Below, one piece after another: positions 1 through 64,000 of a stretch of 64,000 bases of DNA (the stretch's first letter is position 1; every line of letters starts with the position of its first letter). Under the pieces are notes generated by a model. It did not search any database, was not told where the DNA came from, and was given only the letters and a program-made list of their open reading frames with translations. A program made the position numbers and the translations under genes. Source of the stretch: Candidatus Latescibacterota bacterium (GTDB taxonomy: Bacteria; Latescibacterota; UBA2968); contig OZ242311.1 in the NCBI GenBank assembly GCA_965207885.1, forward strand, positions 5,920,001-5,984,000, in the 5' to 3' direction.

Positions 1-1436
1 CGTGTGGGTGTGCCTTCCGCGATGAGGTTTTCTGCTTGCAGAAATCGCGTTTCTGCCAGGGCATCATCGGCGTGTTTTTGATTGAGGCGCGTCCGAGCTT
101 CAACGGCATAAGGTGTGTTGGGGTGTTGGTCGAGGAGCAGTTGGAAGTGTTCTCGCGCTGCGGTTTCATTTTTCAGGCTGTCGGCATAAATAAGTCCAAT
201 GGCATAACGCACTTTGGGTGCCAGATCAGTCGTGTCGGTCAGGCTCAATACACGCTGATAAATACTCAAGGCTGAATCGGGTTCGCCGAGATTAAAGAGG
301 TATAGTTCAGCGAGATCAAAAAGCGGTCCCAGTGCTTTTTGCGGGTCTTCGACTTTCTCGGCTTGTTTGGTATAGCGTTCGAGTGCTACGAGGTCTTTTT
401 GCCGTTGTAAAGCCAGTTTGCCCTCGTCTGAACTTCGGTCTTCTCGAACGGCTTTTTCGAATAGTTCTTTGGCTTTTTCCAGATTTCTACGCGATTTTTG
501 TTCGATGAGGCCCAGGCGATAAAAAGCTGCTGCGCTGTATTCACTGCGGGGGTATTTTTTCCCGATGTCGCTGTAGATTTCTTCCGCAGTTTCAACCTGA
601 TCTTTTAGCTGGTATATACGCGCCTGTTCGAGGCGGATTTCGGCTTCGTAAATGCGAAGCCGTTTGATTTTTAATATTTTTTGGTACGCGTCCAGCGCCT
701 CGTCGTATTTCTGCTGGCGCTTGAGGGTTTCGCCAATTTTGACGCGGGTTTCAAAATTTGTCCTGGTATCGGGTTTTGATTTTAGCACGTTTTCGTAGGC
801 TTCAAGTGCTTCGTCGTATCGGTTCAATTCGAGGAGGTTATTGCCCACGCCTTGCCAGGCGCGCGCGCGCAATTTGTGCTTTTTGTCGAGTGTTTCGAGC
901 AGTGCTTTATAGGATATGATCGCTTCTTCTTTGTTGCCCTGTGAGGCTTTCATTTCCGCGAGTGCCAGATTTGCCAGGCCGTACAATTCGGGATTGATTT
1001 TTTTGTCGAAGAGAGAAAATGTAGTCCGCGCTTCATTGGTGCGGTTCATTGCCCAGAGCGCGCGGCCCTGCCAGTAGCGCGTTTCGGGGATTAGTTCGCT
1101 TTCTGGGAAGAGTTTTTGCAGTTCTTGGAATTTGGTGAGTGCTTCGGTGTAATCTTCGCGCCAATAAGACGCTTTGCCGATGAGCAACAAGCTGTCGTCG
1201 AACCATTTGCTATCGGGAAAGTATTTGAGCACGATGGACGCTTTGAGTATGGCCCGCTGGTAGAGCGCGTTATAAGTCGCAGATGTTATTCGGCTGCCAG
1301 GGGTTTGGGATTCGACGCGTTTTTGCTCGGCTATACTGTACTGTTGTTTGGCGTTGTAAAAGGTGTTGTAATACACGCTTTTGCAGGATGCCAGACAGAG
1401 GAAGCAGAGGGATGTGATGTAGATGAGACGAGACAT
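1..1436 (-). CDS. TPR-repeat lipoprotein, SprE/PorW-like (3' end runs off the window)
   Basis: Not in the ORF track; translated by hand from ATG at 1436: MSRLIYITSLCFLCLASC (lipobox) KSVYYNTFYNAKQQY...YFPDSKWFDDSLLLIGKASY, followed by many TPR-like helices. Frame is open to the window edge. Confidence 0.75.
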   Translation of the reverse strand, partial: MSRLIYITSLCFLCLASCKSVYYNTFYNAKQQYSIAEQKRVESQTPGSRITSATYNALYQRAILKASIVLKYFPDSKWFDDSLLLIGKASYWREDYTEALTKFQELQKLFPESELIPETRYWQGRALWAMNRTNEARTTFSLFDKKINPELYGLANLALAEMKASQGNKEEAIISYKALLETLDKKHKLRARAWQGVGNNLLELNRYDEALEAYENVLKSKPDTRTNFETRVKIGETLKRQQKYDEALDAYQKILKIKRLRIYEAEIRLEQARIYQLKDQVETAEEIYSDIGKKYPRSEYSAAAFYRLGLIEQKSRRNLEKAKELFEKAVREDRSSDEGKLALQRQKDLVALERYTKQAEKVEDPQKALGPLFDLAELYLFNLGEPDSALSIYQRVLSLTDTTDLAPKVRYAIGLIYADSLKNETAAREHFQLLLDQHPNTPYAVEARTRLNQKHADDALAETRFLQAENLIAEGTPT

Positions 1437-1441
1437 GGGAT

Positions 1442-3253
1442 TTAAGAAGTGTGAAAGTCCTGGAGTGAACGGATGCGAATTGTGCTGTTGTTTTTGAGTG
1501 ATTGGATGCCGGCTACAGCGGCGGCGGCTCCCGATAAGGTGGTTGTGTAGGGCAGGCCGTATTGAACGGCGGCTTTGCGGATTTCGGGGTCGGCGGCCTG
1601 GGATTGTTCTCCTGCGGGCGTGTTGATCATGAGAGATATTTCGCCGTTTTTGATGGCGTCGAGGATGTTTGGGCGCCCTTCCTGAATTTTGAAGATCCGA
1701 TTACAGGCGATGTTGTGACTTTTTAGAAATGCGCAGGTTCCCCCTGTGGCAATGAGGCGAAAGTCCAGGTCGGATAGTTGTTGGGCAATCGGTACAAGCC
1801 CTTCTTTGTCGCGGTCGTTGACGCTTAAAAATACGGTTCCCTCCTGGGGCAAGCGCACGCCTGCGCCGAGTTGTGCTTTTTGGAAGCTGAGGCCAAAGTC
1901 GGTGTCTATGCCCATGACTTCGCCGGTGGATTTCATTTCGGGACCGAGGACGGTGTCAACGCCGGGAAATTTGTTAAAGGGCAAGACGGCTTCTTTGACG
2001 GCGATGTGGTTGATGGGTACTTCCCGGGTAAAGCCCTGTTCTACAAGTGTGCGCCCGACCATTGCGCGGACAGCGACTTTGGCAAGGGGCACGCCAATGG
2101 CTTTGCTGACAAAGGGCACTGTGCGCGATGCTCTGGGGTTGACTTCTATAATAAATACGTCTTCGCCTTGAATGGCAAACTGAATGTTCATGAGGCCAAC
2201 GACATTGAGTGCTCTGGCCAGGGCGTGGGTGTGATTTCGCAGTTCATTGAGGTTGGTGTTGGAGATCTGATAAGGGGGCAAGACGCAGGCGCTATCGCCA
2301 GAGTGTACGCCCGCACTTTCGATGTGTTGCATGATGCCGCCGATGACGACTGCTGTTGGATCAGCTACGGCATCGACGTCAAATTCGTGTGCGTCTTCTA
2401 AAAATCGGTCGATGAGGATGGGGCGCTCGGGAGAGGCTTCTATGGCGTTGCGCATATAGGCGATGAGGGCTTCGCGGTCATATACAATTGCCATTGCGCG
2501 GCCCCCGAGTACGTAAGAGGGACGCACGAGGACCGGATATCCGATTTGTTCGGCTATGGCGATTGCTTCGTCGGTGCTTATTGCGGTGCCGTTTTCGGGT
2601 TGTCGTATGCCCAGTTCTTTGATGAGTGCGCCAAAGCGCTTGCGGTCTTCGGCCAGGTCAATGGCGTCGGGCGATGTGCCGGCGATGTTGAGGCCCCCGC
2701 GTTCGAGGTCGCGCGCGAGGTTGAGCGGTGTTTGTCCGCCGAATTGAACGATGACGCCGTCGGGTTGTTCAACATCGGCAATGCTGAGTACGTCTTCGGC
2801 AGTGAGCGGTTCAAAGTAGAGTTTGTCGGATGTGTCGTAGTCGGTGGAGACGGTTTCGGGGTTGGAGTTGACCATGATGGTCTCAAATCCGTCTTCTTTG
2901 AGGGCATAAGAGGCGTGGCAACAACAATAGTCGAATTCGATGCCCTGTCCAATGCGATTGGGACCGCCGCCCAGGATCATGATTTTTTGTCGATCGGATC
3001 GGATGGCTTCGTTGTCTGTCTCATAGGTTGAGTAGTGATACGGTGTATAGGCTTCAAATTCGGCGGCGCACGTATCTACGGTTTTGAATACGGGCGCGAC
3101 GCCGAGTTCTTTTCGCAAGGCGCGAACAGCCCATTCGTCACTTTGCCACAGGTGTGCCAGTTGGCGGTCGGAAAAGCCGTGTTGTTTGGCTTTGAGCAGG
3201 TCTGCGCGAGAGATACGCGATTTTAAGTCGTTGAGTGTGTGCTGTTTTGTCAT
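1442..3253 (-). CDS. carB: Carbamoyl-phosphate synthase large subunit, C-terminal part (end of oligomerisation domain, second ATP-grasp, MGS domain)
   Basis: KTVDTCAAEF, GGGPNRIGQGIEFDYCC, RPSYVLGGRAM, EVNPRASRTVPFVSKA, LGPEMKSTGEVMG. Confidence 0.95.
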   Translation of the reverse strand: MTKQHTLNDLKSRISRADLLKAKQHGFSDRQLAHLWQSDEWAVRALRKELGVAPVFKTVDTCAAEFEAYTPYHYSTYETDNEAIRSDRQKIMILGGGPNRIGQGIEFDYCCCHASYALKEDGFETIMVNSNPETVSTDYDTSDKLYFEPLTAEDVLSIADVEQPDGVIVQFGGQTPLNLARDLERGGLNIAGTSPDAIDLAEDRKRFGALIKELGIRQPENGTAISTDEAIAIAEQIGYPVLVRPSYVLGGRAMAIVYDREALIAYMRNAIEASPERPILIDRFLEDAHEFDVDAVADPTAVVIGGIMQHIESAGVHSGDSACVLPPYQISNTNLNELRNHTHALARALNVVGLMNIQFAIQGEDVFIIEVNPRASRTVPFVSKAIGVPLAKVAVRAMVGRTLVEQGFTREVPINHIAVKEAVLPFNKFPGVDTVLGPEMKSTGEVMGIDTDFGLSFQKAQLGAGVRLPQEGTVFLSVNDRDKEGLVPIAQQLSDLDFRLIATGGTCAFLKSHNIACNRIFKIQEGRPNILDAIKNGEISLMINTPAGEQSQAADPEIRKAAVQYGLPYTTTLSGAAAAVAGIQSLKNNSTIRIRSLQDFHTS

Positions 3254-3255
3254 GG

Positions 3256-4704
3256 TTAGTCCATCAGGGCGGCGAGTTCTTTTTCTACTTCGACGAGTTG
3301 TCGCATGTTGTCGAGAAACCAGGGGTCAATTTTGGTTGCGTCAAAAATTTCCTGTACGGATAGTCCCGCGTCATAAGCCGTTTTGAGATAGGCCAATCGC
3401 TGCGAGTTGGGTTCGCGCAGGCCGCGTTCGAGGGCTTCGCGCGAGAGGGTGTTGGGATGGATGTCTTTGCCGTCGGCACCAAATCCCGCACGCCCGATTT
3501 CGAGAGAGCGCAAGCCTTTTTGTAGTGCTTCTTTAAACGTGCGACCTATGGCCATGGTTTCACCTACAGATTTCATTTGTGTGCCCAACAGATCAGCAGT
3601 TTGGGGAAATTTTTCAAATGTCCAGCGCGGGATTTTGATGACGCAATAGTCGATGGTGGGTTCAAATGAGGCGGGTGTTTCGCGCGTGATGTCGTTTTGT
3701 ATTTCGTCAAGGGTGTATCCAATGGCGAGTTTGGCGGCTATTTTGGCGATGGGGAAGCCCGTGGCTTTTGAGGCGAGCGCAGAGCTTCGGGAGACGCGGG
3801 GGTTCATTTCTATGACGACGCGCCGGCCCGTGTTGGGATCCACTGCAAATTGGATGTTGGAGCCGCCGGTTTCCACGCCGATTTCGCGGATGCATGCGAT
3901 GGCGTCGTCGCGCATTTCCTGATATTCTTTGTCGGTGAGGGTTTGTGCGGGTGCCACGGTGATGGAGTCGCCCGTGTGTACGCCCATGGGGTCGAAGTTT
4001 TCTATGGAGCAGATGATGACGACGTTGTCGTTTTGATCGCGCATGACTTCGAGTTCGAATTCTTTCCAGCCGATGATGGATTCTTCTACGAGGATCTCAG
4101 AGGTGGGCGATAGGCTTAGTCCGTGTGCAGCAGCGTGTCTGAATTCTTCGATGTTATACGCGGTGCCAGCGCCTGTGCCGCCCAGGGTGTAGGATGGGCG
4201 GATGATGGCGGGAAATCCGATTTCAGTCGTGATGTCGAGTGCTTCTTTGAGGGTGTAGGCAAATCGGCCTTTGGGAAAGTCGAGGCCGATTTTATTCATG
4301 GCCTTTTGAAAGGCTTCGCGGTTTTCCGCTTTTTCTATGGCGTGTGGTTTTGCGCCGATCATTTCGACGTCGAATTTTTCGAGTGTCCCCTGTTCGTGCA
4401 GGGCCATGGCGGTGTTGAGGCCCGTTTGTCCGCCCAGGGTTGGGAGGAGGGCATCCGGGTGTTCTTTTTCGATGATTGCCGCGCATACTTCGGGTGTGAC
4501 GGGTTCGACATAAGTCTGGTCAGCCATTTCGGGGTCGGTCATGATGGTGGCGGGGTTGCTGTTGACCAGTACGACTTCGTATCCCTCTTCTTTGAGGGCT
4601 TTGCAGGCTTGCGTGCCCGAGTAGTCAAATTCACAGGCTTGTCCGATGACGATGGGACCAGAGCCGATGAGCATTATTTTTTTGAGGTCGGTTCGCTTGG
4701 GCAT
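3256..4704 (-). CDS. carB: Carbamoyl-phosphate synthase large subunit, N-terminal part
   Basis: [58 protein letters not shown]. Confidence 0.95.
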
Positions 4705-4722
4705 TGGGTATAGGGTCCAAAA

Positions 4723-6342
4723 TCAGGTGGTGAGGTTCAGGTCAAAGTAGTCGGTGCTGTTGCGTATCTGGTGAATGGCTGCGGCAAAATTTTCGATGAT
4801 GTCACTGGCGATGAGGCTTATGTGTCCTGTTTTTTTCGCTGCGATATCAGCGGCGAGGCCGTGGAGATAGACGGCTGTGCATGCGGCGTCTGAGGGGGTG
4901 AGTCCCTGACCGATGAGTGCGGCCAATAGGCCCGTTAGTACGTCTCCTGTTCCGCCGGTGGCCATTCCCGGGTTGCCGGTTGGGTTGATGTGCGTTTCGC
5001 CTTCTGGCGTTGCGACGATGGTTGGCGCGCCTTTCAGGACTGTGGTGGCTCCGATGTCGGAGGCGAATTCCAGAGCGCGTGCTATGGGGTCGCGCTGTAT
5101 TTCGGCGATGCTGTATCCGGTCAGGCGCGCAAATTCCCCGATGTGCGGGGTGAGTACCAGGGGTGTTTCACAGGCGCGGATCGCATCGAGGTCTCCGGCG
5201 AGGGCGTTGAGGGCGTCGGCGTCAATGACTGCGGGACAAACGCAGTCGCGCACGAGGCGGCGGATGAGTTCGACGGTTTCTCGATGGGTGCCCAGGCCCG
5301 GTCCAATGGCTATGCTGTCGGCTGTGCGACAGGCGCGTTGTATTTCGCCCCGGGCACGCAGGGATAAGCATCTGACTTTTTTTATTTCGGGTAGTGGGTG
5401 GGTCATTGCTTCGGTGACTTTGGTTTCGAGTATGTCGTTGAGGCTTTTGGGTACGCCGAGTGTGACGAGGCCCGCGCCTCCTTTGAGTGCTGCGTTTGCC
5501 GAGAGTGCCGCCGCGCCTGTGAGTCCCACAGATCCGGCGAGGATATATACTCTGCCGCAGTTTCCTTTGTGGGCGTTGGGTTCCCGTTGGGGGAGCAGGC
5601 GAGCGCAGCGGCGGTTGTCTATCAGGTAGGTGCTGATGCGTTCGGACTCAATTGCCGAACGTGGTATCCCGATGTCGATGAGGTGCAGTTTGCCGCATTG
5701 GGCGCGTCCGGGGTAGAAGAAGTGTCCAATGCGGGGCAGTGCAAATGTGACTGTGCAGTTTGCGGTTGCACAGGGTCCTTCGATTTTGCCTGTGTCGGCG
5801 TTGAGTCCAGAGGGTATATCTACGGCGACTATGGGGCATTGGGCGCGGGTGAGTGCGTCTATGAGTTCGGCGTATATGCCGCGGGGAGGTCCTTGAATGC
5901 CTGTGCCCAGGAGGGCGTCAACGGCGATGTCGGCATTGTTTAGTGCGTTTTGTACTGTTGCGATGCGATCAACCGGCTGCACGATGTCCGGGGGCAGTCG
6001 GTCGAGGTTGGTTTTTGCATCGCCTGTTATTTCCCGGGCGGATGTGGCTGTGAATACCTGGACTTTTGCACCGCTTTGGGCAGCTTGCCTGGCGATGACA
6101 AAGCCGTCGCCGCCGTTGTTGCCTTTGCCACAGAGGATGACGATGTGCCGGTTTTGGAGTTCGCCCAACAGGTTTTCTACTGCCCGGGTTACACCTTGCC
6201 CGGCGGCTTCCATGAGTTCTATGCCCGGCATACCACTGTCAATTGCCCGATGGTCAATAGATGCCATCTGGGAGCCGGTGATAAGCTCAATCATAGGGGA
6301 GGGTGCGAGGTCGTGCGCGCGGTGTGAGATTTTCTGGGTCAT
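4723..6342 (-). CDS. nnr: Bifunctional NAD(P)H-hydrate epimerase/dehydratase (YjeF); alternative start at 6294
   Basis: LMEAAG, CGKGNNGGDG, VDALLGTG, AVDIPSG; HKG..G, IGPGLG, IDADALN, LTPHIGEF, MATGGTGDVLTG. Confidence 0.95.
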   Translation of the reverse strand: MTQKISHRAHDLAPSPMIELITGSQMASIDHRAIDSGMPGIELMEAAGQGVTRAVENLLGELQNRHIVILCGKGNNGGDGFVIARQAAQSGAKVQVFTATSAREITGDAKTNLDRLPPDIVQPVDRIATVQNALNNADIAVDALLGTGIQGPPRGIYAELIDALTRAQCPIVAVDIPSGLNADTGKIEGPCATANCTVTFALPRIGHFFYPGRAQCGKLHLIDIGIPRSAIESERISTYLIDNRRCARLLPQREPNAHKGNCGRVYILAGSVGLTGAAALSANAALKGGAGLVTLGVPKSLNDILETKVTEAMTHPLPEIKKVRCLSLRARGEIQRACRTADSIAIGPGLGTHRETVELIRRLVRDCVCPAVIDADALNALAGDLDAIRACETPLVLTPHIGEFARLTGYSIAEIQRDPIARALEFASDIGATTVLKGAPTIVATPEGETHINPTGNPGMATGGTGDVLTGLLAALIGQGLTPSDAACTAVYLHGLAADIAAKKTGHISLIASDIIENFAAAIHQIRNSTDYFDLNLTT

Positions 6343-6360
6343 GTTACAAGTTTGTGCCTA

Positions 6361-6389
6361 AAAATACAGGAAGGACACGGGCAATGCAA
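6361..6389 (-). promoter_or_regulatory. Putative sigma70 promoter for nnr-carB
   Basis: TTGCAT-17 nt-TATTTT on the minus strand. Confidence 0.45.
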
Positions 6390-6494
6390 ACCCTTTTTTG
6401 GCGGATGTAAGCATCGGGGCTTATTGGGTATGTGATTGCTAAATAGAAGAAAAACAAAGTTTAAGTGTGGTTTCGCCGAGTTGATACAAACCGC

Positions 6495-6523
6495 TTGACA
6501 CAGATGGGGGGCTTGTCTATACT
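6495..6523 (+). promoter_or_regulatory. Sigma70 promoter of tRNA-Ser
   Basis: TTGACA-17 nt-TATACT, 13 nt upstream of the tRNA. Confidence 0.8.
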
Positions 6524-6536
6524 TTTCAGATGGTGT

Positions 6537-6624
6537 GGTGGGGTGCGAGAGCGGTCGAATCGGGCGGTCTTGAAAACCGTTGACCCTCGCGGGTCCGTGG
6601 GTTCGAATCCCACCCCCACCGCCA
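6537..6624 (+). tRNA. tRNA-Ser(TGA)
   Basis: Acceptor GGTGGGG/CCCCACC, anticodon arm GCGGT-CT TGA AA-ACCGT, long variable arm, GTTCGAATC, G73, encoded CCA. Confidence 0.95.
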
Positions 6625-6680
6625 TTTAAAGTGTGAAGGGGGAAGTGTGAAGGGGGAAGGGAAATCCTTTTCTCGACCTC

Positions 6681-6713
6681 GTCATCGCGGCATGGTGTTG
6701 AGCCGCGATCCAG
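6681..6713 (+). repeat. 33-bp palindromic intergenic element, copy 1
   Basis: GTCATCGCGGCATGGTGTTGAGCCGCGATCCAG; six copies in the window. Confidence 0.9.
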
Positions 6714-6774
6714 CTTTATTTACCTTGCCTTTACACACGTCCTTTGTTACTTTTGGCTGTTCGTTTTTGTTCGC

Positions 6775-6867
<93 letters not shown>

Positions 6868-6889
6868 ATAATTGATAGGTCGATTTTCG

Positions 6890-8311
6890 ATGTCGGATAC
6901 GGTTTTGCGTTTTGCGCCGTCTCCCACTGGTGGGTTTCACGTGGGCAATGCGCGAACGGCGATTTTTAATCATCTTTACGCGAAGCACTACCAGGCAAAG
7001 TTGTTGTTGCGCGTGGAAGATACAGATCGTGAGCGTTTTACGGAGTCGTCTCTTCAGACGATTCTGGACGGTTTGAACTGGCTCGGTGTTGATTTTGACG
7101 CCGAGCCAGTGTTTCAGTCGGATAATGTCGAGGCGCATAAGCAAGCCGCCGAGCGTCTGGTGGAGACGGGGCATGCGTATTACGGCTATGAGACTGCGGA
7201 GGAGCTTGACGCGATGCGCCGGCAGGCGCAGGTCGAGAAGCGGCGCGTGCGCTACGATCGGGATTTGACGCCGGAACAGCAGGCGGCTTTTGAGGCTGAG
7301 GGCCGGCCACGGGTTGTGCGGTTTAAGGTGCCAGCGGGTGAGACGGTCTGGCACGATCGCATTCGGGGTGTGCAGCGGTGGGATAATGCCGAGGTTGAGG
7401 ACTTTGTTTTGTTGCGGCCCGATGGGTCCCCTGTATATAATCTCGCGGTGGTGGTGGATGATCACGATATGGGTGTGAATATGGTGTTGCGGTCTGCGGA
7501 TCATTTGTCGAATACACCGAAGCAGATTATGCTGTTTGAGGCGTTGTCGTGGATGGTGCCGGAGTATGGGCATTCGACGCTGATTTTGGGTCCCGATGGC
7601 AGTAAGTTGTCCAAGCGCCACGGTGCGACGACGATTTCGGAGTATCAGGAGCGGGGTTTTTTGCCGGATGCGATGTTCAATTATCTCGCGCTGTTGGGAT
7701 GGGCACCCGGGGATGAGCGCGAGGTGTTTGCGCGAGATGAGTTGACCGGGGCGTTTTCAGTTGAGGGGTTGCTCAAGCGAGATGCGATTTTTGATGAGAA
7801 GAAACTGGTCTGGCTCAATGGCGAGCATATGCGTCTTCGTCCGGTGGATGAGGTTCTGGATGATGCGATACCGGTTTGGGTTGCGGAGGGATGGCTTACA
7901 GAGGCAGAGGCTTCTGTGCGGCGGGATGAGTTGATGAGGATTGCGGCGTTGTTGCAGCCGCGGTTGCATACGCTTCAGGATTTGAAGCATACGGGTTATT
8001 TTTTTGTGGATCCGGAAGGGTATGATGCAAAGACGGCTAAGAAGAATTGGAAGACGGATACGCCCGAGCGTGTTGAGTTGATGATTGAGCGTTTGGAGGA
8101 TTTGGATTCGTTCGATGAGGGCGATATCGAGGGTGTGACGCGCACACTATCTGGTGAATTGGGAATTTCGGCTTCCAGGCTGATTCATCCGACGCGTCTT
8201 GCGCTTTGCGGCGTTGGGTTTGGGCCGGGGTTGTTTGAACTGATGGCTGTGCTCGGGCGGGAGACCTGTGTTCGCCGGCTGAAAAAGGCTCTGGAGGTTT
8301 TGGGGTCGTGA
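6890..8311 (+). CDS. gltX: Glutamate--tRNA ligase
   Basis: RFAPSPTG, HVGN (HIGH motif), LRVEDTD, KLSKR (KMSKS motif); ATG at 6890. Confidence 0.96.
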   Translation: MSDTVLRFAPSPTGGFHVGNARTAIFNHLYAKHYQAKLLLRVEDTDRERFTESSLQTILDGLNWLGVDFDAEPVFQSDNVEAHKQAAERLVETGHAYYGYETAEELDAMRRQAQVEKRRVRYDRDLTPEQQAAFEAEGRPRVVRFKVPAGETVWHDRIRGVQRWDNAEVEDFVLLRPDGSPVYNLAVVVDDHDMGVNMVLRSADHLSNTPKQIMLFEALSWMVPEYGHSTLILGPDGSKLSKRHGATTISEYQERGFLPDAMFNYLALLGWAPGDEREVFARDELTGAFSVEGLLKRDAIFDEKKLVWLNGEHMRLRPVDEVLDDAIPVWVAEGWLTEAEASVRRDELMRIAALLQPRLHTLQDLKHTGYFFVDPEGYDAKTAKKNWKTDTPERVELMIERLEDLDSFDEGDIEGVTRTLSGELGISASRLIHPTRLALCGVGFGPGLFELMAVLGRETCVRRLKKALEVLGS

Positions 8312-8348
8312 TGGGGAGCGTCATCCTGAATCGCTGATTATATATTTT

Positions 8349-8422
8349 TGCCCCCTCGTCTAATGGCAAGACATGCGGCTCTGGACCGTAGAATCGGGGT
8401 TCGAATCCCTGGGGGGCAACCA
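8349..8422 (+). tRNA. tRNA-Gln(CTG)
   Basis: TGCCCCC/GGGGGCA acceptor (U1-A72), TGCGG-CT CTG GA-CCGTA anticodon arm, GTTCGAATC, CCA. Confidence 0.95.
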
Positions 8423-8438
8423 ATTTTTTTAATAATAG

Positions 8439-8473
8439 AATGCCCCAGCATCGTTGTGCTGGGGCATATTTTT
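8439..8473 (+). terminator. Rho-independent terminator
   Basis: ATGCCCCAGCA-loop-TGCTGGGGCAT followed by a T-rich tract. Confidence 0.75.
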
Positions 8474-8501
8474 GTCGTTCGATTCAAACTATATCAGGTG
8501 G

Positions 8502-9335
8502 TTATTCCGCTTCCAGAACTTCCGGATCCAGTTGATACCAGAACACCTCGCCAGAGTCAATGAGACCATGTATCCGATCATCTCGGTGCAGGCCAGCAAC
8601 AGCAGGATAGGACCGATCACCCGTGAACCTGGTCAGGAACGCAGCGTTGCGGCGTGCGCGCGTGGTATCTCGACCATTAACGGTGAAGGAGATTTCTACG
8701 GCGATATAGCACGTTGCGCCTTTCTGGTCTGTAGCCTCTATAACCAGGTCGGCACGTCGGAAGCTTCTCAACTCGTTTGTGGGAATGCCCGATGTGTCAG
8801 CGCGGGCAAGCAGTGTCCCGAGATCATCCTGGGTGAGGGTCTTTGTCCGTTGAAAACCCATGTCCTCGGCAATGATGGATGCCTCGCGGATAGCGGCATC
8901 TCGAGCGTGGGATCCTTTGAGCGGACCGAGATCATCTTGAATGGACTTCACCCTGATTTTGAGTACGCCGACATCTTCTTTGAGTATGACGGAATCCTCC
9001 TTAAGTGTGCCGACATCCTCTTTGAGTGTGCTAACATCCTCTTTGAGTGTGCTAACATCCTCTTTGAGTGTGCTAACATCCTCTTTGAGTGTGCTAACAT
9101 CCTCCTGGATAGACGTCACTCTGTTTTCAAGTGCGTCAAAGCGCCGGTTCGTGGCTTCAACGAATCTGTTCATCTCTGCGACAAAGCTGTTCATCTCTGC
9201 GACAAACTCGGTGAACTTTTCGGGCAGTTCAATAAGTTCCCGCGTCAGCAGCCGGGCACGCAGGGCATCCGCCCATTCAGGGTTGTCGTCCAGGATGCGA
9301 ATGAGGTCTTCTATTGTATGAACCGTGGTGTTCAC
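8502..9335 (-). CDS. Coiled-coil heptad-repeat protein with C-terminal PD-(D/E)XK-like domain
   Basis: N-terminal ...PEWADALRARLL, (KEDVSTL)n heptads, ADLVIEA...YIAVEISF...RDTTRARRNA. Confidence 0.7.
   Translation of the reverse strand: MNTTVHTIEDLIRILDDNPEWADALRARLLTRELIELPEKFTEFVAEMNSFVAEMNRFVEATNRRFDALENRVTSIQEDVSTLKEDVSTLKEDVSTLKEDVSTLKEDVGTLKEDSVILKEDVGVLKIRVKSIQDDLGPLKGSHARDAAIREASIIAEDMGFQRTKTLTQDDLGTLLARADTSGIPTNELRSFRRADLVIEATDQKGATCYIAVEISFTVNGRDTTRARRNAAFLTRFTGDRSYPAVAGLHRDDRIHGLIDSGEVFWYQLDPEVLEAE
8970..9104. repeat. 21-bp coding tandem repeat, about 6 units
   Basis: ACATCCTCTTTGAGTGTGCTA repeated, with degenerate flanking units. Confidence 0.9.
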
Positions 9336-9817
9336 AGATTTTCCTCAATAGCCATTTTATCCATCGTCCAATCAGCGGGACAGGGCAATAACTTGACTGA
9401 ATCAAATCAATATACGGAAATTGTGTACCTGGGGCAATATAGCGTCTGTAAATTTTTTCTGATATTATCTCAATAGATAATGTGGGCGTTGTTGCAAAAA
9501 AATGAGGGGACGGCAGGGAGGGATACCATTTACCTTGCCGCCCCCGAAGACCGGGCTTGAGTGAAGGGATATCTCGGCCCGGTCGTTGTGTTCATGGGGA
9601 TTCGTATTAACGCTGATCGAACACTTAGACGGGCTACAAACGTTTTTGGTGTCAAATTTGGAGGGAAAAAATGGATCCCGGTACAAAAATATGGAGCGGT
9701 TCAAAAAAGCCGAGTATTTGTGGGGAATTTCTACTAAATTATGATGCTAATAATTCTCGTGTTATATTTTGCATGAATGATTCCTTTTCTTATTCACACT
9801 TCTCCTGGAGATTTTCT

Positions 9818-10159
9818 ATGATTTACGATATGCGTACCTACGACCTGAATCCCGGTGCTTTGCAAGCCTATATGGATGCGGTGCGCGAGGTGGCACTTCC
9901 TCTGCGTGAAGACTACGGCGTCAAGCTTGCCGGGTGGTATTATACCGATATTGGAAAATTAAATCGCGTTGTTCATATTTGGGCGTATCGCGATTATACC
10001 CATTTTGATCAGGCGCGGCAGGCTGTCCGCAGCGATCCTCGATGGGTCAATGACTATCTGCCTCGCGTCAAAGGGCTTGTGGTGCGCCAGCAAGATCAAA
10101 TTATGCTCGCGTCCGATTTTTTTGAGTCCCGGGTGCCGGCTCTGTCGGAAGATGCATGA
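9818..10159 (+). CDS. NIPSNAP family protein
   Basis: MIYDMRTYDLNPG, GWYYTDIGKLNRVVHIWAY, R......DPRW; GGAG RBS upstream. Confidence 0.9.
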   Translation: MIYDMRTYDLNPGALQAYMDAVREVALPLREDYGVKLAGWYYTDIGKLNRVVHIWAYRDYTHFDQARQAVRSDPRWVNDYLPRVKGLVVRQQDQIMLASDFFESRVPALSEDA

Positions 10160-10184
10160 GCGGGTTGTTGCGTTTAAAAATAAA

Positions 10185-10230
10185 AAAGAACGGGTAGAGA
10201 GTATTGCAATTCTCTACCCGTTTCCTTTTT
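10185..10230. terminator. Bidirectional terminator
   Basis: AACGGGTAGAGA-loop-TCTCTACCCGTT flanked by A and T tracts, between convergent genes. Confidence 0.75.
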
Positions 10231-10259
10231 GCCTGGGAGATTAGTCAGGGTAGGCAATG

Positions 10260-11210
10260 TCAGTCGTCATCCTTGCCCGGGATGTTCAGGCGGAATAGCA
10301 CGGGGTGGTGGTCCGAGTAGTGCTGTGCAAATAGGCTCCCTTTGTACGGGTCGCCGGGATAGGTTTCGGAGCCTTGCCAGGTGCCGCGCATCTGGTCGAT
10401 GAGGTTGATGACTTGAAAATCAAATGCCTCGTCTATCTCGTCTGACCTGGCCGGGCGGTACATGACGTGGTCATAGGGTTTGCTGCTTTTGACCGCTGTG
10501 TTCGTTTTTCGGCATTCGTCGTTGAGCGATACAAATCCCAGCGGTGTTACTGCTTTAAGCTCTGCGGCGTTTTCGATGTTCATATCCCCTACGATGTAGA
10601 AGTCCTCTTCCTGTGCGTCGTGGCGGTCGATCCACTGGGCGATGCTCAAAAGTTCGGCTTTGCGTTCTTTTTTCTTGTTTCGGCCGGGAGATAAATGGAC
10701 GTTGATGACGACGAAATCCATTTTGCCATCTATGGTGCGGAAGCCGTGGGCGTGGGGCACGCGGGGATATACGGGATGGGCAGAGCGGTCTTTTGCGAGG
10801 AATCCATGGGGTAGATCACTGGCAATTTTCAGTTTGCCGGGTTTGTAAAAGACTACGGACCATTCGGTGCTCGATCCGGCTTTGTGGATTTTTTCGCCTC
10901 TTCCCGTGTCTTCACAAGATAGGGAGTAATCAAATCCCTGTGCGCTCATGGCATCGAAGAATGCATCGGCTTCAGGGTCTTCGCTATAGGGCTTCCCATC
11001 GCAGTATTGACCGTTATCAGGTGGGGCAACGAGTTCCTGGACGACGACCATGTCGTATTTTTTGACCAATTGGGCAAGTGCTTCGTTGTTCTTCTTTTTG
11101 TATAGACCGACGAATTTGATGTTGAAAGAACAGATCGTGATTTGTTCGTCAACTTGTGGTCGGCAACCGAATAATAACAGGAGAATGAAGCATAAAAGGT
11201 GTTTTTTCAT
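10260..11210 (-). CDS. Endonuclease/exonuclease/phosphatase (DNase I-like) lipoprotein
   Basis: Lipobox LLFGC; SFNIK, VVQE, NVHL, VGDMN, YDH, SDHHPV catalytic motifs. Confidence 0.88.
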   Translation of the reverse strand: MKKHLLCFILLLLFGCRPQVDEQITICSFNIKFVGLYKKKNNEALAQLVKKYDMVVVQELVAPPDNGQYCDGKPYSEDPEADAFFDAMSAQGFDYSLSCEDTGRGEKIHKAGSSTEWSVVFYKPGKLKIASDLPHGFLAKDRSAHPVYPRVPHAHGFRTIDGKMDFVVINVHLSPGRNKKKERKAELLSIAQWIDRHDAQEEDFYIVGDMNIENAAELKAVTPLGFVSLNDECRKTNTAVKSSKPYDHVMYRPARSDEIDEAFDFQVINLIDQMRGTWQGSETYPGDPYKGSLFAQHYSDHHPVLFRLNIPGKDDD

Positions 11211-11240
11211 GGTGTTCCTGTGTTGGATACAATTCTCATC

Positions 11241-11490
11241 GTGACTACTCCCAACGCTAAAGCAGTTGGGCTTCTTGGCGGTCAAGCCACCTGACGTTGT
11301 AGCCCCAACGTCAATATGTTTATCGCAGCATTGTGGTCTCTGTCCGTCTTATAGCCACACGCCTTGCAATGATGCACACGATCAGAAAGTGTTTTCTTCT
11401 CTCTATGTCCGCATGCAGAGCAATCTTGTGACGTATAGTCAGGCTTGACGGCTTTGAATCCAATACCAGCCTCTTCCGCATGGAGTGCAT
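11241..11490 (-). mobile_element. tnpB: IS200/IS605-family remnant: tnpB 3' end plus right end (omega-RNA region)
   Basis: TSQDCSACG...HHCKACG..DRDHNAAINI (Zn ribbon and RuvC-III), then the GAAGCCCAACTGCTTTAGCGTTGGGAGTAGTCAC right-end hairpin. Confidence 0.85.
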
Positions 11491-11554
11491 CATTATATCG
11501 ATCATCAAAATAGGCACTGACAACCGAAGTATCCAAATATATCCTGAGTGCCAA
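11282..11554 (-). pseudogene. Chimeric ORF: PIN-domain N-terminus fused to TnpB C-terminus
   Basis: RIYLDTSVVSAYFDDR (PIN/VapC start) joined in frame to the TnpB zinc-ribbon fragment. Confidence 0.75.
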
Positions 11555-11661
11555 ACCGCCTCCTATCTGATATACAATATACTAAAAAAAAGAAGCCAAA
11601 ACAATGGGGCTACGTTCGGATGTGCCTATAGGAAGGGGGACCAGGTCTCCCCTAAAAATAT

Positions 11662-11693
11662 CTGGATCGCGGCTTAAACCATGCCGCGATGAC
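11662..11693 (-). repeat. 33-bp palindromic element, copy 2
   Basis: Reverse complement reads GTCATCGCGGCATGGTTTAAGCCGCGATCCAG. Confidence 0.9.
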
Positions 11694-11697
11694 ACAC

Positions 11698-11727
11698 AAG
11701 AGCCTGCCCCGTAGTGACTCTATACGG
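11698..11727 (-). repeat. Second palindromic repeat family, copy 1
   Basis: CCGTATA-GAGT-CACTACGGGGCAGGCTCTT; matches 20627-20656. Confidence 0.7.
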
Positions 11728-11867
11728 AGGCAAGGGCCCCTTGCTTAAACCCTCAAGGGCAAGCTCTGCATAGTTTAAGCAGGGGACAAAAAAATACTTG
11801 AAGAACGCCTGAATTTTATCGACCATGAGCGCGGGAATATCTGACAATTTTGGAGAGGAGATTTATT

Positions 11868-12425
11868 ATGAGCAATGGACAAATCATTTTTCAGGATACA
11901 TTTGACGGCGGGCTGGATAGCGGCTGGTCGTGGTTGCGGGAACATCCCGATGATTGGCGGATTCGGGATGGGGGGCTGGAGATTTGCGTGCGTCCCGGTG
12001 TGAAAGATACGGTGCAAAATGCTTTGCTCAGGTCCGCGCCAGATCGCGGTGACGGTGCGTATGCGGTTGAGGTTACGATTACCAATCACAGCCAGCCGAC
12101 GCAGCAATACGAGCAGGCGGGTATTACGTGGTATCACAATGGGGAACCGGTGTTCAAAGAGGTGAAGGAACTCATTGATGGCGATCTGTACATTATTCCC
12201 GGGAAGCAGCCGATGCCGACGCAGAGCGTTCGCCTGCGTCTTATTGTCACTGCGAGCACCTGGGAAGCGCAGTATCGTGCCGAGGGTGAGTCCGCGTTCC
12301 AGACTGCGGCTTCGGGTGAGCTTCCGTCTCCTGGCGATGATCAGGTGAGTATTCAGTGCTATAATGGTCCGGAGAAAGGCGATCACTGGATACGGTTTTC
12401 GGATTTTTGTATTAAGCGTGTATAA
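11868..12425 (+). CDS. DUF1349-like / concanavalin-A-like beta-sandwich protein
   Basis: FQDTFDGGLDSGWSWLRE, QYEQAGITWY; GAGGAG RBS. Confidence 0.65.
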   Translation: MSNGQIIFQDTFDGGLDSGWSWLREHPDDWRIRDGGLEICVRPGVKDTVQNALLRSAPDRGDGAYAVEVTITNHSQPTQQYEQAGITWYHNGEPVFKEVKELIDGDLYIIPGKQPMPTQSVRLRLIVTASTWEAQYRAEGESAFQTAASGELPSPGDDQVSIQCYNGPEKGDHWIRFSDFCIKRV

Positions 12426-12460
12426 AAAAAGCACCATCTCAAAACGAGATGGTGCTTTTG
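12424..12460. terminator. Bidirectional terminator
   Basis: AAAAGCACCATCTC-loop-GAGATGGTGCTTTT. Confidence 0.8.
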
Positions 12461-12484
12461 GGTTAATTCTGAAATTATTTCAGA

Positions 12485-12685
12485 TTATGCCTTTGTGACA
12501 TTCGCTGCCTGGAGGCCCTTAGGTCCCTGGGTAATGTCAAATTCGACAACGTCCCCTTCGGATAAGGACTTAAAGCCTTCGGCTTGGATCGCTGAGAAAT
12601 GGACGAAAACATCTTCGCCCCCGTCTTGCTCGATAAAGCCGAATCCTTTGGCGTCGTTAAACCATTTAACTCTTCCTTCTGCCAA
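12485..12685 (-). CDS. cspA: Cold-shock protein (TTG start)
   Basis: [15 protein letters not shown] (RNP1), DVFVHFSAI (RNP2), [10 protein letters not shown]. Confidence 0.97.
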
Positions 12686-12848
12686 CGTACTTCACCACCT
12701 TTCTACATCGAAAATTGCACATCAGAACGAAAAAAGGCAAGAATCAGAAGTTTCGATTCTTGCCATACCGTCTTTTCAGGCCGATTGTACAGGAAACAAA
12801 ACAACACATTCTTAACACATGGGCACAAATACCCATTATACAAGGGCA

Positions 12849-12877
12849 AAGATACCCTTTATCATCTCAGAAGTCAA
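12849..12877 (-). promoter_or_regulatory. Putative csp promoter giving a long (~155 nt) 5' UTR
   Basis: TTGACT-17 nt-TATCTT; UTR hairpin at about 12735-12764. Confidence 0.55.
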
Positions 12878-12903
12878 CGTTTTTTCCAAAAAAAAGTTCC
12901 ATC

Positions 12904-15900
12904 TTATACTGTAGCCCCGGCGAGCATCATCTGTCCTTTTTCCGTGTACTGCGCTTTATCTTCTGGCGCCACGGTGCGCCAGATCAGGAATTGTTTGCGC
13001 AGCGCGTTCATAAAGTTCTGGTTGACTCGCCGCCATGACGAGGCATCGCCCGAGAGCCGATCTATGGTCAATGCCATGGCAAAAATATTGTGCTCACCTG
13101 TGGGTAAAGCTTCAAAATGCACCTGCTGGCTTACGCCGAGATCATAAGGTGCCAGCCAGATTGTTGTGTCAATTGTATGTCCCTGTCCGGTTTCGGTTTC
13201 AATCGCGCCAAACCGCGCGCCATCGGTGTAAAATGTGCCCAGGCTCTCTCCTGCATGTGCCTGGAAATAATCGACGAGAAATACGGAAAGGCCAAATACG
13301 TCTTTGCCGCCTACGGTAAACGGAAATTCAAAATGCCAGCGGTCACCTTCAGGCTCGGGGAATTTCCAGCGGCGCGTTACGTCGGGGACAGCCATCATGG
13401 ATGCCTGACGCGCGGGATAGAGCGACGATAGCAAAACCACGAGCATGACCAGCATGGAGGAGGTCACGGTCGAGAGCGCCGAATAGTTCACGGTAAGCCC
13501 TTGCAGGGCATCTTGCCACAGTAAAATTTTGACGACGCTTTGTCCCAAAAGATATCCGGCAACGGTTCCCAAAACAGCGTAAACACATGCTTCGGCGATA
13601 AATAAGAAGGCGATGTGTACAGGCGCTAATCCCACGGAGGAATAGATGCCGATTTCGCGGAAGCGCTCGTACACCGATCCCATCATGGTATTGAGTACGA
13701 TCAGTGCGGCGACCAGAATGGGGATGAACAGATTGGCCATGCCTTGCATAGACGTATCGCCCAGGGAACTGTAAACCGCGACGCGTATGCCGCCATCTGC
13801 TGTTGGGATGCCGGCGAATAATACGACTGATAACCGCGACAAAAATGATTTGATCTCGGCTTCTACATCCACTTCTTCTTGAAATCGCACGGCTACGGAC
13901 TGCAGTGGGCTGCCCACATCGCGCAACAGAGCATAGGATACGATCAGCGTATCATCGGGGTCCAGATGCTCAAATGGCACGGTATCGACTTCGGGGCGCT
14001 CCAGGCCCTGCCGTTCGCGGGTCTCGGTCTGCGACATGGCGGTGATAAATTCATCTTCGGTGACTTGAAAATCTGCCGGCGTTATCTGTTCTTCATCCAG
14101 ATCGACAAATCGACGCATTTTTTCAGAGTTGATCAATCCAATTACTGTGAGTTGCTTGCCAAAGAGGCGAATGTGCGCTTTGCCGACGTCTTGTTCTGTG
14201 ATATCCAGGAGTTCCGCTATTCGGTCGGGCAAAATACAGGCTGACTCGCCCGGTTGAAACCAGCGTCCGATCCGCAGCAGGGTATCGACCTGCGTCACCT
14301 GGGCTTCTTCTGGCGCCAGTCCCAGGATCCCCTGGACGCGAGAATTTTTCTCTCCATAACGCACCACGGCTTTTGATTTTTTGTCTTCTCTTGTCGCAAT
14401 ATACCAGCTTCGAGGTGTTACGGTGCCTCTGTCTTTGAAATTTATCCGCGCATAATCATAAGCTGTGTCTTCCAGTGGTCCCCAGAATTTGCTTCTGATC
14501 AGTATGCCGGGATATGGGCCTTCCACATCGCGGTGAAGCTGGTGAAATTCCAGTGCCGATTTGATAGAGGTAAAGGACAGCACAGTAAAGGTGAGGAGTA
14601 CCAGGGTTGCAAATGTTAGCCATGTGCGCATTTTGCGCTTTTTCATGTTGGCAATGCCCAGTTGAAATGCCGCTACGGATGCGCTGATTCGCCCCACGTC
14701 GGTTTCGTGCAATAATACCTCGGCGCTGCGGAGTCGCCGGATGTTTTCGTTGAACCGGCCCGATAGAATCGAGATGACAAAGATCGCCAGGGCCAGGATG
14801 ACAAAAGCGAGTAAGATTACAAATGGATTGGAGAGGTCAAATGCGGGGTGTACCTGTGAGAGGAATATCCAGATGACGACAAAGACCGCGCCGATCCCGC
14901 CGATTTGCATGCGAATATCGGAAAAGGTAAAGAGCAACCGCTCGAGGAAAAACGCACAGGGGATGACCAGGAGCATGAAGAAAATTACGCCGCGGATGAC
15001 GTCGTTTTGCGTTGTCTTTACGTCTGGATATGCCCGCGATTCAATGCCCATCCCCGCGCGCGTGTGTTTTACAAAGGCATCCCATTGTTTTTCTCGCAGT
15101 GCGGTTTCTGCTTCGTCTAAATGTTGTTTGGCCTGCGCGTGCAATACTTCCAGTCGCTGATTTTCAATTGAGTACTGGCGCAGTTTTCGCATGCGCGACT
15201 CGTTCAACATCCACATATCTCGCGCCGCCTGATAGGGCGTGCGGATTAAGGATCCCGATGACAGGGTTTGAAATCCCTCGCCCCGGGCATCCCACTCGTT
15301 ATCCGCGCTTTTTGAGTTGAGTAGCAAATAGCGCACGCCGATTGCGCCTGCGCGCATTGCTATTTTTACTTTTTCTCCGGGGGATGTATAGACCACGCCG
15401 ACGGGTTCGTCTGGTCCGAACCCGATGTCATAACCGTATTCTTGCGGTGCGGTATTGCCCACCCCATAGACGCTGATGTTGGATAAGGTGTTCAAATACC
15501 GGGGATCGACTGTGCCGTAGAAATCGGTTGCCACGCAGGGGAACAGGATGACGGTTTGTTTTGTGATCCACCAGTTCATATTAAAATGGCCGCTATAGAT
15601 TTTTCCCTGCCGTCCCTGGTTGGGCGCGTACGTGATTTCGCCGCTGTGCGGGTCGATATAGTACGCCCGCACGTGTACGCGGCGCTCTGCTACGCCCGGA
15701 ATATAGTATTCGCCGTTTTCATCTGCGAGGTCGTAGTAAATGCGCCGCACGCCTTTGATTGATTTTTCCAGGCCCATGCGCATGGCGGCTATTGCACCTG
15801 GTCGCGATTTATCGGGTGTGATACTGCGCCGAGGAAATGTGCGTACATATCCTTTGAGGCCGCGCATGCGGTCGATGGGATCCAGTTTGTAATCGGGCAA

Positions 15901-17430
15901 AAATTCCCCGTCGTTGAACGATAGATCCAGCATGCCCGCGAGTACGCGAATCTGTTTGGTCAGGTTGGCGTAGTTTATATACTCGGCCCGGTCCAGAGGG
16001 GTATCTACCCTGAATCGCGCGTCGTTCACGGTTGACAATGAGAGTGCGGGGGTGCCCGCATAGAGTACGACTTCGCTGTCGCTTTTGATATTTTCACCGG
16101 GGATGTACATGTCCCAGGTCATGCCGCCTTTGGGGTTGATCCCATCGACCATGACGTCTTTTGACGGCACGCCCATGCCTTCGGCAATGGCGGTTGCATA
16201 GCGTACAAAGGATTTGCTAAATGTGGCAAAAAATCGCGTGGAGAAATAATTGACCGCGGTGTTGACGCCAAACCCGGCGGTCTGGGTGGATACGCCCATT
16301 TCATCTGTCTGGCTGGAGAGGTCCAATCCGATGAACAGGTCGATGTCGATGGGTTCGGTCATGAGCGCGGCAAAGTGCTTTTCTTTGCGCGAGTGCCGGT
16401 TCAGAAAATCGCATATACCCCGGAATCCCAGGTGGTGTGCGGACGATGCGAGGAAGAGGACGGTGTATTTGGGGCGATGTGCTTGAAAATATTCGGCCAG
16501 GCGCATGAGTGCGACGATGCCACACGCCATTTCAGCGCCGGGTGCCTGTGCGGGTACGACAGACATGGCGTCGTAGTAGGCGTTGATGACGACGATTTTT
16601 TTGCTCATTACTGGATCCGATCCTTCGATCCAGCCCAATACGTTGGCTGCGTCGTTTTTCTTCCAGGGCATGCGGGATTCGAGTTGTACTTCTATTTCGC
16701 CCTGGTCTGATAGGAGCGCGCGCAATTTTTCTCCGTTTTCGCGGTCGATCCAGTATCGCTCTACGCTGTTGGGTACTTGCAAAAATTTTGTTTCGGCCTG
16801 TGTATAGGATGTGGTATCTGGCGCGATGAAGATGATTTGTTTTGCGCCGAGAACTGCGGCGTTGAGCCATTTGTTCCAGGTGTTGAAGTTCAGGAGGACG
16901 ACGGTGTTTTCCACTTCTTTGCCGTCATAAGCTTTAAATTCGCCGTCGCCTCCGTCGATCAGGCGCGTTCGCACGCCGCCCGGTGGTAAGGTGGAGGTTT
17001 TTACCAGGTTTGGCCATAGTCCGGATAGCGGAAAGACTTCGCCGGATGAGACGATGGTTAATTGGCTGCCTTCATCTACAGGTGAAGTTACGCCGTAGGT
17101 TTCTGTTTCTACATTTTTTAAGCCGAGTGCTCGGAAGCGTTGTTCGATAAATTGTGCGGCGGCATCGTGGCCCGGATAGCCCGGTACGCGGGATTTATAC
17201 TGGGTAAAGGTCGCCATTAATGCGCGCACTTCTGCTTCTGTGATTTTGCGTTTTACGCGGTCTGCCACGACTTCGGCTCCCGGCACTGGGGCTGGTTCTA
17301 CGGGTTCGGGTGTTTGCAATCCCAGCACATTACGTAGCAACGGGTCAACCGTATCGGGTCCTGAGATGACCGCGCCAAACCCAAATACAGCAATCCCGAT
17401 CAATGCCAACCATCCGATGCGACGATACAT
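12904..17430 (-). CDS. Large membrane protein: M28 peptidase-like/PA domain fused to FtsX-like permease
   Basis: SRVPGYPGHDAAAQFI..RFRALGL, VINAYYD...APGAE; multiple TM blocks; FtsX signature SVYERFREIGIYSSVG..P.HIAFLFIAEA; likely start MYRRIGW. Confidence 0.8.
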   Translation of the reverse strand: MYRRIGWLALIGIAVFGFGAVISGPDTVDPLLRNVLGLQTPEPVEPAPVPGAEVVADRVKRKITEAEVRALMATFTQYKSRVPGYPGHDAAAQFIEQRFRALGLKNVETETYGVTSPVDEGSQLTIVSSGEVFPLSGLWPNLVKTSTLPPGGVRTRLIDGGDGEFKAYDGKEVENTVVLLNFNTWNKWLNAAVLGAKQIIFIAPDTTSYTQAETKFLQVPNSVERYWIDRENGEKLRALLSDQGEIEVQLESRMPWKKNDAANVLGWIEGSDPVMSKKIVVINAYYDAMSVVPAQAPGAEMACGIVALMRLAEYFQAHRPKYTVLFLASSAHHLGFRGICDFLNRHSRKEKHFAALMTEPIDIDLFIGLDLSSQTDEMGVSTQTAGFGVNTAVNYFSTRFFATFSKSFVRYATAIAEGMGVPSKDVMVDGINPKGGMTWDMYIPGENIKSDSEVVLYAGTPALSLSTVNDARFRVDTPLDRAEYINYANLTKQIRVLAGMLDLSFNDGEFLPDYKLDPIDRMRGLKGYVRTFPRRSITPDKSRPGAIAAMRMGLEKSIKGVRRIYYDLADENGEYYIPGVAERRVHVRAYYIDPHSGEITYAPNQGRQGKIYSGHFNMNWWITKQTVILFPCVATDFYGTVDPRYLNTLSNISVYGVGNTAPQEYGYDIGFGPDEPVGVVYTSPGEKVKIAMRAGAIGVRYLLLNSKSADNEWDARGEGFQTLSSGSLIRTPYQAARDMWMLNESRMRKLRQYSIENQRLEVLHAQAKQHLDEAETALREKQWDAFVKHTRAGMGIESRAYPDVKTTQNDVIRGVIFFMLLVIPCAFFLERLLFTFSDIRMQIGGIGAVFVVIWIFLSQVHPAFDLSNPFVILLAFVILALAIFVISILSGRFNENIRRLRSAEVLLHETDVGRISASVAAFQLGIANMKKRKMRTWLTFATLVLLTFTVLSFTSIKSALEFHQLHRDVEGPYPGILIRSKFWGPLEDTAYDYARINFKDRGTVTPRSWYIATREDKKSKAVVRYGEKNSRVQGILGLAPEEAQVTQVDTLLRIGRWFQPGESACILPDRIAELLDITEQDVGKAHIRLFGKQLTVIGLINSEKMRRFVDLDEEQITPADFQVTEDEFITAMSQTETRERQGLERPEVDTVPFEHLDPDDTLIVSYALLRDVGSPLQSVAVRFQEEVDVEAEIKSFLSRLSVVLFAGIPTADGGIRVAVYSSLGDTSMQGMANLFIPILVAALIVLNTMMGSVYERFREIGIYSSVGLAPVHIAFLFIAEACVYAVLGTVAGYLLGQSVVKILLWQDALQGLTVNYSALSTVTSSMLVMLVVLLSSLYPARQASMMAVPDVTRRWKFPEPEGDRWHFEFPFTVGGKDVFGLSVFLVDYFQAHAGESLGTFYTDGARFGAIETETGQGHTIDTTIWLAPYDLGVSQQVHFEALPTGEHNIFAMALTIDRLSGDASSWRRVNQNFMNALRKQFLIWRTVAPEDKAQYTEKGQMMLAGATV

Positions 17431-17639
17431 GGAGGGTCCTTTCAAAGAGATCGTACAATCCAAAAATCAAATGCTATCATACATAAAAAGACAACTTCTT
17501 CCAAATAAAATTAAGGCTACTAACCTTTATAAAAAAGGCAGGCGAGGTCGCGGTTTGATGATCCGTGCGAACAAGTCTGCCTTATTTACCAACGTCTGAG
17601 ATTATTCCTCAGAACCCGGCTACTGGTTTGAGTGCGTCC

Positions 17640-18041
17640 CTATGGCACCATTGTAGATATAGCCGCAGTTTGCGGCTCTGTATTGATATTGTCATCTGAA
17701 AAGCTTACAACGTTAAAGGTTTCTGGATCAAATTCTGACTCTCGGCGAACTAACTCGCTGAATGAGACAAATTGAACGAGTAGTCCCACATCAAATGCAG
17801 CACAAAGTTTGTGCAATATTTGTACTGATGGTGGGCCACTATCAGGGTCCTCCAATTCGGCTATATGGCTCTCGGGAATGCCACTGTACTTTGCAAGATC
17901 CGCTTGTGTCCACCCTCTCGCCCTCCGAAGTGCTCGGATTTGGAAAGGTACTTCAATATCAAACTGTCCCTCGACGTAACCTTCCCGATATTCCTTATCT
18001 TGCAGTTCTTCCCAAAGTTCAGAGCTTGAATTCAAGTTCAT
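17640..18041 (-). CDS. XRE-family HTH antitoxin (HigA-like)
   Basis: QIRALRRARGWTQADLAKYSG...IAELED...SVQILHKLCAAFDV. Confidence 0.85.
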   Translation of the reverse strand: MNLNSSSELWEELQDKEYREGYVEGQFDIEVPFQIRALRRARGWTQADLAKYSGIPESHIAELEDPDSGPPSVQILHKLCAAFDVGLLVQFVSFSELVRRESEFDPETFNVVSFSDDNINTEPQTAAISTMVP

Positions 18042-18384
18042 GAGCTTCTCCTCTTTGTATTTCGGAGTGACGTGTTACCGCTGTCTTATATGCGTTTGGT
18101 GGTTTATATATGTTGTCTTTATGAGTAAAACCACACAAAAATATTACTCGTCTTAACGATGGAAAGTAACAGAATATTCGGTGTGGTACGCGGTGTTCAC
18201 CGGGCCAACGCGCTTCGTGCAGTGCTTGAAATTTGTCAAAGTAAGGTCTTTGAGGTTGAGTAAGTTGTTTTACAATACGCAAAAACCGTTTAAGGCGCGA
18301 TTTGTTGTTCGGAGATAATCTCTGATACCAATCAGAGACAGGAAGCCGACCGTTTTTACTTTGATATTCTTGGAAATACCACAC
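18019..18384 (-). CDS. RelE/ParE-like (Gp49/HigB-type) toxin
   Basis: YQSKNGRLPVSDWY..L, LHEARW, HRIFCYF, IFLCGFTHK; overlaps the downstream HTH gene. Confidence 0.8.
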   Translation of the reverse strand: MWYFQEYQSKNGRLPVSDWYQRLSPNNKSRLKRFLRIVKQLTQPQRPYFDKFQALHEARWPGEHRVPHRIFCYFPSLRRVIFLCGFTHKDNIYKPPNAYKTAVTRHSEIQRGEAHELEFKL

Positions 18385-18519
18385 ATCTATCCCTCTTCAC
18401 AAGCCCACAAGTGTATAAAGTAAAATTAAACGATGACAAGATGACATAAATTAGCCAAGCGCATATCTGAAAGCAAGGGAATAAATCTCGACGGGATATA
18501 GATACAGCAATAGTTTCGT

Positions 18520-20505
18520 TCAATACCATTTGTGAACGGTGTGTCCCTGGGGCATGAACCATATTGCATCTACGATGAGGCCCAGTGCGGTTGACAGAAC
18601 ATAAGCCACGAGCATGCCGATGAAAAACGGCTTTGAGCGGCGGTAAAAGGGTGCTCCGCCAATGCGCAATAATGTGAATTTGATGAGCCAGGCGACAAAG
18701 ATGGTGAAGCTGGTGAGGCGGGCGAGTCCGGTGCCCGATAGGGCGAGACCAATGGGGTGCAGGGGCCACCAGGTGAATTGGTATCGCAGGAATAACAGGG
18801 CGTACATGGCAAATGCGCCGATGAGAAAGAACCAGTAGTCGATCTCTTCCATCGGCTGTGGCGATATGATCGCGTTGACGGAATTTTGATATCCGCCTAT
18901 GCCCGCGCGAATGATGAGCCAGTTTGGCGAGAAATTGTATCCGCCAATGCGATAGCCCAGCCAGATTGTAAAGAGGGTGGATGAGACGATGCCGACCACA
19001 AAAGCCACGCAGAGGCCGCCGAAGAGGGGGCGTTTGTTGCCGGAGATGAAGTCGGACAGGCGGTTGAGGTGCGTGCCCACGGAAAAGGTAAATCCGCGGA
19101 AGTGATCGATGGCGACAGATGCCGGATAGATCATGGCATGAGACGCCGCTGGAATGGCGCGGGCACCGCCCAGAAGCGCGGTTGTCAGTGTCCAGGCTGT
19201 AGATGGTGCCTTGACGTAAATAAGTCCGGAATCGGCCAGGATTTTCGATACGGCACCATAGGACAAAAACATGAATGGCAACAGGATGGCGAGGACTTTC
19301 CACGCCATGCCCGCTGCGGATAACCAGACCAGTGCGTAGGCGACTGAAGCGGCGAGATAGCAGAAGGCTGCGCGATAGGATATGAGTTCTCGGCTGTCGT
19401 CTATGTGCTCGCTTTTTGGATGGAGCGCTTTTTGAAATGCCTCTTTCAGATGCGCCCGTGCTATCCACACCCACCACAGAGATAGGGCGACAAATGCGCC
19501 CGTTGTTTGCCAGAGGTAGCGTTTGGAGGCGTAGTAGCGGTTAAAGGCTGTTATGCCCAGTTGGTCGAGGATGCCGGATTCTACGATGAATATGAGATCA
19601 AAGAGCCACATGCTGAACAATAATTCCAGGCTCGCAAAATACGAAAAGCATATTCCCACGGTGCTTATGAATACCCACTGCGGCGGAAAGTTCCTGCCAA
19701 TGGGCACCCAGGTGCCGGCGGCGGTTGGAAATTTTGGCAGCGCGGGATGAAACCACGCGATGATGTTCCAGACGAATATCACGCCCACCACGCCAAATCC
19801 AGTCCAGAACATTCGTCCCTGCATAAACTCGGGCAAATAGGTCCGTCCCGTGCCCGGCTGTGTGGTCAGTTCGACGATGGGTTCCATGGCGGGATAGACC
19901 AGTTTTTCGTATTCCGCCCATTGTTTGCGCATGATGACCGAGGCACAAAAACAGGCGAGTGCTATGGCACATACAAAGGTGAACCACCAGAAGAGGGGAC
20001 CGAGCCAGGCGGTCCAGGGTACGGGTGCGCCAGCGGGCAAGCCATCGTAGAACCAGTTCATTGCGCCGTCGCGATTGGACGGTATGATCCATTCGGGCAG
20101 GTGCGGGTGTAAAAACTCTGCCCACCGGTTTTCGGGCGAGGAAAAATAGTAGGGAGTTACGATGACGCCGACCAGATATCCGCTTACGCCATAGGTGGGA
20201 CCGAGCGAACAGATAAAGCCCATTGAAAAGATCGCGAGCCATTCGCTCGGGGAAAAGGCAAAGCGTTTGCCAAAGTACCGCGCGAGCACACTGCAGACGA
20301 TCAAACACAGCAGTGTGAGCATCAGATTGCCCATGGGCATGTGGCTGTATGCCATGAAGGAGCTGTGCATGATATATCGCGCGACTGTCGCCAGTGCGTT
20401 GATTGTAACAACCAGCACAAGCCCAAAGATTAGCGATCGGACTGTAACACCTTTGTTCGCAGGATCTGGCGAATCTGCGATTGGATATGTTTGTTGTGCG
20501 GTCAT
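18520..20505 (-). CDS. DUF6785/DUF6784 family polytopic membrane protein (OPT-like putative transporter)
   Basis: VTVRSLIFGL, PENRW, RKQWAEYEKLVYP, WWPLHPIG, PFFIG; many TM segments; start MTAQQ. Confidence 0.8.
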   Translation of the reverse strand: MTAQQTYPIADSPDPANKGVTVRSLIFGLVLVVTINALATVARYIMHSSFMAYSHMPMGNLMLTLLCLIVCSVLARYFGKRFAFSPSEWLAIFSMGFICSLGPTYGVSGYLVGVIVTPYYFSSPENRWAEFLHPHLPEWIIPSNRDGAMNWFYDGLPAGAPVPWTAWLGPLFWWFTFVCAIALACFCASVIMRKQWAEYEKLVYPAMEPIVELTTQPGTGRTYLPEFMQGRMFWTGFGVVGVIFVWNIIAWFHPALPKFPTAAGTWVPIGRNFPPQWVFISTVGICFSYFASLELLFSMWLFDLIFIVESGILDQLGITAFNRYYASKRYLWQTTGAFVALSLWWVWIARAHLKEAFQKALHPKSEHIDDSRELISYRAAFCYLAASVAYALVWLSAAGMAWKVLAILLPFMFLSYGAVSKILADSGLIYVKAPSTAWTLTTALLGGARAIPAASHAMIYPASVAIDHFRGFTFSVGTHLNRLSDFISGNKRPLFGGLCVAFVVGIVSSTLFTIWLGYRIGGYNFSPNWLIIRAGIGGYQNSVNAIISPQPMEEIDYWFFLIGAFAMYALLFLRYQFTWWPLHPIGLALSGTGLARLTSFTIFVAWLIKFTLLRIGGAPFYRRSKPFFIGMLVAYVLSTALGLIVDAIWFMPQGHTVHKWY

Positions 20506-20514
20506 AAAAGGAGG

Positions 20515-20674
20515 GTGAGAAGTGAGACGTAAGACGTGAGAAGCGATGGTCTTCAGTAACAAAGCCGTCATCGCGGTATGGTGTTGAGCCGCGATCCAGA
20601 GGGGTGGTGTAGGGGGGCGTCTTATCCCGTATAAAAGCACTACGGGACAGGCTCTTTTACGTCTTACCTCTTAC
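20515..20674. repeat. Composite intergenic element: inverted 7-mer tandem arms enclosing 33-bp palindrome copy 3 (20567-20599) and second-family palindrome (20627-20656)
   Basis: GTGAGAA/GTGAGAC/GTAAGAC left arm ... TTTTACGTCTTACCTCTTAC right arm. Confidence 0.8.
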
Positions 20675-23006
20675 TAATTCGGAATATGCCTTCCCGAGTA
20701 GCGGTCTGGGCGCTGTTGAGGTCTTTTACTGTCATGAGCAAGCGATACCGCCCGGGTTCAACGCGGCCGATGTCCAGTTCGACGTAGTCGGCGATCCAGA
20801 GTTCGCGGCCCGTTTGTTCGTATTGTACGGTGATGAGTTCCCCGTCTCTTCGCCTTATTCTGGGTTGCGAGGCGAGTTCGCGGCCCTTTTCCGGTGCTAC
20901 GGCAAAGGCGACTTCGTAGCGCGTTTGCCCAAAGGTGTCTCGCGTCAGGTTGTAAATTTCAAAATAGACGAAGATGGGCGTGCCCGGGAAAAAGGTGCGG
21001 GACGGCGATGTGGTGATGCGCCATTTGTCGCGCGCAGTCAAGGTGTCGGTCTGGTTCTGGGGTACGGAAGTCGGTTCTTCAATATGCTGTGCGATTTGTA
21101 GATCGCTGAGCATCAAGCTGTCACCGGAAAAGTCGTGCAGGCGGACTTTTTCCCGATAATTGCCCAGGCGGTTGGTGTGAATTCGCCACATTTGTACGGC
21201 GAGGTCGTATTCGCCGGGGGATAGGGGGATGTCGATGCGGTCTCTGGCGATCAGGCTTTTTCCGCGGAGTCCGGGGGGAAGGGGTATGGCGACATCTTCC
21301 CGCAGGCGTTTTGCTTCGCGATTCTGATCATCTACGAGGGCGATGCGACGTTCGACTACGACTGTGGTGTCCGGGTCGGTGGATATCGCCACTTCGTCTA
21401 TTGGGAGGCCGATGTTGATCTGGAGGTCTGTTTTGCCATTTTTCCCGCGGAACGACAGGGCCTCGTAATAGAAATTGAGGGGATCGAGGTCGGATGTGTC
21501 GTAGCGTTCGGGTTTTTTGGCCGCTGCTGCTGCGACTTGCGATGCGGGCGAGAAGTCGTTCATGAGTCGGAGGAATCTGAGTGGGGACCCGCGGGAAGCG
21601 ACGTCATAAGCGTCTTCTCTGTCGATGGTTGGGACGGGTGCGTAGTTGTAGATATTGGTGTGCATTTCGTCGGTGAATACGACTTCTATCCCGTGGTTGA
21701 TGTCGGGATAGATCCACACTTCCCAGGGTACGCTGGAGAAATCGTTTCCGGCTGTGACGGGTTTCCACCCGCGCAAGCCAAGGGTGCCGTCGTCTTCTTC
21801 GAGCGGGAGATTGCTTTCGACATTTCGAAGCGCGATGCGGATGGGGAATACGGGTCCGGTGTAGGTCGCGGTTGTGCCGGGGCGACCGTAGAGTTGAAAT
21901 GCCAGTTTTTCCTGTATGCGTTGCACGGGGATCGGTATGCTGGCGTTTGGTTCACGCCAGGTGGAGCGGTAGTCCGGTTCGCCGTATCGGATATAGATTT
22001 CGCCCCGCTGGTCAAAGGGGTATTTGTAACGCCCGAAGAAGGTTCGCGCATGCCAGACGCGGCGGTAGTGTTCTGCGCGTCTCTGGCTTCCTCCGGTTGT
22101 GCCAAAGGGGTCTTTGCGGATCCAGAAGGCGTTCAGAAAGGCATCTACATCTTCGTCTGAGATCGCGCGATACGATGCGATTTCTTCCGGGGTGGCGATC
22201 AGGGATATATCTTCATAGATTGCTTTTTCCTGTGGCGACAGCATTTCCAGATATTTTTGAAATACGGATAGGGCGTCTTCATAACGCCGCGAGGCCAGTA
22301 GCACTTGCGCCAATAGCGGAAGTCTTCGCGCATCGGCCATGTGCGCGGCGATTTGAGTCACGATGTTGTAGCGTTTTTCGGTCAAGAATTCAAGGGCAAA
22401 TTCAAGTGCGGGCGTTTCGTCTTGTGCGCCGTGAGACAGGTAGGTGTTGTAGTGGGATAGTGCCCGGAAGGTGTCGCCTTTTTTGCGATAAAGACGCGCC
22501 AGCAGCAGGTGGGCGGGACCATAGCGGGGGTTGATTTGCAGTGCTTTGTCGGCCGCTTGCAGGGCGTCTTTTTCTTTCCCGCGCGCCAGATAGATTCTGC
22601 CGAGGACTTCGTGGCTTTCAGCGCGGTTGGAGTCGGCCTGTATCGCCTTTTCGAGGTGGGAGGTCGCGCGTTTGAGTTTGTTGCGATATTCCAGAAGTAC
22701 GCGTCCCATTCCCAGGTGGCTCTCTCCCTGGTGCGGGTCGTTTTTCAGGGCGCGAACAAATGCGGCTTCTGCGCTGTCGGGCAGTTGGAGTCGGAGATAG
22801 AGATGGCCGATACGGGCGAGTAGCAGGGTGGAGTCCGCAGAACTCGGCACGGCATGGTTCAGTGTTTTGAGTGCTTCTCTGATCAGGGTTTTTCGTCCGA
22901 GTGCCTGGGCTTTGAGATATACGGCGTCCAGGTCCGTGTCTTCGGCGGCGGCATGTCCGATAAAGCAGAAAAGTAAAAGAAAATATGTCCAATGGCGAAT
23001 ATTCAT
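20664..23006 (-). CDS. Exported TPR + GWxTD-domain protein
   Basis: Signal peptide, TPRs, FWIRKDP...EHYRRVWHA..FF..PFDQRGEIYIRYGEPD, WEVWIY, SDLQIA, YFEIYNL. Confidence 0.85.
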   Translation of the reverse strand: MNIRHWTYFLLLFCFIGHAAAEDTDLDAVYLKAQALGRKTLIREALKTLNHAVPSSADSTLLLARIGHLYLRLQLPDSAEAAFVRALKNDPHQGESHLGMGRVLLEYRNKLKRATSHLEKAIQADSNRAESHEVLGRIYLARGKEKDALQAADKALQINPRYGPAHLLLARLYRKKGDTFRALSHYNTYLSHGAQDETPALEFALEFLTEKRYNIVTQIAAHMADARRLPLLAQVLLASRRYEDALSVFQKYLEMLSPQEKAIYEDISLIATPEEIASYRAISDEDVDAFLNAFWIRKDPFGTTGGSQRRAEHYRRVWHARTFFGRYKYPFDQRGEIYIRYGEPDYRSTWREPNASIPIPVQRIQEKLAFQLYGRPGTTATYTGPVFPIRIALRNVESNLPLEEDDGTLGLRGWKPVTAGNDFSSVPWEVWIYPDINHGIEVVFTDEMHTNIYNYAPVPTIDREDAYDVASRGSPLRFLRLMNDFSPASQVAAAAAKKPERYDTSDLDPLNFYYEALSFRGKNGKTDLQINIGLPIDEVAISTDPDTTVVVERRIALVDDQNREAKRLREDVAIPLPPGLRGKSLIARDRIDIPLSPGEYDLAVQMWRIHTNRLGNYREKVRLHDFSGDSLMLSDLQIAQHIEEPTSVPQNQTDTLTARDKWRITTSPSRTFFPGTPIFVYFEIYNLTRDTFGQTRYEVAFAVAPEKGRELASQPRIRRRDGELITVQYEQTGRELWIADYVELDIGRVEPGRYRLLMTVKDLNSAQTATREGIFRISKR

Positions 23007-23013
23007 AAGTATC

Positions 23014-26000
23014 TCATTGCGCTACCACAAAGAGGGCATTTTTAGAGGCGGTCTGTTCGCTGTTCAAATCGGTTATCACGACTTCCAGTGCGTAGCGTCC
23101 CGGTTCGCGGTCGCCCAATTCCAATTCTGTATAGACGGTTTCCAGGTTCATTGTTCCGACCTGTTCATATCCCAGTAACACTTTTTCTCGTTTGCCGCCG
23201 AGCGTTCTCACCAGGCGAGATACGGCACCGCCCACGCCTTTGCCTTTTGGGGCGATCGTGTATTCTACCTGGTATCTGGTCTGACCGAATTCATCGCGTT
23301 TTAGATTGTAGATTTCGTAATAGACAAAGATGCTCTGTCCTTTTGGGTAAGTTCGCGTGGGCATGGGCACGACGTGCAACTCGCCTTTGCGGAATTTGTC
23401 CTGGGGGCCGCCCTCTGCGACGCGCCAGGCCAGTTCCAGGTCGCTCACTTTCATTGAGCGGGTCTGATATTTCTCCAGTTCGATTATCTGGCGATACCGC
23501 CCCTGCCGCCCAGACAGGCGGTCCAGCAGATGTACTTCCAGCTTGTAATATCCCGGCGGGGCGTCCAGGCGCACGACATCGGGGATAAAGGCGCCCTGTA
23601 TGCCGGTTTGATCGCCTGCATTGCGATATCGCACATCGCCTGTGCGTCGATACACATCGCCGGTTTGTTCGTTTAAGAGGGATACGGTTCGCTCTACGAC
23701 CATCTCGGTGGTATTGTTTTCGGCGAAGTACCGCCCCAGTGTCTGCGGGATTCCGGTATAGACTTCCAGCGCGCTTACGTCATTTTGGAGGCTCTGAAAA
23801 TCCGCGAGGTCGTAATAGAATTCCAGGGGACGGGTGTTTTCCGGGGTTGCGTAATAATCCGGCGTTACCCGAGCGGCAAATTCGGTGACTCTGCGGGGAT
23901 TGTACCGGTTGAGTAGAGCCAGTGTGCGGATGGGGATGTTGGGATCCAGAGGCGCGGGCGCGTAGTCGAAACTGCCGGTCATTGCTTCGTCGGTGAAGGT
24001 TATTTCGATGCCCCCGTTCACATCGGTATAGATCCAGGTCTCCCACCGCACCATAGAGGCGTCTTCCGGAACGGAGACCGCGTTGAAATCCGGCTGGAGA
24101 TTAAAAAATTCACTGCCCATATTCCCGGCGTTGACGACTGTATTCGCCCGCCGTTCGTAAGTGCTGATGTCTTCTCCGGTCTGGTCATCGGCTGTTGCCT
24201 GTGCCGAACGCACGGTGCGCTGTTCTTCGCCTCCCGACTCGAGTCCCTGTCGCTCCCGTTCCTGTGATTGTTCGATGGCCTGCTGCATGGATGCGTCCTC
24301 GCGTTGCATACTGATTGGGGTTGCACCACTTAGTCTGGTTTGAAGTCCTCGCACGGGATATACCGGGCCAAAATAAGTCTGTTGTGCGGCTTCGCCACCA
24401 AATAGCGTTTGGGCAACGCGCTCTTTTACCCGCTGTACTGATAGGCTTTGTTGCAAGTTTAACATGTTGGATCGCGACCGATAGTCAGGCTCTCCGAAGC
24501 GGATATAGACCTCGCCGCGCCGGTCAAAGGGCTTTTTCCCTTCTGAGAAATTTGTCAGGGCATACCATACCCGTCTGTAGTGCTCCAGTTTGCGTTCGTT
24601 GGTCGCGGTGATCAAATTTGGATCTTTTAGTGCCCAGAACTGTCGCAAATATGACGAACGCGCCGCGTCTGTGTCGAGGCTGTTGTATTCTTCGAGTTCT
24701 TCGACGGATGCGAGGAATCGGATGTCTTCGTATAGTGCGCGGTGTTGCGGATCCAGGTACGCCACATAGCGGGAAAAATAGGTTTGTGCCCAGTTCGGAC
24801 GCTTCAGTTCGAGACACGCCTGCGCCAGGATGGGCAGGGATGTTATTTCTTCGGGGTACTCGCGGATGTGATCTTCCAGCAATTGGACGATGCGGTCGAA
24901 GTTTTTGCTTCGCAAATAGGCTCTTGAGAGCAACTCTCTGCCTTCCGGGTCTTCGGGCGCGAGTGTTATATAGCGGGCATAGGCCATGGCCGCCTGTTCG
25001 TAGTCTTCTTCCTGTTCTTCCCACCATTTGCCCAGCAGTTTGTAGGTCGGCGCGTAGGTCGGGTCCAGTGCGATGACGTGGTCGAGGTCGCGTTTGGTGT
25101 CGTACTCTTTGAGCTTATATCGCGTCTGCGCCATGTTAAAGCGGGCATCGCGGTGAATATTGTATAGCTGCGATAGCCGTTCATCTGGAGGCCACTGCAA
25201 GGCTCTTCTGAAATAGCGGATGGCATTGTACAGGCCTTTAGGGCGATTTTGGAAGACGAGCCCCAGTCCGTTGTACGCCTCGGACAAGCGGTGGTCGAGG
25301 TCAATGGCGCGCTCAAAAGCGTTTCGCGCGCGGTCGTAATTCTCTACCTCTAAATAGGCATAGCCCAGGAGGCAATGTCCGAGTTTCAGATCGGGCGCGA
25401 CGTGGGTGAGTGCGGTGAGTATTGGTACGGCGAGGGTGTCGTTTTGCGATAGGAGGGTTTTGCCCATTTCTACGAGTGAATCTATTTGTGTTTTTCCAAT
25501 GGGACGGTCCTGTACGCGATAGTTTTCGGTGTGTCGAACCAGTTCTACGAGGCGACCGGGGTAGAAATAGCTCACGACAATGGCTTCACCTGTAGCGGCG
25601 TTGGGTCTGTAGAAATAGCTGATGGGCCGCGTGTTGTCCCGATCTGCGGGTGCGCGAAACAGGCGGGCAATGGTCCCGGGATCTGCCCGGGATTGATCAA
25701 CAGTCCATTTTTGAAGCGCGGACAGTTGGTCGGGCATTTTCCCGCGATGGTCGCGGCGATATGCGGTTAGTAGTCTGGAGATTGCGGTGAGGTGGTCGCG
25801 GCAAACCCAGCGGGATCCATTTTTTCGAATTTCTTGCGCGGCGCTTTGAAATGCGTGCACGTAGTCCTGCATGGGGGATTTGGATAGGCCGCTTTTCGCG
25901 GATTGTCTGGCCAGTGTTTCAAAATGGCGCGCTGCCTGGTTGTAATAAGCGGCGGCTTGTTTGAACTCCCAGCGCGAGAGGCTCAGTTGCGCCAGGCGCA

Positions 26001-26514
26001 CGGCGTTGAAACCCGATGTCAGGGTGGGTAGGTCGTTTTTGCCAATAGCGGGGGCGGTCGGTTTTAATCCTTTTATCGCTTTTTCAGTGGTCCAGATAAT
26101 GGATTCCAGGTCCGGATCATCTATTATGAGGATATCGCGTCCCGATGACGTCAGTTCCCAGTATCGGGATGGGGCAAGGGAGATGGTGTGTCCCCGATGC
26201 AAGATGTCGCCAGGTGCGGGCAATAATAGGGGGATGGATTGGTAGATGATGGTTCCGGTTTCAGTTTTTCCCAGTTGACCTGGTCGCCCGGGGAAAATAC
26301 CGAGACACTGTTCCCGTTCCGCACCGTCGGTCCACAGCTCTGTCAGTGCGATGCCGCTCAGCTCTCGAGAGTAGGTCCACACCTGACTGGTCGCTCCAGT
26401 GCGGAGGATTAAGTCCTCCTGGGCGTCTGCGGTGCTCCAGAGCGCGATAGCCATGAGCAATGCGTATCTGAATGTTGGGGAAGTGAACACGGTATGTTTC
26501 CTCAAGGGGTACAC
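23014..26514 (-). CDS. Exported TPR + GWxTD-domain protein with an extra N-terminal module
   Basis: FWALKDP...NERKLEHYRRVWYA...PFDRRGEVYIRFGEPD, WETWIY, SDLELA, YYEIYNL. Confidence 0.85.
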   Translation of the reverse strand: MYPLRKHTVFTSPTFRYALLMAIALWSTADAQEDLILRTGATSQVWTYSRELSGIALTELWTDGAEREQCLGIFPGRPGQLGKTETGTIIYQSIPLLLPAPGDILHRGHTISLAPSRYWELTSSGRDILIIDDPDLESIIWTTEKAIKGLKPTAPAIGKNDLPTLTSGFNAVRLAQLSLSRWEFKQAAAYYNQAARHFETLARQSAKSGLSKSPMQDYVHAFQSAAQEIRKNGSRWVCRDHLTAISRLLTAYRRDHRGKMPDQLSALQKWTVDQSRADPGTIARLFRAPADRDNTRPISYFYRPNAATGEAIVVSYFYPGRLVELVRHTENYRVQDRPIGKTQIDSLVEMGKTLLSQNDTLAVPILTALTHVAPDLKLGHCLLGYAYLEVENYDRARNAFERAIDLDHRLSEAYNGLGLVFQNRPKGLYNAIRYFRRALQWPPDERLSQLYNIHRDARFNMAQTRYKLKEYDTKRDLDHVIALDPTYAPTYKLLGKWWEEQEEDYEQAAMAYARYITLAPEDPEGRELLSRAYLRSKNFDRIVQLLEDHIREYPEEITSLPILAQACLELKRPNWAQTYFSRYVAYLDPQHRALYEDIRFLASVEELEEYNSLDTDAARSSYLRQFWALKDPNLITATNERKLEHYRRVWYALTNFSEGKKPFDRRGEVYIRFGEPDYRSRSNMLNLQQSLSVQRVKERVAQTLFGGEAAQQTYFGPVYPVRGLQTRLSGATPISMQREDASMQQAIEQSQERERQGLESGGEEQRTVRSAQATADDQTGEDISTYERRANTVVNAGNMGSEFFNLQPDFNAVSVPEDASMVRWETWIYTDVNGGIEITFTDEAMTGSFDYAPAPLDPNIPIRTLALLNRYNPRRVTEFAARVTPDYYATPENTRPLEFYYDLADFQSLQNDVSALEVYTGIPQTLGRYFAENNTTEMVVERTVSLLNEQTGDVYRRTGDVRYRNAGDQTGIQGAFIPDVVRLDAPPGYYKLEVHLLDRLSGRQGRYRQIIELEKYQTRSMKVSDLELAWRVAEGGPQDKFRKGELHVVPMPTRTYPKGQSIFVYYEIYNLKRDEFGQTRYQVEYTIAPKGKGVGGAVSRLVRTLGGKREKVLLGYEQVGTMNLETVYTELELGDREPGRYALEVVITDLNSEQTASKNALFVVAQ

Positions 26515-26517
26515 CGT

Positions 26518-27936
26518 TCAATGCAGTTTGCGAAAAGCAGTCCAGCATACGCGCAATAGCAAAAAGCCGTGCCGAAAGCGGTGGATCTGCGTGGTTCCGT
26601 ACACCCGATCCCGATAGCGCACCGGTACTTCTGCGATTTTGCGGACCAGTTTGGACGCGCCGAGGAGGAGGTCGAAGTCGCCAAAGGGGTCAAAATCGCA
26701 TACGTCTCGACGCGCTCTGGCCAATTTTTTGTAGTCCAGGGCGAACAGGACTTTGGTGCCGCACAGGGTATCTATAATGCGTTGCCCCAATAGGCAGCTC
26801 AATACCCAGCCGAAGAACCGGTTGCCCAGAAGGTTCAGGAATCGCATGGCTTGTTGTTCCATGGGATACACGAGGCGAGATCCCACGGCGAGTTCGGCGC
26901 GGCCAGATACGAGGGCGTCGAAGAATTTGGGCAAGTCTTCTGGGGCGACGGTTAAATCGCCGTCCAGGATCATCAATATATCGCCTCTGGCTGCGTCAAA
27001 TCCCCGTCGTACGGCGTCTCCTTTGCCGGTTCCCGTTTGTCGGATCAGGCGGATGTCTGTTCCCCTATATACCGCTATGCATCGCTCGACTTCTTCGGCT
27101 GTGCCGTCTGTTGAATGTCCCACGACAAAGATTAGTTCTGTATGCGCTCCCATCACAGGTGTGCGCGCTATTGCGGCTTCTACTGTGCCGCGCTCGTTTT
27201 TGCAGGGTATTATTACCGAGCAAGAGACTGAGGATGCTTCCCGCGCAGGGAAGACGGGACGCGCGACGAGTGTTTGTATGAGACACAGGCGTCTCAGTCC
27301 CGGCACTCTCGACAGGAAGCGATTTGCAAGATAGGCGAGTAGCGGTACGCGGCGGGGCAAGAGCAGGCGGCTTTCTCGTCGTATTTCTTCAAAGTTTGAT
27401 AGATAAAGTAAATTCTGAATGTCCCGGTGTGTCAACCAGTTTTGTACGGGTTCGGGCATTTTTAAGCGAAATATTTCCGCGGTTTTTAGTACGGGTTTCC
27501 ACAGGGGATTGTAGTGCGTGATCAGGACGCGGGAGTTGGGTAGTACGACTTTCCACAATTCGCTGAATACGCGCTGGATGTCCGGCAGGAAACCCAGCAG
27601 GTCCGATAGGATGATCCACTCGAATCGCTCTCCTTCGGGTAAATTCTCGGCGCGCCCCACGCGAAATTCGAGGTGGGGATATTTTTTGCGTGCGCGTTTT
27701 ATCATTGCTTCGCTGAAGTCAATGCCGAGTCCCCGCCCCGGTTTTAAGCCCGCGAGCAGGTCGCCGGTGCCGCATCCTATGATCAGGACGGACGATCCTT
27801 CGGGTATCGCGCAACGGCAAAATCGCAGGACTTCCTGGTGATAGGTGCGGTTGCGCCTGCGCCAATGGTCCCGGTTATCGGCGGCTTCGTCGAAAGCTTT
27901 CCGAATGACACGGCTATCGGGAAGGGGGGGTTTCAT
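26518..27936 (-). CDS. SAM-dependent methyltransferase / GT2 glycosyltransferase fusion (polyprenol-P-sugar synthase-like)
   Basis: VLIIGCGTG, GIDFS; SVIIPCKNE, GKGDAVR.G, ILDGD, DTLCGTK. Confidence 0.9.
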   Translation of the reverse strand: MKPPLPDSRVIRKAFDEAADNRDHWRRRNRTYHQEVLRFCRCAIPEGSSVLIIGCGTGDLLAGLKPGRGLGIDFSEAMIKRARKKYPHLEFRVGRAENLPEGERFEWIILSDLLGFLPDIQRVFSELWKVVLPNSRVLITHYNPLWKPVLKTAEIFRLKMPEPVQNWLTHRDIQNLLYLSNFEEIRRESRLLLPRRVPLLAYLANRFLSRVPGLRRLCLIQTLVARPVFPAREASSVSCSVIIPCKNERGTVEAAIARTPVMGAHTELIFVVGHSTDGTAEEVERCIAVYRGTDIRLIRQTGTGKGDAVRRGFDAARGDILMILDGDLTVAPEDLPKFFDALVSGRAELAVGSRLVYPMEQQAMRFLNLLGNRFFGWVLSCLLGQRIIDTLCGTKVLFALDYKKLARARRDVCDFDPFGDFDLLLGASKLVRKIAEVPVRYRDRVYGTTQIHRFRHGFLLLRVCWTAFRKLH

Positions 27937-29758
27937 TGAGTTTTTCCAATTCTCGGCGTGCCAGTTGCGCGACTTGCGGGTCTCCCCGCCAGAGTTCTAT
28001 AAAGCGCGTGTACGCCTGTATGGCTGCGGTTTTTTCGCCGTTGTCTCGATGGGCTTTTCCCAGGTTAAAATACGCTTCAGCCCAATTTGGGCGCAATGCT
28101 ATGGCGCGGGCATAAGCAGTAGTTGCCTGTGCGGGGCGGCCCAATTTTTCGCGGACTACGCCCAGGTTGTAGAAAATTTCTGCGTTGGTCGGGTCGAGAA
28201 TGGCTGCTCGTTCAAAGGCCGAATGCGCGTCGGTTATTTGTTCGGCCTGCATTGCCGCGAGTCCTTTGTTCATGTAGGCTTCGACGTAATCAGGTTCTAT
28301 TTCTACTGCTTTTTGATACGCGGTTGTCGCTCCCTTAAAGCGACCCGTTGCGGCGTAGATATTTCCCAGGTTGTTATAGGTCAGGGCACTTTCCCGGATG
28401 GATAGTGCTTTTCGATAAGCTGTTTCGGCCTGGGATATCCGACCGCGTTCGGATAGGGCATCGCCCAGGGCGTGTTGCATTTTCGCGCTTTCGGGATACG
28501 CTGTTACTGCACTTTGATAAAGTGTTAAGTCGTCTCGCCAGTCCGCGTTTCGGATAATGGTCCGGGTGCTATAGGCCACGAGAATGAGGGCGGCGAGAGC
28601 AATGGCGACCGTTTTTCGTTGTTTTTCAAGGTGTTCAAATCCCAGGCCAAACAGTGCGAACACACCGAGGACGGGGATGTATAGAAATCGCTCCTGGAAA
28701 ATGGCGTTGATCAATACGAGTGTTTGCGATACGGCTGAATAGGGTACAAAGAATAATGATAGAGCAAAAAATACGCAGGGCCAGCGCTTGTAAAAAGCAC
28801 CTGCCCACAATAATAGTCCTGCGATGCCGAGGATTATGCCCGCTGTTGCTTCGGGTGTGAGTATAGAGGTGATGACGGGTATGGCGCTGTAAGAGTAATC
28901 TACGGATAATTTGATGGGAAACAAAATGAGAATGCAGTATTTCCAAAAGAGTCCGGCGGCTGTCAAGAGTCTGTGGTCGAGGGGCTGGTCTATGAGTGGA
29001 TTGTTGAGAGCGAGTATATTTTCGGCTGAGAATCCCAGATTCGCAGCGACTTTTCGCATGGTTAGATAGATGACAAAAATCCCGATGAAGCCAGCCCAGC
29101 GCACGCTGCGCTGCCACAGGAGATTGCGTATCCCATTCCCGTGGGACAGGGTTAGATCGACGGCGATGACCAGCCCCAGTAAGACTATCGCGCTTTCTTT
29201 GGAGAGCAAGGCGAGAAAGAATCCCGCGAGGGCCAATCCGTAGTACTTTTCCGCGCCCCGGTTGTGCCAGAAGATGTACAGGAGCAGGGTTGTTAGAGAA
29301 AACAGGCCAGCCAATAGATCTGCGCGCCCAAATGTTATGCCGGCGACGACTTCGGCATGGATGGGATGTACGGCAAATAGCAGTGCGGCCAGGATTGCGC
29401 CCCGCTTCAAGCCCAGATTCAGGCAGAGGAGATAGGCGAGGAGGCTGTTGACCATGTGCAGGATTGTATTGGTCAGGTGAAATCGGAAGGGCCAGATCCC
29501 TCCCAGGCCATCCAGCATAAAAGACAGGACTGTGAGGGGACGATATTGTCCATTGATATTGGCTTCGCCTTCATATCCGGCCCAGTAGTGCGTGGTTAAA
29601 ATGCCCCACACATCGGCTTCGCGCAGCAAGCGGTTGCGCTCGATCAGGAAGTGGTCGTCATAGACCAATCCGTTGCTCAGGCTGTTTGCGAATACCAGAA
29701 AGGCCGCCAACCCCACGGCGACAAGAGGATAGGTTTTCCCGCGTTGATTTACAGGCAT
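27914..29758 (-). CDS. TMTC-like protein O-mannosyltransferase (GT-C + DUF1736 + TPR)
   Basis: LVYDD, YRPLTVLSF, HPIHAEVV...GRADLL, LLSKE, LSVDYS, ERFLYIP, RNADW, C-terminal TPRs. Confidence 0.85.
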   Translation of the reverse strand: MPVNQRGKTYPLVAVGLAAFLVFANSLSNGLVYDDHFLIERNRLLREADVWGILTTHYWAGYEGEANINGQYRPLTVLSFMLDGLGGIWPFRFHLTNTILHMVNSLLAYLLCLNLGLKRGAILAALLFAVHPIHAEVVAGITFGRADLLAGLFSLTTLLLYIFWHNRGAEKYYGLALAGFFLALLSKESAIVLLGLVIAVDLTLSHGNGIRNLLWQRSVRWAGFIGIFVIYLTMRKVAANLGFSAENILALNNPLIDQPLDHRLLTAAGLFWKYCILILFPIKLSVDYSYSAIPVITSILTPEATAGIILGIAGLLLWAGAFYKRWPCVFFALSLFFVPYSAVSQTLVLINAIFQERFLYIPVLGVFALFGLGFEHLEKQRKTVAIALAALILVAYSTRTIIRNADWRDDLTLYQSAVTAYPESAKMQHALGDALSERGRISQAETAYRKALSIRESALTYNNLGNIYAATGRFKGATTAYQKAVEIEPDYVEAYMNKGLAAMQAEQITDAHSAFERAAILDPTNAEIFYNLGVVREKLGRPAQATTAYARAIALRPNWAEAYFNLGKAHRDNGEKTAAIQAYTRFIELWRGDPQVAQLARRELEKLNETPPSR

Positions 29759-29860
29759 TTTTTGTACAGAATACAAAGGGCGATTGCCAGGGTGCAACCC
29801 CGGCAGTCGCCCAAAAAGTGTACAAACTATGGTCATCGCAGAAGTTGCGATAGCCGCTCG

Positions 29861-30859
29861 TTAGAACGTGCCGCCTATTGATATGCGCAGGGGCGAGTCA
29901 AACAGGGCTATGCCGTCGATATCCTTCAGCAGCGAATAGGACACATCTACCACGAAGGTGCGTCCGCCTACTGTTTGCTTGACACCAGCGCCAAAGGCAA
30001 AGGACTCGAGATCGTAGTTCCACTTATAGCCCGCGCGCACAGCTACCAGGTTCTGGACCCAGAGTTCTGCGCCAAAGTGATAGCGTTGCTCGAAATCTAC
30101 GGGAAATACGCTCTCGGCCGCCAGCGTCAAATAGGTCGGATCGCCTTTTTCGCCATAAACTTCGGCGGCCAGGCCCATGTTGTAGGTCAGGGGCATCAGG
30201 TAGGAGAATGCCTCTTCCCTGGATTTCTGATCTGGTCCGAAGTTTTTGAACGACATTGCCACGCGCAGGCTTCTAAACCCGGTGTAGAAATGACTGCCCA
30301 GGTCTATGGTAAATGTGCTGGTTTTTTGCGTGTAGAGTTTTTCCTGCACATAGTTGGCTTTGGCACTGAACGAGAATTTGTCTGTGAATTTTATGGCGTA
30401 GAGCAAGCCCACCGCCATGTAGTTCACATCGACAAACTGACCCGTTCCACTCGGCTGGAAGATGGTGGTTTCTTCAATGGGTTCGACCTGCTGTGTGATC
30501 AGGCTGATACCCAGAACTTCACCTCGAGACGAGTGGGTGTTGAAGACGGCTGCCGCCGAATACAGTTCTGTGCCTGCCAGCCACTTGGTGTAATTGGCCT
30601 GATAGGCGAATTTTTCCACGTGGGTTAGCCCGGCGCCGTTCCAGAAGATGGCGTTGATATCATCGGCAATTGCCGTGTATGAATCACCCATCCCCACGGC
30701 ACGAGCACCCTGTCCGATTTTCAAAAACTGCATGCCTGCGATGTTGACCTTCTTGACCCCTTCGATCGCGGTTACGCCTTCATATTCAAGCCCCAGAGCG
30801 GGACTGGCGATCAGCAGCAGGCTCAGGAACGCTGTAAGTATGAGATTTTTCTGTTTCAC
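29861..30859 (-). CDS. PorV/PorQ-family (UPF0164) outer-membrane beta-barrel
   Basis: QFLKIGQGARAVGMGD, AIFWN.AGL, C-terminal ISIGGTF. Confidence 0.85.
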   Translation of the reverse strand: MKQKNLILTAFLSLLLIASPALGLEYEGVTAIEGVKKVNIAGMQFLKIGQGARAVGMGDSYTAIADDINAIFWNGAGLTHVEKFAYQANYTKWLAGTELYSAAAVFNTHSSRGEVLGISLITQQVEPIEETTIFQPSGTGQFVDVNYMAVGLLYAIKFTDKFSFSAKANYVQEKLYTQKTSTFTIDLGSHFYTGFRSLRVAMSFKNFGPDQKSREEAFSYLMPLTYNMGLAAEVYGEKGDPTYLTLAAESVFPVDFEQRYHFGAELWVQNLVAVRAGYKWNYDLESFAFGAGVKQTVGGRTFVVDVSYSLLKDIDGIALFDSPLRISIGGTF

Positions 30860-30877
30860 AATGAATACCTCCTTCGG

Positions 30878-33310
30878 CTACTTAATCACCACAAAAGTAC
30901 CGCGCTGGATCTTGTTTTCGCTGCCCGGGGTTTCGGATACGACGACGAAGTAGTACAGTCCGGTCTGGATTTCGCCAGCCAGATTGTACGTCACCTGCCG
31001 AAACGAGGCTTCGCCCCGGTCTGGATTATCGTGCGAGACGGTATAGACCCTGTCTCCGGAAGCCGAAAAGATGTGGATTTTGCACTTTTGGGGAATCCCC
31101 ACAAAGCGCAGATTTCGGCTTCTGGGATATTGGTGCTTGCCATCCACGAAATAGGGATTTGGCACCACCGTTACTTTTCGGTCGAGCTGATCGGTTTCGG
31201 TAGTGGTCGGCTGGAAGGGCCGTCTGTCATCGGCGTCGTAGGTGCGCGCAGTGGCAGGTCCCCAACCGCTTTCGTACCCACCCGTGGCATTGGCGCGCGC
31301 CCTGCCCGTGGGCAGATCTCCTATCGCCATTCCACCGCCCATCCAGTCGCTATATCCGCTGTTGTAGGGTCGCACCGAGTAGTGGTATGCAAACCCGGCG
31401 GCCGTATCCAGATCTTCATACGTGTATTTCCCGCCAGAGAGCGACCACTGGCCGTTGAGGCTGGAACCGCTTTGCCCCTTCAACACGGTGTCGTGCAATT
31501 TCCAGGGACCCCATCCGAACCAGGTGGAGCGATAGACGCGGTAGCCCGCGATGTCCTGTTGTCCGGTGTAGGGATTGACCGCGCGGTCGGCGTCGTCGAT
31601 CCACGAAATCTGTTGGCGGGCAAATCCGCTGGAAGTCAGGTCATCGGCGGCGATAAATGCATTCGTCGGTGCCGGTGGATGGTGGAAATTGGAGTCGTAA
31701 ATAAAGTGCGCGAGTTGCAAATTCTCAAATGCCGCTTGCTCGCCCAGGGTTTTGAATTCCTGGATCTTTGTTTCTACCGACACATCCGAACGGTCCCAGG
31801 TCAGTATATCCTGGTTCTTTATCTGAGCCGGGTGACCGGCGACATAAGCCATCACGATCTTGGCACTTTCGCCTGCCTGAAGCGTGTACGGACCATAGAC
31901 TTGCGAGAAAATGTAAAATTTTCGGTCATCTACATTGCTCTCGTTCGGGTTGTCTTTGACGCCCCCTTTTAACATGGCACCATACATCTGCGACTCGGTG
32001 TCTTTTTCCGTATAGGGATCGTCAAAGTCGTCTTTGGACCGCGCCTGCCACCACTGCGCCGAGAAGGGCTGGTCGCCCTGTGGCTGGACGTATTTGCCCA
32101 TGTCCCGGGTGTTAAAGGCGTGTAGCCCCGGTGCATCGGTAAACGCGATGGGCGCCATCACGATGTGTTGCGGTGCGCGAAGTTGGCCTTCGGATGCATC
32201 AACCGCATCCGAATCGGTATGGCCCAGTCGTTTGAAATACGGGTCGCCCGTGTCGTCGTATGGCGACAATGGGTTGTCGGAATCGCGGAAAATGCTGGCT
32301 TTATACCCGGGGTCAAACGCACCCGCGTAGTTGCTCGCATCGGAATAAAAATAAATATCATCCACACCGCGACCACCCGACGTCACATAACCATCCCAGC
32401 CAAAGGCTTGCATAACGCCCATTGCTGCGGACACCCAGGAGTTTACAAACGAGAAGTAGATATCGTGCTGCGTAGGCGTGCCGCCGGGATTGTCTTCCTG
32501 CCCATCCCCGTCGAAATCACCCGTGTTGGTGAAGGTCAGATCGACGAGATAAAAATCGTCGAAGTCCGGATGGCTCCAATTATAGACCCGCCGCGTTACC
32601 TGAATGCCCTGTTTGATGTGTACCCAGCGGGTGATGATGGTTTCTTCGGGGAGCGACAGATCGACGATATAGCCACTCAGATTGTAGTTTCCAATGACCA
32701 GGGGACTGGTTTTGGAGGGATCTAACTCGGTCCCGTAATAGCTTCCGAAATCTGCCTGTGTTACACCGGGCCAGTAATTGGACAGCCACGGTTCTGATCC
32801 ACCGCCGCTCCAGCCGCCCGAAGTGGCAAGTACGTTTGAGGCATCTCCGAGTGTCCGCAGTGGGTTGGGGACGCCCCAGTGTTCTTCTTCGTTGCCTTTG
32901 GGATCATAAGGCAATGGACGAATAAAATCCCTGATCCACGGCGAAGGTCGTGGCCCGGTCAAACTGATTTGTCCGTCGGATGTCAAAATCCACAAACCAT
33001 CGCCCATCGAGGTTTTGTAGTCGTTATAGACCTGGGATTTTGGTCCGCTTGTGAATTGGGACAACACCTGTCCGAAGGAACCCGGTCCCACGCCATTGTG
33101 GGGATAGGCATTTCGGTCGCCGCCGCGGTTAATTTCGGGGCTGCCTCCCTGGATGCCCATGTTGTTCCAGGAATTGGAGATCAATGCCCTGGTGTTTTCC
33201 CTGAAAGGGATTATGTTCGGGTCGAATTGCGCTGTGGCATCGGTAGCTATAATAGCTCCCACCGCGGCGCATATTGCGACCCATCCTGTAAAAATTTTAA
33301 ATCGCGTCAT
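30878..33310 (-). CDS. Secreted protein with FN3-like domain and T9SS-type C-terminal sorting domain
   Basis: Signal peptide; DFDGDG Ca-loop; GYRVYRS...YEDLD...YHYSV; VTVVPNPY...IHIFSASGDRV...GLYYFVV...GTFVVIK. Confidence 0.75.
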   Translation of the reverse strand: MTRFKIFTGWVAICAAVGAIIATDATAQFDPNIIPFRENTRALISNSWNNMGIQGGSPEINRGGDRNAYPHNGVGPGSFGQVLSQFTSGPKSQVYNDYKTSMGDGLWILTSDGQISLTGPRPSPWIRDFIRPLPYDPKGNEEEHWGVPNPLRTLGDASNVLATSGGWSGGGSEPWLSNYWPGVTQADFGSYYGTELDPSKTSPLVIGNYNLSGYIVDLSLPEETIITRWVHIKQGIQVTRRVYNWSHPDFDDFYLVDLTFTNTGDFDGDGQEDNPGGTPTQHDIYFSFVNSWVSAAMGVMQAFGWDGYVTSGGRGVDDIYFYSDASNYAGAFDPGYKASIFRDSDNPLSPYDDTGDPYFKRLGHTDSDAVDASEGQLRAPQHIVMAPIAFTDAPGLHAFNTRDMGKYVQPQGDQPFSAQWWQARSKDDFDDPYTEKDTESQMYGAMLKGGVKDNPNESNVDDRKFYIFSQVYGPYTLQAGESAKIVMAYVAGHPAQIKNQDILTWDRSDVSVETKIQEFKTLGEQAAFENLQLAHFIYDSNFHHPPAPTNAFIAADDLTSSGFARQQISWIDDADRAVNPYTGQQDIAGYRVYRSTWFGWGPWKLHDTVLKGQSGSSLNGQWSLSGGKYTYEDLDTAAGFAYHYSVRPYNSGYSDWMGGGMAIGDLPTGRARANATGGYESGWGPATARTYDADDRRPFQPTTTETDQLDRKVTVVPNPYFVDGKHQYPRSRNLRFVGIPQKCKIHIFSASGDRVYTVSHDNPDRGEASFRQVTYNLAGEIQTGLYYFVVVSETPGSENKIQRGTFVVIK

Positions 33311-33331
33311 ATTGTTCCTCGCCCTCCTTAA

Positions 33332-33420
33332 TGCCTGCCTGTGCCTGCCAAGGATTCACTGGCAGGCAGGGGTTTCGGAAAGGGTATGCGAGTGGGCACA
33401 AGACCCACTCGCACAACCCG
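33332..33420 (-). terminator. Two intra-operon stem-loops (processing, stability or attenuation)
   Basis: CCTGCC..GGCAGG and TGCGAGTGGG..CCCACTCGCA hairpins between the receptor and cargo genes. Confidence 0.5.
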
Positions 33421-36400
33421 CTACCAGTTAAATCGCACGCCTACCTGGGTCAACCTGGGTGTGTGCGCGTAAGTGCGATCGCGCACGTCGCCGTATTGCA
33501 GGTAGGTGCTGTCGGTCGGTCGGGGTCCGTCAACCCCGTAGTAGGTATAGTCATTCCTGTTGGTCGGGCTTGTCCGGTCTTTCTGATTAAACATATTGCG
33601 TATATCCAGGAAAACCGAGGTCTGAACTCGGGATGTCATAGCAAAGGACCTTTCCAATGCCAGGTCTGTGCGAGAGTCCATAGCCAGTTCGCGGTAGGGC
33701 CGCACGCCACCTTCTGGCGGGGCATAGCGGAACAATCCTCCCGTTTCAACCCGCGTGACCAGGTTGATGCGCATGTTGCGCAATACTCTGCTGACGATGG
33801 CACCGCCCCGTTCGTAATCGGCCGGGAAGGATGCCAGCATTGAGGCGGTTCCAAATTGCCGTCGATCTCCCCCGCGCGGTTTCAGGAATAGCTGGGTATA
33901 ACCGCCGGTGAGCAGGTAAATGCCCTTGCCTTTGGTCGGTCCCTCGAGGGGGCGCAGGCCATCCCATTCGCCCGTGCCCAGGGTCTTGCCATAAGCCTGA
34001 TTCACAGTAGCGGACTCGTATCGACGGTTGGCCTGCCCAGCAATCAGGTCGATGTCTTCCTGCGACATCAGCCTGGGTACTTCGCTGCCCGAGGGGTGGG
34101 GATCCCATTCTACCCACAAATCGGGAACCGGTACGCCGAATTCGGGATGCGTATAGGCGATGTTGACGGCGGCTTTTCTCGTGCCTTCCTCGTCCATATA
34201 GATATTGCGTATCACGTTGCCGCGCTTGCCCGTGGTAAACGACGCCCACTGGTAGTTGTAGGACAAATTGAACGAGAAATTGTGGCTGAACCGCTTGCGC
34301 AATGCGAGTTCCACGCCCCGCGTATCCCCATAAGCACCGTTGTCCAGGGTGCGGGAATAGCGAATGCGACTGATATACGGGCCCTGCCAGGTTTCGTTGG
34401 GATAGTGGGTGAATTGCTCGACCTCAGAGCGATAATAAGCCGTTAGCGCTAAGGTATAGTCCGAAACAAAGTTCCAGTCTGCACCCACTTCAAATGCCGT
34501 GGTTTTGGCGGGGCGCAACAGGTGCGTGCCATTTCGACCGCTATAAGTCGTTTCCAGGTTGTTGTAGCGCTCTGTGTCGTCGATGCGACCGTTGCCGTTG
34601 ACATCTCTGTCTTCGGCTTTGCCCGCTACCCAGAAGTCTTCGCCAAAGTAGAACCAAAGGTCAGCCCATTGCAGGTAAACACCCGACGAGAACCGGAACT
34701 GCGCCCGTTCGGTGATGGGATGCGAAATTCCGATGCGGGGGCTAAATACCACGTGCCAGGGGGCTTGTGTTGACCAGATCGATCCTTCATTATAGGCGTA
34801 ATCTCGCGCCAGATTGGGTCTGCGGAACATTTCGGAACCGCGGGCACTACCGAACGTTATTCTGCGGGCATTGGGATTGAAAGCATCCATGCGCAATCCC
34901 AGGTTCACGATCATGCCCTCAAATTCCATCTTGTCCTGCACGTAAGCATTGATGGAATACGGCTTGACGCCTTCCTCTCCGAATCGACCTTCATCTGCCA
35001 CAAACATCAGGTGTCGATCCGCAGGGGTGGCATTGGCGATGATCATCATCATGATGTCCCGGCGCATAAATTCAATACCGCCCTTGAGCAGGTGGCCCTT
35101 TGTAACCTGAGAGGTCATATCTACCTTCAAGCCCAGGCGGTTGCGGTCTGCCACTTTCCAGCGGGCAGCTGTTCGCCCGGTGTTAAACCAGTTGGCGTCG
35201 CCCCTGTTGTTGACCGATGTTGCGTGATATACGCCGCTGGTATCTGTTAATGAGCGGCTGCGCGAGATGCGCACTTCGTAAAATGTTTTGGGCGAGAGTG
35301 TGTGGGTTACGACCAGATATTGCATTTCTTCGCTTTCCATGCGCTTTCCAGCCCCCGACCAATCTGGCGGCAAAAACAGATCCCGACCACCGTTGCCGAG
35401 ACCCCGGTGTACGCCCGGAAGCGAATCTGCCGTGCGGATATAGGGATCGGCCACGCCGTCTGACCAGTATTCATATCCCTGGTAAAGCCCACCTAATTTG
35501 AGCTTCAGATTTGGGCTTGGTCTAAAGGTGAAGCTGCCGGAAAGCGTCAGGTTGTCCGGTCCCGTGGGGATAAATCTGTTGAGGTCGTTGTAAAATCCCG
35601 TCTGCTTGGATCCCGGATAGCGATTGGCTAAACGGCCGTGTTTTGCCGTGGCGACAAAGGAGACATTGGTGCCAATGGGACCCGAGAGATTTGCCTCTGC
35701 ATCCCAACCGCTGACCTCTGTGTAGTCCTCTCGAATATGCAGGGGTTCGCCAGCTAATTCTGTCAGTATCTGGTTGTCCAAACCCAGATCGGGGCGCCGT
35801 TCCGTCAGCCAGTTGGGATTGTCCCACTGCATTTTGTCCTGATGTTGGGGGGCGTCATAGACATTCATACCCCAGTGCTTTTTCCCGGCAGGCTCATAGC
35901 GAAATTCGCCCCAGCCATTGTACTGATTGCCGCCGTCTTTTGTCACGATTTGCACCACACCGGCCTGTGCATTGCCAAATTCGGCGGGTGTTACACCGGT
36001 GAGTACGGACAATTCCTGGATTGCCCCGCGGTTCACGGTTCGGAACTGCCCGCCAGCACCGCGGCCATCGTTGTAGTTTATCCGTATGCCATCGACCATA
36101 TAGGCCACGTCGCTGCCCCATACAACATCGCTGTAACCAGATCCGGGGCCGCCAACTCGGCTGCCGCGCAAGCGGTTGCTACCATCTACTGCCACGCCGG
36201 GCTGCAATTGCAAAAGCTCGGATGTGTTGCGCACGATGCTCAAAAGGCGTTCGGTTTCTTCAACGGTTACGGTGTATTTACTCGTGGTTTTGTCCGGTTC
36301 CACGAGTGGACGGTCGGCCACGACGACCAGTTCGCCGAGTTCTACAGCGGCTTCTTTGAGCGAGAAATTCACGGTGACGGTCTGATCGACGATGATCAGC

Positions 36401-36675
36401 ACGTCCTGAACCTGGACGGTCTCATAACCGACGAGAGAGCCGGTGAGGGTGACGCGCCCCGGGTCTGCCTGGATAATTGCGTAATACCCATCGGCATCGG
36501 TGACAGCGCCGCGCTGAGTGCCTTTGATCACTACGTTGGCTCCCGGCAGTGGTTGTCCGCTGTTATCTCGCACAACCCCGTTGATCTTACCCGTGCTACC
36601 CGCCCACAGGTCGCCGGTTCCGGCAAGCAGGAAACCAACAGTCAGAAAACTGAAAAACAACAGTCTGTGCTTCAT
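33421..36675 (-). CDS. TonB-dependent receptor with carboxypeptidase-regulatory-like N-domain
   Basis: STGKINGVV...PLPGANVVI..GAVTDADG, LQPGV, AEFGNAQAGVVQIVTK, YVQDKMEF, C-terminal VGVRFNW. Confidence 0.9.
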   Translation of the reverse strand: MKHRLLFFSFLTVGFLLAGTGDLWAGSTGKINGVVRDNSGQPLPGANVVIKGTQRGAVTDADGYYAIIQADPGRVTLTGSLVGYETVQVQDVLIIVDQTVTVNFSLKEAAVELGELVVVADRPLVEPDKTTSKYTVTVEETERLLSIVRNTSELLQLQPGVAVDGSNRLRGSRVGGPGSGYSDVVWGSDVAYMVDGIRINYNDGRGAGGQFRTVNRGAIQELSVLTGVTPAEFGNAQAGVVQIVTKDGGNQYNGWGEFRYEPAGKKHWGMNVYDAPQHQDKMQWDNPNWLTERRPDLGLDNQILTELAGEPLHIREDYTEVSGWDAEANLSGPIGTNVSFVATAKHGRLANRYPGSKQTGFYNDLNRFIPTGPDNLTLSGSFTFRPSPNLKLKLGGLYQGYEYWSDGVADPYIRTADSLPGVHRGLGNGGRDLFLPPDWSGAGKRMESEEMQYLVVTHTLSPKTFYEVRISRSRSLTDTSGVYHATSVNNRGDANWFNTGRTAARWKVADRNRLGLKVDMTSQVTKGHLLKGGIEFMRRDIMMMIIANATPADRHLMFVADEGRFGEEGVKPYSINAYVQDKMEFEGMIVNLGLRMDAFNPNARRITFGSARGSEMFRRPNLARDYAYNEGSIWSTQAPWHVVFSPRIGISHPITERAQFRFSSGVYLQWADLWFYFGEDFWVAGKAEDRDVNGNGRIDDTERYNNLETTYSGRNGTHLLRPAKTTAFEVGADWNFVSDYTLALTAYYRSEVEQFTHYPNETWQGPYISRIRYSRTLDNGAYGDTRGVELALRKRFSHNFSFNLSYNYQWASFTTGKRGNVIRNIYMDEEGTRKAAVNIAYTHPEFGVPVPDLWVEWDPHPSGSEVPRLMSQEDIDLIAGQANRRYESATVNQAYGKTLGTGEWDGLRPLEGPTKGKGIYLLTGGYTQLFLKPRGGDRRQFGTASMLASFPADYERGGAIVSRVLRNMRINLVTRVETGGLFRYAPPEGGVRPYRELAMDSRTDLALERSFAMTSRVQTSVFLDIRNMFNQKDRTSPTNRNDYTYYGVDGPRPTDSTYLQYGDVRDRTYAHTPRLTQVGVRFNW

Positions 36676-36703
36676 AGCACGACCTCCTTAAAGGGTGAAT
36701 GGG

Positions 36704-37417
36704 TTAACGCCAGAAATAAAACTTAACTCCGGCTCCTATATCGAAGAACATTAACGGGCGAGCGCGTTCCAACTCGTAAAAGAGCATGGGTCTCAATTCG
36801 CCCACGACAAAGTTTAAGCGCCCGCGCACATCCAGACTGATATTATCGGTGACAAATGCCTCCATACCCGCACCCGTGGTGAGTGCTATGGTGGTGCGTT
36901 TGTCGATTTGCGGATCCATTACGGTATTTAAGTCGATTGGATCGCTGGTTTGAGCCGGCCACACCAGGTTGCTGTTTTCGGCGTTATAGCGGAAAAAACC
37001 ACCGCCGAGGGCTATGTAATGGCGATAGTCTTTTGCCCGAAATCCGTGTTGCCGGTTCTCTTCGCCCACAAAGACGAGCGCGTTTACGGCTACGCTGTTG
37101 AACGTCATTGTCGATGAGGCGTTGGGGCTGGTGTATTCAAGGCCGTCAATAGGATATACAAACGGTTTGGACGCGAGTTTCCCGTTGTCGAATTTGGAAT
37201 AGTGGTATTCCACTTCAACGGTTACCAGTTCGCTCGCCACATAGTTCACGTTTATGCCGTATTTCCCCGCCTGGTCATAGCGGTCCCGCAAATTGGACAG
37301 GGGTACGTGGTAATTGGCAAATCCACCGAGACCCCACCCGTTCTGCTGGGCAAATAAATCACCCGATGCAAGTACCAGTAATACGCTTGCGAGAAAAGAA
37401 GTCAACGTGCGTGTCAT
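36704..37417 (-). CDS. Small outer-membrane beta-barrel (OmpA-TM/porin-like)
   Basis: Signal peptide, alternating beta-strands, terminal GAGVKFYFWR. Confidence 0.75.
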   Translation of the reverse strand: MTRTLTSFLASVLLVLASGDLFAQQNGWGLGGFANYHVPLSNLRDRYDQAGKYGINVNYVASELVTVEVEYHYSKFDNGKLASKPFVYPIDGLEYTSPNASSTMTFNSVAVNALVFVGEENRQHGFRAKDYRHYIALGGGFFRYNAENSNLVWPAQTSDPIDLNTVMDPQIDKRTTIALTTGAGMEAFVTDNISLDVRGRLNFVVGELRPMLFYELERARPLMFFDIGAGVKFYFWR

Positions 37418-37704
37418 AAACTCTCCTTTCTACAGCTTAAAACTGCGGTGATGCAATTCTTCTGTTATACGTTTGACGAGATACTAAATGTGTTAACCCG
37501 GACTATTCAGTGCATTGGCCTCACCTCATTTCTTTGTTTAGAAATTTTAATAATAAGTAAAAATAAAACTTAACAAAACAATGATTTATATGCCATAATA
37601 CATAATAGCTCCATTGATATAGACATGTCAAATTTTTTTTTAGGCTATTGTAAACTTTTGTAAAAAAATCTCAAATTCCGATTGGAACTTGCGCAGTCGC
37701 GTAA

Positions 37705-39210
37705 TCAGGACGTCAATTTGTCAAACAGATTTTTTACTTCCCGTTCTTTGGCTGGGGTGCGCGTTCCGATCCATCCTTCGCCGAAGTACAAGCACAGGCC
37801 GACGAGGATTTCGCCTCCGGTATAAATGGCGAAGTTGTCCGTTATTTGTACGAGGATGGCGTAGGTCATCAGGCCGCCTGCAAGAGCTAATATTGCGCCT
37901 CGCGCTGTGGGTTTTCGAAAGAGCATGCCGAACATTAGGGGTATTGCTATGGGGGATAGGAGTGCGCCAAATATTTGGACAGTTGCGGTGAATACTTTTT
38001 CTGCGCCTTTGCTTTCGGCGATGATAACGCCCGTGATAATGATGGCTATTCCAAATATCAATGTGACGATTTTGCCTGCGCGGAAGAGTGATTGCTGCGT
38101 CCATGCGCGCTTGATATTGCGCTGATAGACATCTTTTGTGAATACGGCGGCGAGGGCGTTGAGGTCGCTGTCGATCATGGACATGGTGGCGGCGAACATG
38201 GAACAGATCAATAGGCCGATCAATCCGGGCATGAGTTCGGAGAGTACGCGCTGGGCCATCAATACGTAGGTTTGCTGGAGGTCAAAGCCGGGTAGGGGTG
38301 TGAGTGTTACGGGGTCGAAGTATTCGGTGAGTATTAATGGCGCGGCCCAGGCGGGCAGGAAGATGACGATGGGGTATAGCAGGTAGAGGAATCCCGAGAG
38401 GAGCGCGGCTTTTTGGGTGTCCCGTGGGTCGGATACAGATATGAATCGCTGCGCTAATCCCCAGGTGGCGCCGTTGTAACTGAAGATGACGACGATGAGA
38501 TAGACAAACCAGAAATCGATTCCAATGCCGGCTTCGGCGTTGAAGAATGTGCCGCGTTCGGCGGGCAATTGTTCCCACAGGGGGTTCCATCCGCCGATGT
38601 TGTCGAGTACGAGATAGAGTACGATTGAGCTGATGACGAGCTGGACGACAAATTGGATCAGGTCGGTTAATACCGCGGCCCACAGTCCGCCTATGAGGAC
38701 GTAGGCTACGGTGATTATGCCTGCGACCAGTACGACGGGCAATACGGCCCAGCCCGTGACGGTTTGTACGACGACGGATATCGCGTAGAGTTTGATTCCG
38801 AGGTCTATGAATTTGACGCCGATGCCAGAGAGTGCCACCAGAAAACGCACGGAGTTGCCGTATCGCGCTTCGAGATATTCCACGGGTGTGAGTACTTTGA
38901 GGCGAGACCAGCGCGGTGCCCAGACGAGGCAGCCGATCATCATGGCGATAAAACACGATAGGGAGAATAGCGTCCACATGCTGAATCCGGCGGTTGCTGC
39001 CCGTCCCGCAAAGCCCACGAAGACGACTGCGCTGTATCCAGAGACGTGGTGGGATATGGCGGCCATCCACCAGGGGAGGTTGTGTCCGGCGGCGAAGTAC
39101 GCATCCACGTCCTGAGATTTTCGTTTGGCAATCCCGCCCACCCAGGCCATGAGCAGGGCGTAGAGGAGGATGACGATAAAGTCTGTGGGTGATAGCATGT
39201 TTACGTCCAT
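37705..39210 (-). CDS. Sodium:solute symporter family protein
   Basis: YFAAGHNLPWW, EYLEARYG, GGLWAAVLTD, AATMSMIDS.LN. Confidence 0.92.
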   Translation of the reverse strand: MDVNMLSPTDFIVILLYALLMAWVGGIAKRKSQDVDAYFAAGHNLPWWMAAISHHVSGYSAVVFVGFAGRAATAGFSMWTLFSLSCFIAMMIGCLVWAPRWSRLKVLTPVEYLEARYGNSVRFLVALSGIGVKFIDLGIKLYAISVVVQTVTGWAVLPVVLVAGIITVAYVLIGGLWAAVLTDLIQFVVQLVISSIVLYLVLDNIGGWNPLWEQLPAERGTFFNAEAGIGIDFWFVYLIVVIFSYNGATWGLAQRFISVSDPRDTQKAALLSGFLYLLYPIVIFLPAWAAPLILTEYFDPVTLTPLPGFDLQQTYVLMAQRVLSELMPGLIGLLICSMFAATMSMIDSDLNALAAVFTKDVYQRNIKRAWTQQSLFRAGKIVTLIFGIAIIITGVIIAESKGAEKVFTATVQIFGALLSPIAIPLMFGMLFRKPTARGAILALAGGLMTYAILVQITDNFAIYTGGEILVGLCLYFGEGWIGTRTPAKEREVKNLFDKLTS

Positions 39211-39213
39211 TCA

Positions 39214-39320
39214 GCGAATCAACGAATCAACGAATCAACGAACCCTGCCCATCCTCCCAAAATCAGTGTGTATTGCCATTCGTCTATTCGTCTATTCGCG
39301 CTTTTCTCGTCTATTCGTCC
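39214..39320. repeat. Inverted 8-mer tandem repeats
   Basis: (CGAATCAA)n ... (TTCGTCTA)n. Confidence 0.8.
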
Positions 39321-40081
39321 AATCCCGCGATTAGTTCTTCCGATGTCAGAGAATAGTGTCCGAACATTTCCAGGAAGAGTACGGCGCCCCGCGTCTGTCC
39401 GAGGGTTTCGTGCGTTTCAAAGGATTCCATTCCCGTGGTGCAGTCCCGCAGGAGGATGATTTCATATCCGCGGCGGCCCATTGCGAGGGTTCCGTAGTCT
39501 CTCATCAAGATGCAGGCGTTGGTGTTGAAGCCCAGATAGAAGAGGAAGAGTATGTCCTTTTGTTTGCACCAGCGATGGAGTTCTTCGCCGGTTGAGATGA
39601 CGGCTTCCTGCCCCTCTACCTGTACGAGGGGGTGCATTGCGAGTCTGGCGCGGGTTTCGGTGAGTTCTTCTTCGCGCGGTTCTATGGGGCGCGCATAGTG
39701 TTCATATATTCCCGTTTTGCTGCGAAATTCGGCTGGGGGCCAGTTGTTTTTGGCGTTGGTGGATGTTTTTCCCTTTTCGATCAGGTTCACCCAGGATGGA
39801 TGCGCTTCAGCCAGGCGAGGCGCCGGGGCGTGAACGATGGGCATTTCCGCTTTTCGACAGGCGTGTAGAAGGGGGACGATGTTGTTGCTTACGATTTCCT
39901 CGGATCGAGCTTTCGTGTCTTTCAGGTAGTGATGCGACCAGATATCGACGAGTACGAGTGCTGTTTGCGCTATCGGGATCTCCCAGTTGAGGTGGGCATA
40001 GCTCGTGTTCTTTTCGATCCAGACGATGCCTTCGTCAACGTGCCAGCGATAGTAGCGGGGGGCGATGGTTATTTTGTTCAT
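39311..40081 (-). CDS. Isochorismatase-family cysteine hydrolase
   Basis: TALVLVDIW, PIVHAP, LGFNTNACI, LLRDCT. Confidence 0.85.
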   Translation of the reverse strand: MNKITIAPRYYRWHVDEGIVWIEKNTSYAHLNWEIPIAQTALVLVDIWSHHYLKDTKARSEEIVSNNIVPLLHACRKAEMPIVHAPAPRLAEAHPSWVNLIEKGKTSTNAKNNWPPAEFRSKTGIYEHYARPIEPREEELTETRARLAMHPLVQVEGQEAVISTGEELHRWCKQKDILFLFYLGFNTNACILMRDYGTLAMGRRGYEIILLRDCTTGMESFETHETLGQTRGAVLFLEMFGHYSLTSEELIAGLDE

Positions 40082-40108
40082 CCTTCAAGTCTCCGTTCAA
40101 AGTGATGA

Positions 40109-40250
40109 AGAATCAACGAATCAATGAAACAGGTAATGTACCTGAAAGCCGTCATTGCGGCATGGTTTAAGCCGCCACGCGAAGCATGACGCCAGTAATC
40201 CAGAGGTTTTGGGTGGTAAGGCGGGGTTCGTCTATTCGTCTATTCGTCTA
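40109..40250. repeat. Composite element: inverted 8-mer arms enclosing 33-bp palindrome copy 4 (40151-40203, with a 21-nt insertion)
   Basis: GAATCAACGAATCAA ... GTCATTGCGGCATGGTTTAAGCCGC[ins]AATCCAG ... TTCGTCTATTCGTCTATTCGTCTA. Confidence 0.75.
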
Positions 40251-42642
40251 TGCGCCTGATTTCTCCACGACCAATGGTGTGCGTTCTGTCTTCTCCTGCG
40301 ATTTTTACTTCTGCATGCTCGGAACTGGAGGCGTATAGTGCCCCGTCGGATATGGCGTCTATACGCGCATCGCCTTCTATGTTCAGTATTTGGGTTGCGC
40401 GGAGGAGGCAGGCTGATTCGCCGCCGATGGGGATGCGGTAGCGTGCGCGGTTTCCATGTGTTTCGAGGATGGTGCCGGGGAAGATGGGGAGTTGTTCGGT
40501 TCTGTTTGCGGTGAAAGTGCATATTTGTTGCGATGTGCCGAAGTTTGCGGCGGCGAGATATCCTTGGGCTATGAGGCCAACACCGTCTTCTGATGCAGTC
40601 AGAATTTCGAAGGGGGTGTCGGGTGTGTCAGCAGCGGTTTGTTCAGGGATTAGCAGGGCGGTGAGACGGCCCGCTTCTTCTCCTGCTCGAAGGGGTTTTT
40701 CACCCGATAGTCGAGATAGGGTGAGGTCGTCGGCTATGGCGCGGTAGGGGTTGAAATAGTGCCGGTTGTGGTAAATTGTGTCGCCATTTCCGGTAAAGTG
40801 TATGCCCAGACGGTTGTCTATGTTGAGATAGGGGGGTTGGCTCAGGTTGTCGATTATGTCGTCGGATTCCGATTCGCCGTGCCAGCCCGCGTACCGGGTT
40901 TCGCCGTCGGGGCGATATAGCACGCGCTCGCCTCGGCAGTTGGGGGCCAGGTGTGAGAAGTATTCGTTGGTGATGCGCAAGAATCCCTGGTTGAGTTCTT
41001 CCAGTACGAGTTCTTCCCGGGCAGTGAATTTTTCAAAGGACAAGATGCGGCCGTCTGGCAGGCTGGCAAAGAGTACGTGCTGCCGCAGGGATTCCTGGCA
41101 GCGGTCTATGACGAGGGCGGCGGCAAAGCTGTCGTCGTATTCGGCGATTCGCACGGTTTTGAGGCGGTGGCTGTCGGGGCGGTTTTGTACGATGGGTGTG
41201 CCGAGCCATGTGTCGGAACAGGGGGCGATGGTGTAGATGCCCTCTCGCGTGAGGGGTAGTGCCATTATTGAGTTGCGCCAGGCAAATGAGGTCTGTCCGT
41301 GCGGGTGTCTGTGGTGTACAAATCCCCCGTGGGGGAAGTGGCGCACGCCCGAGAGACGCGATTCCATTTCCGCGGTGGGTGCAGGCGATGGGCCTGGTCC
41401 CAGGAGGCGATGGAGGAGGTACAGGCCAGCGGCTCCCGAAATTGAGACTTCGCGCATGATCATGGGGTCTTGCTGGTCGTGTGCTTTTTGGGCGAGGTCC
41501 TGGTCGTACATCCGCCCGCCATTTCCGCGCTGACGGCGCTCGGCATGTTCCAGTCCCAGGCGTTCCAGGGCTGCGGCGTCCGCGTCGTCAAAATATACGG
41601 CGGCAATCGCATGCGCTGCAATGGTTGCGAATATGTTTAGATAATGCCAGTCCATTCCCTGAACGGCCTGGGCATATCCGCCACCGTCGGTGAGTGCTTT
41701 CAGGTTTTCGTACACGCGCCGTTTGTTCCAGAAGAGTTCTGGGGGCAGTTCGCGTCCCCAGAGTTGGTACAGGCAGCCTGCGCTCATGAGGGGAGAGAGG
41801 CCCGATGCCGTGTAGCTGGGGTGGACCATGCCGTGGTTTTCCGCGAGGTAATCGGGGAGTGCTGTGAAGATTTTTCCGGTCAGGGTTCGCGCGGTTTTGT
41901 CACCTACGATGCCGAGGTCTTTGGTGTCTTGCGGCGCAGCGCATGTGGAGAACATCCATCTGCGAGCGGTTGCTTCCCAGGCTGCGGCGTCCGCGTGTTC
42001 GGATAAGAAGAGGAAGCAAGAGGTGAGTCCGTGAGAGGTCCAGGCGTTTTCTTCCATTTGGGTGTCTGTATAGACGCCGCTTTTGGGCGCCATGTCGCCG
42101 AATCGCGCGGCGTAGTCTTCATGTACGCGGGCGACCATCATCCAGGTTTCTTCATCGATCCATTCCCGCAGTAACAAGCAGATGCGCGCGAGGCCAGCGA
42201 CGGTGCTGCCGCACTGGCTTTCGCGGAAGAAGCCTTTGCCCCGTTCGCCCCATTTGGTGTCGCAGTTTTCCGGGCGGCCCAGTCCTTCTGAGGGACGCAC
42301 GCAGTCTTCGGGACCGGAGTCGTGGGTGAAACACAGGTATCGCACGCCTTTGATCGCCATTTCCCGCAGGGTGTCGCGGGATACGCCCGTGGATGCTTCG
42401 TCGTATTCTGGAGATGTACTGGCGTAAGCAAAGGTTTCGGCACAGCTGATGGTTTCGATTCCGTACCAGTGACATCCGCCGAAGAAATGCCCGCAGTTGG
42501 GACGGTCGGGCCAGTCGGCAAAGTACGCGATGCCCGTTGGTATCCACTGTTCGATCATCCGAAGATAACGGCGACTCATTTCGTTTTCAGTGTCGGGAAG
42601 GTGCGGATGCTGCAGGTCTGTGATGTCGGTCATGCGTACCAT
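40240..42642 (-). CDS. Hypothetical protein, possible alpha/alpha-toroid lyase-like
   Basis: 800-aa ORF with AAGGAG RBS; helical N-half (DTQMEENAW, ENHGMVHPSY) and beta-rich C-half. Confidence 0.65.
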   Translation of the reverse strand: MVRMTDITDLQHPHLPDTENEMSRRYLRMIEQWIPTGIAYFADWPDRPNCGHFFGGCHWYGIETISCAETFAYASTSPEYDEASTGVSRDTLREMAIKGVRYLCFTHDSGPEDCVRPSEGLGRPENCDTKWGERGKGFFRESQCGSTVAGLARICLLLREWIDEETWMMVARVHEDYAARFGDMAPKSGVYTDTQMEENAWTSHGLTSCFLFLSEHADAAAWEATARRWMFSTCAAPQDTKDLGIVGDKTARTLTGKIFTALPDYLAENHGMVHPSYTASGLSPLMSAGCLYQLWGRELPPELFWNKRRVYENLKALTDGGGYAQAVQGMDWHYLNIFATIAAHAIAAVYFDDADAAALERLGLEHAERRQRGNGGRMYDQDLAQKAHDQQDPMIMREVSISGAAGLYLLHRLLGPGPSPAPTAEMESRLSGVRHFPHGGFVHHRHPHGQTSFAWRNSIMALPLTREGIYTIAPCSDTWLGTPIVQNRPDSHRLKTVRIAEYDDSFAAALVIDRCQESLRQHVLFASLPDGRILSFEKFTAREELVLEELNQGFLRITNEYFSHLAPNCRGERVLYRPDGETRYAGWHGESESDDIIDNLSQPPYLNIDNRLGIHFTGNGDTIYHNRHYFNPYRAIADDLTLSRLSGEKPLRAGEEAGRLTALLIPEQTAADTPDTPFEILTASEDGVGLIAQGYLAAANFGTSQQICTFTANRTEQLPIFPGTILETHGNRARYRIPIGGESACLLRATQILNIEGDARIDAISDGALYASSSEHAEVKIAGEDRTHTIGRGEIRRIDE

Positions 42643-42675
42643 TTTGTTCTCCTTTCAAGGAGGCGGTCAACCACC

Positions 42676-42708
42676 GTCATCGCGGCATGATGTTGAGCCG
42701 CGATCCAG
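42676..42708 (+). repeat. 33-bp palindromic element, copy 5
   Basis: GTCATCGCGGCATGATGTTGAGCCGCGATCCAG. Confidence 0.9.
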
Positions 42709-42737
42709 AAGGGTTTTTTTAATTACTGACGTCGTGC

Positions 42738-45700
42738 CTATGCCTGTGTGCTGATCGCTGTAGTCCATTCATAATCGACGGTTGCACACATTGTTTCGAT
42801 TTCGCCATTGGCGATGTGAAGGTGTACGGCGTTTTGTATTTCGCACGGGTCACCTGTAGAAATATTATATGTGAAGCCTTCTTCGTAATCCTCGCGGGAT
42901 GCGAGTCCCCGGATGAAGGAGGTGTCACCCACTTCTACGCGTACTTTGTTTTTTGCTGAAGATACTATGTCGGAGATGGTGTAACAGGCGTCCCGAATGC
43001 CGTCGTTTAAGATGCGGAGTTGTGTGCCGATGAGGCGTTTGTCCGTGGGGAGAGGGCCTTCTATTTCGATCCAGGCGGGGCCGGTTTCTTCGCGGTGAAA
43101 GTCCGTTACGGTGCCGCGGTGAACTGGGGTGTTGATCCGCAGGGTTCCAGAGGTGGTGTTTACCTGCGTTCCGCCGAGTAAAAAGATGGATATTTGTCCG
43201 TTGTTCCGGGATATGACTGCAAATCGCCCCGCGGCTGCGATGTTTTCGCTCAGGTTAAATACGCGGTTTGGGTCGTCTGATGACAGGATGTGATCTGTTC
43301 GGCCTGTATGGGTTGTTATTTTTATAGCCGCTGCTGCTATGTCGCGTTCTTCTGTGCCGAGGTCAATGCGGGTGGCGTCTGCTATATGAGGCTGACCCTC
43401 GCGATAAGGCTCTATGATGGAGGCAAAGAGGCTTTTTCGGTCTGCACTGGCGTTGCGTAATAGTACGTAGCGGATGCGCCGGGGGTTGCCGGGTTTGTTT
43501 TGTGGGGGGTCGCCCCATGCAAGCGCCGCGTTTTCTGCGTTGGATAATACGCGGTAGCGCAGGTGCAGGGGGGTGTCACCGTGCTGGGTTTTCCAGGTAT
43601 CTGCGAGTTTCCAGTCTGCCCACCATCCAGCCGCGGGTTTCTCGGCGCGGTGAACGCCGTAGAGGTAGGCAAAGCCGCTGCCGCGGTAGCGTCCATCAGG
43701 TGGTCCGTCGTAGTGCGTGCCGAAGGAGATGGTTTTGCCTGCGTATGTTCCTTCTTCTTGTGGGGTGAGGTCGATGCCCTGGATGCTTACGTCGCCTTCT
43801 CCGGCGTGGAAGCTCATGATGTGGTCGTTTCCGCCATTCACGCGGAAGAAGTCGATGAGGTAAGATTCGGTGGGCGATACGTCGATCATTGCGAGGGTGC
43901 GCCGATAGTCCCGTGTGTCGGGATAGATTTCGGGGGATGCGATTTCGACGACGCCTATTCCCTGCGAGGTGGCAAAATATTGGCAGTGTCCTATCCAGTT
44001 CACTTCTTGTTGCTGCTGGTTTATCATTACTGTGTTGTGTGAGATGGTGTTTGTGGTCCAGCCCGCCCGTTTGGGCCATTTGCTGTCGGCGTATTCAGGA
44101 TATCCCAGGTCGGGCAATACGTCCATTCCGCGGTAGTACATTCCAATGTTCAATCGATCTCGGTGGCCGTGTCCGCCGTTGCGCCCGTAATACAGCCAGG
44201 CCGCCCGCTGGTCGTGTCCCTCGCCATGCCGGAATACGGTGAGTCCGTATCCGTTCAGGTTTTCGCTTTTGAGCTCTAATTCGCCGTGTTGTTTTGCGAT
44301 TTCGAGGACGGTTTTCTGGATTGCTTCGGGTTCGGGATCGAAGATGGAGGTGTGCAGACCTTCTACGCGGTTTCCGTTGAGTTTGTACGCAAGGCGCGCG
44401 AGGTCGGGGTCGCCAAGCCGGGCATAAGCGCTGATGATTGTTTGGAGTTCTACGCGTACCATGCCTTCGCCTCCGGTGTTGCCGGTGTCGCCGATGTGGG
44501 GGGTGTAGCGGTCCAGTGCGGTGAGGCGATAGGGCACGCTGTACATGCGTTTGAGGCGGGGATAGTCGCGATATAGATCGTAGTCCCGGTATTTGCGACA
44601 TCGATCCAGTATCCATGCACAGCGGGCAAATGCGTTCATCCAGCCGAAGCAATAGCCGGGGGCTGCTTCGTTGCCAACGCCGTCTCGATCTACTTTTCCG
44701 ATCAGGGTTGCCGGGATGTGTCCCCCATCAGTGCCCCGGGATTCTCCGGGTTCAAAGAGCCAGTCCAGTGCTTTGGGCGTTTCTCGTGGGTCGTCCAGTA
44801 CTGCCGCGGCTGTGGCCATGGCAGTTTGGGTCATGCCTTCGTTGCCGCGGATGCGCCGGTCTCGACAGGAGCGTATGAATTCTCGGAGGAGTCCGTGTTT
44901 GATGTTTTCGCGGATGTGGGCGATGCTCGATTTGGGCTGTGCGATCTGCCATTTTTCCGCTTGTGCGGATAGGAATTGGACGAGTTCATTGTCGTCTTCT
45001 ATTCCTTCGGAGATCATGTCGTAGGATAGGGATAGGGTCTCGGCCATGCCGTTTTCCCATATACAGCCTGTGATGCGGCCCATGCCCGTGCTGCCGTGGG
45101 AGTTGTAGAGGCCCAGGTCCGAGTAGGGGGTTAAGTCCATGTCGGGATAGACGTCTGCGATGCGGTCCAGGATGACGGCGCCTTTGTGGGCATAGGCGGT
45201 GTCTCCGGTGTAGAGATACGCTTTGCCCAGGGCGAGAGCGGCTGCTGGTAGTTCCTTCCATGTGCAATAATGGCTGTAGTAGGCGATGAACCACCAGCGG
45301 TTTCCCGATTCGTCGATCCAGCCCATGCCGTCATCTACTGCATAGTTTGGGGCATTGGCGTTTTCAGCGTTGTATAGCAGGGATTCATCGGCGAGGCTGC
45401 GTTCGAAGATTCCACCGGATCCCAGACCGCTTTTGTAAAATGCCTCGAAGTTGTTTTTGGGCCAGATCTCTCCGCACGACGGACATTCCAATTTGTAGGG
45501 GCGGTGCAGCGATACTTTCCAGGGGTAATTTCCGAATGCATAGACGTCTCGGCCACATTCGGGACAGCCGAGGTCGGGGTTGACGTGGATGCCGCGGGGG
45601 ATGGATTGTCCGGTGATCAGGTCCCAGATTTCTCCATCGCTTCGCGCCATATAGGGCGCGCATGTTTCGATTGCGGTATCTCGCTCAGCTCTCGCCCAGG

Positions 45701-45758
45701 CGTAGCGTTCGATGTTTCGCCGGGCATTGTTCATTTCTTCGGGTGTGTACAGGCCCAT
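42738..45758 (-). CDS. Heparinase II/III-family protein
   Basis: GHGHRDRLNI, PDLGYP, TISHNTVMIN, YRRTLAM, DFFRVNGG; N-terminal CPECG and CPSCG. Confidence 0.8.
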   Translation of the reverse strand: MGLYTPEEMNNARRNIERYAWARAERDTAIETCAPYMARSDGEIWDLITGQSIPRGIHVNPDLGCPECGRDVYAFGNYPWKVSLHRPYKLECPSCGEIWPKNNFEAFYKSGLGSGGIFERSLADESLLYNAENANAPNYAVDDGMGWIDESGNRWWFIAYYSHYCTWKELPAAALALGKAYLYTGDTAYAHKGAVILDRIADVYPDMDLTPYSDLGLYNSHGSTGMGRITGCIWENGMAETLSLSYDMISEGIEDDNELVQFLSAQAEKWQIAQPKSSIAHIRENIKHGLLREFIRSCRDRRIRGNEGMTQTAMATAAAVLDDPRETPKALDWLFEPGESRGTDGGHIPATLIGKVDRDGVGNEAAPGYCFGWMNAFARCAWILDRCRKYRDYDLYRDYPRLKRMYSVPYRLTALDRYTPHIGDTGNTGGEGMVRVELQTIISAYARLGDPDLARLAYKLNGNRVEGLHTSIFDPEPEAIQKTVLEIAKQHGELELKSENLNGYGLTVFRHGEGHDQRAAWLYYGRNGGHGHRDRLNIGMYYRGMDVLPDLGYPEYADSKWPKRAGWTTNTISHNTVMINQQQQEVNWIGHCQYFATSQGIGVVEIASPEIYPDTRDYRRTLAMIDVSPTESYLIDFFRVNGGNDHIMSFHAGEGDVSIQGIDLTPQEEGTYAGKTISFGTHYDGPPDGRYRGSGFAYLYGVHRAEKPAAGWWADWKLADTWKTQHGDTPLHLRYRVLSNAENAALAWGDPPQNKPGNPRRIRYVLLRNASADRKSLFASIIEPYREGQPHIADATRIDLGTEERDIAAAAIKITTHTGRTDHILSSDDPNRVFNLSENIAAAGRFAVISRNNGQISIFLLGGTQVNTTSGTLRINTPVHRGTVTDFHREETGPAWIEIEGPLPTDKRLIGTQLRILNDGIRDACYTISDIVSSAKNKVRVEVGDTSFIRGLASREDYEEGFTYNISTGDPCEIQNAVHLHIANGEIETMCATVDYEWTTAISTQA

Positions 45759-45926
45759 CGCGATGCTCCTTATTGGGTACCAGCGATAAATTTTTATGGC
45801 TTGTTGCCGCTATGTGTGACTATATTAGGTCGCAAATTTACATGACATATTTCCAAATTCAAGAAAATTTGGGTTTGCTTTAAATGAGTATTTGACGATA
45901 TCGCAGAGCATTTCTTCGAAAACACT

Positions 45927-47915
45927 ATGGCCCTTCCCGAAACCCTGTCTCCCACATCTGAAGATGCCCAGAGAAGAGCGGCGCGCATTACGCCTCGCAG
46001 TGTTGCGCTGGGGCTTCTGATTTCTTGTCTGGCGAGTGCATGGGTGACGTATTCCCGCACGGCTGCAAATACTTCCGCGGTTAATATTACGCATCTTCCG
46101 GTTTCTATTTTCGCGATTTTTTTGTGCGTTTTTATTGTCAATACGCTTTTGAAGATTCGGTTCGACAAACAGGGTCTGGCTTCTCGAGAACTGGCTGTTA
46201 TTTTTGCGATGGGCCTGATTGGGGCGATTATTCCCGCGCGTGGGTTGACCGGTGTTTGGCTGGGGCTGATGGCCGCGCCGCATTATCTGGCTACGCCGGA
46301 GAATGGGTGGATTGACAATGTTCAGCCCTTTCTTCCGCCTTATCTCTTTCCTTCCAATGATCACCAGCAGACGACGTTTTTGTACGAGGGGCTACCATCT
46401 GGGGTGTCCATTCCGTGGGAGGTCTGGATTGGTCCGATTTTCTGGTGGGTTACGCTGATTCTGGCGGGGTTTGTGGTGTGTTTTTGTATTGTGGTTATTC
46501 TTCGCAAGCAGTGGGTTGAGAGCGAGCGTCTGGATTATCCCCTGCTCGCACCTGTTCTGGAGATGGTTGCAGAGACGCGCGATTCTTCGGGTCGAAGTGG
46601 CTGGCCGATCCTTTTTCGGGGGTATCTTTTTTGGATTGGTTTTGGGCTGGCGTTTGGGATTATCGGGTGGAATATTGTTACTTATTTTTATACGACGGTT
46701 CCCCGCATTAGCATGAGTCCGAATGGCGGGCTTTTTTATTTTGCACGCCTTTTTCCGCCGCTGTTGACGCATATTAATACTTATACGATTGGTTTTGGAT
46801 ATTTTGTCAATCTGGAGATCCTTTTTTCGATCTGGTTCTTCCACTTTTTGCTGATGGGCGAGATTGCACTTATTCGGAAGACGGGTTTTCAGTTTGGACG
46901 CATGCACCAGAAGGGCGGCGGATGGGGCGATCCCCTGGTGCAGTGGCAGTGTATGGGCGCGCTTTTTGTGTTTGTGGGTTGGGGGCTGTGGACTGCGCGG
47001 CGGCACTTGAAGGCGGTTTTTCGGAAGGCCTGGAATGACGATCCCGATGTGGATGATGCGGGCGAGCTTCTTTCCTATCGCACGGCTGTGATTGGCCTGA
47101 TTGTGGGTGTTGCCTATATCATAGCCTATCTTTTGAAGGCGGGGGTTGCGCCGGGGCTCTTGATGATTACGATACCGGCGGCGATTGTTATTTATATCGC
47201 GCTTGCCCGTTTTGTGTGTGAGTCGGGTACGCTGTACCTGGGTATTCCCACGACGCCTCTGGATATGGGTTTTCAACTGATCGGTACGGTTACGATTGAT
47301 CCGAGGACGATTGCCGTGGGTTCTACGGCTCATGCGTTGCGCTGGATGCTGTTTATGCCGGCGCTGTCGCAGAATGCCAAAATTTTTGATCGCGTGCCGG
47401 GGAATAAGCGCGCGCTTTTCTGGGTGTTGCTTTTGGGGTTGGTCGGCGCGCTGGTGGTCAATATTTCGATGGTGCTCTATCTGGGCTATACACACGGGGC
47501 ATACAATTTTACGGAGTATCCGTTTACCCGGTACGCGCCCCGGCTGTACGACGCTATTGTTACGAAGATCAAATCTCCCGAGCCAGCTTCATGGGAGCGG
47601 ATGGTGCTGTTCGGTTTTGGGGGTCTCATTTTTGCGATTCTCACGGCGCTTCGGTATCGCCTGCCTTGGTGGCCCATCCATCCCGTGGGTTTTATTATTA
47701 CGACGACGAGTATTCTCCACGAGATTACGTCTCTTATTATTGTCTGGCTGTTCAAAGCTATTGTGATCCGGGTGGGTGGTGTGTCCCTTTATGAAAAATA
47801 CCGTCCGCTCTTTTTCGGGATTATTGCAGGCAGGGCGACGGGGGTGCTGGTTTCATTTGTTGTCGATTTGATCTGGTTTCCCGGGGGTGGGCACGGGGTA
47901 CACGGTTGGGCGTGA
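45927..47915 (+). CDS. DUF6785/DUF6784 family polytopic membrane protein (OPT-like putative transporter)
   Basis: ITPRSVALGL, TPENGW, RKQWVESERLDYP, WWPIHPVG, PLFFGIIAG; paralog of 18520-20505. Confidence 0.82.
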   Translation: MALPETLSPTSEDAQRRAARITPRSVALGLLISCLASAWVTYSRTAANTSAVNITHLPVSIFAIFLCVFIVNTLLKIRFDKQGLASRELAVIFAMGLIGAIIPARGLTGVWLGLMAAPHYLATPENGWIDNVQPFLPPYLFPSNDHQQTTFLYEGLPSGVSIPWEVWIGPIFWWVTLILAGFVVCFCIVVILRKQWVESERLDYPLLAPVLEMVAETRDSSGRSGWPILFRGYLFWIGFGLAFGIIGWNIVTYFYTTVPRISMSPNGGLFYFARLFPPLLTHINTYTIGFGYFVNLEILFSIWFFHFLLMGEIALIRKTGFQFGRMHQKGGGWGDPLVQWQCMGALFVFVGWGLWTARRHLKAVFRKAWNDDPDVDDAGELLSYRTAVIGLIVGVAYIIAYLLKAGVAPGLLMITIPAAIVIYIALARFVCESGTLYLGIPTTPLDMGFQLIGTVTIDPRTIAVGSTAHALRWMLFMPALSQNAKIFDRVPGNKRALFWVLLLGLVGALVVNISMVLYLGYTHGAYNFTEYPFTRYAPRLYDAIVTKIKSPEPASWERMVLFGFGGLIFAILTALRYRLPWWPIHPVGFIITTTSILHEITSLIIVWLFKAIVIRVGGVSLYEKYRPLFFGIIAGRATGVLVSFVVDLIWFPGGGHGVHGWA

Positions 47916-47954
47916 GGGGAAGTGTGAAGTGTGAAGGGTGAAGTGAGAACACCC

Positions 47955-47986
47955 GTCATCGCGGCATGGTTTTAGCCGCGATCCAG
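47955..47986 (+). repeat. 33-bp palindromic element, copy 6, preceded by GTGTGAA heptamers (47919-47948)
   Basis: GTCATCGCGGCATGGTTTTAGCCGCGATCCAG. Confidence 0.9.
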
Positions 47987-48012
47987 ATTGGATGGTCATC
48001 TCTATTGCATCA

Positions 48013-49107
48013 CTAAAAGTTGAATGTGAGTGCGGCGCGAAGCCCTTTGCTATATGTGGGAGCAAGGCTCAGGTTGAGGCGTTGGGGTGACACTTCGACC
48101 CATTTATCAGATTTTGTTATTGCGCCAATCAGTGTAGGGATAACTACAAGTGGGGGTACGTATATCGCAGTGGCTAATAGTTCAGCCAATCCTTGCAAAT
48201 CGCCCCCGCCCCAGTCTGGAACATTTATCAGGATAGTCATAATCGTCCCAGCAGCAAGACCGATTTTCAAGCCTTTGCCTGTGTTTCTATATTGTTTGAG
48301 GCTGACATCAAATTTAGAGATTGAAGAAACAGGCACTTGATAAAAGCTACGTCCTTTTTGGATAACGAGTGTGTCTTGCGTCATTTTAAGGAGCTTGCCA
48401 ATCATTTGTGCCTTCTGAATGGACGGAGCATACACACGCACTCGGGCATTGTATTTAGCACCCGTTTCTCGATAACTCTCGATCTCTCGCATGTGTTTGG
48501 CGACAATGAGGGTATCAATGTCGTTGTATGCTATGTCATAGGTATCAGCCCCATATTTGAGTGTGATACGGCTTGAGTCCTTATCTACAATTCGATTAAT
48601 GGCTTTTCCAGCACCTTGAGATGTATAGACGATGTGAGCATACCATCCCTTTGTGATCTCTGAGGGGTCAATCTGTCCGCGTGACATGACTGTAACGGTC
48701 TTTTGATTGAGCCGTTGGATAGCAGCCTGTTCAGTCTCTAATGCTTTTACCTCTCGTTTTTCCATCTCTTGAATAAACCGTTCCACCTCATTGATTTGTT
48801 TTCCTCGTGAGGTTACTTCCTCGCTCATGATTACTGACAACACTTTGTTGTAAGCAATGGTCTTCTTTCCAAAAAGTGCTCTGAATCGAATCTGAAATGT
48901 GGTCTCGTCAATAGCCTCAATCCAGCCCTTTTCCAATTGCTGTTTATTCTTACTATCGCAATAGGTGACCACAACGTAGGCATCTTGAATGAGCGTATCG
49001 GCATTGACCTGTGCACCTTGCAGGTATGTGGCTGCATACGCCAGCGTTGGAGCCATCGCATTGAGCAAGAGGGTCGCAACTACAAAGATAGTGGCTAATT
49101 TTTTCAT
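48013..49107 (-). CDS. Exported hypothetical protein with repeated small beta-domains, two hydrophobic helices and a C-terminal beta-strand
   Basis: Signal peptide MKKLATIFVVATLLL..AYA, AGGA RBS, ends LRAALTFNF. Confidence 0.75.
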   Translation of the reverse strand: MKKLATIFVVATLLLNAMAPTLAYAATYLQGAQVNADTLIQDAYVVVTYCDSKNKQQLEKGWIEAIDETTFQIRFRALFGKKTIAYNKVLSVIMSEEVTSRGKQINEVERFIQEMEKREVKALETEQAAIQRLNQKTVTVMSRGQIDPSEITKGWYAHIVYTSQGAGKAINRIVDKDSSRITLKYGADTYDIAYNDIDTLIVAKHMREIESYRETGAKYNARVRVYAPSIQKAQMIGKLLKMTQDTLVIQKGRSFYQVPVSSISKFDVSLKQYRNTGKGLKIGLAAGTIMTILINVPDWGGGDLQGLAELLATAIYVPPLVVIPTLIGAITKSDKWVEVSPQRLNLSLAPTYSKGLRAALTFNF

Positions 49108-49146
49108 GAGGTTCTTCCTTGTGAGACGAGTGCACTGGGCAGCTAC

Positions 49147-49728
49147 TTAAAATCGAAGCGTGGCAACAGCGGACAGTCTGCCTTTGGGACCGGACAACAG
49201 ACCTATGGAGACGCGACGAACCTCTGGAGGTTTTCGAAAAAACTCGGACATGATCGCCGTGCTGACAAGGGGGCAGACAACAAGGGCTGGCCAGATTTTT
49301 TCCACTGTCTCGTTTTCCACCATCTTGAACACAGCAAGACTTACCGCACCTCCGATCAAGCTACCTGCCAATGAATATGTGAAGTGATCGTGTGGATCCA
49401 TTCGGTTCATGCCGATGGGCACGCCGACGAGATAGCCAAGCAATAAACCAGGGGTACCATATTCTAATTTACAATATGGGTCCTCTGTGCTGCAGTCACT
49501 AATCGCCCCACCGGCTACGCCTCCCACAAGGCTGAAAAGGACCCCTCCAAGAACACCACCCGCCAACTTGCCAACAATCCGCCTGGATTTGTTCTCTTTT
49601 TTCACAGAAAGCGTATCCGTTTTCTCTTTAAGTCTGTCAATTTCACCGTCTTGAAGGATCACTCCTGCCATCAGTATCTGTGGCAGACATAGACCTAAAA
49701 TCAGAACGATGGCTGTTAAATGTATCAT
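49147..49728 (-). CDS. Hypothetical membrane protein (glycine-zipper-like)
   Basis: Signal peptide, GxxxG-rich helices, ends LSAVATLRF. Confidence 0.7.
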   Translation of the reverse strand: MIHLTAIVLILGLCLPQILMAGVILQDGEIDRLKEKTDTLSVKKENKSRRIVGKLAGGVLGGVLFSLVGGVAGGAISDCSTEDPYCKLEYGTPGLLLGYLVGVPIGMNRMDPHDHFTYSLAGSLIGGAVSLAVFKMVENETVEKIWPALVVCPLVSTAIMSEFFRKPPEVRRVSIGLLSGPKGRLSAVATLRF

Positions 49729-49760
49729 GTATTCACTCTTGAAAAAAGCTGTCTCCTGCC

Positions 49761-49940
49761 TTAAAAAAGCTGATCAGCATTGGGAAAGTGACTTGAAAAT
49801 ATCAGAAAATCGGCAATATCAATGGTTCCATCGCCATTCAGATCCATCTCACCATTAAAACCATCCTCGCCTTCTGATAGCCCAAATGTGGCTACAAATA
49901 GCACATGATCTGATGTATTGACTGCACCATCACCATTAAA
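49761..49940 (-). pseudogene. Orphan dockerin/EF-hand-like domain remnant
   Basis: Hand translation FNGDGAVNTSDHVLFVATFGLSEGEDGFNGEMDLNGDGTIDIADFLIFSSHFPNADQLF*; no convincing start, abuts the P450 terminator. Confidence 0.75.
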
Positions 49941-49941
49941 T

Positions 49942-49975
49942 AAGAAAGGTGCATCCGCCAGGATGCACCTGTTTT
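49942..49975 (-). terminator. Terminator downstream of the P450
   Basis: AGGTGCATCC-4-GGATGCACCT followed by TTCTT. Confidence 0.7.
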
Positions 49976-50066
49976 GCGTTTATTTTAATCTAATCAGTAT
50001 GAAGTGTGAGATGAAGTACCAGCCTTTTGGAGGTTGGATGGCCTTCTAACTTCTTCCTTCTAACTT

Positions 50067-51320
50067 CTAACTTCTTTCCACCTCCACCCACAATTCACTT
50101 AGCCCGCGCAAAGTGATCTGGTGCCGGCGCACGGGTTCGGCGCTTAGTCGAATCGAAGCGTATCGCTTCAGCAGGGCGGCAAAGGCCACTTTGGCCTCCA
50201 TGACGGCAAGCGACGCGCCCAGGCAGTAATGGATGCCGCGTCCGAAAGAGAGGTGGCTCGTTTTCTTTCGGCCTATGTCCAGGGTAGAGGGATCGGAAAA
50301 CACGGCGGGGTCGCGGTTTGCTGCGCCGATCAGGGAGAAGATGGGTTGGCCTGCGCGGATTCGCTTGTTGCGGATTTCCACATCTTCGAGCGCGATGCGC
50401 CGGTCAATCTGAACGGGTGGGTCGTATCTCAGGAATTCGTGTATTGCCAGATCCAGCAAGTCGGGCTGGCGGCGGAGACGCTGGAACTGGTCGGGGTTTC
50501 TCAAGAGGGCGAGCATGCCGTTGCCGATCAGGTTGCGCGTTGTTTCGTTGCCAGCCACGAGCAAGAGGATCAGGGTTGTCACCAGTTCTGCGTGCGTCAA
50601 GCGGTCGCCCGCTTCTTCTGCGGCCACGAGATCGCTGGTCAGGTCGGCCTGTGGTTTGCGCCGTCGCTGTGCTATGATTTCCTCGAAGTACGCTTCCAAC
50701 TCCACCCGGGCCTGCCGCGCCCGTTTGATGTTTTCGTCGTCGAGGATCGGTTCGATGCTAAGTGAAATCAGATTTGACCACGCTTTGAACCGGTCCAGGT
50801 CCTCGGTGTGGACCCCCAGCATTTGGGCGATGACAATAACCGGCAGGGGAAATGCGAAGGCGTTCATCAGGTCGAAGCGGGTTTGTCCTTCGATGGCGTG
50901 CAAGAGGTCATCGGCAATTTTTTCGACTTTGGGCTGAAGAGCCGCGACGGATTTGGGGGTGAATGCCCTGGAGACCAGGGCGCGCAGCCGGGTGTGGTCG
51001 GGAGGATCGAGGGCGAGCATGCCCAGAGGGCCGATGCGGACATAGGTATCGGTGGGCAGTCCCTGGTTGGAAAAACGCGCGTGATCCCGCAAAATAGCAT
51101 CTACGTCCCGGTAGCTGCTCACAGCCCACGCATCGATCAGTCTCATGCGGTGGATTGGGTCTTTGAGGCGCAATTGTTCGTACAGGTCGTACGGATCGGC
51201 GAGAACTTCGTCGGATCCGGGGTGGTAGGCAACGCCCGTTTCGAGGCGTTCATAGGTGAGTAGCGCCCGTGCGGCAAGCGGCTTGAGACTGTTCTCGATT
51301 GCCCGAGTTATTGAAGTCAT
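50067..51320 (-). CDS. Cytochrome P450
   Basis: DPPDHTRLR, AGNETT (I-helix), EFLR (ExxR), FGRGIHYCLG heme motif. Confidence 0.96.
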   Translation of the reverse strand: MTSITRAIENSLKPLAARALLTYERLETGVAYHPGSDEVLADPYDLYEQLRLKDPIHRMRLIDAWAVSSYRDVDAILRDHARFSNQGLPTDTYVRIGPLGMLALDPPDHTRLRALVSRAFTPKSVAALQPKVEKIADDLLHAIEGQTRFDLMNAFAFPLPVIVIAQMLGVHTEDLDRFKAWSNLISLSIEPILDDENIKRARQARVELEAYFEEIIAQRRRKPQADLTSDLVAAEEAGDRLTHAELVTTLILLLVAGNETTRNLIGNGMLALLRNPDQFQRLRRQPDLLDLAIHEFLRYDPPVQIDRRIALEDVEIRNKRIRAGQPIFSLIGAANRDPAVFSDPSTLDIGRKKTSHLSFGRGIHYCLGASLAVMEAKVAFAALLKRYASIRLSAEPVRRHQITLRGLSELWVEVERS

Positions 51321-51339
51321 CGTTGCGCTCCTTCACACG

Positions 51340-51375
51340 AAAGCCCCGTTTGACTTTTGTCAGACGGGGCTTTCG
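51340..51375 (-). terminator. Stem-loop/terminator
   Basis: GAAAGCCCCGT..TGAC-loop-GTCA..ACGGGGCTTTC. Confidence 0.6.
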
Positions 51376-51394
51376 ATATTGGTGGGTATATGCT

Positions 51395-52594
51395 TCAAGC
51401 GTTTTTCAGGGCGTTTACGGCTTCTATCAATCGCCGGTCGGCTTTGTAGCGCAATTCTAAGATCGCGTCTATATCAGCCAGTGCGTTGGACTCGGCCTGT
51501 AGGCGGCACACGTCAATGCGGTCTGACAGGGCATTCATCACCACGTCGAGCAACATCAAATCTGTGACATCGTCGGCTACCATACACTCGTCGGCCAGGA
51601 CTTTGCGGATCATTTGCAGAGGTGCTTTGAGCTTCTCGGCATCTGGAATGGTTTCGCTTTTTCCATTGTTGACCAGTTCGGGCGACAAGCTGCCGAGAAA
51701 GCCTTCGCTGATGAATTGCCGCGTTTTGTCTTCGGTCCACGATTGCGCCAATATTTGTGTCAATCTGTTCGATGGTTGTTCGGGTTTCTGGCGGCGATTG
51801 CGACCGCGATCGCTTGTGCGCTTTGAAGTCCGCTGTTTGTTCTGATCGCCCTGATTGCGTCCGCTATGTGGACGAGATACTTTGCGGGTATCTTGCACAT
51901 TGCGGGTATCTTCTTTTTTTGGTTCATCCCGCTGGGCCTGAGGAGGTGTTTCGGTTCGCGCTTGCGGTGGTGCTTCCACTGGTTCTGCAGATGCTTCAAC
52001 GGGTTGGTTCTCTGCAGTCGCGTCCTGCCGCCGCGTGGGTTGAGCAGGTGTGCTTACACCGGCGCGATCTTCCCAGCCAATTGGTGCAGACCGCCTTGTT
52101 CGACGCCCCCATTGCATTTCTTCTGGTTGCACATCCTGGGGCGTTTGTGTTTGCGCGGTTTCTGCCTCTTTTCGATTCTGTTCGGCGGAAGCCGTTGCTT
52201 CGACCTTTTCCCTTTCTCTACGCCGTCTGGATGGCGGCGATGAAATTACCGTGCGCTCTTCCTGTGCGGCAGGCATTTCAGCCTTTTTTTCAGACTTCTT
52301 GGCTTGCTGCGCTGGTTTCCTGGCCTTTTTTGTTGGCTTTTTGGCTTTTTGCACAGGTTTTTTGGCTGATTGCTTTTTCGCTGTTTTTTTGGATGGTTGC
52401 TTTTTTGCAGGCTTTTTGGACGACCGCTTTTTCGATACACGCGGTGTAGAAGATCTGGTGTTCGTTTTCTTTGCAGGTTTTTTGGCTGTTTTTTTTGTTG
52501 CCTGCTTTTTTGACGGGCGTTTTGCTTTTTTTGCTGTGGATGTCGCGCCTTGTGTTTCCCGAGGTTCTTCAGCCTGTGTTTTCGCTTTTGCCAT
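51395..52594 (-). CDS. Lys/Ala-rich (histone H1-like) disordered protein with helical C-terminal domain
   Basis: AKKPAKK/KKTAKK repeats, AAGGA RBS before ATG 52594. Confidence 0.7.
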   Translation of the reverse strand: MAKAKTQAEEPRETQGATSTAKKAKRPSKKQATKKTAKKPAKKTNTRSSTPRVSKKRSSKKPAKKQPSKKTAKKQSAKKPVQKAKKPTKKARKPAQQAKKSEKKAEMPAAQEERTVISSPPSRRRREREKVEATASAEQNRKEAETAQTQTPQDVQPEEMQWGRRTRRSAPIGWEDRAGVSTPAQPTRRQDATAENQPVEASAEPVEAPPQARTETPPQAQRDEPKKEDTRNVQDTRKVSRPHSGRNQGDQNKQRTSKRTSDRGRNRRQKPEQPSNRLTQILAQSWTEDKTRQFISEGFLGSLSPELVNNGKSETIPDAEKLKAPLQMIRKVLADECMVADDVTDLMLLDVVMNALSDRIDVCRLQAESNALADIDAILELRYKADRRLIEAVNALKNA

Positions 52595-52680
52595 AATTTC
52601 CTTTCGCAAATGGTTAGCTCAAATTTGGTTTAAGTCTTTGATAATATAGATAAAACTGCCCACAAATTCAACCAAACACA

Positions 52681-52711
52681 AAAAAAAGGGCTGACCAGCG
52701 GTCAGCCCTTT
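52681..52711 (-). terminator. groEL terminator
   Basis: AAAGGGCTGACC-loop-GGTCAGCCC followed by a T tract on the minus strand. Confidence 0.85.
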
Positions 52712-52742
52712 GTGGAGGTCAAGCATATTTTGACAATCCGAT

Positions 52743-54362
52743 TTAGTGCATGTGCCCGTGATCGTGGGCGGGCGCTGCACCTTCGTTTTCTTCTGGCAGA
52801 TCTGTCACCAGGGCTTCGGTTGTCAATAACAGTCCCGCGATGGACGCTGCATTTTCCATCGCAGTACGCACTACTTTTGTGGGATCAATTACACCGGAAT
52901 CTACGAGGTCTTCGTATTGCTCGGTGCGTGCATTAAACCCGTAAGCGCCTTCGCCTTCGTTCACTTTTTGCACGACGAGGCTGCCTTCTATGCCGGCATT
53001 ATCGGCGATTTGACGCAGGGGGGCTTGCAGTGCGCGACGCACGATATCTACGCCTGTGCTCTGGTCGCCATGCACATCCGTTTCGTCTAATGCGCCAAGG
53101 CTGCGCAGGAGGGCGACTCCGCCGCCGGGTACGATGCCTTCTTCAACTGCAGCGCGCACGGAGTGAAGTGCGTCTTCGACGCGGGCTTTCTTTTCTTTCA
53201 TTTCTGTTTCTGTTGCCGCACCAACGTTGATGACGGCCACGCCTCCGGCCAATTTTGCCAATCGCTCTTCGAGTTTTTCGCGGTCATAGTCAGAGGTGGT
53301 ATCTTCAATTTGCCGACGAATCTGGCTCGTTCGACCTTGAATATCGGCTATAGACCCAATGCCTTCTACAACTGTGGTGTTGTCTTTGTCGATCACTACG
53401 CGCTTGGCCTGCCCGAGGTCGCTAATCTCGACGTTTTCGAGCTTTATGCCGAGGTCTTCCGTTATCACGCGCCCACCTGTTAGCACGGCGATGTCACCCA
53501 ACATTTCTTTGCGGCGGTCGCCATATCCCGGTGCTTTTACCGCACAGGCAGCGAGGGTGCCGCGCACTTTGTTGACGACAAAAGTGGCGAGAGCTTCACC
53601 TTCGACGTCTTCGGCGATGACCAGAAGCGGCTTGCCTGCACCGGCAACTTTTTCGAGCAGAGGCAATAAGTCGTTCATGTTTGACAACTTCGCCTCGTGA
53701 ATGAGGATCAGCGCGTCTTCCAGTATGGCTTCCATGTTTTCCTGATCGGTCACAAAATAGGGCGATAGATAACCGCGGTCAAACTGCATTCCTTCGACCA
53801 CATCCAGTGTTGTCTCGATGCTTTTGGCCTCTTCGACCGTGATTGTGCCATCTTTGCCGACTTTGTCCATTGCGTCGGCTATAATTTCACCAATGCTGCT
53901 GTCACTGTTGGCGGATATTGTCCCTACTTGTGCAATTGAGTTGCGGTCTTTTACCGGCTGGCTCTGGTCTCCCAGTGCTTTGACTACGGATGCAACAGCC
54001 GCGTCGATACCGCGTTTGAGATCCATCGGGTTGGCTCCGGCGGTCACATTGCGCAAGCCTTCGCGGAAAATCGCTTCGGCGAGTACTGTCGCTGTGGTTG
54101 TGCCGTCGCCCGCAATGTCAGAAGTCTTGGAAGCGACTTCTTTGACCATCTGTACGCCCATGTTTTCGTAGGCGTCTTCGAGTTCGATTTCTTTTGCAAC
54201 GGTCACGCCGTCTTTTGTCACGGTGGGGGATCCCCAGGATTTTGCGACAACCACATTTCGTCCAGCAGGTCCCAACGTGGCTTTCACGGCTTTGCTCAAG
54301 AGCGTTACACCGTCGAGAATACGCTCGCGAGCATCTATTCCATAGGCAATCTGTTTTGCCAT
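52743..54362 (-). CDS. groEL: Chaperonin GroEL
   Basis: [45 protein letters not shown]. Confidence 0.98.
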
Positions 54363-54377
54363 AACACCAATCTCCTT

Positions 54378-54665
54378 CTACTGAATAATGCCCAATACGT
54401 CATCTTCGTTTACGATTACGTACTCATCGCCGTCAACTTCAATTTCTGTGCCGGCGTATTTGCCAATTAAAATTTTTTCTCCGGATTTTACCGCTGGCGC
54501 AATCACGTCGCCGTTCTTATTGCGTTTGCCCGGCCCAACGGCAACGACCTCTGCTTCCTGAGGCGTTTCTTTAGCAGTATCGGGGATGATAATGCCCCCC
54601 TTCACTTGCTCTTCAGCATCCACCCGTCGCACCAGAATGCGATCGGAAAGCGGACGGACATTCAT
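54378..54665 (-). CDS. groES: Co-chaperonin GroES
   Basis: RPLSDRILV, GGIIIPDTAKE, AVGPG, KYAGTE. Confidence 0.98.
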   Translation of the reverse strand: MNVRPLSDRILVRRVDAEEQVKGGIIIPDTAKETPQEAEVVAVGPGKRNKNGDVIAPAVKSGEKILIGKYAGTEIEVDGDEYVIVNEDDVLGIIQ

Positions 54666-54724
54666 GAGAACCCTCCTTGAAAAACAGTTGGTTAAATGTA
54701 ATAAATTTAACTTGTTATATGTTA

Positions 54725-54751
54725 TTAGCCACTCATCCTGTTGAGTGCTAA
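54725..54751 (-). promoter_or_regulatory. CIRCE-like HrcA operator
   Basis: TTAGCACTC-AACAGGAT-GAGTGGCTAA (27 nt, one arm imperfect) upstream of groES. Confidence 0.8.
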
Positions 54752-54759
54752 GGCGGGAA

Positions 54760-54788
54760 AATATACAAGTGCATCAATATTTGTGCAA
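54760..54788 (-). promoter_or_regulatory. Sigma70-type groESL promoter
   Basis: TTGCAC-17 nt-TATATT immediately upstream of the CIRCE. Confidence 0.65.
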
Positions 54789-54799
54789 GTGAAAAGACG

Positions 54800-54868
54800 G
54801 TGAGACGTGAGATGTGAGACGTGAGAGGGGATAGGGTGGTCCTCTCACCTTTTACGTCTTACCTCTTA
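54800..54868. repeat. Inverted 7-mer tandem repeats
   Basis: (GTGAGAC)n ... CTCTCACCTTTTACGTCTTACCTCTTAC. Confidence 0.8.
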
Positions 54869-55339
54869 CCCGCTTTCAGCCAACTTCGTTTTTTTCTGAG
54901 CCAATACTTTTTCCAGATGATCAATTTGCTCTTTGAGTAGTTCAGGAGTTTCTGGCGCGCCCGTTTCTTCCGGTGGCGGCGGTATTTCAGCCGGCAAATG
55001 CGCATCTTCCCAATCCCCGTATCCGCCGTCCATTGAGATCACTTTTTCGTATCCCATGGCTTTCAAGGTTTCGCCAGCGAGGAGTGAGCGCACGCCGCCT
55101 GCGCAGATTACAATGACTTCACGCGATTTGTCGGGTATTGCCGATTCTGCCTGGTATTCCAATTCTCCGCGCGGTATGTGTACTGATCCTTTTAAGTGCC
55201 CGCGCTCCCATTCGTCCAGTCCGCGCACGTCGAGTAATACGGGATTCTCACCTTCTTCTATGTACTCATGTACTTCCTGTACAGTCATTTCTGGAATGTT
55301 TTGACGCGCATCATCCAGCAAATTTTCACGCGACTTCAT
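54866..55339 (-). CDS. Rhodanese-like sulfurtransferase
   Basis: LLDVR..EWERGHL.G..HIP, active-site CAGGVRS, MDGGYGDW. Confidence 0.9.
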   Translation of the reverse strand: MKSRENLLDDARQNIPEMTVQEVHEYIEEGENPVLLDVRGLDEWERGHLKGSVHIPRGELEYQAESAIPDKSREVIVICAGGVRSLLAGETLKAMGYEKVISMDGGYGDWEDAHLPAEIPPPPEETGAPETPELLKEQIDHLEKVLAQKKTKLAESG

Positions 55340-55360
55340 ACGTTTATCTCCTCATTGCTT

Positions 55361-58300
55361 TTAAACTCTTCCATGGCAGTGTTTGTACTTTTTTCCACTT
55401 CCGCACGGACACGGCGCGTTTCGCCCCACCTTTTTTTCAACGCGCACAGGCTGTTTTTTCGGCGTATCGCCTTCTGTGGAATTGGCGGTCAATTCATCGG
55501 TGCCCGGTTCGGGCATGCCGGCAAAGCCCATTCCCGTGGCATCGCGGTGTTCCAATGACAGGCGTGCGGGCTGTTGGGTGCGCGGTTGTGCGGGTGTTTC
55601 TTCAACAGAAATGCGGAATAACAATCGCAGGGTTTCGCGGTTGATGTCTTCGAGCAATGCCACAAACATTTCATAACCTTCGCGCTTGTACTCGATCAAT
55701 GGATTTTTTTGTCCATAACCGCGAAGGCCAATGCCCTCTTTCAGATCGTCCATCTCGCGGAGGTGTTCTTTCCACTTTTCATCAAAGACGCTCAGGTAAA
55801 TCATGCGTTCTATCTGGCGCATGCGGTCTTCCCCCAGAACCCTTTCGCGGCGATCATAAGCCTCGCGGAGCCCGCGCAACACGCGATCTCGCAAACCCGC
55901 TTCGCGCAATTGGGGCAGATCTTCATCGGGTATGATGGGGGCTTGCAAAAACACATTGCGCAAATCTTCCATCAAGCCATCAAAATTCCAGTCTTCGGGA
56001 TGTGCGTCGGGCGGTATGTGAATATCGAGTAGTGCATCGACGGTTTCGTCGATCATTTCGCTGATCATCGCCGATATATCTTCTTCTTCCAGCGCGTGTC
56101 TGCGTCTGTCGTAAATCACTTCGCGCTGTTGATTCATGACGTCGTCGTAATCCAGCACCTGTTTTCGAAATTCAAAATTTCGCGCTTCAACCCGTTTTTG
56201 CGCGGTCTCAATGGACTTTGTCACCCAGCTGTGTTCGATCACTTCGCCTTCTTCGGCTCCCAGGCGGTCCATGACGCGGGCAATGCGCTCGGATCCAAAT
56301 AGGCGCATCAAATCGTCTTCCAGTGAGATGAAAAACCGCGAGCTTCCCGGGTCCCCTTGCCGCCCAGAGCGACCGCGCAATTGCCGGTCAATGCGCCGGG
56401 ATTCGTGTCGTTCGGTGCCGATAATATTCAATCCACACGGGACTTCATCCCGACATCCGTATTCGTCTATGTAGGGACACAGGGGCCGGGTGTTATCGGG
56501 ATCTGCAATCAATGCACACTGGTGTCCTTCGGGTGCTTTTATGATGCCGGGTCCCAGTTTGATATCTGTACCGCGCCCGGCCATATTGGTTGCTATTGTC
56601 ACGGCACCGGGTTGCCCGGCCTGCGCGATGATCTGCGCTTCTTGTACATTTTGTCGGGCATTGAGCACCTGGTGTTTGATTTTTTTGCGCGTGAGCATCC
56701 GCGAAATCAATTCGGAGGTTTCAACGGAAATTGTGCCGACCAGGACTGGCAATTTTTGTTCGTGCAAATGCACGATTTCATCGAGTAGGGCATTGTATTT
56801 TTCGCGTTTTGTGCGGTATATCCAGTCGTTGAAGTCGATGCGGCGCACTGGCTCATGCGTTGGGATCGATACCACATCGAGCTTGTAGATTTGATGAAAT
56901 TCTTCTGCTTCTGTTTCGGCAGTGCCCGTCATTCCCGCCAGTCGGTCATAGAGTCTGAAGTAATTTTGCAACGTAATGGTTGCCACTGTTTGCGTGTCGC
57001 GTTCGACTTTTACCTTTTCTTTTGCTTCCAATGCCTGGTGCAATCCATCGGCAAAACGGCGTCCGGGCTGTGGCCGTCCCGTAAATTCATCGACGATGAC
57101 AACCTTGCCGTCGTCGATCATATATTGCACGTCTTTTTCGTATAGAGAATAGGCTTGCAACAATTTTCGCACGCTGTGGATGGATTCATTTTTTTCTCCA
57201 TAGTCCTGATAGGCGGCTTCTTTTGCGTGGTCTTTGTCTGAATCGGATAGCGATTTATTCTGTTCGATATCCCCAAGTACTTCATCGAGGTCTGGCAATA
57301 CAAAGTCGTCTGGATTGCGGCTGATTTCGTCGCGACCCTTTTCTGTCAGGTCGATGATGTGGCTTTTTTCATCGATGCTAAAATAGAGGTCTTCGTCCAG
57401 TTCCCCGGTGCGCTTGTCGCGGATATAATCGGATTCAACCCGCTGTACGAGGCGCTTGATGCCCTCTTCCTGAAGTCGCTTCATGAAGCGACTATTTTTG
57501 GGCATTCCACGCTGGACCTGCAATAACAAGATGCCGGCCTCGTATTCGTCGCCAGACTCGAGTTCTTCTTCTGCTTGCTTTAAAATATTGTTTACGATTC
57601 GGGTTTGGGCGCGTACCAATTTTTCGACCAGCGGACGCATTTCTTCATACCGATGCGACGAGGATTCCGACACGGGTCCCGAAATGATCAGCGGTGTGCG
57701 CGCCTCGTCAATCAGGATGCTATCTACTTCGTCGATAATTGCAAAATAGTGCTCGCGCTGTATCAGGTCTTCGGGGCGTATTGCCATGTTATCGTAGAGA
57801 TAATCAAAACCAAACTGGTCTTTTGTGCCGTACACGATATCCATGAGACAGGCGTCTTTGTGGTCACACGCGCGCATGCGATACCCGTCTTTCCCCTCTT
57901 CTTCCATAATAAAACCTTCCACGCCCAACGCGCGATCCTGAATGACGCCTACGGTGAGGCCCAGGAACAAATACACGGGTCCCAACCACATGGCGTCGCG
58001 CTTGGCCAGGTAGGAGTTTACGGTGACGAGATGCACGCCGCGCCCGAGCAAGCCATTTAAGTACAGAGCCAGGCCCGCAGCCAGTGTTTTGCCTTCGCCC
58101 GTGGCCATTTCGGCGATTTTGCCCTGATGCAATACGGTTGCACCGACCAATTGCACGTCATAGGGTATTTCATGCCACACGATTTGATCGCCAGCCCGAT
58201 CCCAGGACTTCTCCCGCTCTTTGAAGCGGCGACACGTTTCCTTAAAGACGGCAAATGCCTCTGGATGGATTTCATCGAGTACGTCGCGTTCAATATCCTT

Positions 58301-58579
58301 GATTTCGGCTTCGATTTCGGCAATGGCTTCCAATTGTTCGGTGCGGTCTTCGTCTCGCTGCATCGCGTCCAGTTCTTCTTTGAGCTGATTGAGCTGCTCT
58401 TGAGCATCATCAGTCGCTTCGGCAATGCGCGCGCGGAACTCCGCTGTTTTGCCCTTTAATGCCTCGTCGGACAAAGAGGCATATTCTTCGTAGAGTTGAT
58501 TAATTTCATCCACGATCGGTTGCATTTTCTTTACGTCCCGATCGTGTTTGCTGCCGAAAATTTTTGTTAGGAAGTTCAT
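55361..58579 (-). CDS. secA: Preprotein translocase ATPase SecA
   Basis: [69 protein letters not shown]. Confidence 0.98.
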
Positions 58580-58606
58580 TGTGATTATCCTGTGGATAAT
58601 GAGGTG

Positions 58607-59341
58607 TCACATCCCAAGTTCGATGCGTTCGGCCAAAAAAGGCGGAAGTCCCGCGGATAGAATTTTGGCCTGTGCTGTCGCCACATCGTAAGACACGCGG
58701 CGCAATTGGAGGTTCCCATTTTCCCGGTCCCATACGACAAAAGCCGCCCGCGCATCGCCGTCGCGAGGTTGTCCTACACTGCCGACATTTACGAGATAGC
58801 GATCATTGTCGGACAACTGCACTTCTCCTTCGCGCGTAAGCACTGTTTTTTGAGATGCCGAACACACAAATGCACGGTGAGAATGCCCGACAAAACACAT
58901 CTCGAAATTAGTTTGAGCGAGCATTGACCAGCCATCTTCGGGATCGAATAAATAGTGCCACAACTCGGGTTCAATTGGCGAAGCGTGGGCATAACAATAA
59001 GCAGATTCATTTTGAAAGGGTTGGTAAGAACGCAATAGCGAGGCGTTCTCATCACTCAGCATTTGAACGGTCCATTGTATTGCCGCCAGTGCCACGGGGT
59101 TGAAAAACCCCGGATCTTCCAAGCCCACAGCTGCCCAATCGTGATTGCCCGCCAGCACGAGGTCCGATACTTCGCGCACGCGCTCTATACACATATTGGG
59201 GTCTGCGCCGTATCCGACCATATCGCCCAAACAAATAATCCGATCCACCTGTGCTTCTGCAATTTTTTCCAGCACGGTTTGCAAGGCTTCGAGGTTCCCG
59301 TGTACATCTGAAAAAATTGCAATGCGTCCAATATTATCCAT
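58607..59341 (-). CDS. Metallophosphoesterase family protein
   Basis: SDVHGN, GDMVGYG, GNHD, GHSH, NVGSVGQPRD. Confidence 0.92.
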   Translation of the reverse strand: MDNIGRIAIFSDVHGNLEALQTVLEKIAEAQVDRIICLGDMVGYGADPNMCIERVREVSDLVLAGNHDWAAVGLEDPGFFNPVALAAIQWTVQMLSDENASLLRSYQPFQNESAYCYAHASPIEPELWHYLFDPEDGWSMLAQTNFEMCFVGHSHRAFVCSASQKTVLTREGEVQLSDNDRYLVNVGSVGQPRDGDARAAFVVWDRENGNLQLRRVSYDVATAQAKILSAGLPPFLAERIELGM

Positions 59342-59756
59342 TGGGTTGTTCCGCATTCATCCTGGACAGGGTATCGAGAATACCGTTGATAAAGTTAGAA
59401 GCATTGGCTTCGCTAAATTGCTTGGCCAGTTCTATGGCTTCGTCAATAGAGACTTTGTAGGGAATATCTTTGAAATAGCGCATTTCCGCAAGGGCCATCC
59501 AGAGCACGATGCGATCGATGCGCGAAACCCGGTCCAATGACCAATTTTCCAGTACGGGTTCAATAGATGCGTCCAGTTCTTCGCGGTGTTCCCAGGCTGT
59601 TTGAGCCAGATTGATCGCAAAATCCGAGGTTGATGCCGAAAGACGCGCGCGGATGCACATGGTCTGCGCTGTCTGTTGTACTGGATCGCCCACACTTGCA
59701 GTCCAATAAAGTGCTTGCAACGCAGCCTGACGCGCTTTGCGCCTCGATTTAATCAT
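59334..59756 (-). CDS. nusB: Transcription antitermination factor NusB
   Basis: [20 protein letters not shown]...[20 protein letters not shown]. Confidence 0.95.
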
Positions 59757-60229
59757 TTTTCCGCCTCCCATGCGGCGATAACGCCAATCATTTCAATCGC
59801 GCCCAGAGCAGCTTCCCAGCCCTTATTCCCGGCTTTTGTTCCCGCCCGCTCAATCGCCTGTTCAATGGTGTCGGTTGTCAAAATGCCAAATATGGTGGGC
59901 ACACCTGTTTCGCGGCCAACGGACGCCACCCCTTTTGAGGCTTCGTTGCATACGTAGTCAAAATGTGGCGTGCTACCTCTGATTACTGCGCCCAGACAGA
60001 TCAGCGCGTCATATCGACCGCTTTGCGCCATTTTTTGTGCCATCGTGGGAATTTCAAAACTTCCCGGTACCCATACCACGTCTATGGCGTCTGTATCGCC
60101 ACCGTGTCGCGCAATACAATCGAGCGCACCGCCGAGCAATTCTTTGCTGATAAACGCATTGAATCGTCCCACCACAATGCCAAATCGCATGCCTTCTGCC
60201 GATAACTGACCTTCATAAACTCTGGGCAT
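59753..60229 (-). CDS. ribH: 6,7-dimethyl-8-ribityllumazine synthase
   Basis: [36 protein letters not shown]. Confidence 0.97.
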
Positions 60230-61463
60230 CACTATCTCCTTCATCGCCTAATTGCAATTCGTCCTCTTTAAATAAATGCCCCATCTTTTCCTGCTTGGTT
60301 CGCATATATGTCAAGTTCCACTTGTTGACCTGAATGGCGACCGGGATGCTGTCTATAATTTCTATTCCATACGCTTCTAATCCCACGCGCTTTGATGGAT
60401 TATTGGTGATGAGTAAGACTTTTCTGATTCCCAAATCCGACAAAATTTGCGCGCCAATGCCATAGTCTCGTTCGTCCATTTTAAATCCGAGTTTCAGGTT
60501 GGCCTCTACGGTATCATATCCCTCTTCCTGCAGTTTGTACGCGTGCAATTTTGCCCGCAGGCCAATACCCCGCCCTTCCTGCCGCATATACACCAGTGCC
60601 CCGCGTCCTTCTTTTTCGATCATCTCGAGTGCTGAGTGTAAGTTTTTTTCGCAGTCACAGCGCAATGAGCCGAGCGAGTCGCCCGTCAGGCATTCGGAGT
60701 GCATCCGCACCATTACGGGTGTATCGCCGGAAAGGTCGCCTTTTACCAGTGCGACGTGTTCGCGTTCATCTACGTCGCTTTCATACAGGTGTAATTGAAA
60801 TGCGCCAAATCGCGTGGGCATATCCACTTGCTCGACACAGCGCACCAGTTTTTCGGAGCGACGGCGATAGGCAATCAAATCGCGAATTGTCGTCACTTTC
60901 AAGCCAAATTGATCGGCAAGTTCCAAAAGCTGTGGCAAACGTGCCATGGTGCCGTCTTCATTCAGTATTTCACACAGTACACCGGCGGGATACAGGCCGG
61001 CCAAACGCGCCAGATCTACCGCTGCTTCTGTGTGTCCCGCTCGCCGCAAGACCCCGCCGGGCATTGCGCGGAGTGGAAAAATGTGACCTGGTCGGCCAAA
61101 GTTCTCAGACCGCGATTTGGGATCTACAAATTGTCGAATTGTTTCGGCGCGATCCTGTGCGGAGATACCGGTTGTCACGCCGTAGAGCGCGTCGATGCTC
61201 ACCGTGAATGGCGTGCCGTGAAGCGCTGTGTTGGTATTGACCATCATGTCCAGGTCGAGTTCTTTGAGGCGGTCGGGCGTTGCGGGCAAACAGATCAGTC
61301 CGCGTCCATGGCGCGCCATAAAATTAATGGCCTCAGATGTGACCTTTTCCGCCGCCATGATGAAATCGCCTTCGTTTTCCCGGTCTTCGTCATCGACCAC
61401 AATGACGATTTTTCCCGCTCGAATATCTTCGAGGGTGTCTTCGATTGTTGCGATTTTGCCCAT
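60213..61463 (-). CDS. ribBA: Bifunctional DHBP synthase / GTP cyclohydrolase II
   Basis: [42 protein letters not shown]. Confidence 0.97.
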
Positions 61464-61480
61464 ATATATCTCTCTGTAAA

Positions 61481-62125
61481 TTAACGGTCGCTCATCATCG
61501 CCCGAATGCGATCTTCCGTGAGCATATTTTTTCCATTCATAGGTTGCACCAATCGCTCCAGATAACGCGCGATTATATCCACTTCGATATTTACCCGGTC
61601 ACCCGGATATTTTTCCGATAATGTCGTAACTTTTAGTGTGTGCGGAATTGCCGCAATCGAAAAGGTGCGGTCGGTTACTGCAATTACTGTCAGGCTGATT
61701 CCATTGACGGTGATGGATCCTTTTTCGGCAATATAAGGGGCCAACTCAGGCGGTACTTCAAATTCAAATACAATTTGATCCGAAGATTCCGTTCGGCCTT
61801 TCACGTGGCCCACACCATCGATGTGTGCGGCTACGAGATGACCGTCGAGGCGGTCGCCGAGTTTTAAAGATCGCTCTAAATTAACGCGGTTGCCCACGCG
61901 ACAATCACCCAATGTGGTTCTTTGCAGTGTTTCTGCTATGGATTCGATCACAAATGTGTCGGCATCAAAATGTACGACGGTATGGCACGCACCTTCAATG
62001 GCAATGCTGTCGCCTATTTTTACGCCATTGAGAACTTGCTTTGCCGCTATGGTCGTGCGCTGATAATCCGCGCGCGATTCAATATGCCGAATCGTTCCCA
62101 CTTCCTCTACAATGCCAGTAAACAT
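61481..62125 (-). CDS. ribE: Riboflavin synthase alpha chain
   Basis: [36 protein letters not shown]. Confidence 0.96.
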
Positions 62126-62823
62126 GATTGCTCAGCCGTTTTTGGACGTTTTTTTACGCGAGCAGTGAACAGAAAATCATTGCCGATGGATTCGACTTTT
62201 ACGTTTTCAAGTTCGATTGCATCGGTTATTGAAGTGATGTTTAAGGATCCGATTGCGGGTATGCCTGCACCCAGTATTTTGGGCGCAACAAATGCGGCTA
62301 TCCGATCTACCAGGCTCAGGCGCAATGCCGATGCAGCTACGCGACTGCCGCCTTCGATCAGGATGTGTCGCAATCCCATTTGAGCGGCTTTTTGCAAGAC
62401 TGCTTTCAAGTCTATTTGACCATTCAGTATTGGCAACTGCCAGACCTGCGCTCCTTTTTTTTTTCGTTCTTTTATCCGTTTTTTGCACACTTCTTCAGCG
62501 GTTGCTATAATCAGAGGTGCCCCGCCAAAAATTTTAGCGTTTAGTCCAATTTTTAGCTGAGAGTCCAGAACGATCTTTGTCGGGCTGCATCCATCGACAT
62601 ATCGCACGGATAATTCCGGGTCGTCGGCCATCACAGTGCCGCGCCCGACCAGAATTGCGTCGGCCTCTGCGCGAAGTTGATGTCCGCGCACCCGCGATGC
62701 TTTTGATGTGATCCACTTCGAGTCGCCCGTGCAGGTGGCGATGTTGCCGTCCAGTGTTTGCGCCAGCTTTAAGGTGACAAAAGGCAATCCGGTTGACCGG
62801 TATTTGGTTTCGTTTTCATTCAT
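62107..62823 (-). CDS. ribD: RibD C-terminal reductase domain only
   Basis: PFVTLKLAQTLDG, SKWIT, AILVG.GTV..DDP.L, IEGG; deaminase motifs HAE and PCxHxxxxxPC are absent. Confidence 0.85.
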   Translation of the reverse strand: MNENETKYRSTGLPFVTLKLAQTLDGNIATCTGDSKWITSKASRVRGHQLRAEADAILVGRGTVMADDPELSVRYVDGCSPTKIVLDSQLKIGLNAKIFGGAPLIIATAEEVCKKRIKERKKKGAQVWQLPILNGQIDLKAVLQKAAQMGLRHILIEGGSRVAASALRLSLVDRIAAFVAPKILGAGIPAIGSLNITSITDAIELENVKVESIGNDFLFTARVKKRPKTAEQSCLLAL

Positions 62824-64000
62824 TATTTCACTTCAAAAACGGTTTTTCCAACACCCACATTGCCCAGTGCATCTTCCGCTTTTACTACGAGTGTATAAGA
62901 GCCGGTTTTCAGATTTTGAATAGAGAAATTCAGTGTCTCTATTGGCGAGTCAAATATCTGGTCAGTGGGAAAGACCACCTTCCAATCGTCGGAATTGAGT
63001 GAGTAAGCTGCCTTGTGAATTGCAGTGGCAGCGTCCTGGATTGAACCGGTTACGCGTACTTTTTTGTCGATCTGCCTTATGTTGTGCAACTGCACAGTTG
63101 GTGCCGAATTATCAATTTCAAAGGGCGCGCTGACCGCCTCGGCTGTTAATTCGATGGGATTGTCCAATCTGTCTGATGCGACGACCTTAACTTCTACCGT
63201 GCCATCGGGAACAGCTTCGGTGTGCCAAAAATAATGTGAGGTCTTCAAGTCGTCTTTTAACAGCCGCCAGTTCGGTTCTCCAATACTTCTAAAATACAGG
63301 GTATAAATCAAGGCGTCGTCGTTGGCATCACCGGCAGTCCAATCAATTTTCCACACGCCTTTTTCCATAAATTCTGGATTTTCACCTTCGTTACCAGACA
63401 AGTCGGCCTCGGCTTTAACCCGTAATATTCTGGGATGAACATTGTCCTGCAGGCCCGCGAGTTTGATAGAACGCACCATTGGTGTCGCATCTTCTGATTG
63501 TGTCTTCAATATCAACCGATATTGCAAAAAACGCCCTGGGCGACTGGTAATGGGTTTTCCCGATGTGGTGATTGGCTCTGACCACGCGCTCCACGTATCG
63601 TCGGGTTCTTCGCTGTTGCCGGACCGCGTTTGAACAGCGACCAATGTTTCTGCTGGTGTTTCGCTTTGCCACGATACGCGCCCCCAATGCGATACCCGAT
63701 CAAAGTCATAAGGTTCAGAAGTGAGTTGTCCTTCTCTGGCAAATTCTTTTTCTATTCGATAAATTTCTCCTGATCCGCTGCATCCAATCCACATTGCATT
63801 ATTGTGCGCGGCAATCATTACCCAGGGATTTACATCTTTTAATTCTGCGAGCAAAGTGGCGTTGCCATCGGGCCAAACGCGATACACGCGCCCGTGTTTT
63901 CCCGTGACTACTTTTACTGTGCCGTCGGGATCTATTACAGAATCCAACAACATCGGGTCATCGGTGTTCCACAGTCGCATTGCCAATCCCGAAGGTCGGA
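62823..64000 (-). CDS. Hypothetical exported protein, beta-propeller/FN3-like (5' end outside the window)
   Basis: QTRSGNS..PDDTWSAWS, RFLQYR, DANDDAL.Y, PDG...KVVASD, DNSAP; frame open to the window end. Confidence 0.7.
   Translation of the reverse strand, partial: RPSGLAMRLWNTDDPMLLDSVIDPDGTVKVVTGKHGRVYRVWPDGNATLLAELKDVNPWVMIAAHNNAMWIGCSGSGEIYRIEKEFAREGQLTSEPYDFDRVSHWGRVSWQSETPAETLVAVQTRSGNSEEPDDTWSAWSEPITTSGKPITSRPGRFLQYRLILKTQSEDATPMVRSIKLAGLQDNVHPRILRVKAEADLSGNEGENPEFMEKGVWKIDWTAGDANDDALIYTLYFRSIGEPNWRLLKDDLKTSHYFWHTEAVPDGTVEVKVVASDRLDNPIELTAEAVSAPFEIDNSAPTVQLHNIRQIDKKVRVTGSIQDAATAIHKAAYSLNSDDWKVVFPTDQIFDSPIETLNFSIQNLKTGSYTLVVKAEDALGNVGVGKTVFEVK

Follow-up and report, generated by a model that had tools for sequence, protein, structure and literature searches.

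We have identified a giant protein, encoded within a 64-kb window (the whole stretch of DNA analysed) of a Latescibacterota bacterium, in which an M28-fold head lacking the canonical zinc site is fused to a MacB/FtsX-type permease. With a probability of roughly 60%, it is the permease subunit of an ATPase-powered type VII ABC mechanotransducer that works together with permeases of the DUF6785 superfamily. The system is an uncharacterised envelope machine spread over most of the phylum Latescibacterota. The features of the locus are as follows, in order of position.

12736..12764, (-) strand: terminator-like hairpin, 11-bp stem and T run, directly 3' of the giant gene (consensus scan only)
12904..17463, (-) strand: giant gene, ORF of 1519 aa, pseudo-M28 head fused to MacB/FtsX-type permease
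12907..13398, (-) strand: conserved cytoplasmic C-terminal alpha/beta domain, residues 1356-1519 (many invariant columns)
13399..13728, (-) strand: FtsX domain with TM2-TM4, residues 1246-1355 (Pfam, invariant columns)
13729..14562, (-) strand: MacB-like periplasmic core domain, residues 968-1245 (MacB_PCD below cut-off, 3ftj_A match)
14563..14703, (-) strand: cytoplasmic elbow helix and permease TM1, residues about 921-967
14764..15000, (-) strand: three extra TM helices, residues 822-900 (hydropathy, model)
15004..15864, (-) strand: beta-rich domain (residues about 534-715), then a three-helix stalk (about 742-820) that runs into the membrane (model secondary structure)
15904..17292, (-) strand: PA-domain-bearing M28-fold head, residues about 58-520 (model, fold matches, alignments)
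17362..17418, (-) strand: N-terminal signal-anchor TM helix, residues 16-34 (hydropathy scan)
17640..18041, (-) strand: Xre/HTH_3 antitoxin-like gene, part of a strain-variable insert (HTH_3, 38.5 bits)
18019..18384, (-) strand: small gene, Gp49/HigB-like by a weak match below cut-off (E 0.0077, 16.7 bits, cut-off 23.9)
18520..20640, (-) strand: DUF6785 and DUF6784 polytopic permease, probable start ATG 20505 (Pfam, giant-linked clade)

The true start of the giant is probably the ATG at 17430, since the resulting 1508 aa equal the length of its closest homologs, P0003-P0006. Eight TM helices are predicted, and the protein runs from the PA/M28-fold head through the three extra TM helices and the MacB/LolC/FtsX-type permease module to the conserved cytoplasmic tail. 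Structure models reached a pLDDT of 93.4 for the head and 87.0 for the C-terminal half. The first-pass annotation of this DNA, a protein of about 1500 aa with an M28-like part, TM blocks and an FtsX domain, is in agreement with the ORF, the Pfam matches and the hydropathy profile. At 50% identity, the family falls into at least 663 clusters (E of 1e-30 or better).

In the C-terminal half, the Pfam match to FtsX (residues 1246-1355) scores 55.6 bits against a cut-off of 25.5, and the match to MacB_PCD (residues 1015-1132) stays at 22 bits, under its cut-off of 27. The modelled core domain superimposes on the MacB periplasmic domain 3ftj_A (Z 13.7, rmsd 3.4, 178 aligned), the half as a whole on YtrF (9o9x_C, Z 14.7), FtsX (8tzj_C, Z 12.9) and LolC (7arh_C, Z 12.0), and the giant matches MacB 5lil by sequence with an E value of 3.5e-10. 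As modelled, the giant has the type VII layout, TM1 being followed by a periplasmic core domain and then by TM2-TM4. It shares with type VII ABC transporters (MacB of MacAB-TolC, LolCDE, FtsEX-EnvC, YbbAP-TesA and YtrEF) a four-helix permease whose TM1 follows an elbow helix and is separated from TM2 by a Porter/Sabre-type periplasmic domain, as well as an ERxREIG motif between TM2 and TM3; the ATPase encoded at some related loci is of the LolD/FtsE/MacB/YbbA type. The motif (here ERFREIG, at 1266) falls on a short helix between the two TM segments (model residues 468-476), and E1266, R1267, R1269 and E1270 do not vary among 14 sequences, the most distant of them at 41% identity. In MacB, the major coupling helix occupies this place (PMC5985334). 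Unlike the known type VII permeases, the giant carries its hydrolase-fold module in cis, ahead of the permease, and has an extra N-terminal TM helix as well as the three extra TM helices anchoring the head, which hold an invariant E841-R842 and an H872-P873-x-F875 motif. It also differs from them by a conserved cytoplasmic tail of about 165 aa after TM4, with a borderline helix-grip/KA1-like likeness (1vjh_A, Z 8.3, rmsd 3.2, 114 aligned), and by an NBD that is not fused.

That no ABC ATPase lies nearby had been claimed at the outset, and this holds for the lineage of the window: none was detected in its 64 kb, where the 43 called proteins and the six-frame translation were searched with our own ABC profile, and none of the 94 genomic PF00005 matches falls inside it, the nearest being about 60 kb and 84 kb from the giant gene. 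The claim does not extend to sister lineages, in which a LolD/FtsE-like ATPase stands beside the pair. Among the 80 closest of at least 584 related loci, many from near-identical genomes so that the independence of all such counts is overstated, 15 of 60 have a same-strand ABC ATPase gene upstream, and in the other 45 none was found within 8-10 kb upstream. The best NCBIfam matches of these ATPases are LolD, DarD, DevA, FtsE, MacB and YbbA, and a LolD/FtsE-like ATPase is also found at the paralog-2 giant locus of the host genome. No fused NBD was seen in any giant-family sequence examined. Judged from sequence, the giant most likely belongs to a type VII ABC system that runs on ATP and has its ATPase supplied in trans; an ATPase-free transporter is unlikely, because sister loci do encode an ATPase and the ERxREIG coupling motif is invariant. 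For the copy in the window, the ATPase most likely comes from the gene at the paralogous locus (G000, 3,581,059-3,581,880).

The upstream gene matches DUF6785 (PF20581) over the entire model (308.3 bits, positions 1-498 of 498) and DUF6784 (PF20580) with 68.6 bits, both above cut-offs. A DUF6785 gene lies directly upstream of the giant in 40 of 69 related loci, and at positions -2 to -4 in 7 more (both among the 80 closest of at least 584), as compared with a chance expectation of about 1% (50 copies among 5161 called genes). Moreover, among the 50 DUF6785 paralogs of the host genome, one clade holds those linked to giants, and the P0137 cluster naturally joins head, PCD, FtsX, DUF6785 and DUF6784 in one protein, of which several contigs carry full-length forms (2083-2120 aa). 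The synteny, the dedicated clade and the natural fusion together argue that the pairing is not due to chance and that the two proteins are true partners, as had been proposed from the window alone. Tight co-transcription is not required, since in the lineage of the window variable inserts separate the two genes and DUF6785 is absent at one of nine orthologous loci. The content of the insert differs among orthologous loci; in the window it had been described as a TA cassette, of which the antitoxin half is supported by the HTH_3 match and the toxin half is hinted at by the weak Gp49 match. The HTH_3 gene also matches a Y4mF-family antitoxin model under its cut-off; the small gene, overlapping it by 23 bases, gave no NCBIfam match and no PDB sequence match. 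In the paralog-3-like clade the adjacent DUF6785 is mostly missing, and the third giant paralog of the host is likewise devoid of one. Beyond the core, the neighbours vary between loci and no pathway emerges from them.

A second permease, P814, is an unnamed DUF6785-like protein of about 810 aa without a Pfam model. It is encoded downstream of the giant in 43 of 70 related loci (among the 80 closest of at least 584); 13 of 15 distant loci, representing 11 families, have it in that place too, and the host genome has just two copies, each adjoining a giant. P814 is the most constant partner of the giant across the phylum and was lost in the lineage of the window. In the sampled genomes, P814 is found in 47 of 61 and the giant in 48 of 61, with an identical family pattern that includes the family where both are missing (f9, 0/13); the giant system occurs in 12 of 13 sampled Latescibacterota families, small genomes included. 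By hhalign, P814 is related to DUF6785 with a probability of 72% (E 3.5e-5, 365 columns). Both resemble the OPT family (PF03169) in size and in being polytopic, and NCBI lists one P814 homolog, P0334, as an “OPT/YSL family transporter”, while PF03169 is carried by 11% of one archaeal DUF6785 Atlas cluster. PF03169 gave no Pfam match to the DUF6785 protein or to P814, and hhalign against seven OPT proteins of the phylum gave weak matches for the two (1.9% over 418 co-linear columns and 3.0% over 38 columns). Canonical OPT genes occur as separate genes in 18 of the 61 sampled genomes, and none was found in the host genome. The term “OPT-like” is thus used here as a lead.

The head matches Peptidase_M28 (PF04389; MEROPS clan MH) at residues 274-507 with 35.1 bits against a Pfam cut-off of 21.3. 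Its model superimposes on the Aeromonas aminopeptidase 1rtq_A (Z 29.7, rmsd 2.7 Å, 271 aligned), on the PA-bearing 2ek8_A (Z 28.2, 390 aligned; Foldseek E 7.3e-24) and on the transferrin receptor 7zqs_B (Z 26.9 over 402 residues). The co-catalytic zincs of the Aeromonas enzyme are held by His, Asp, Glu, Asp and His, with a Glu as general base. In the giant, the motifs AYYD at 295, GAEMACG at 309 and SAHHLG at 341 align by HMMER with GSHHDS, APGADDDASG and AAEEVGLRG of solved M28 enzymes, so that Y296, Y297, D298, E311, H343, H344, D381 and D487 replace the canonical H-x-D, D, E-E, D and H. Column counts over 100 diverse family sequences found the canonical zinc site and the general-base Glu in none: position 343 is never E (H in 99), H occurs at 296 in 8 (Y in 73) and D at 311 in 10 (E in 76). 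The other columns retain Y297 in 88, D298 in 96, D381 in 96, D487 in 77 and D491 in 97 sequences, and position 344 is variable. The loss of the canonical metal ligands, first noticed in the window, therefore extends across the family sampled, and the head, as far as its sequence tells, is an M28-fold homolog and not a canonical peptidase. Of the two outcomes that the first-pass annotation had named as refuting it, homologs with a complete Zn site and a lack of genomic association with DUF6785/OPT genes, neither was observed. The head had been called dead or repurposed; plain “dead” does not fit, since the conservation of D298, E311, H343, D381, D487 and D491 at 76-99% argues for a repurposed site. 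The fold and the inserted PA domain are those of PA-domain M28 aminopeptidases (Aneurinibacillus AP 2ek8, B. subtilis BSAP 6hc6, P. aeruginosa PaAP), whose ligands are here replaced by conserved Y, E, H, (F/H) and D. The transferrin receptor is a membrane-anchored binding module having an M28 fold without a metal site. Unlike it and the aminopeptidases, the giant continues past its head into a beta-rich domain and a helical stalk, and the head forms one chain with an ABC permease; the beta-rich domain and stalk had no fold match, in searches that barely covered that region. In one family variant, P0186, LysM and NMB0315_dom_I precede the M28 domain.

In the mechanism that we favour, the PA/M28-fold head would extend the periplasmic side of the giant, its two-zinc site traded for a conserved acidic/His pocket, and the DUF6785/DUF6784 protein upstream, with P814 downstream in most lineages, would act with it. 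A LolD/FtsE-like ATPase, in trans for the copy in the window, would power the giant. ATP-driven movement may then be relayed by two stalks, that of TM1/TM2 and the helical one of the head, whose pocket would capture or process a periplasmic or membrane-derived ligand that the OPT-like partner carries across the inner membrane; perhaps the ligand is peptide-like or amine-bearing, and imported. More tentatively, the system might represent a composite class of transporter: permeases of an OPT-like superfamily (DUF6785/P814) would be obligatory partners of a type VII ABC mechanotransducer, fused to it in one lineage, and a periplasmic pseudo-peptidase “loader”, driven by ATP hydrolysis, would feed or empty a secondary-type channel, as a core envelope function of Latescibacterota. 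We know of no described ABC system with such a division of labour.

Alternatively, the head may be active, as a hydrolase or transferase using a non-canonical metal site (e.g. E311/D381/D487, with H343 as base), regulated in cis in the manner of FtsEX-EnvC and performing ATP-driven envelope remodelling, for example on peptidoglycan peptides, with DUF6785 and P814 recycling the products. The replaced residues are indeed as conserved as those of an active site would be, the LysM-bearing variant would suit such a role, and the distribution over the families and small genomes suits a housekeeping one. Among known type VII systems, FtsEX-EnvC and YbbAP-TesA control or feed periplasmic hydrolases, pairing a permease with a hydrolase-fold periplasmic module as the giant system does. 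Nonetheless, none of the 100 sequences retains the general-base Glu or the full ligand set, LysM was present in one of 10 long variants scanned, and peptidoglycan genes are not recurrent in the neighbourhoods, which makes this reading unlikely.

It is rather improbable that the system works as an export or assembly machine, in which an envelope precursor is flipped or exported by DUF6785 and P814, then pulled from the outer leaflet by the giant as LolCDE or MacB would do, and delivered outward, to TPR proteins, glycosyltransferases or parts of the outer membrane. Such a role would suit the window, where the pair closes a same-strand gene row with a TonB-dependent receptor, a PorV-family protein, a PMT_2/TPR glycosyltransferase, a methyltransferase-GT2 and two large TPR proteins. 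At several distant loci, too, TPR genes immediately precede the giant, the paralog-2 locus has an HlyD-type adaptor upstream, as do 8 loci, and characterised type VII systems act outward (PMC5985334). Yet the TPR, GT and HlyD neighbours belong to particular lineages and are not kept alongside the giant, and other DUF6785 paralogs lie in uptake-type loci with TonB receptors, sulfatases and catabolic enzymes. Finally, it could be argued that 50 DUF6785 genes in one genome make any adjacency meaningless and that the giant acts alone or is a relic, as the intervening inserts and the unaccompanied third paralog might suggest, but the excess of adjacencies over chance, the single linked clade, the fusion protein, the intact frame with 87-98% identity among orthologs and the coverage of the gene by contigs from RNA libraries leave this very little room.

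The well-understood type VII ABC systems are MacAB-TolC, LolCDE, FtsEX-EnvC and YbbAP-TesA, each of which revealed a distinct envelope process. The giant family would add a fifth architecture, having a cis-fused hydrolase-fold module without a zinc site and two uncharacterised permease families as partners. To our knowledge, permease partners of the DUF6785 superfamily feature in no described type VII system, and our literature search returned no papers on DUF6785, DUF6784, Latescibacteria FtsX or FtsX-M28 fusion permeases. The association offers a first functional handle on DUF6785/DUF6784, present in 50 copies in the host genome, most of them in polysaccharide-utilisation-like loci, as well as one on P814; if the coupling is physical, it would provide an example, amenable to experiment, of an ABC engine at the service of a secondary-type permease.

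The ADOP family of duplicated orphan permeases (TIGR03434) also consists of FtsX-domain permeases, often encoded without an adjacent ATPase. Against the ADOP model the giant scores 22 bits, with a cut-off of 622, and it differs from this group in its single FtsX module, its M28 head and its other partners. Proteins of about 800 aa that carry two FtsX domains are numerous in the host genome.

The giant, which joins a pseudo-M28 head to a MacB/FtsX-type permease, is the last of four consecutive minus-strand genes in the window:

18520-20640, minus strand: DUF6785/DUF6784 gene, probable ATG at 20505 (Pfam DUF6785 308 bits, DUF6784 68.6 bits)
18019-18384, minus strand: 121-aa gene, with a sub-threshold Gp49/HigB-like match as its sole Pfam match
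17640-18041, minus strand: 133-aa gene (Pfam HTH_3)
12904-17463, minus strand: giant gene, 1519 aa (Pfam Peptidase_M28 35.1 bits, FtsX 55.6 bits; MacB_PCD 22 bits, below the cut-off)
12736-12764: terminator-like hairpin following the giant gene

The giant probably starts at the ATG at 17430, which would give 1508 aa, the same length as its closest homologs. The first-pass annotation had described the two small genes as a TA cassette; the HTH_3 domain of the 133-aa protein agrees with this, whereas the toxin match lies below threshold. At nine orthologous loci of the window lineage, the gap between DUF6785 and giant ranges from empty to five inserted genes, ~800-aa TPR genes among them, and DUF6785 itself is missing from one of the nine. 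Because the gap content differs in this way, the two small genes (window interval 17565-18421) are a strain-variable insert lying outside the system. The giant and DUF6785 are each covered in part by RNA-library contigs with sponge or coral metagenome labels, indicating presence in the libraries and not transcription; one of 857 nt (record 7 of set X1) spans both small genes with 0 mismatches, again presence and not co-transcription, and in set X5 the two genes have no cover, which carries no weight either way. Upstream of DUF6785 lie two large TPR proteins (20664-26514 and 26518-29836, both minus strand), one with a GWxTD domain, with more than 30 paralogs in the genome, and farther upstream a methyltransferase-GT2 fusion and a PMT_2/TPR glycosyltransferase; other DUF6785 paralogs are likewise flanked by TPR and PMT_2 genes of similar type.

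Since the 6.2 Mb genome carries 50 DUF6785/DUF6784 copies, chance adjacency to the giant needed to be excluded. Three paralogs of the giant occur in this genome, and the one at 70% identity has a DUF6785 gene directly upstream. The synteny set comprised 79 loci from public MAGs, either Latescibacterota or labelled Gemmatimonadota, drawn from the 80 best among at least 584 confirmed matches. Of its 69 full-length giants with sufficient flank, 40 had DUF6785 as their nearest upstream neighbour, on the same strand, and 7 more had it two to four genes upstream, against a chance expectation of about 1% (50 of 5161 called genes); these counts are non-independent in that many loci come from near-identical genomes. 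The adjacency is found in four deep clades of the giant tree. In a tree of DUF6785 (the 50 own paralogs and 48 from related loci), the giant-linked members, including the window gene, form one clade apart from one outlier, and two non-linked DUF6785 genes of the genome, no more, are nested in it. Moreover, one cluster of 56 members, the sole such cluster among the sequences examined, holds head, periplasmic core domain, FtsX, DUF6785 and DUF6784 in one chain; several contigs carry its full-length proteins (2083-2120 aa), and NCBI labels one of these "DUF6785 family protein". Paralogs, synteny, dedicated clade, fusion and window lineage exclude chance as the reason for the adjacency, and the genomic association proposed in the first-pass annotation is borne out. 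In the fusion P0137 (2120 aa) and the cluster members P0292, P0296, P0298 and P0299, the DUF6785/DUF6784 part is C-terminal, an order (giant, then DUF6785) that reverses the usual gene order. A complex prediction with DUF6785 residues 46-706 and two TM pieces of the giant scored 0.00, which weighs neither for nor against binding; its design, with one protein split into two chains, was unlike the calibration.

Predicted topology of the giant, from hydropathy and two AlphaFold models (alignments of 51-52 sequences; pLDDT 93.4 and 87.0)
Residues 16-34: N-terminal anchor helix
Following ~785 residues: periplasmic region
Residues 822-900: three TM helices, then a cytoplasmic elbow helix
Residues 949-967: TM1
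Residues 968-1245: periplasmic core domain
Residues 1246-1348: TM2-TM4
Residues 1356-1519: cytoplasmic alpha/beta tail

The periplasmic region opens, in the model, with 460 residues folded as an M28 aminopeptidase into which a PA domain is inserted; this head matches 1rtq_A with Z 29.7 (rmsd 2.7 A, 271 aligned) and aligns over 390 residues with the PA-bearing 2ek8_A and over 402 with the transferrin receptor, and Foldseek is concordant. A beta-rich domain (~534-715) and a three-helix stalk are predicted to follow; the fold-search lists were dominated by M28 and MacB domains, and these two parts and the three extra TM helices were scarcely probed. The modelled C-terminal half resembles YtrF, MacB, FtsX, LolC/E, HrtB and YbbP (Z 12-14.7), and by sequence it matches MacB with E 3.5e-10. 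The tail gives borderline matches to START/Aha1/KA1-like (helix-grip) folds at Z ~8, a range where a shared arrangement alone may suffice.

The head had been taken for a dead or repurposed peptidase on account of three motifs, AYYD, GAEMACG and SAHHLG. They are indeed present, at residues 295, 309 and 341, and in HMMER alignments they fall on the HxD, GADDDASG and AEE of solved M28 enzymes. The site was followed through 100 aligned sequences, namely the query and 99 of 150 listed cluster representatives (50% identity), the other 51 being left out for matching residues 256-520 over no more than 150 positions.

Residues at the site of the giant head (n = 100)
Position 296: Y 73/100, H 8/100
Position 297: Y 88/100
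Position 298: D 96/100
Position 311: E 76/100, D 10/100
Position 343: H 99/100
Position 344: variable, F 46/100, H 12/100
Position 381: D 96/100
Position 483: R 93/100
Position 487: D 77/100
Position 489: P 98/100
Position 491: D 97/100

The general-base Glu and the full ligand set were each found in 0 of the 100 sequences, so the site is nowhere in the family a canonical two-zinc centre, and the homologs, like the giant, do not keep a complete zinc site. The replacement residues are far too highly conserved for a dead site, and of the two terms used in the first-pass annotation it is "repurposed" that fits the alignment. The residue-to-ligand assignment combines the HMMER alignments with what we take to be the ligands of the Aeromonas enzyme. 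A single-zinc site of the glutaminyl-cyclase kind was dismissed, F/H344 and D487 occupying the positions of what are presumably the Glu and His ligands of the cyclase.

The absence of an ABC ATPase nearby, also claimed at first, holds for the window but not for all of its sister loci. None of the 94 PF00005 matches of the genome falls inside the window, and a profile built from 24 ATPases of the genome found no match in the 43 called window proteins or in the six-frame translation. Among the best 80 of at least 584 matches, by contrast, 15 of the 60 loci whose upstream flank reaches 8 kb or more have an ABC ATPase upstream on the same strand, and one entire clade has the gene order ATPase, DUF6785, giant, P814, the last being a ~810-aa DUF6785-like permease that is absent from the window. 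The ATPase at the paralog-2 locus of the same genome (L017:19060-19881) has 273 aa, its best models (LolD, DarD, DevA, FtsE, MacB and YbbA) all being sub-cut-off, and its orthologs at other loci share 81-99% identity. In the model, ERFREIG (1266) of the giant forms a short helix between TM2 and TM3, and E1266, R1267, R1269 and E1270 are invariant in the alignment. A MacB study (PMC5985334) describes the equivalent TM2-TM3 helix as the major coupling helix receiving the movement of the ATPase. Given the ATPases of the sister loci and the invariant residues of ERFREIG at the coupling-helix position, the window giant most likely uses an ATPase encoded elsewhere.

At L107 (G016:C15) and L108 (G011:C97), two loci from small genomes of phylum families f8 and f11, the genes run DUF6785, TPR, giant, P814, a 294-aa protein, a PqqD-like protein, a 228-aa FtsX-only protein and an ABC ATPase, an order which hints at a possible pairing of the giant with the small FtsX protein. 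FtsX-domain matches in the own genome number 94, most of them in ~800-aa two-FtsX (ADOP-like) proteins, whose genes form tandem arrays, e.g. at 480-500 kb and 1.80-1.84 Mb.

The most constant neighbour of the giant is not DUF6785 but P814 (P0273), a polytopic membrane protein ~660-960 aa long that matches neither a Pfam nor an NCBIfam family and whose gene nearly always stands immediately behind a giant. Two examples are:

L017:4940-7384 (own genome 3,566,939-3,569,383), minus strand: P814
L018:13694-15751, plus strand: P814

It lies downstream of the giant at 43 of 70 related loci (among the best 80 of at least 584 matches) and at 13 of 15 more distant ones from 11 families of the phylum, and each of its two copies in the own genome adjoins a giant. 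P814 occurs in 47 of 61 sampled genomes and the giant head in 48, with an identical family pattern; the sole discordant genome is 57% complete, and in family f9 both are absent from all 13 genomes. As a single sequence, P814 matched the DUF6785 profile in hhalign with a probability of 1.6%, and as an alignment with 72% (E 3.5e-5, 365 columns); P814 is probably a distant DUF6785 relative. At locus L118 a true DUF6785 takes its downstream place. The window lineage has lost P814 and the ATPase and kept DUF6785. Directly after the giant at L076:14524-15810 and equivalents lies a fused S-adenosylmethionine decarboxylase-spermidine synthase, found throughout the 1512-aa clade, which is without P814.

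The literature searched, from which most subscription journals were outside, holds nothing on DUF6785 or DUF6784. At least 8 DUF6785 paralogs of the genome close a block with a TonB-dependent receptor (CarboxypepD_reg and Plug), a ~750-aa protein of no family and a PorV/FadL-like outer-membrane protein, often followed downstream by genes such as sulfatases, an MFS transporter or a phosphotriesterase; others adjoin mannonate dehydratase, enolase-superfamily, amidase or TPR genes. The position of DUF6785 in these blocks would be that of an inner-membrane nutrient importer, and the blocks resemble a Latescibacterota form of polysaccharide-utilisation locus in which DUF6785 is the inner-membrane permease. 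The window contains a block of this kind (237, 1084, 810 and 332 aa) as well as a further DUF6785 gene; the two stretches concerned are 29861-37417 (minus strand) and 45927-47915 (plus strand). Searching the PDB with DUF6785 as a single sequence gave 0 matches, and with a 9-row profile the best were designed helical proteins at E 0.3. In one archaeal Atlas cluster of DUF6785, 11% carry PF03169, and NCBI gives one P814 homolog the name OPT/YSL; when DUF6785 and P814 were compared by hhalign with seven canonical OPT proteins from the phylum, the matches were weak, with probabilities of 1.9% and 3.0%, and a relation to OPT is no more than a lead. Outside the window, 10,001-66,064 and 5,831,814-5,882,831 of the genome are inverted copies of one another over at least 56 kb (95-99.5% identity), be this a real duplication or an assembly effect, and each copy holds a DUF6785 gene along with ABC ATPases and FtsX permeases.

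We propose that the giant is a mechanotransducer of the type VII ABC kind. On binding ATP, a LolD/FtsE-like ATPase would push the coupling helix of the giant, and the movement would pass through the TM1/TM2 stalk to the periplasmic core domain and also through the extra helices and the stalk to the PA/M28 head, whose acidic/His pocket would hold or process a ligand, a DUF6785-type permease supplying the membrane path. Our guess is that the system captures and imports a peptide-like or amine-bearing compound, import being favoured because DUF6785 paralogs sit in uptake loci. Beyond the core, the neighbouring genes encode, among other things, a spermidine synthase fusion, BMC shell proteins, an epimerase, an amidohydrolase, an FGE-sulfatase and TPR proteins, with no consistent pathway across the loci examined.

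This way of working is likened to FtsEX-EnvC (PMC7668044) and YbbAP-TesA (PMC12646458), which are reported to be type VII ABC machines serving periplasmic hydrolase-type partners. The giant differs from them in having its hydrolase-fold module fused in cis and without the metal site, in four extra TM helices, in a conserved cytoplasmic tail and in having DUF6785-superfamily permeases as partners. That it might be an in-cis FtsEX-like switch for a genuinely active enzyme has to be weighed with the conserved replacement residues on one side and the lost two-zinc centre on the other, and we consider it unlikely; an outward-working extraction or assembly machine is to be set against the uptake loci and seems more improbable still. 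A substitute for LolCDE was dismissed, since near 2.08 Mb the genome encodes two permeases and an ATPase as a set apart. No prior description of a system such as the proposed mechanotransducer with its DUF6785-type permease was found in the literature searched, which lay mostly outside subscription journals and leaves absence unproven.

The giant family comprises 2197 cluster representatives at E <=0.001 and 663 at E <=1e-30, and is near-universal in the sampled Latescibacterota phylum. Some members are longer variants with added N-terminal modules (P0186, P0149, P0162 and P0202): P0186 carries an extra LysM and NMB0315_dom_I, and Big_5 Ig-like domains occur in three proteins of 2769-3053 aa.
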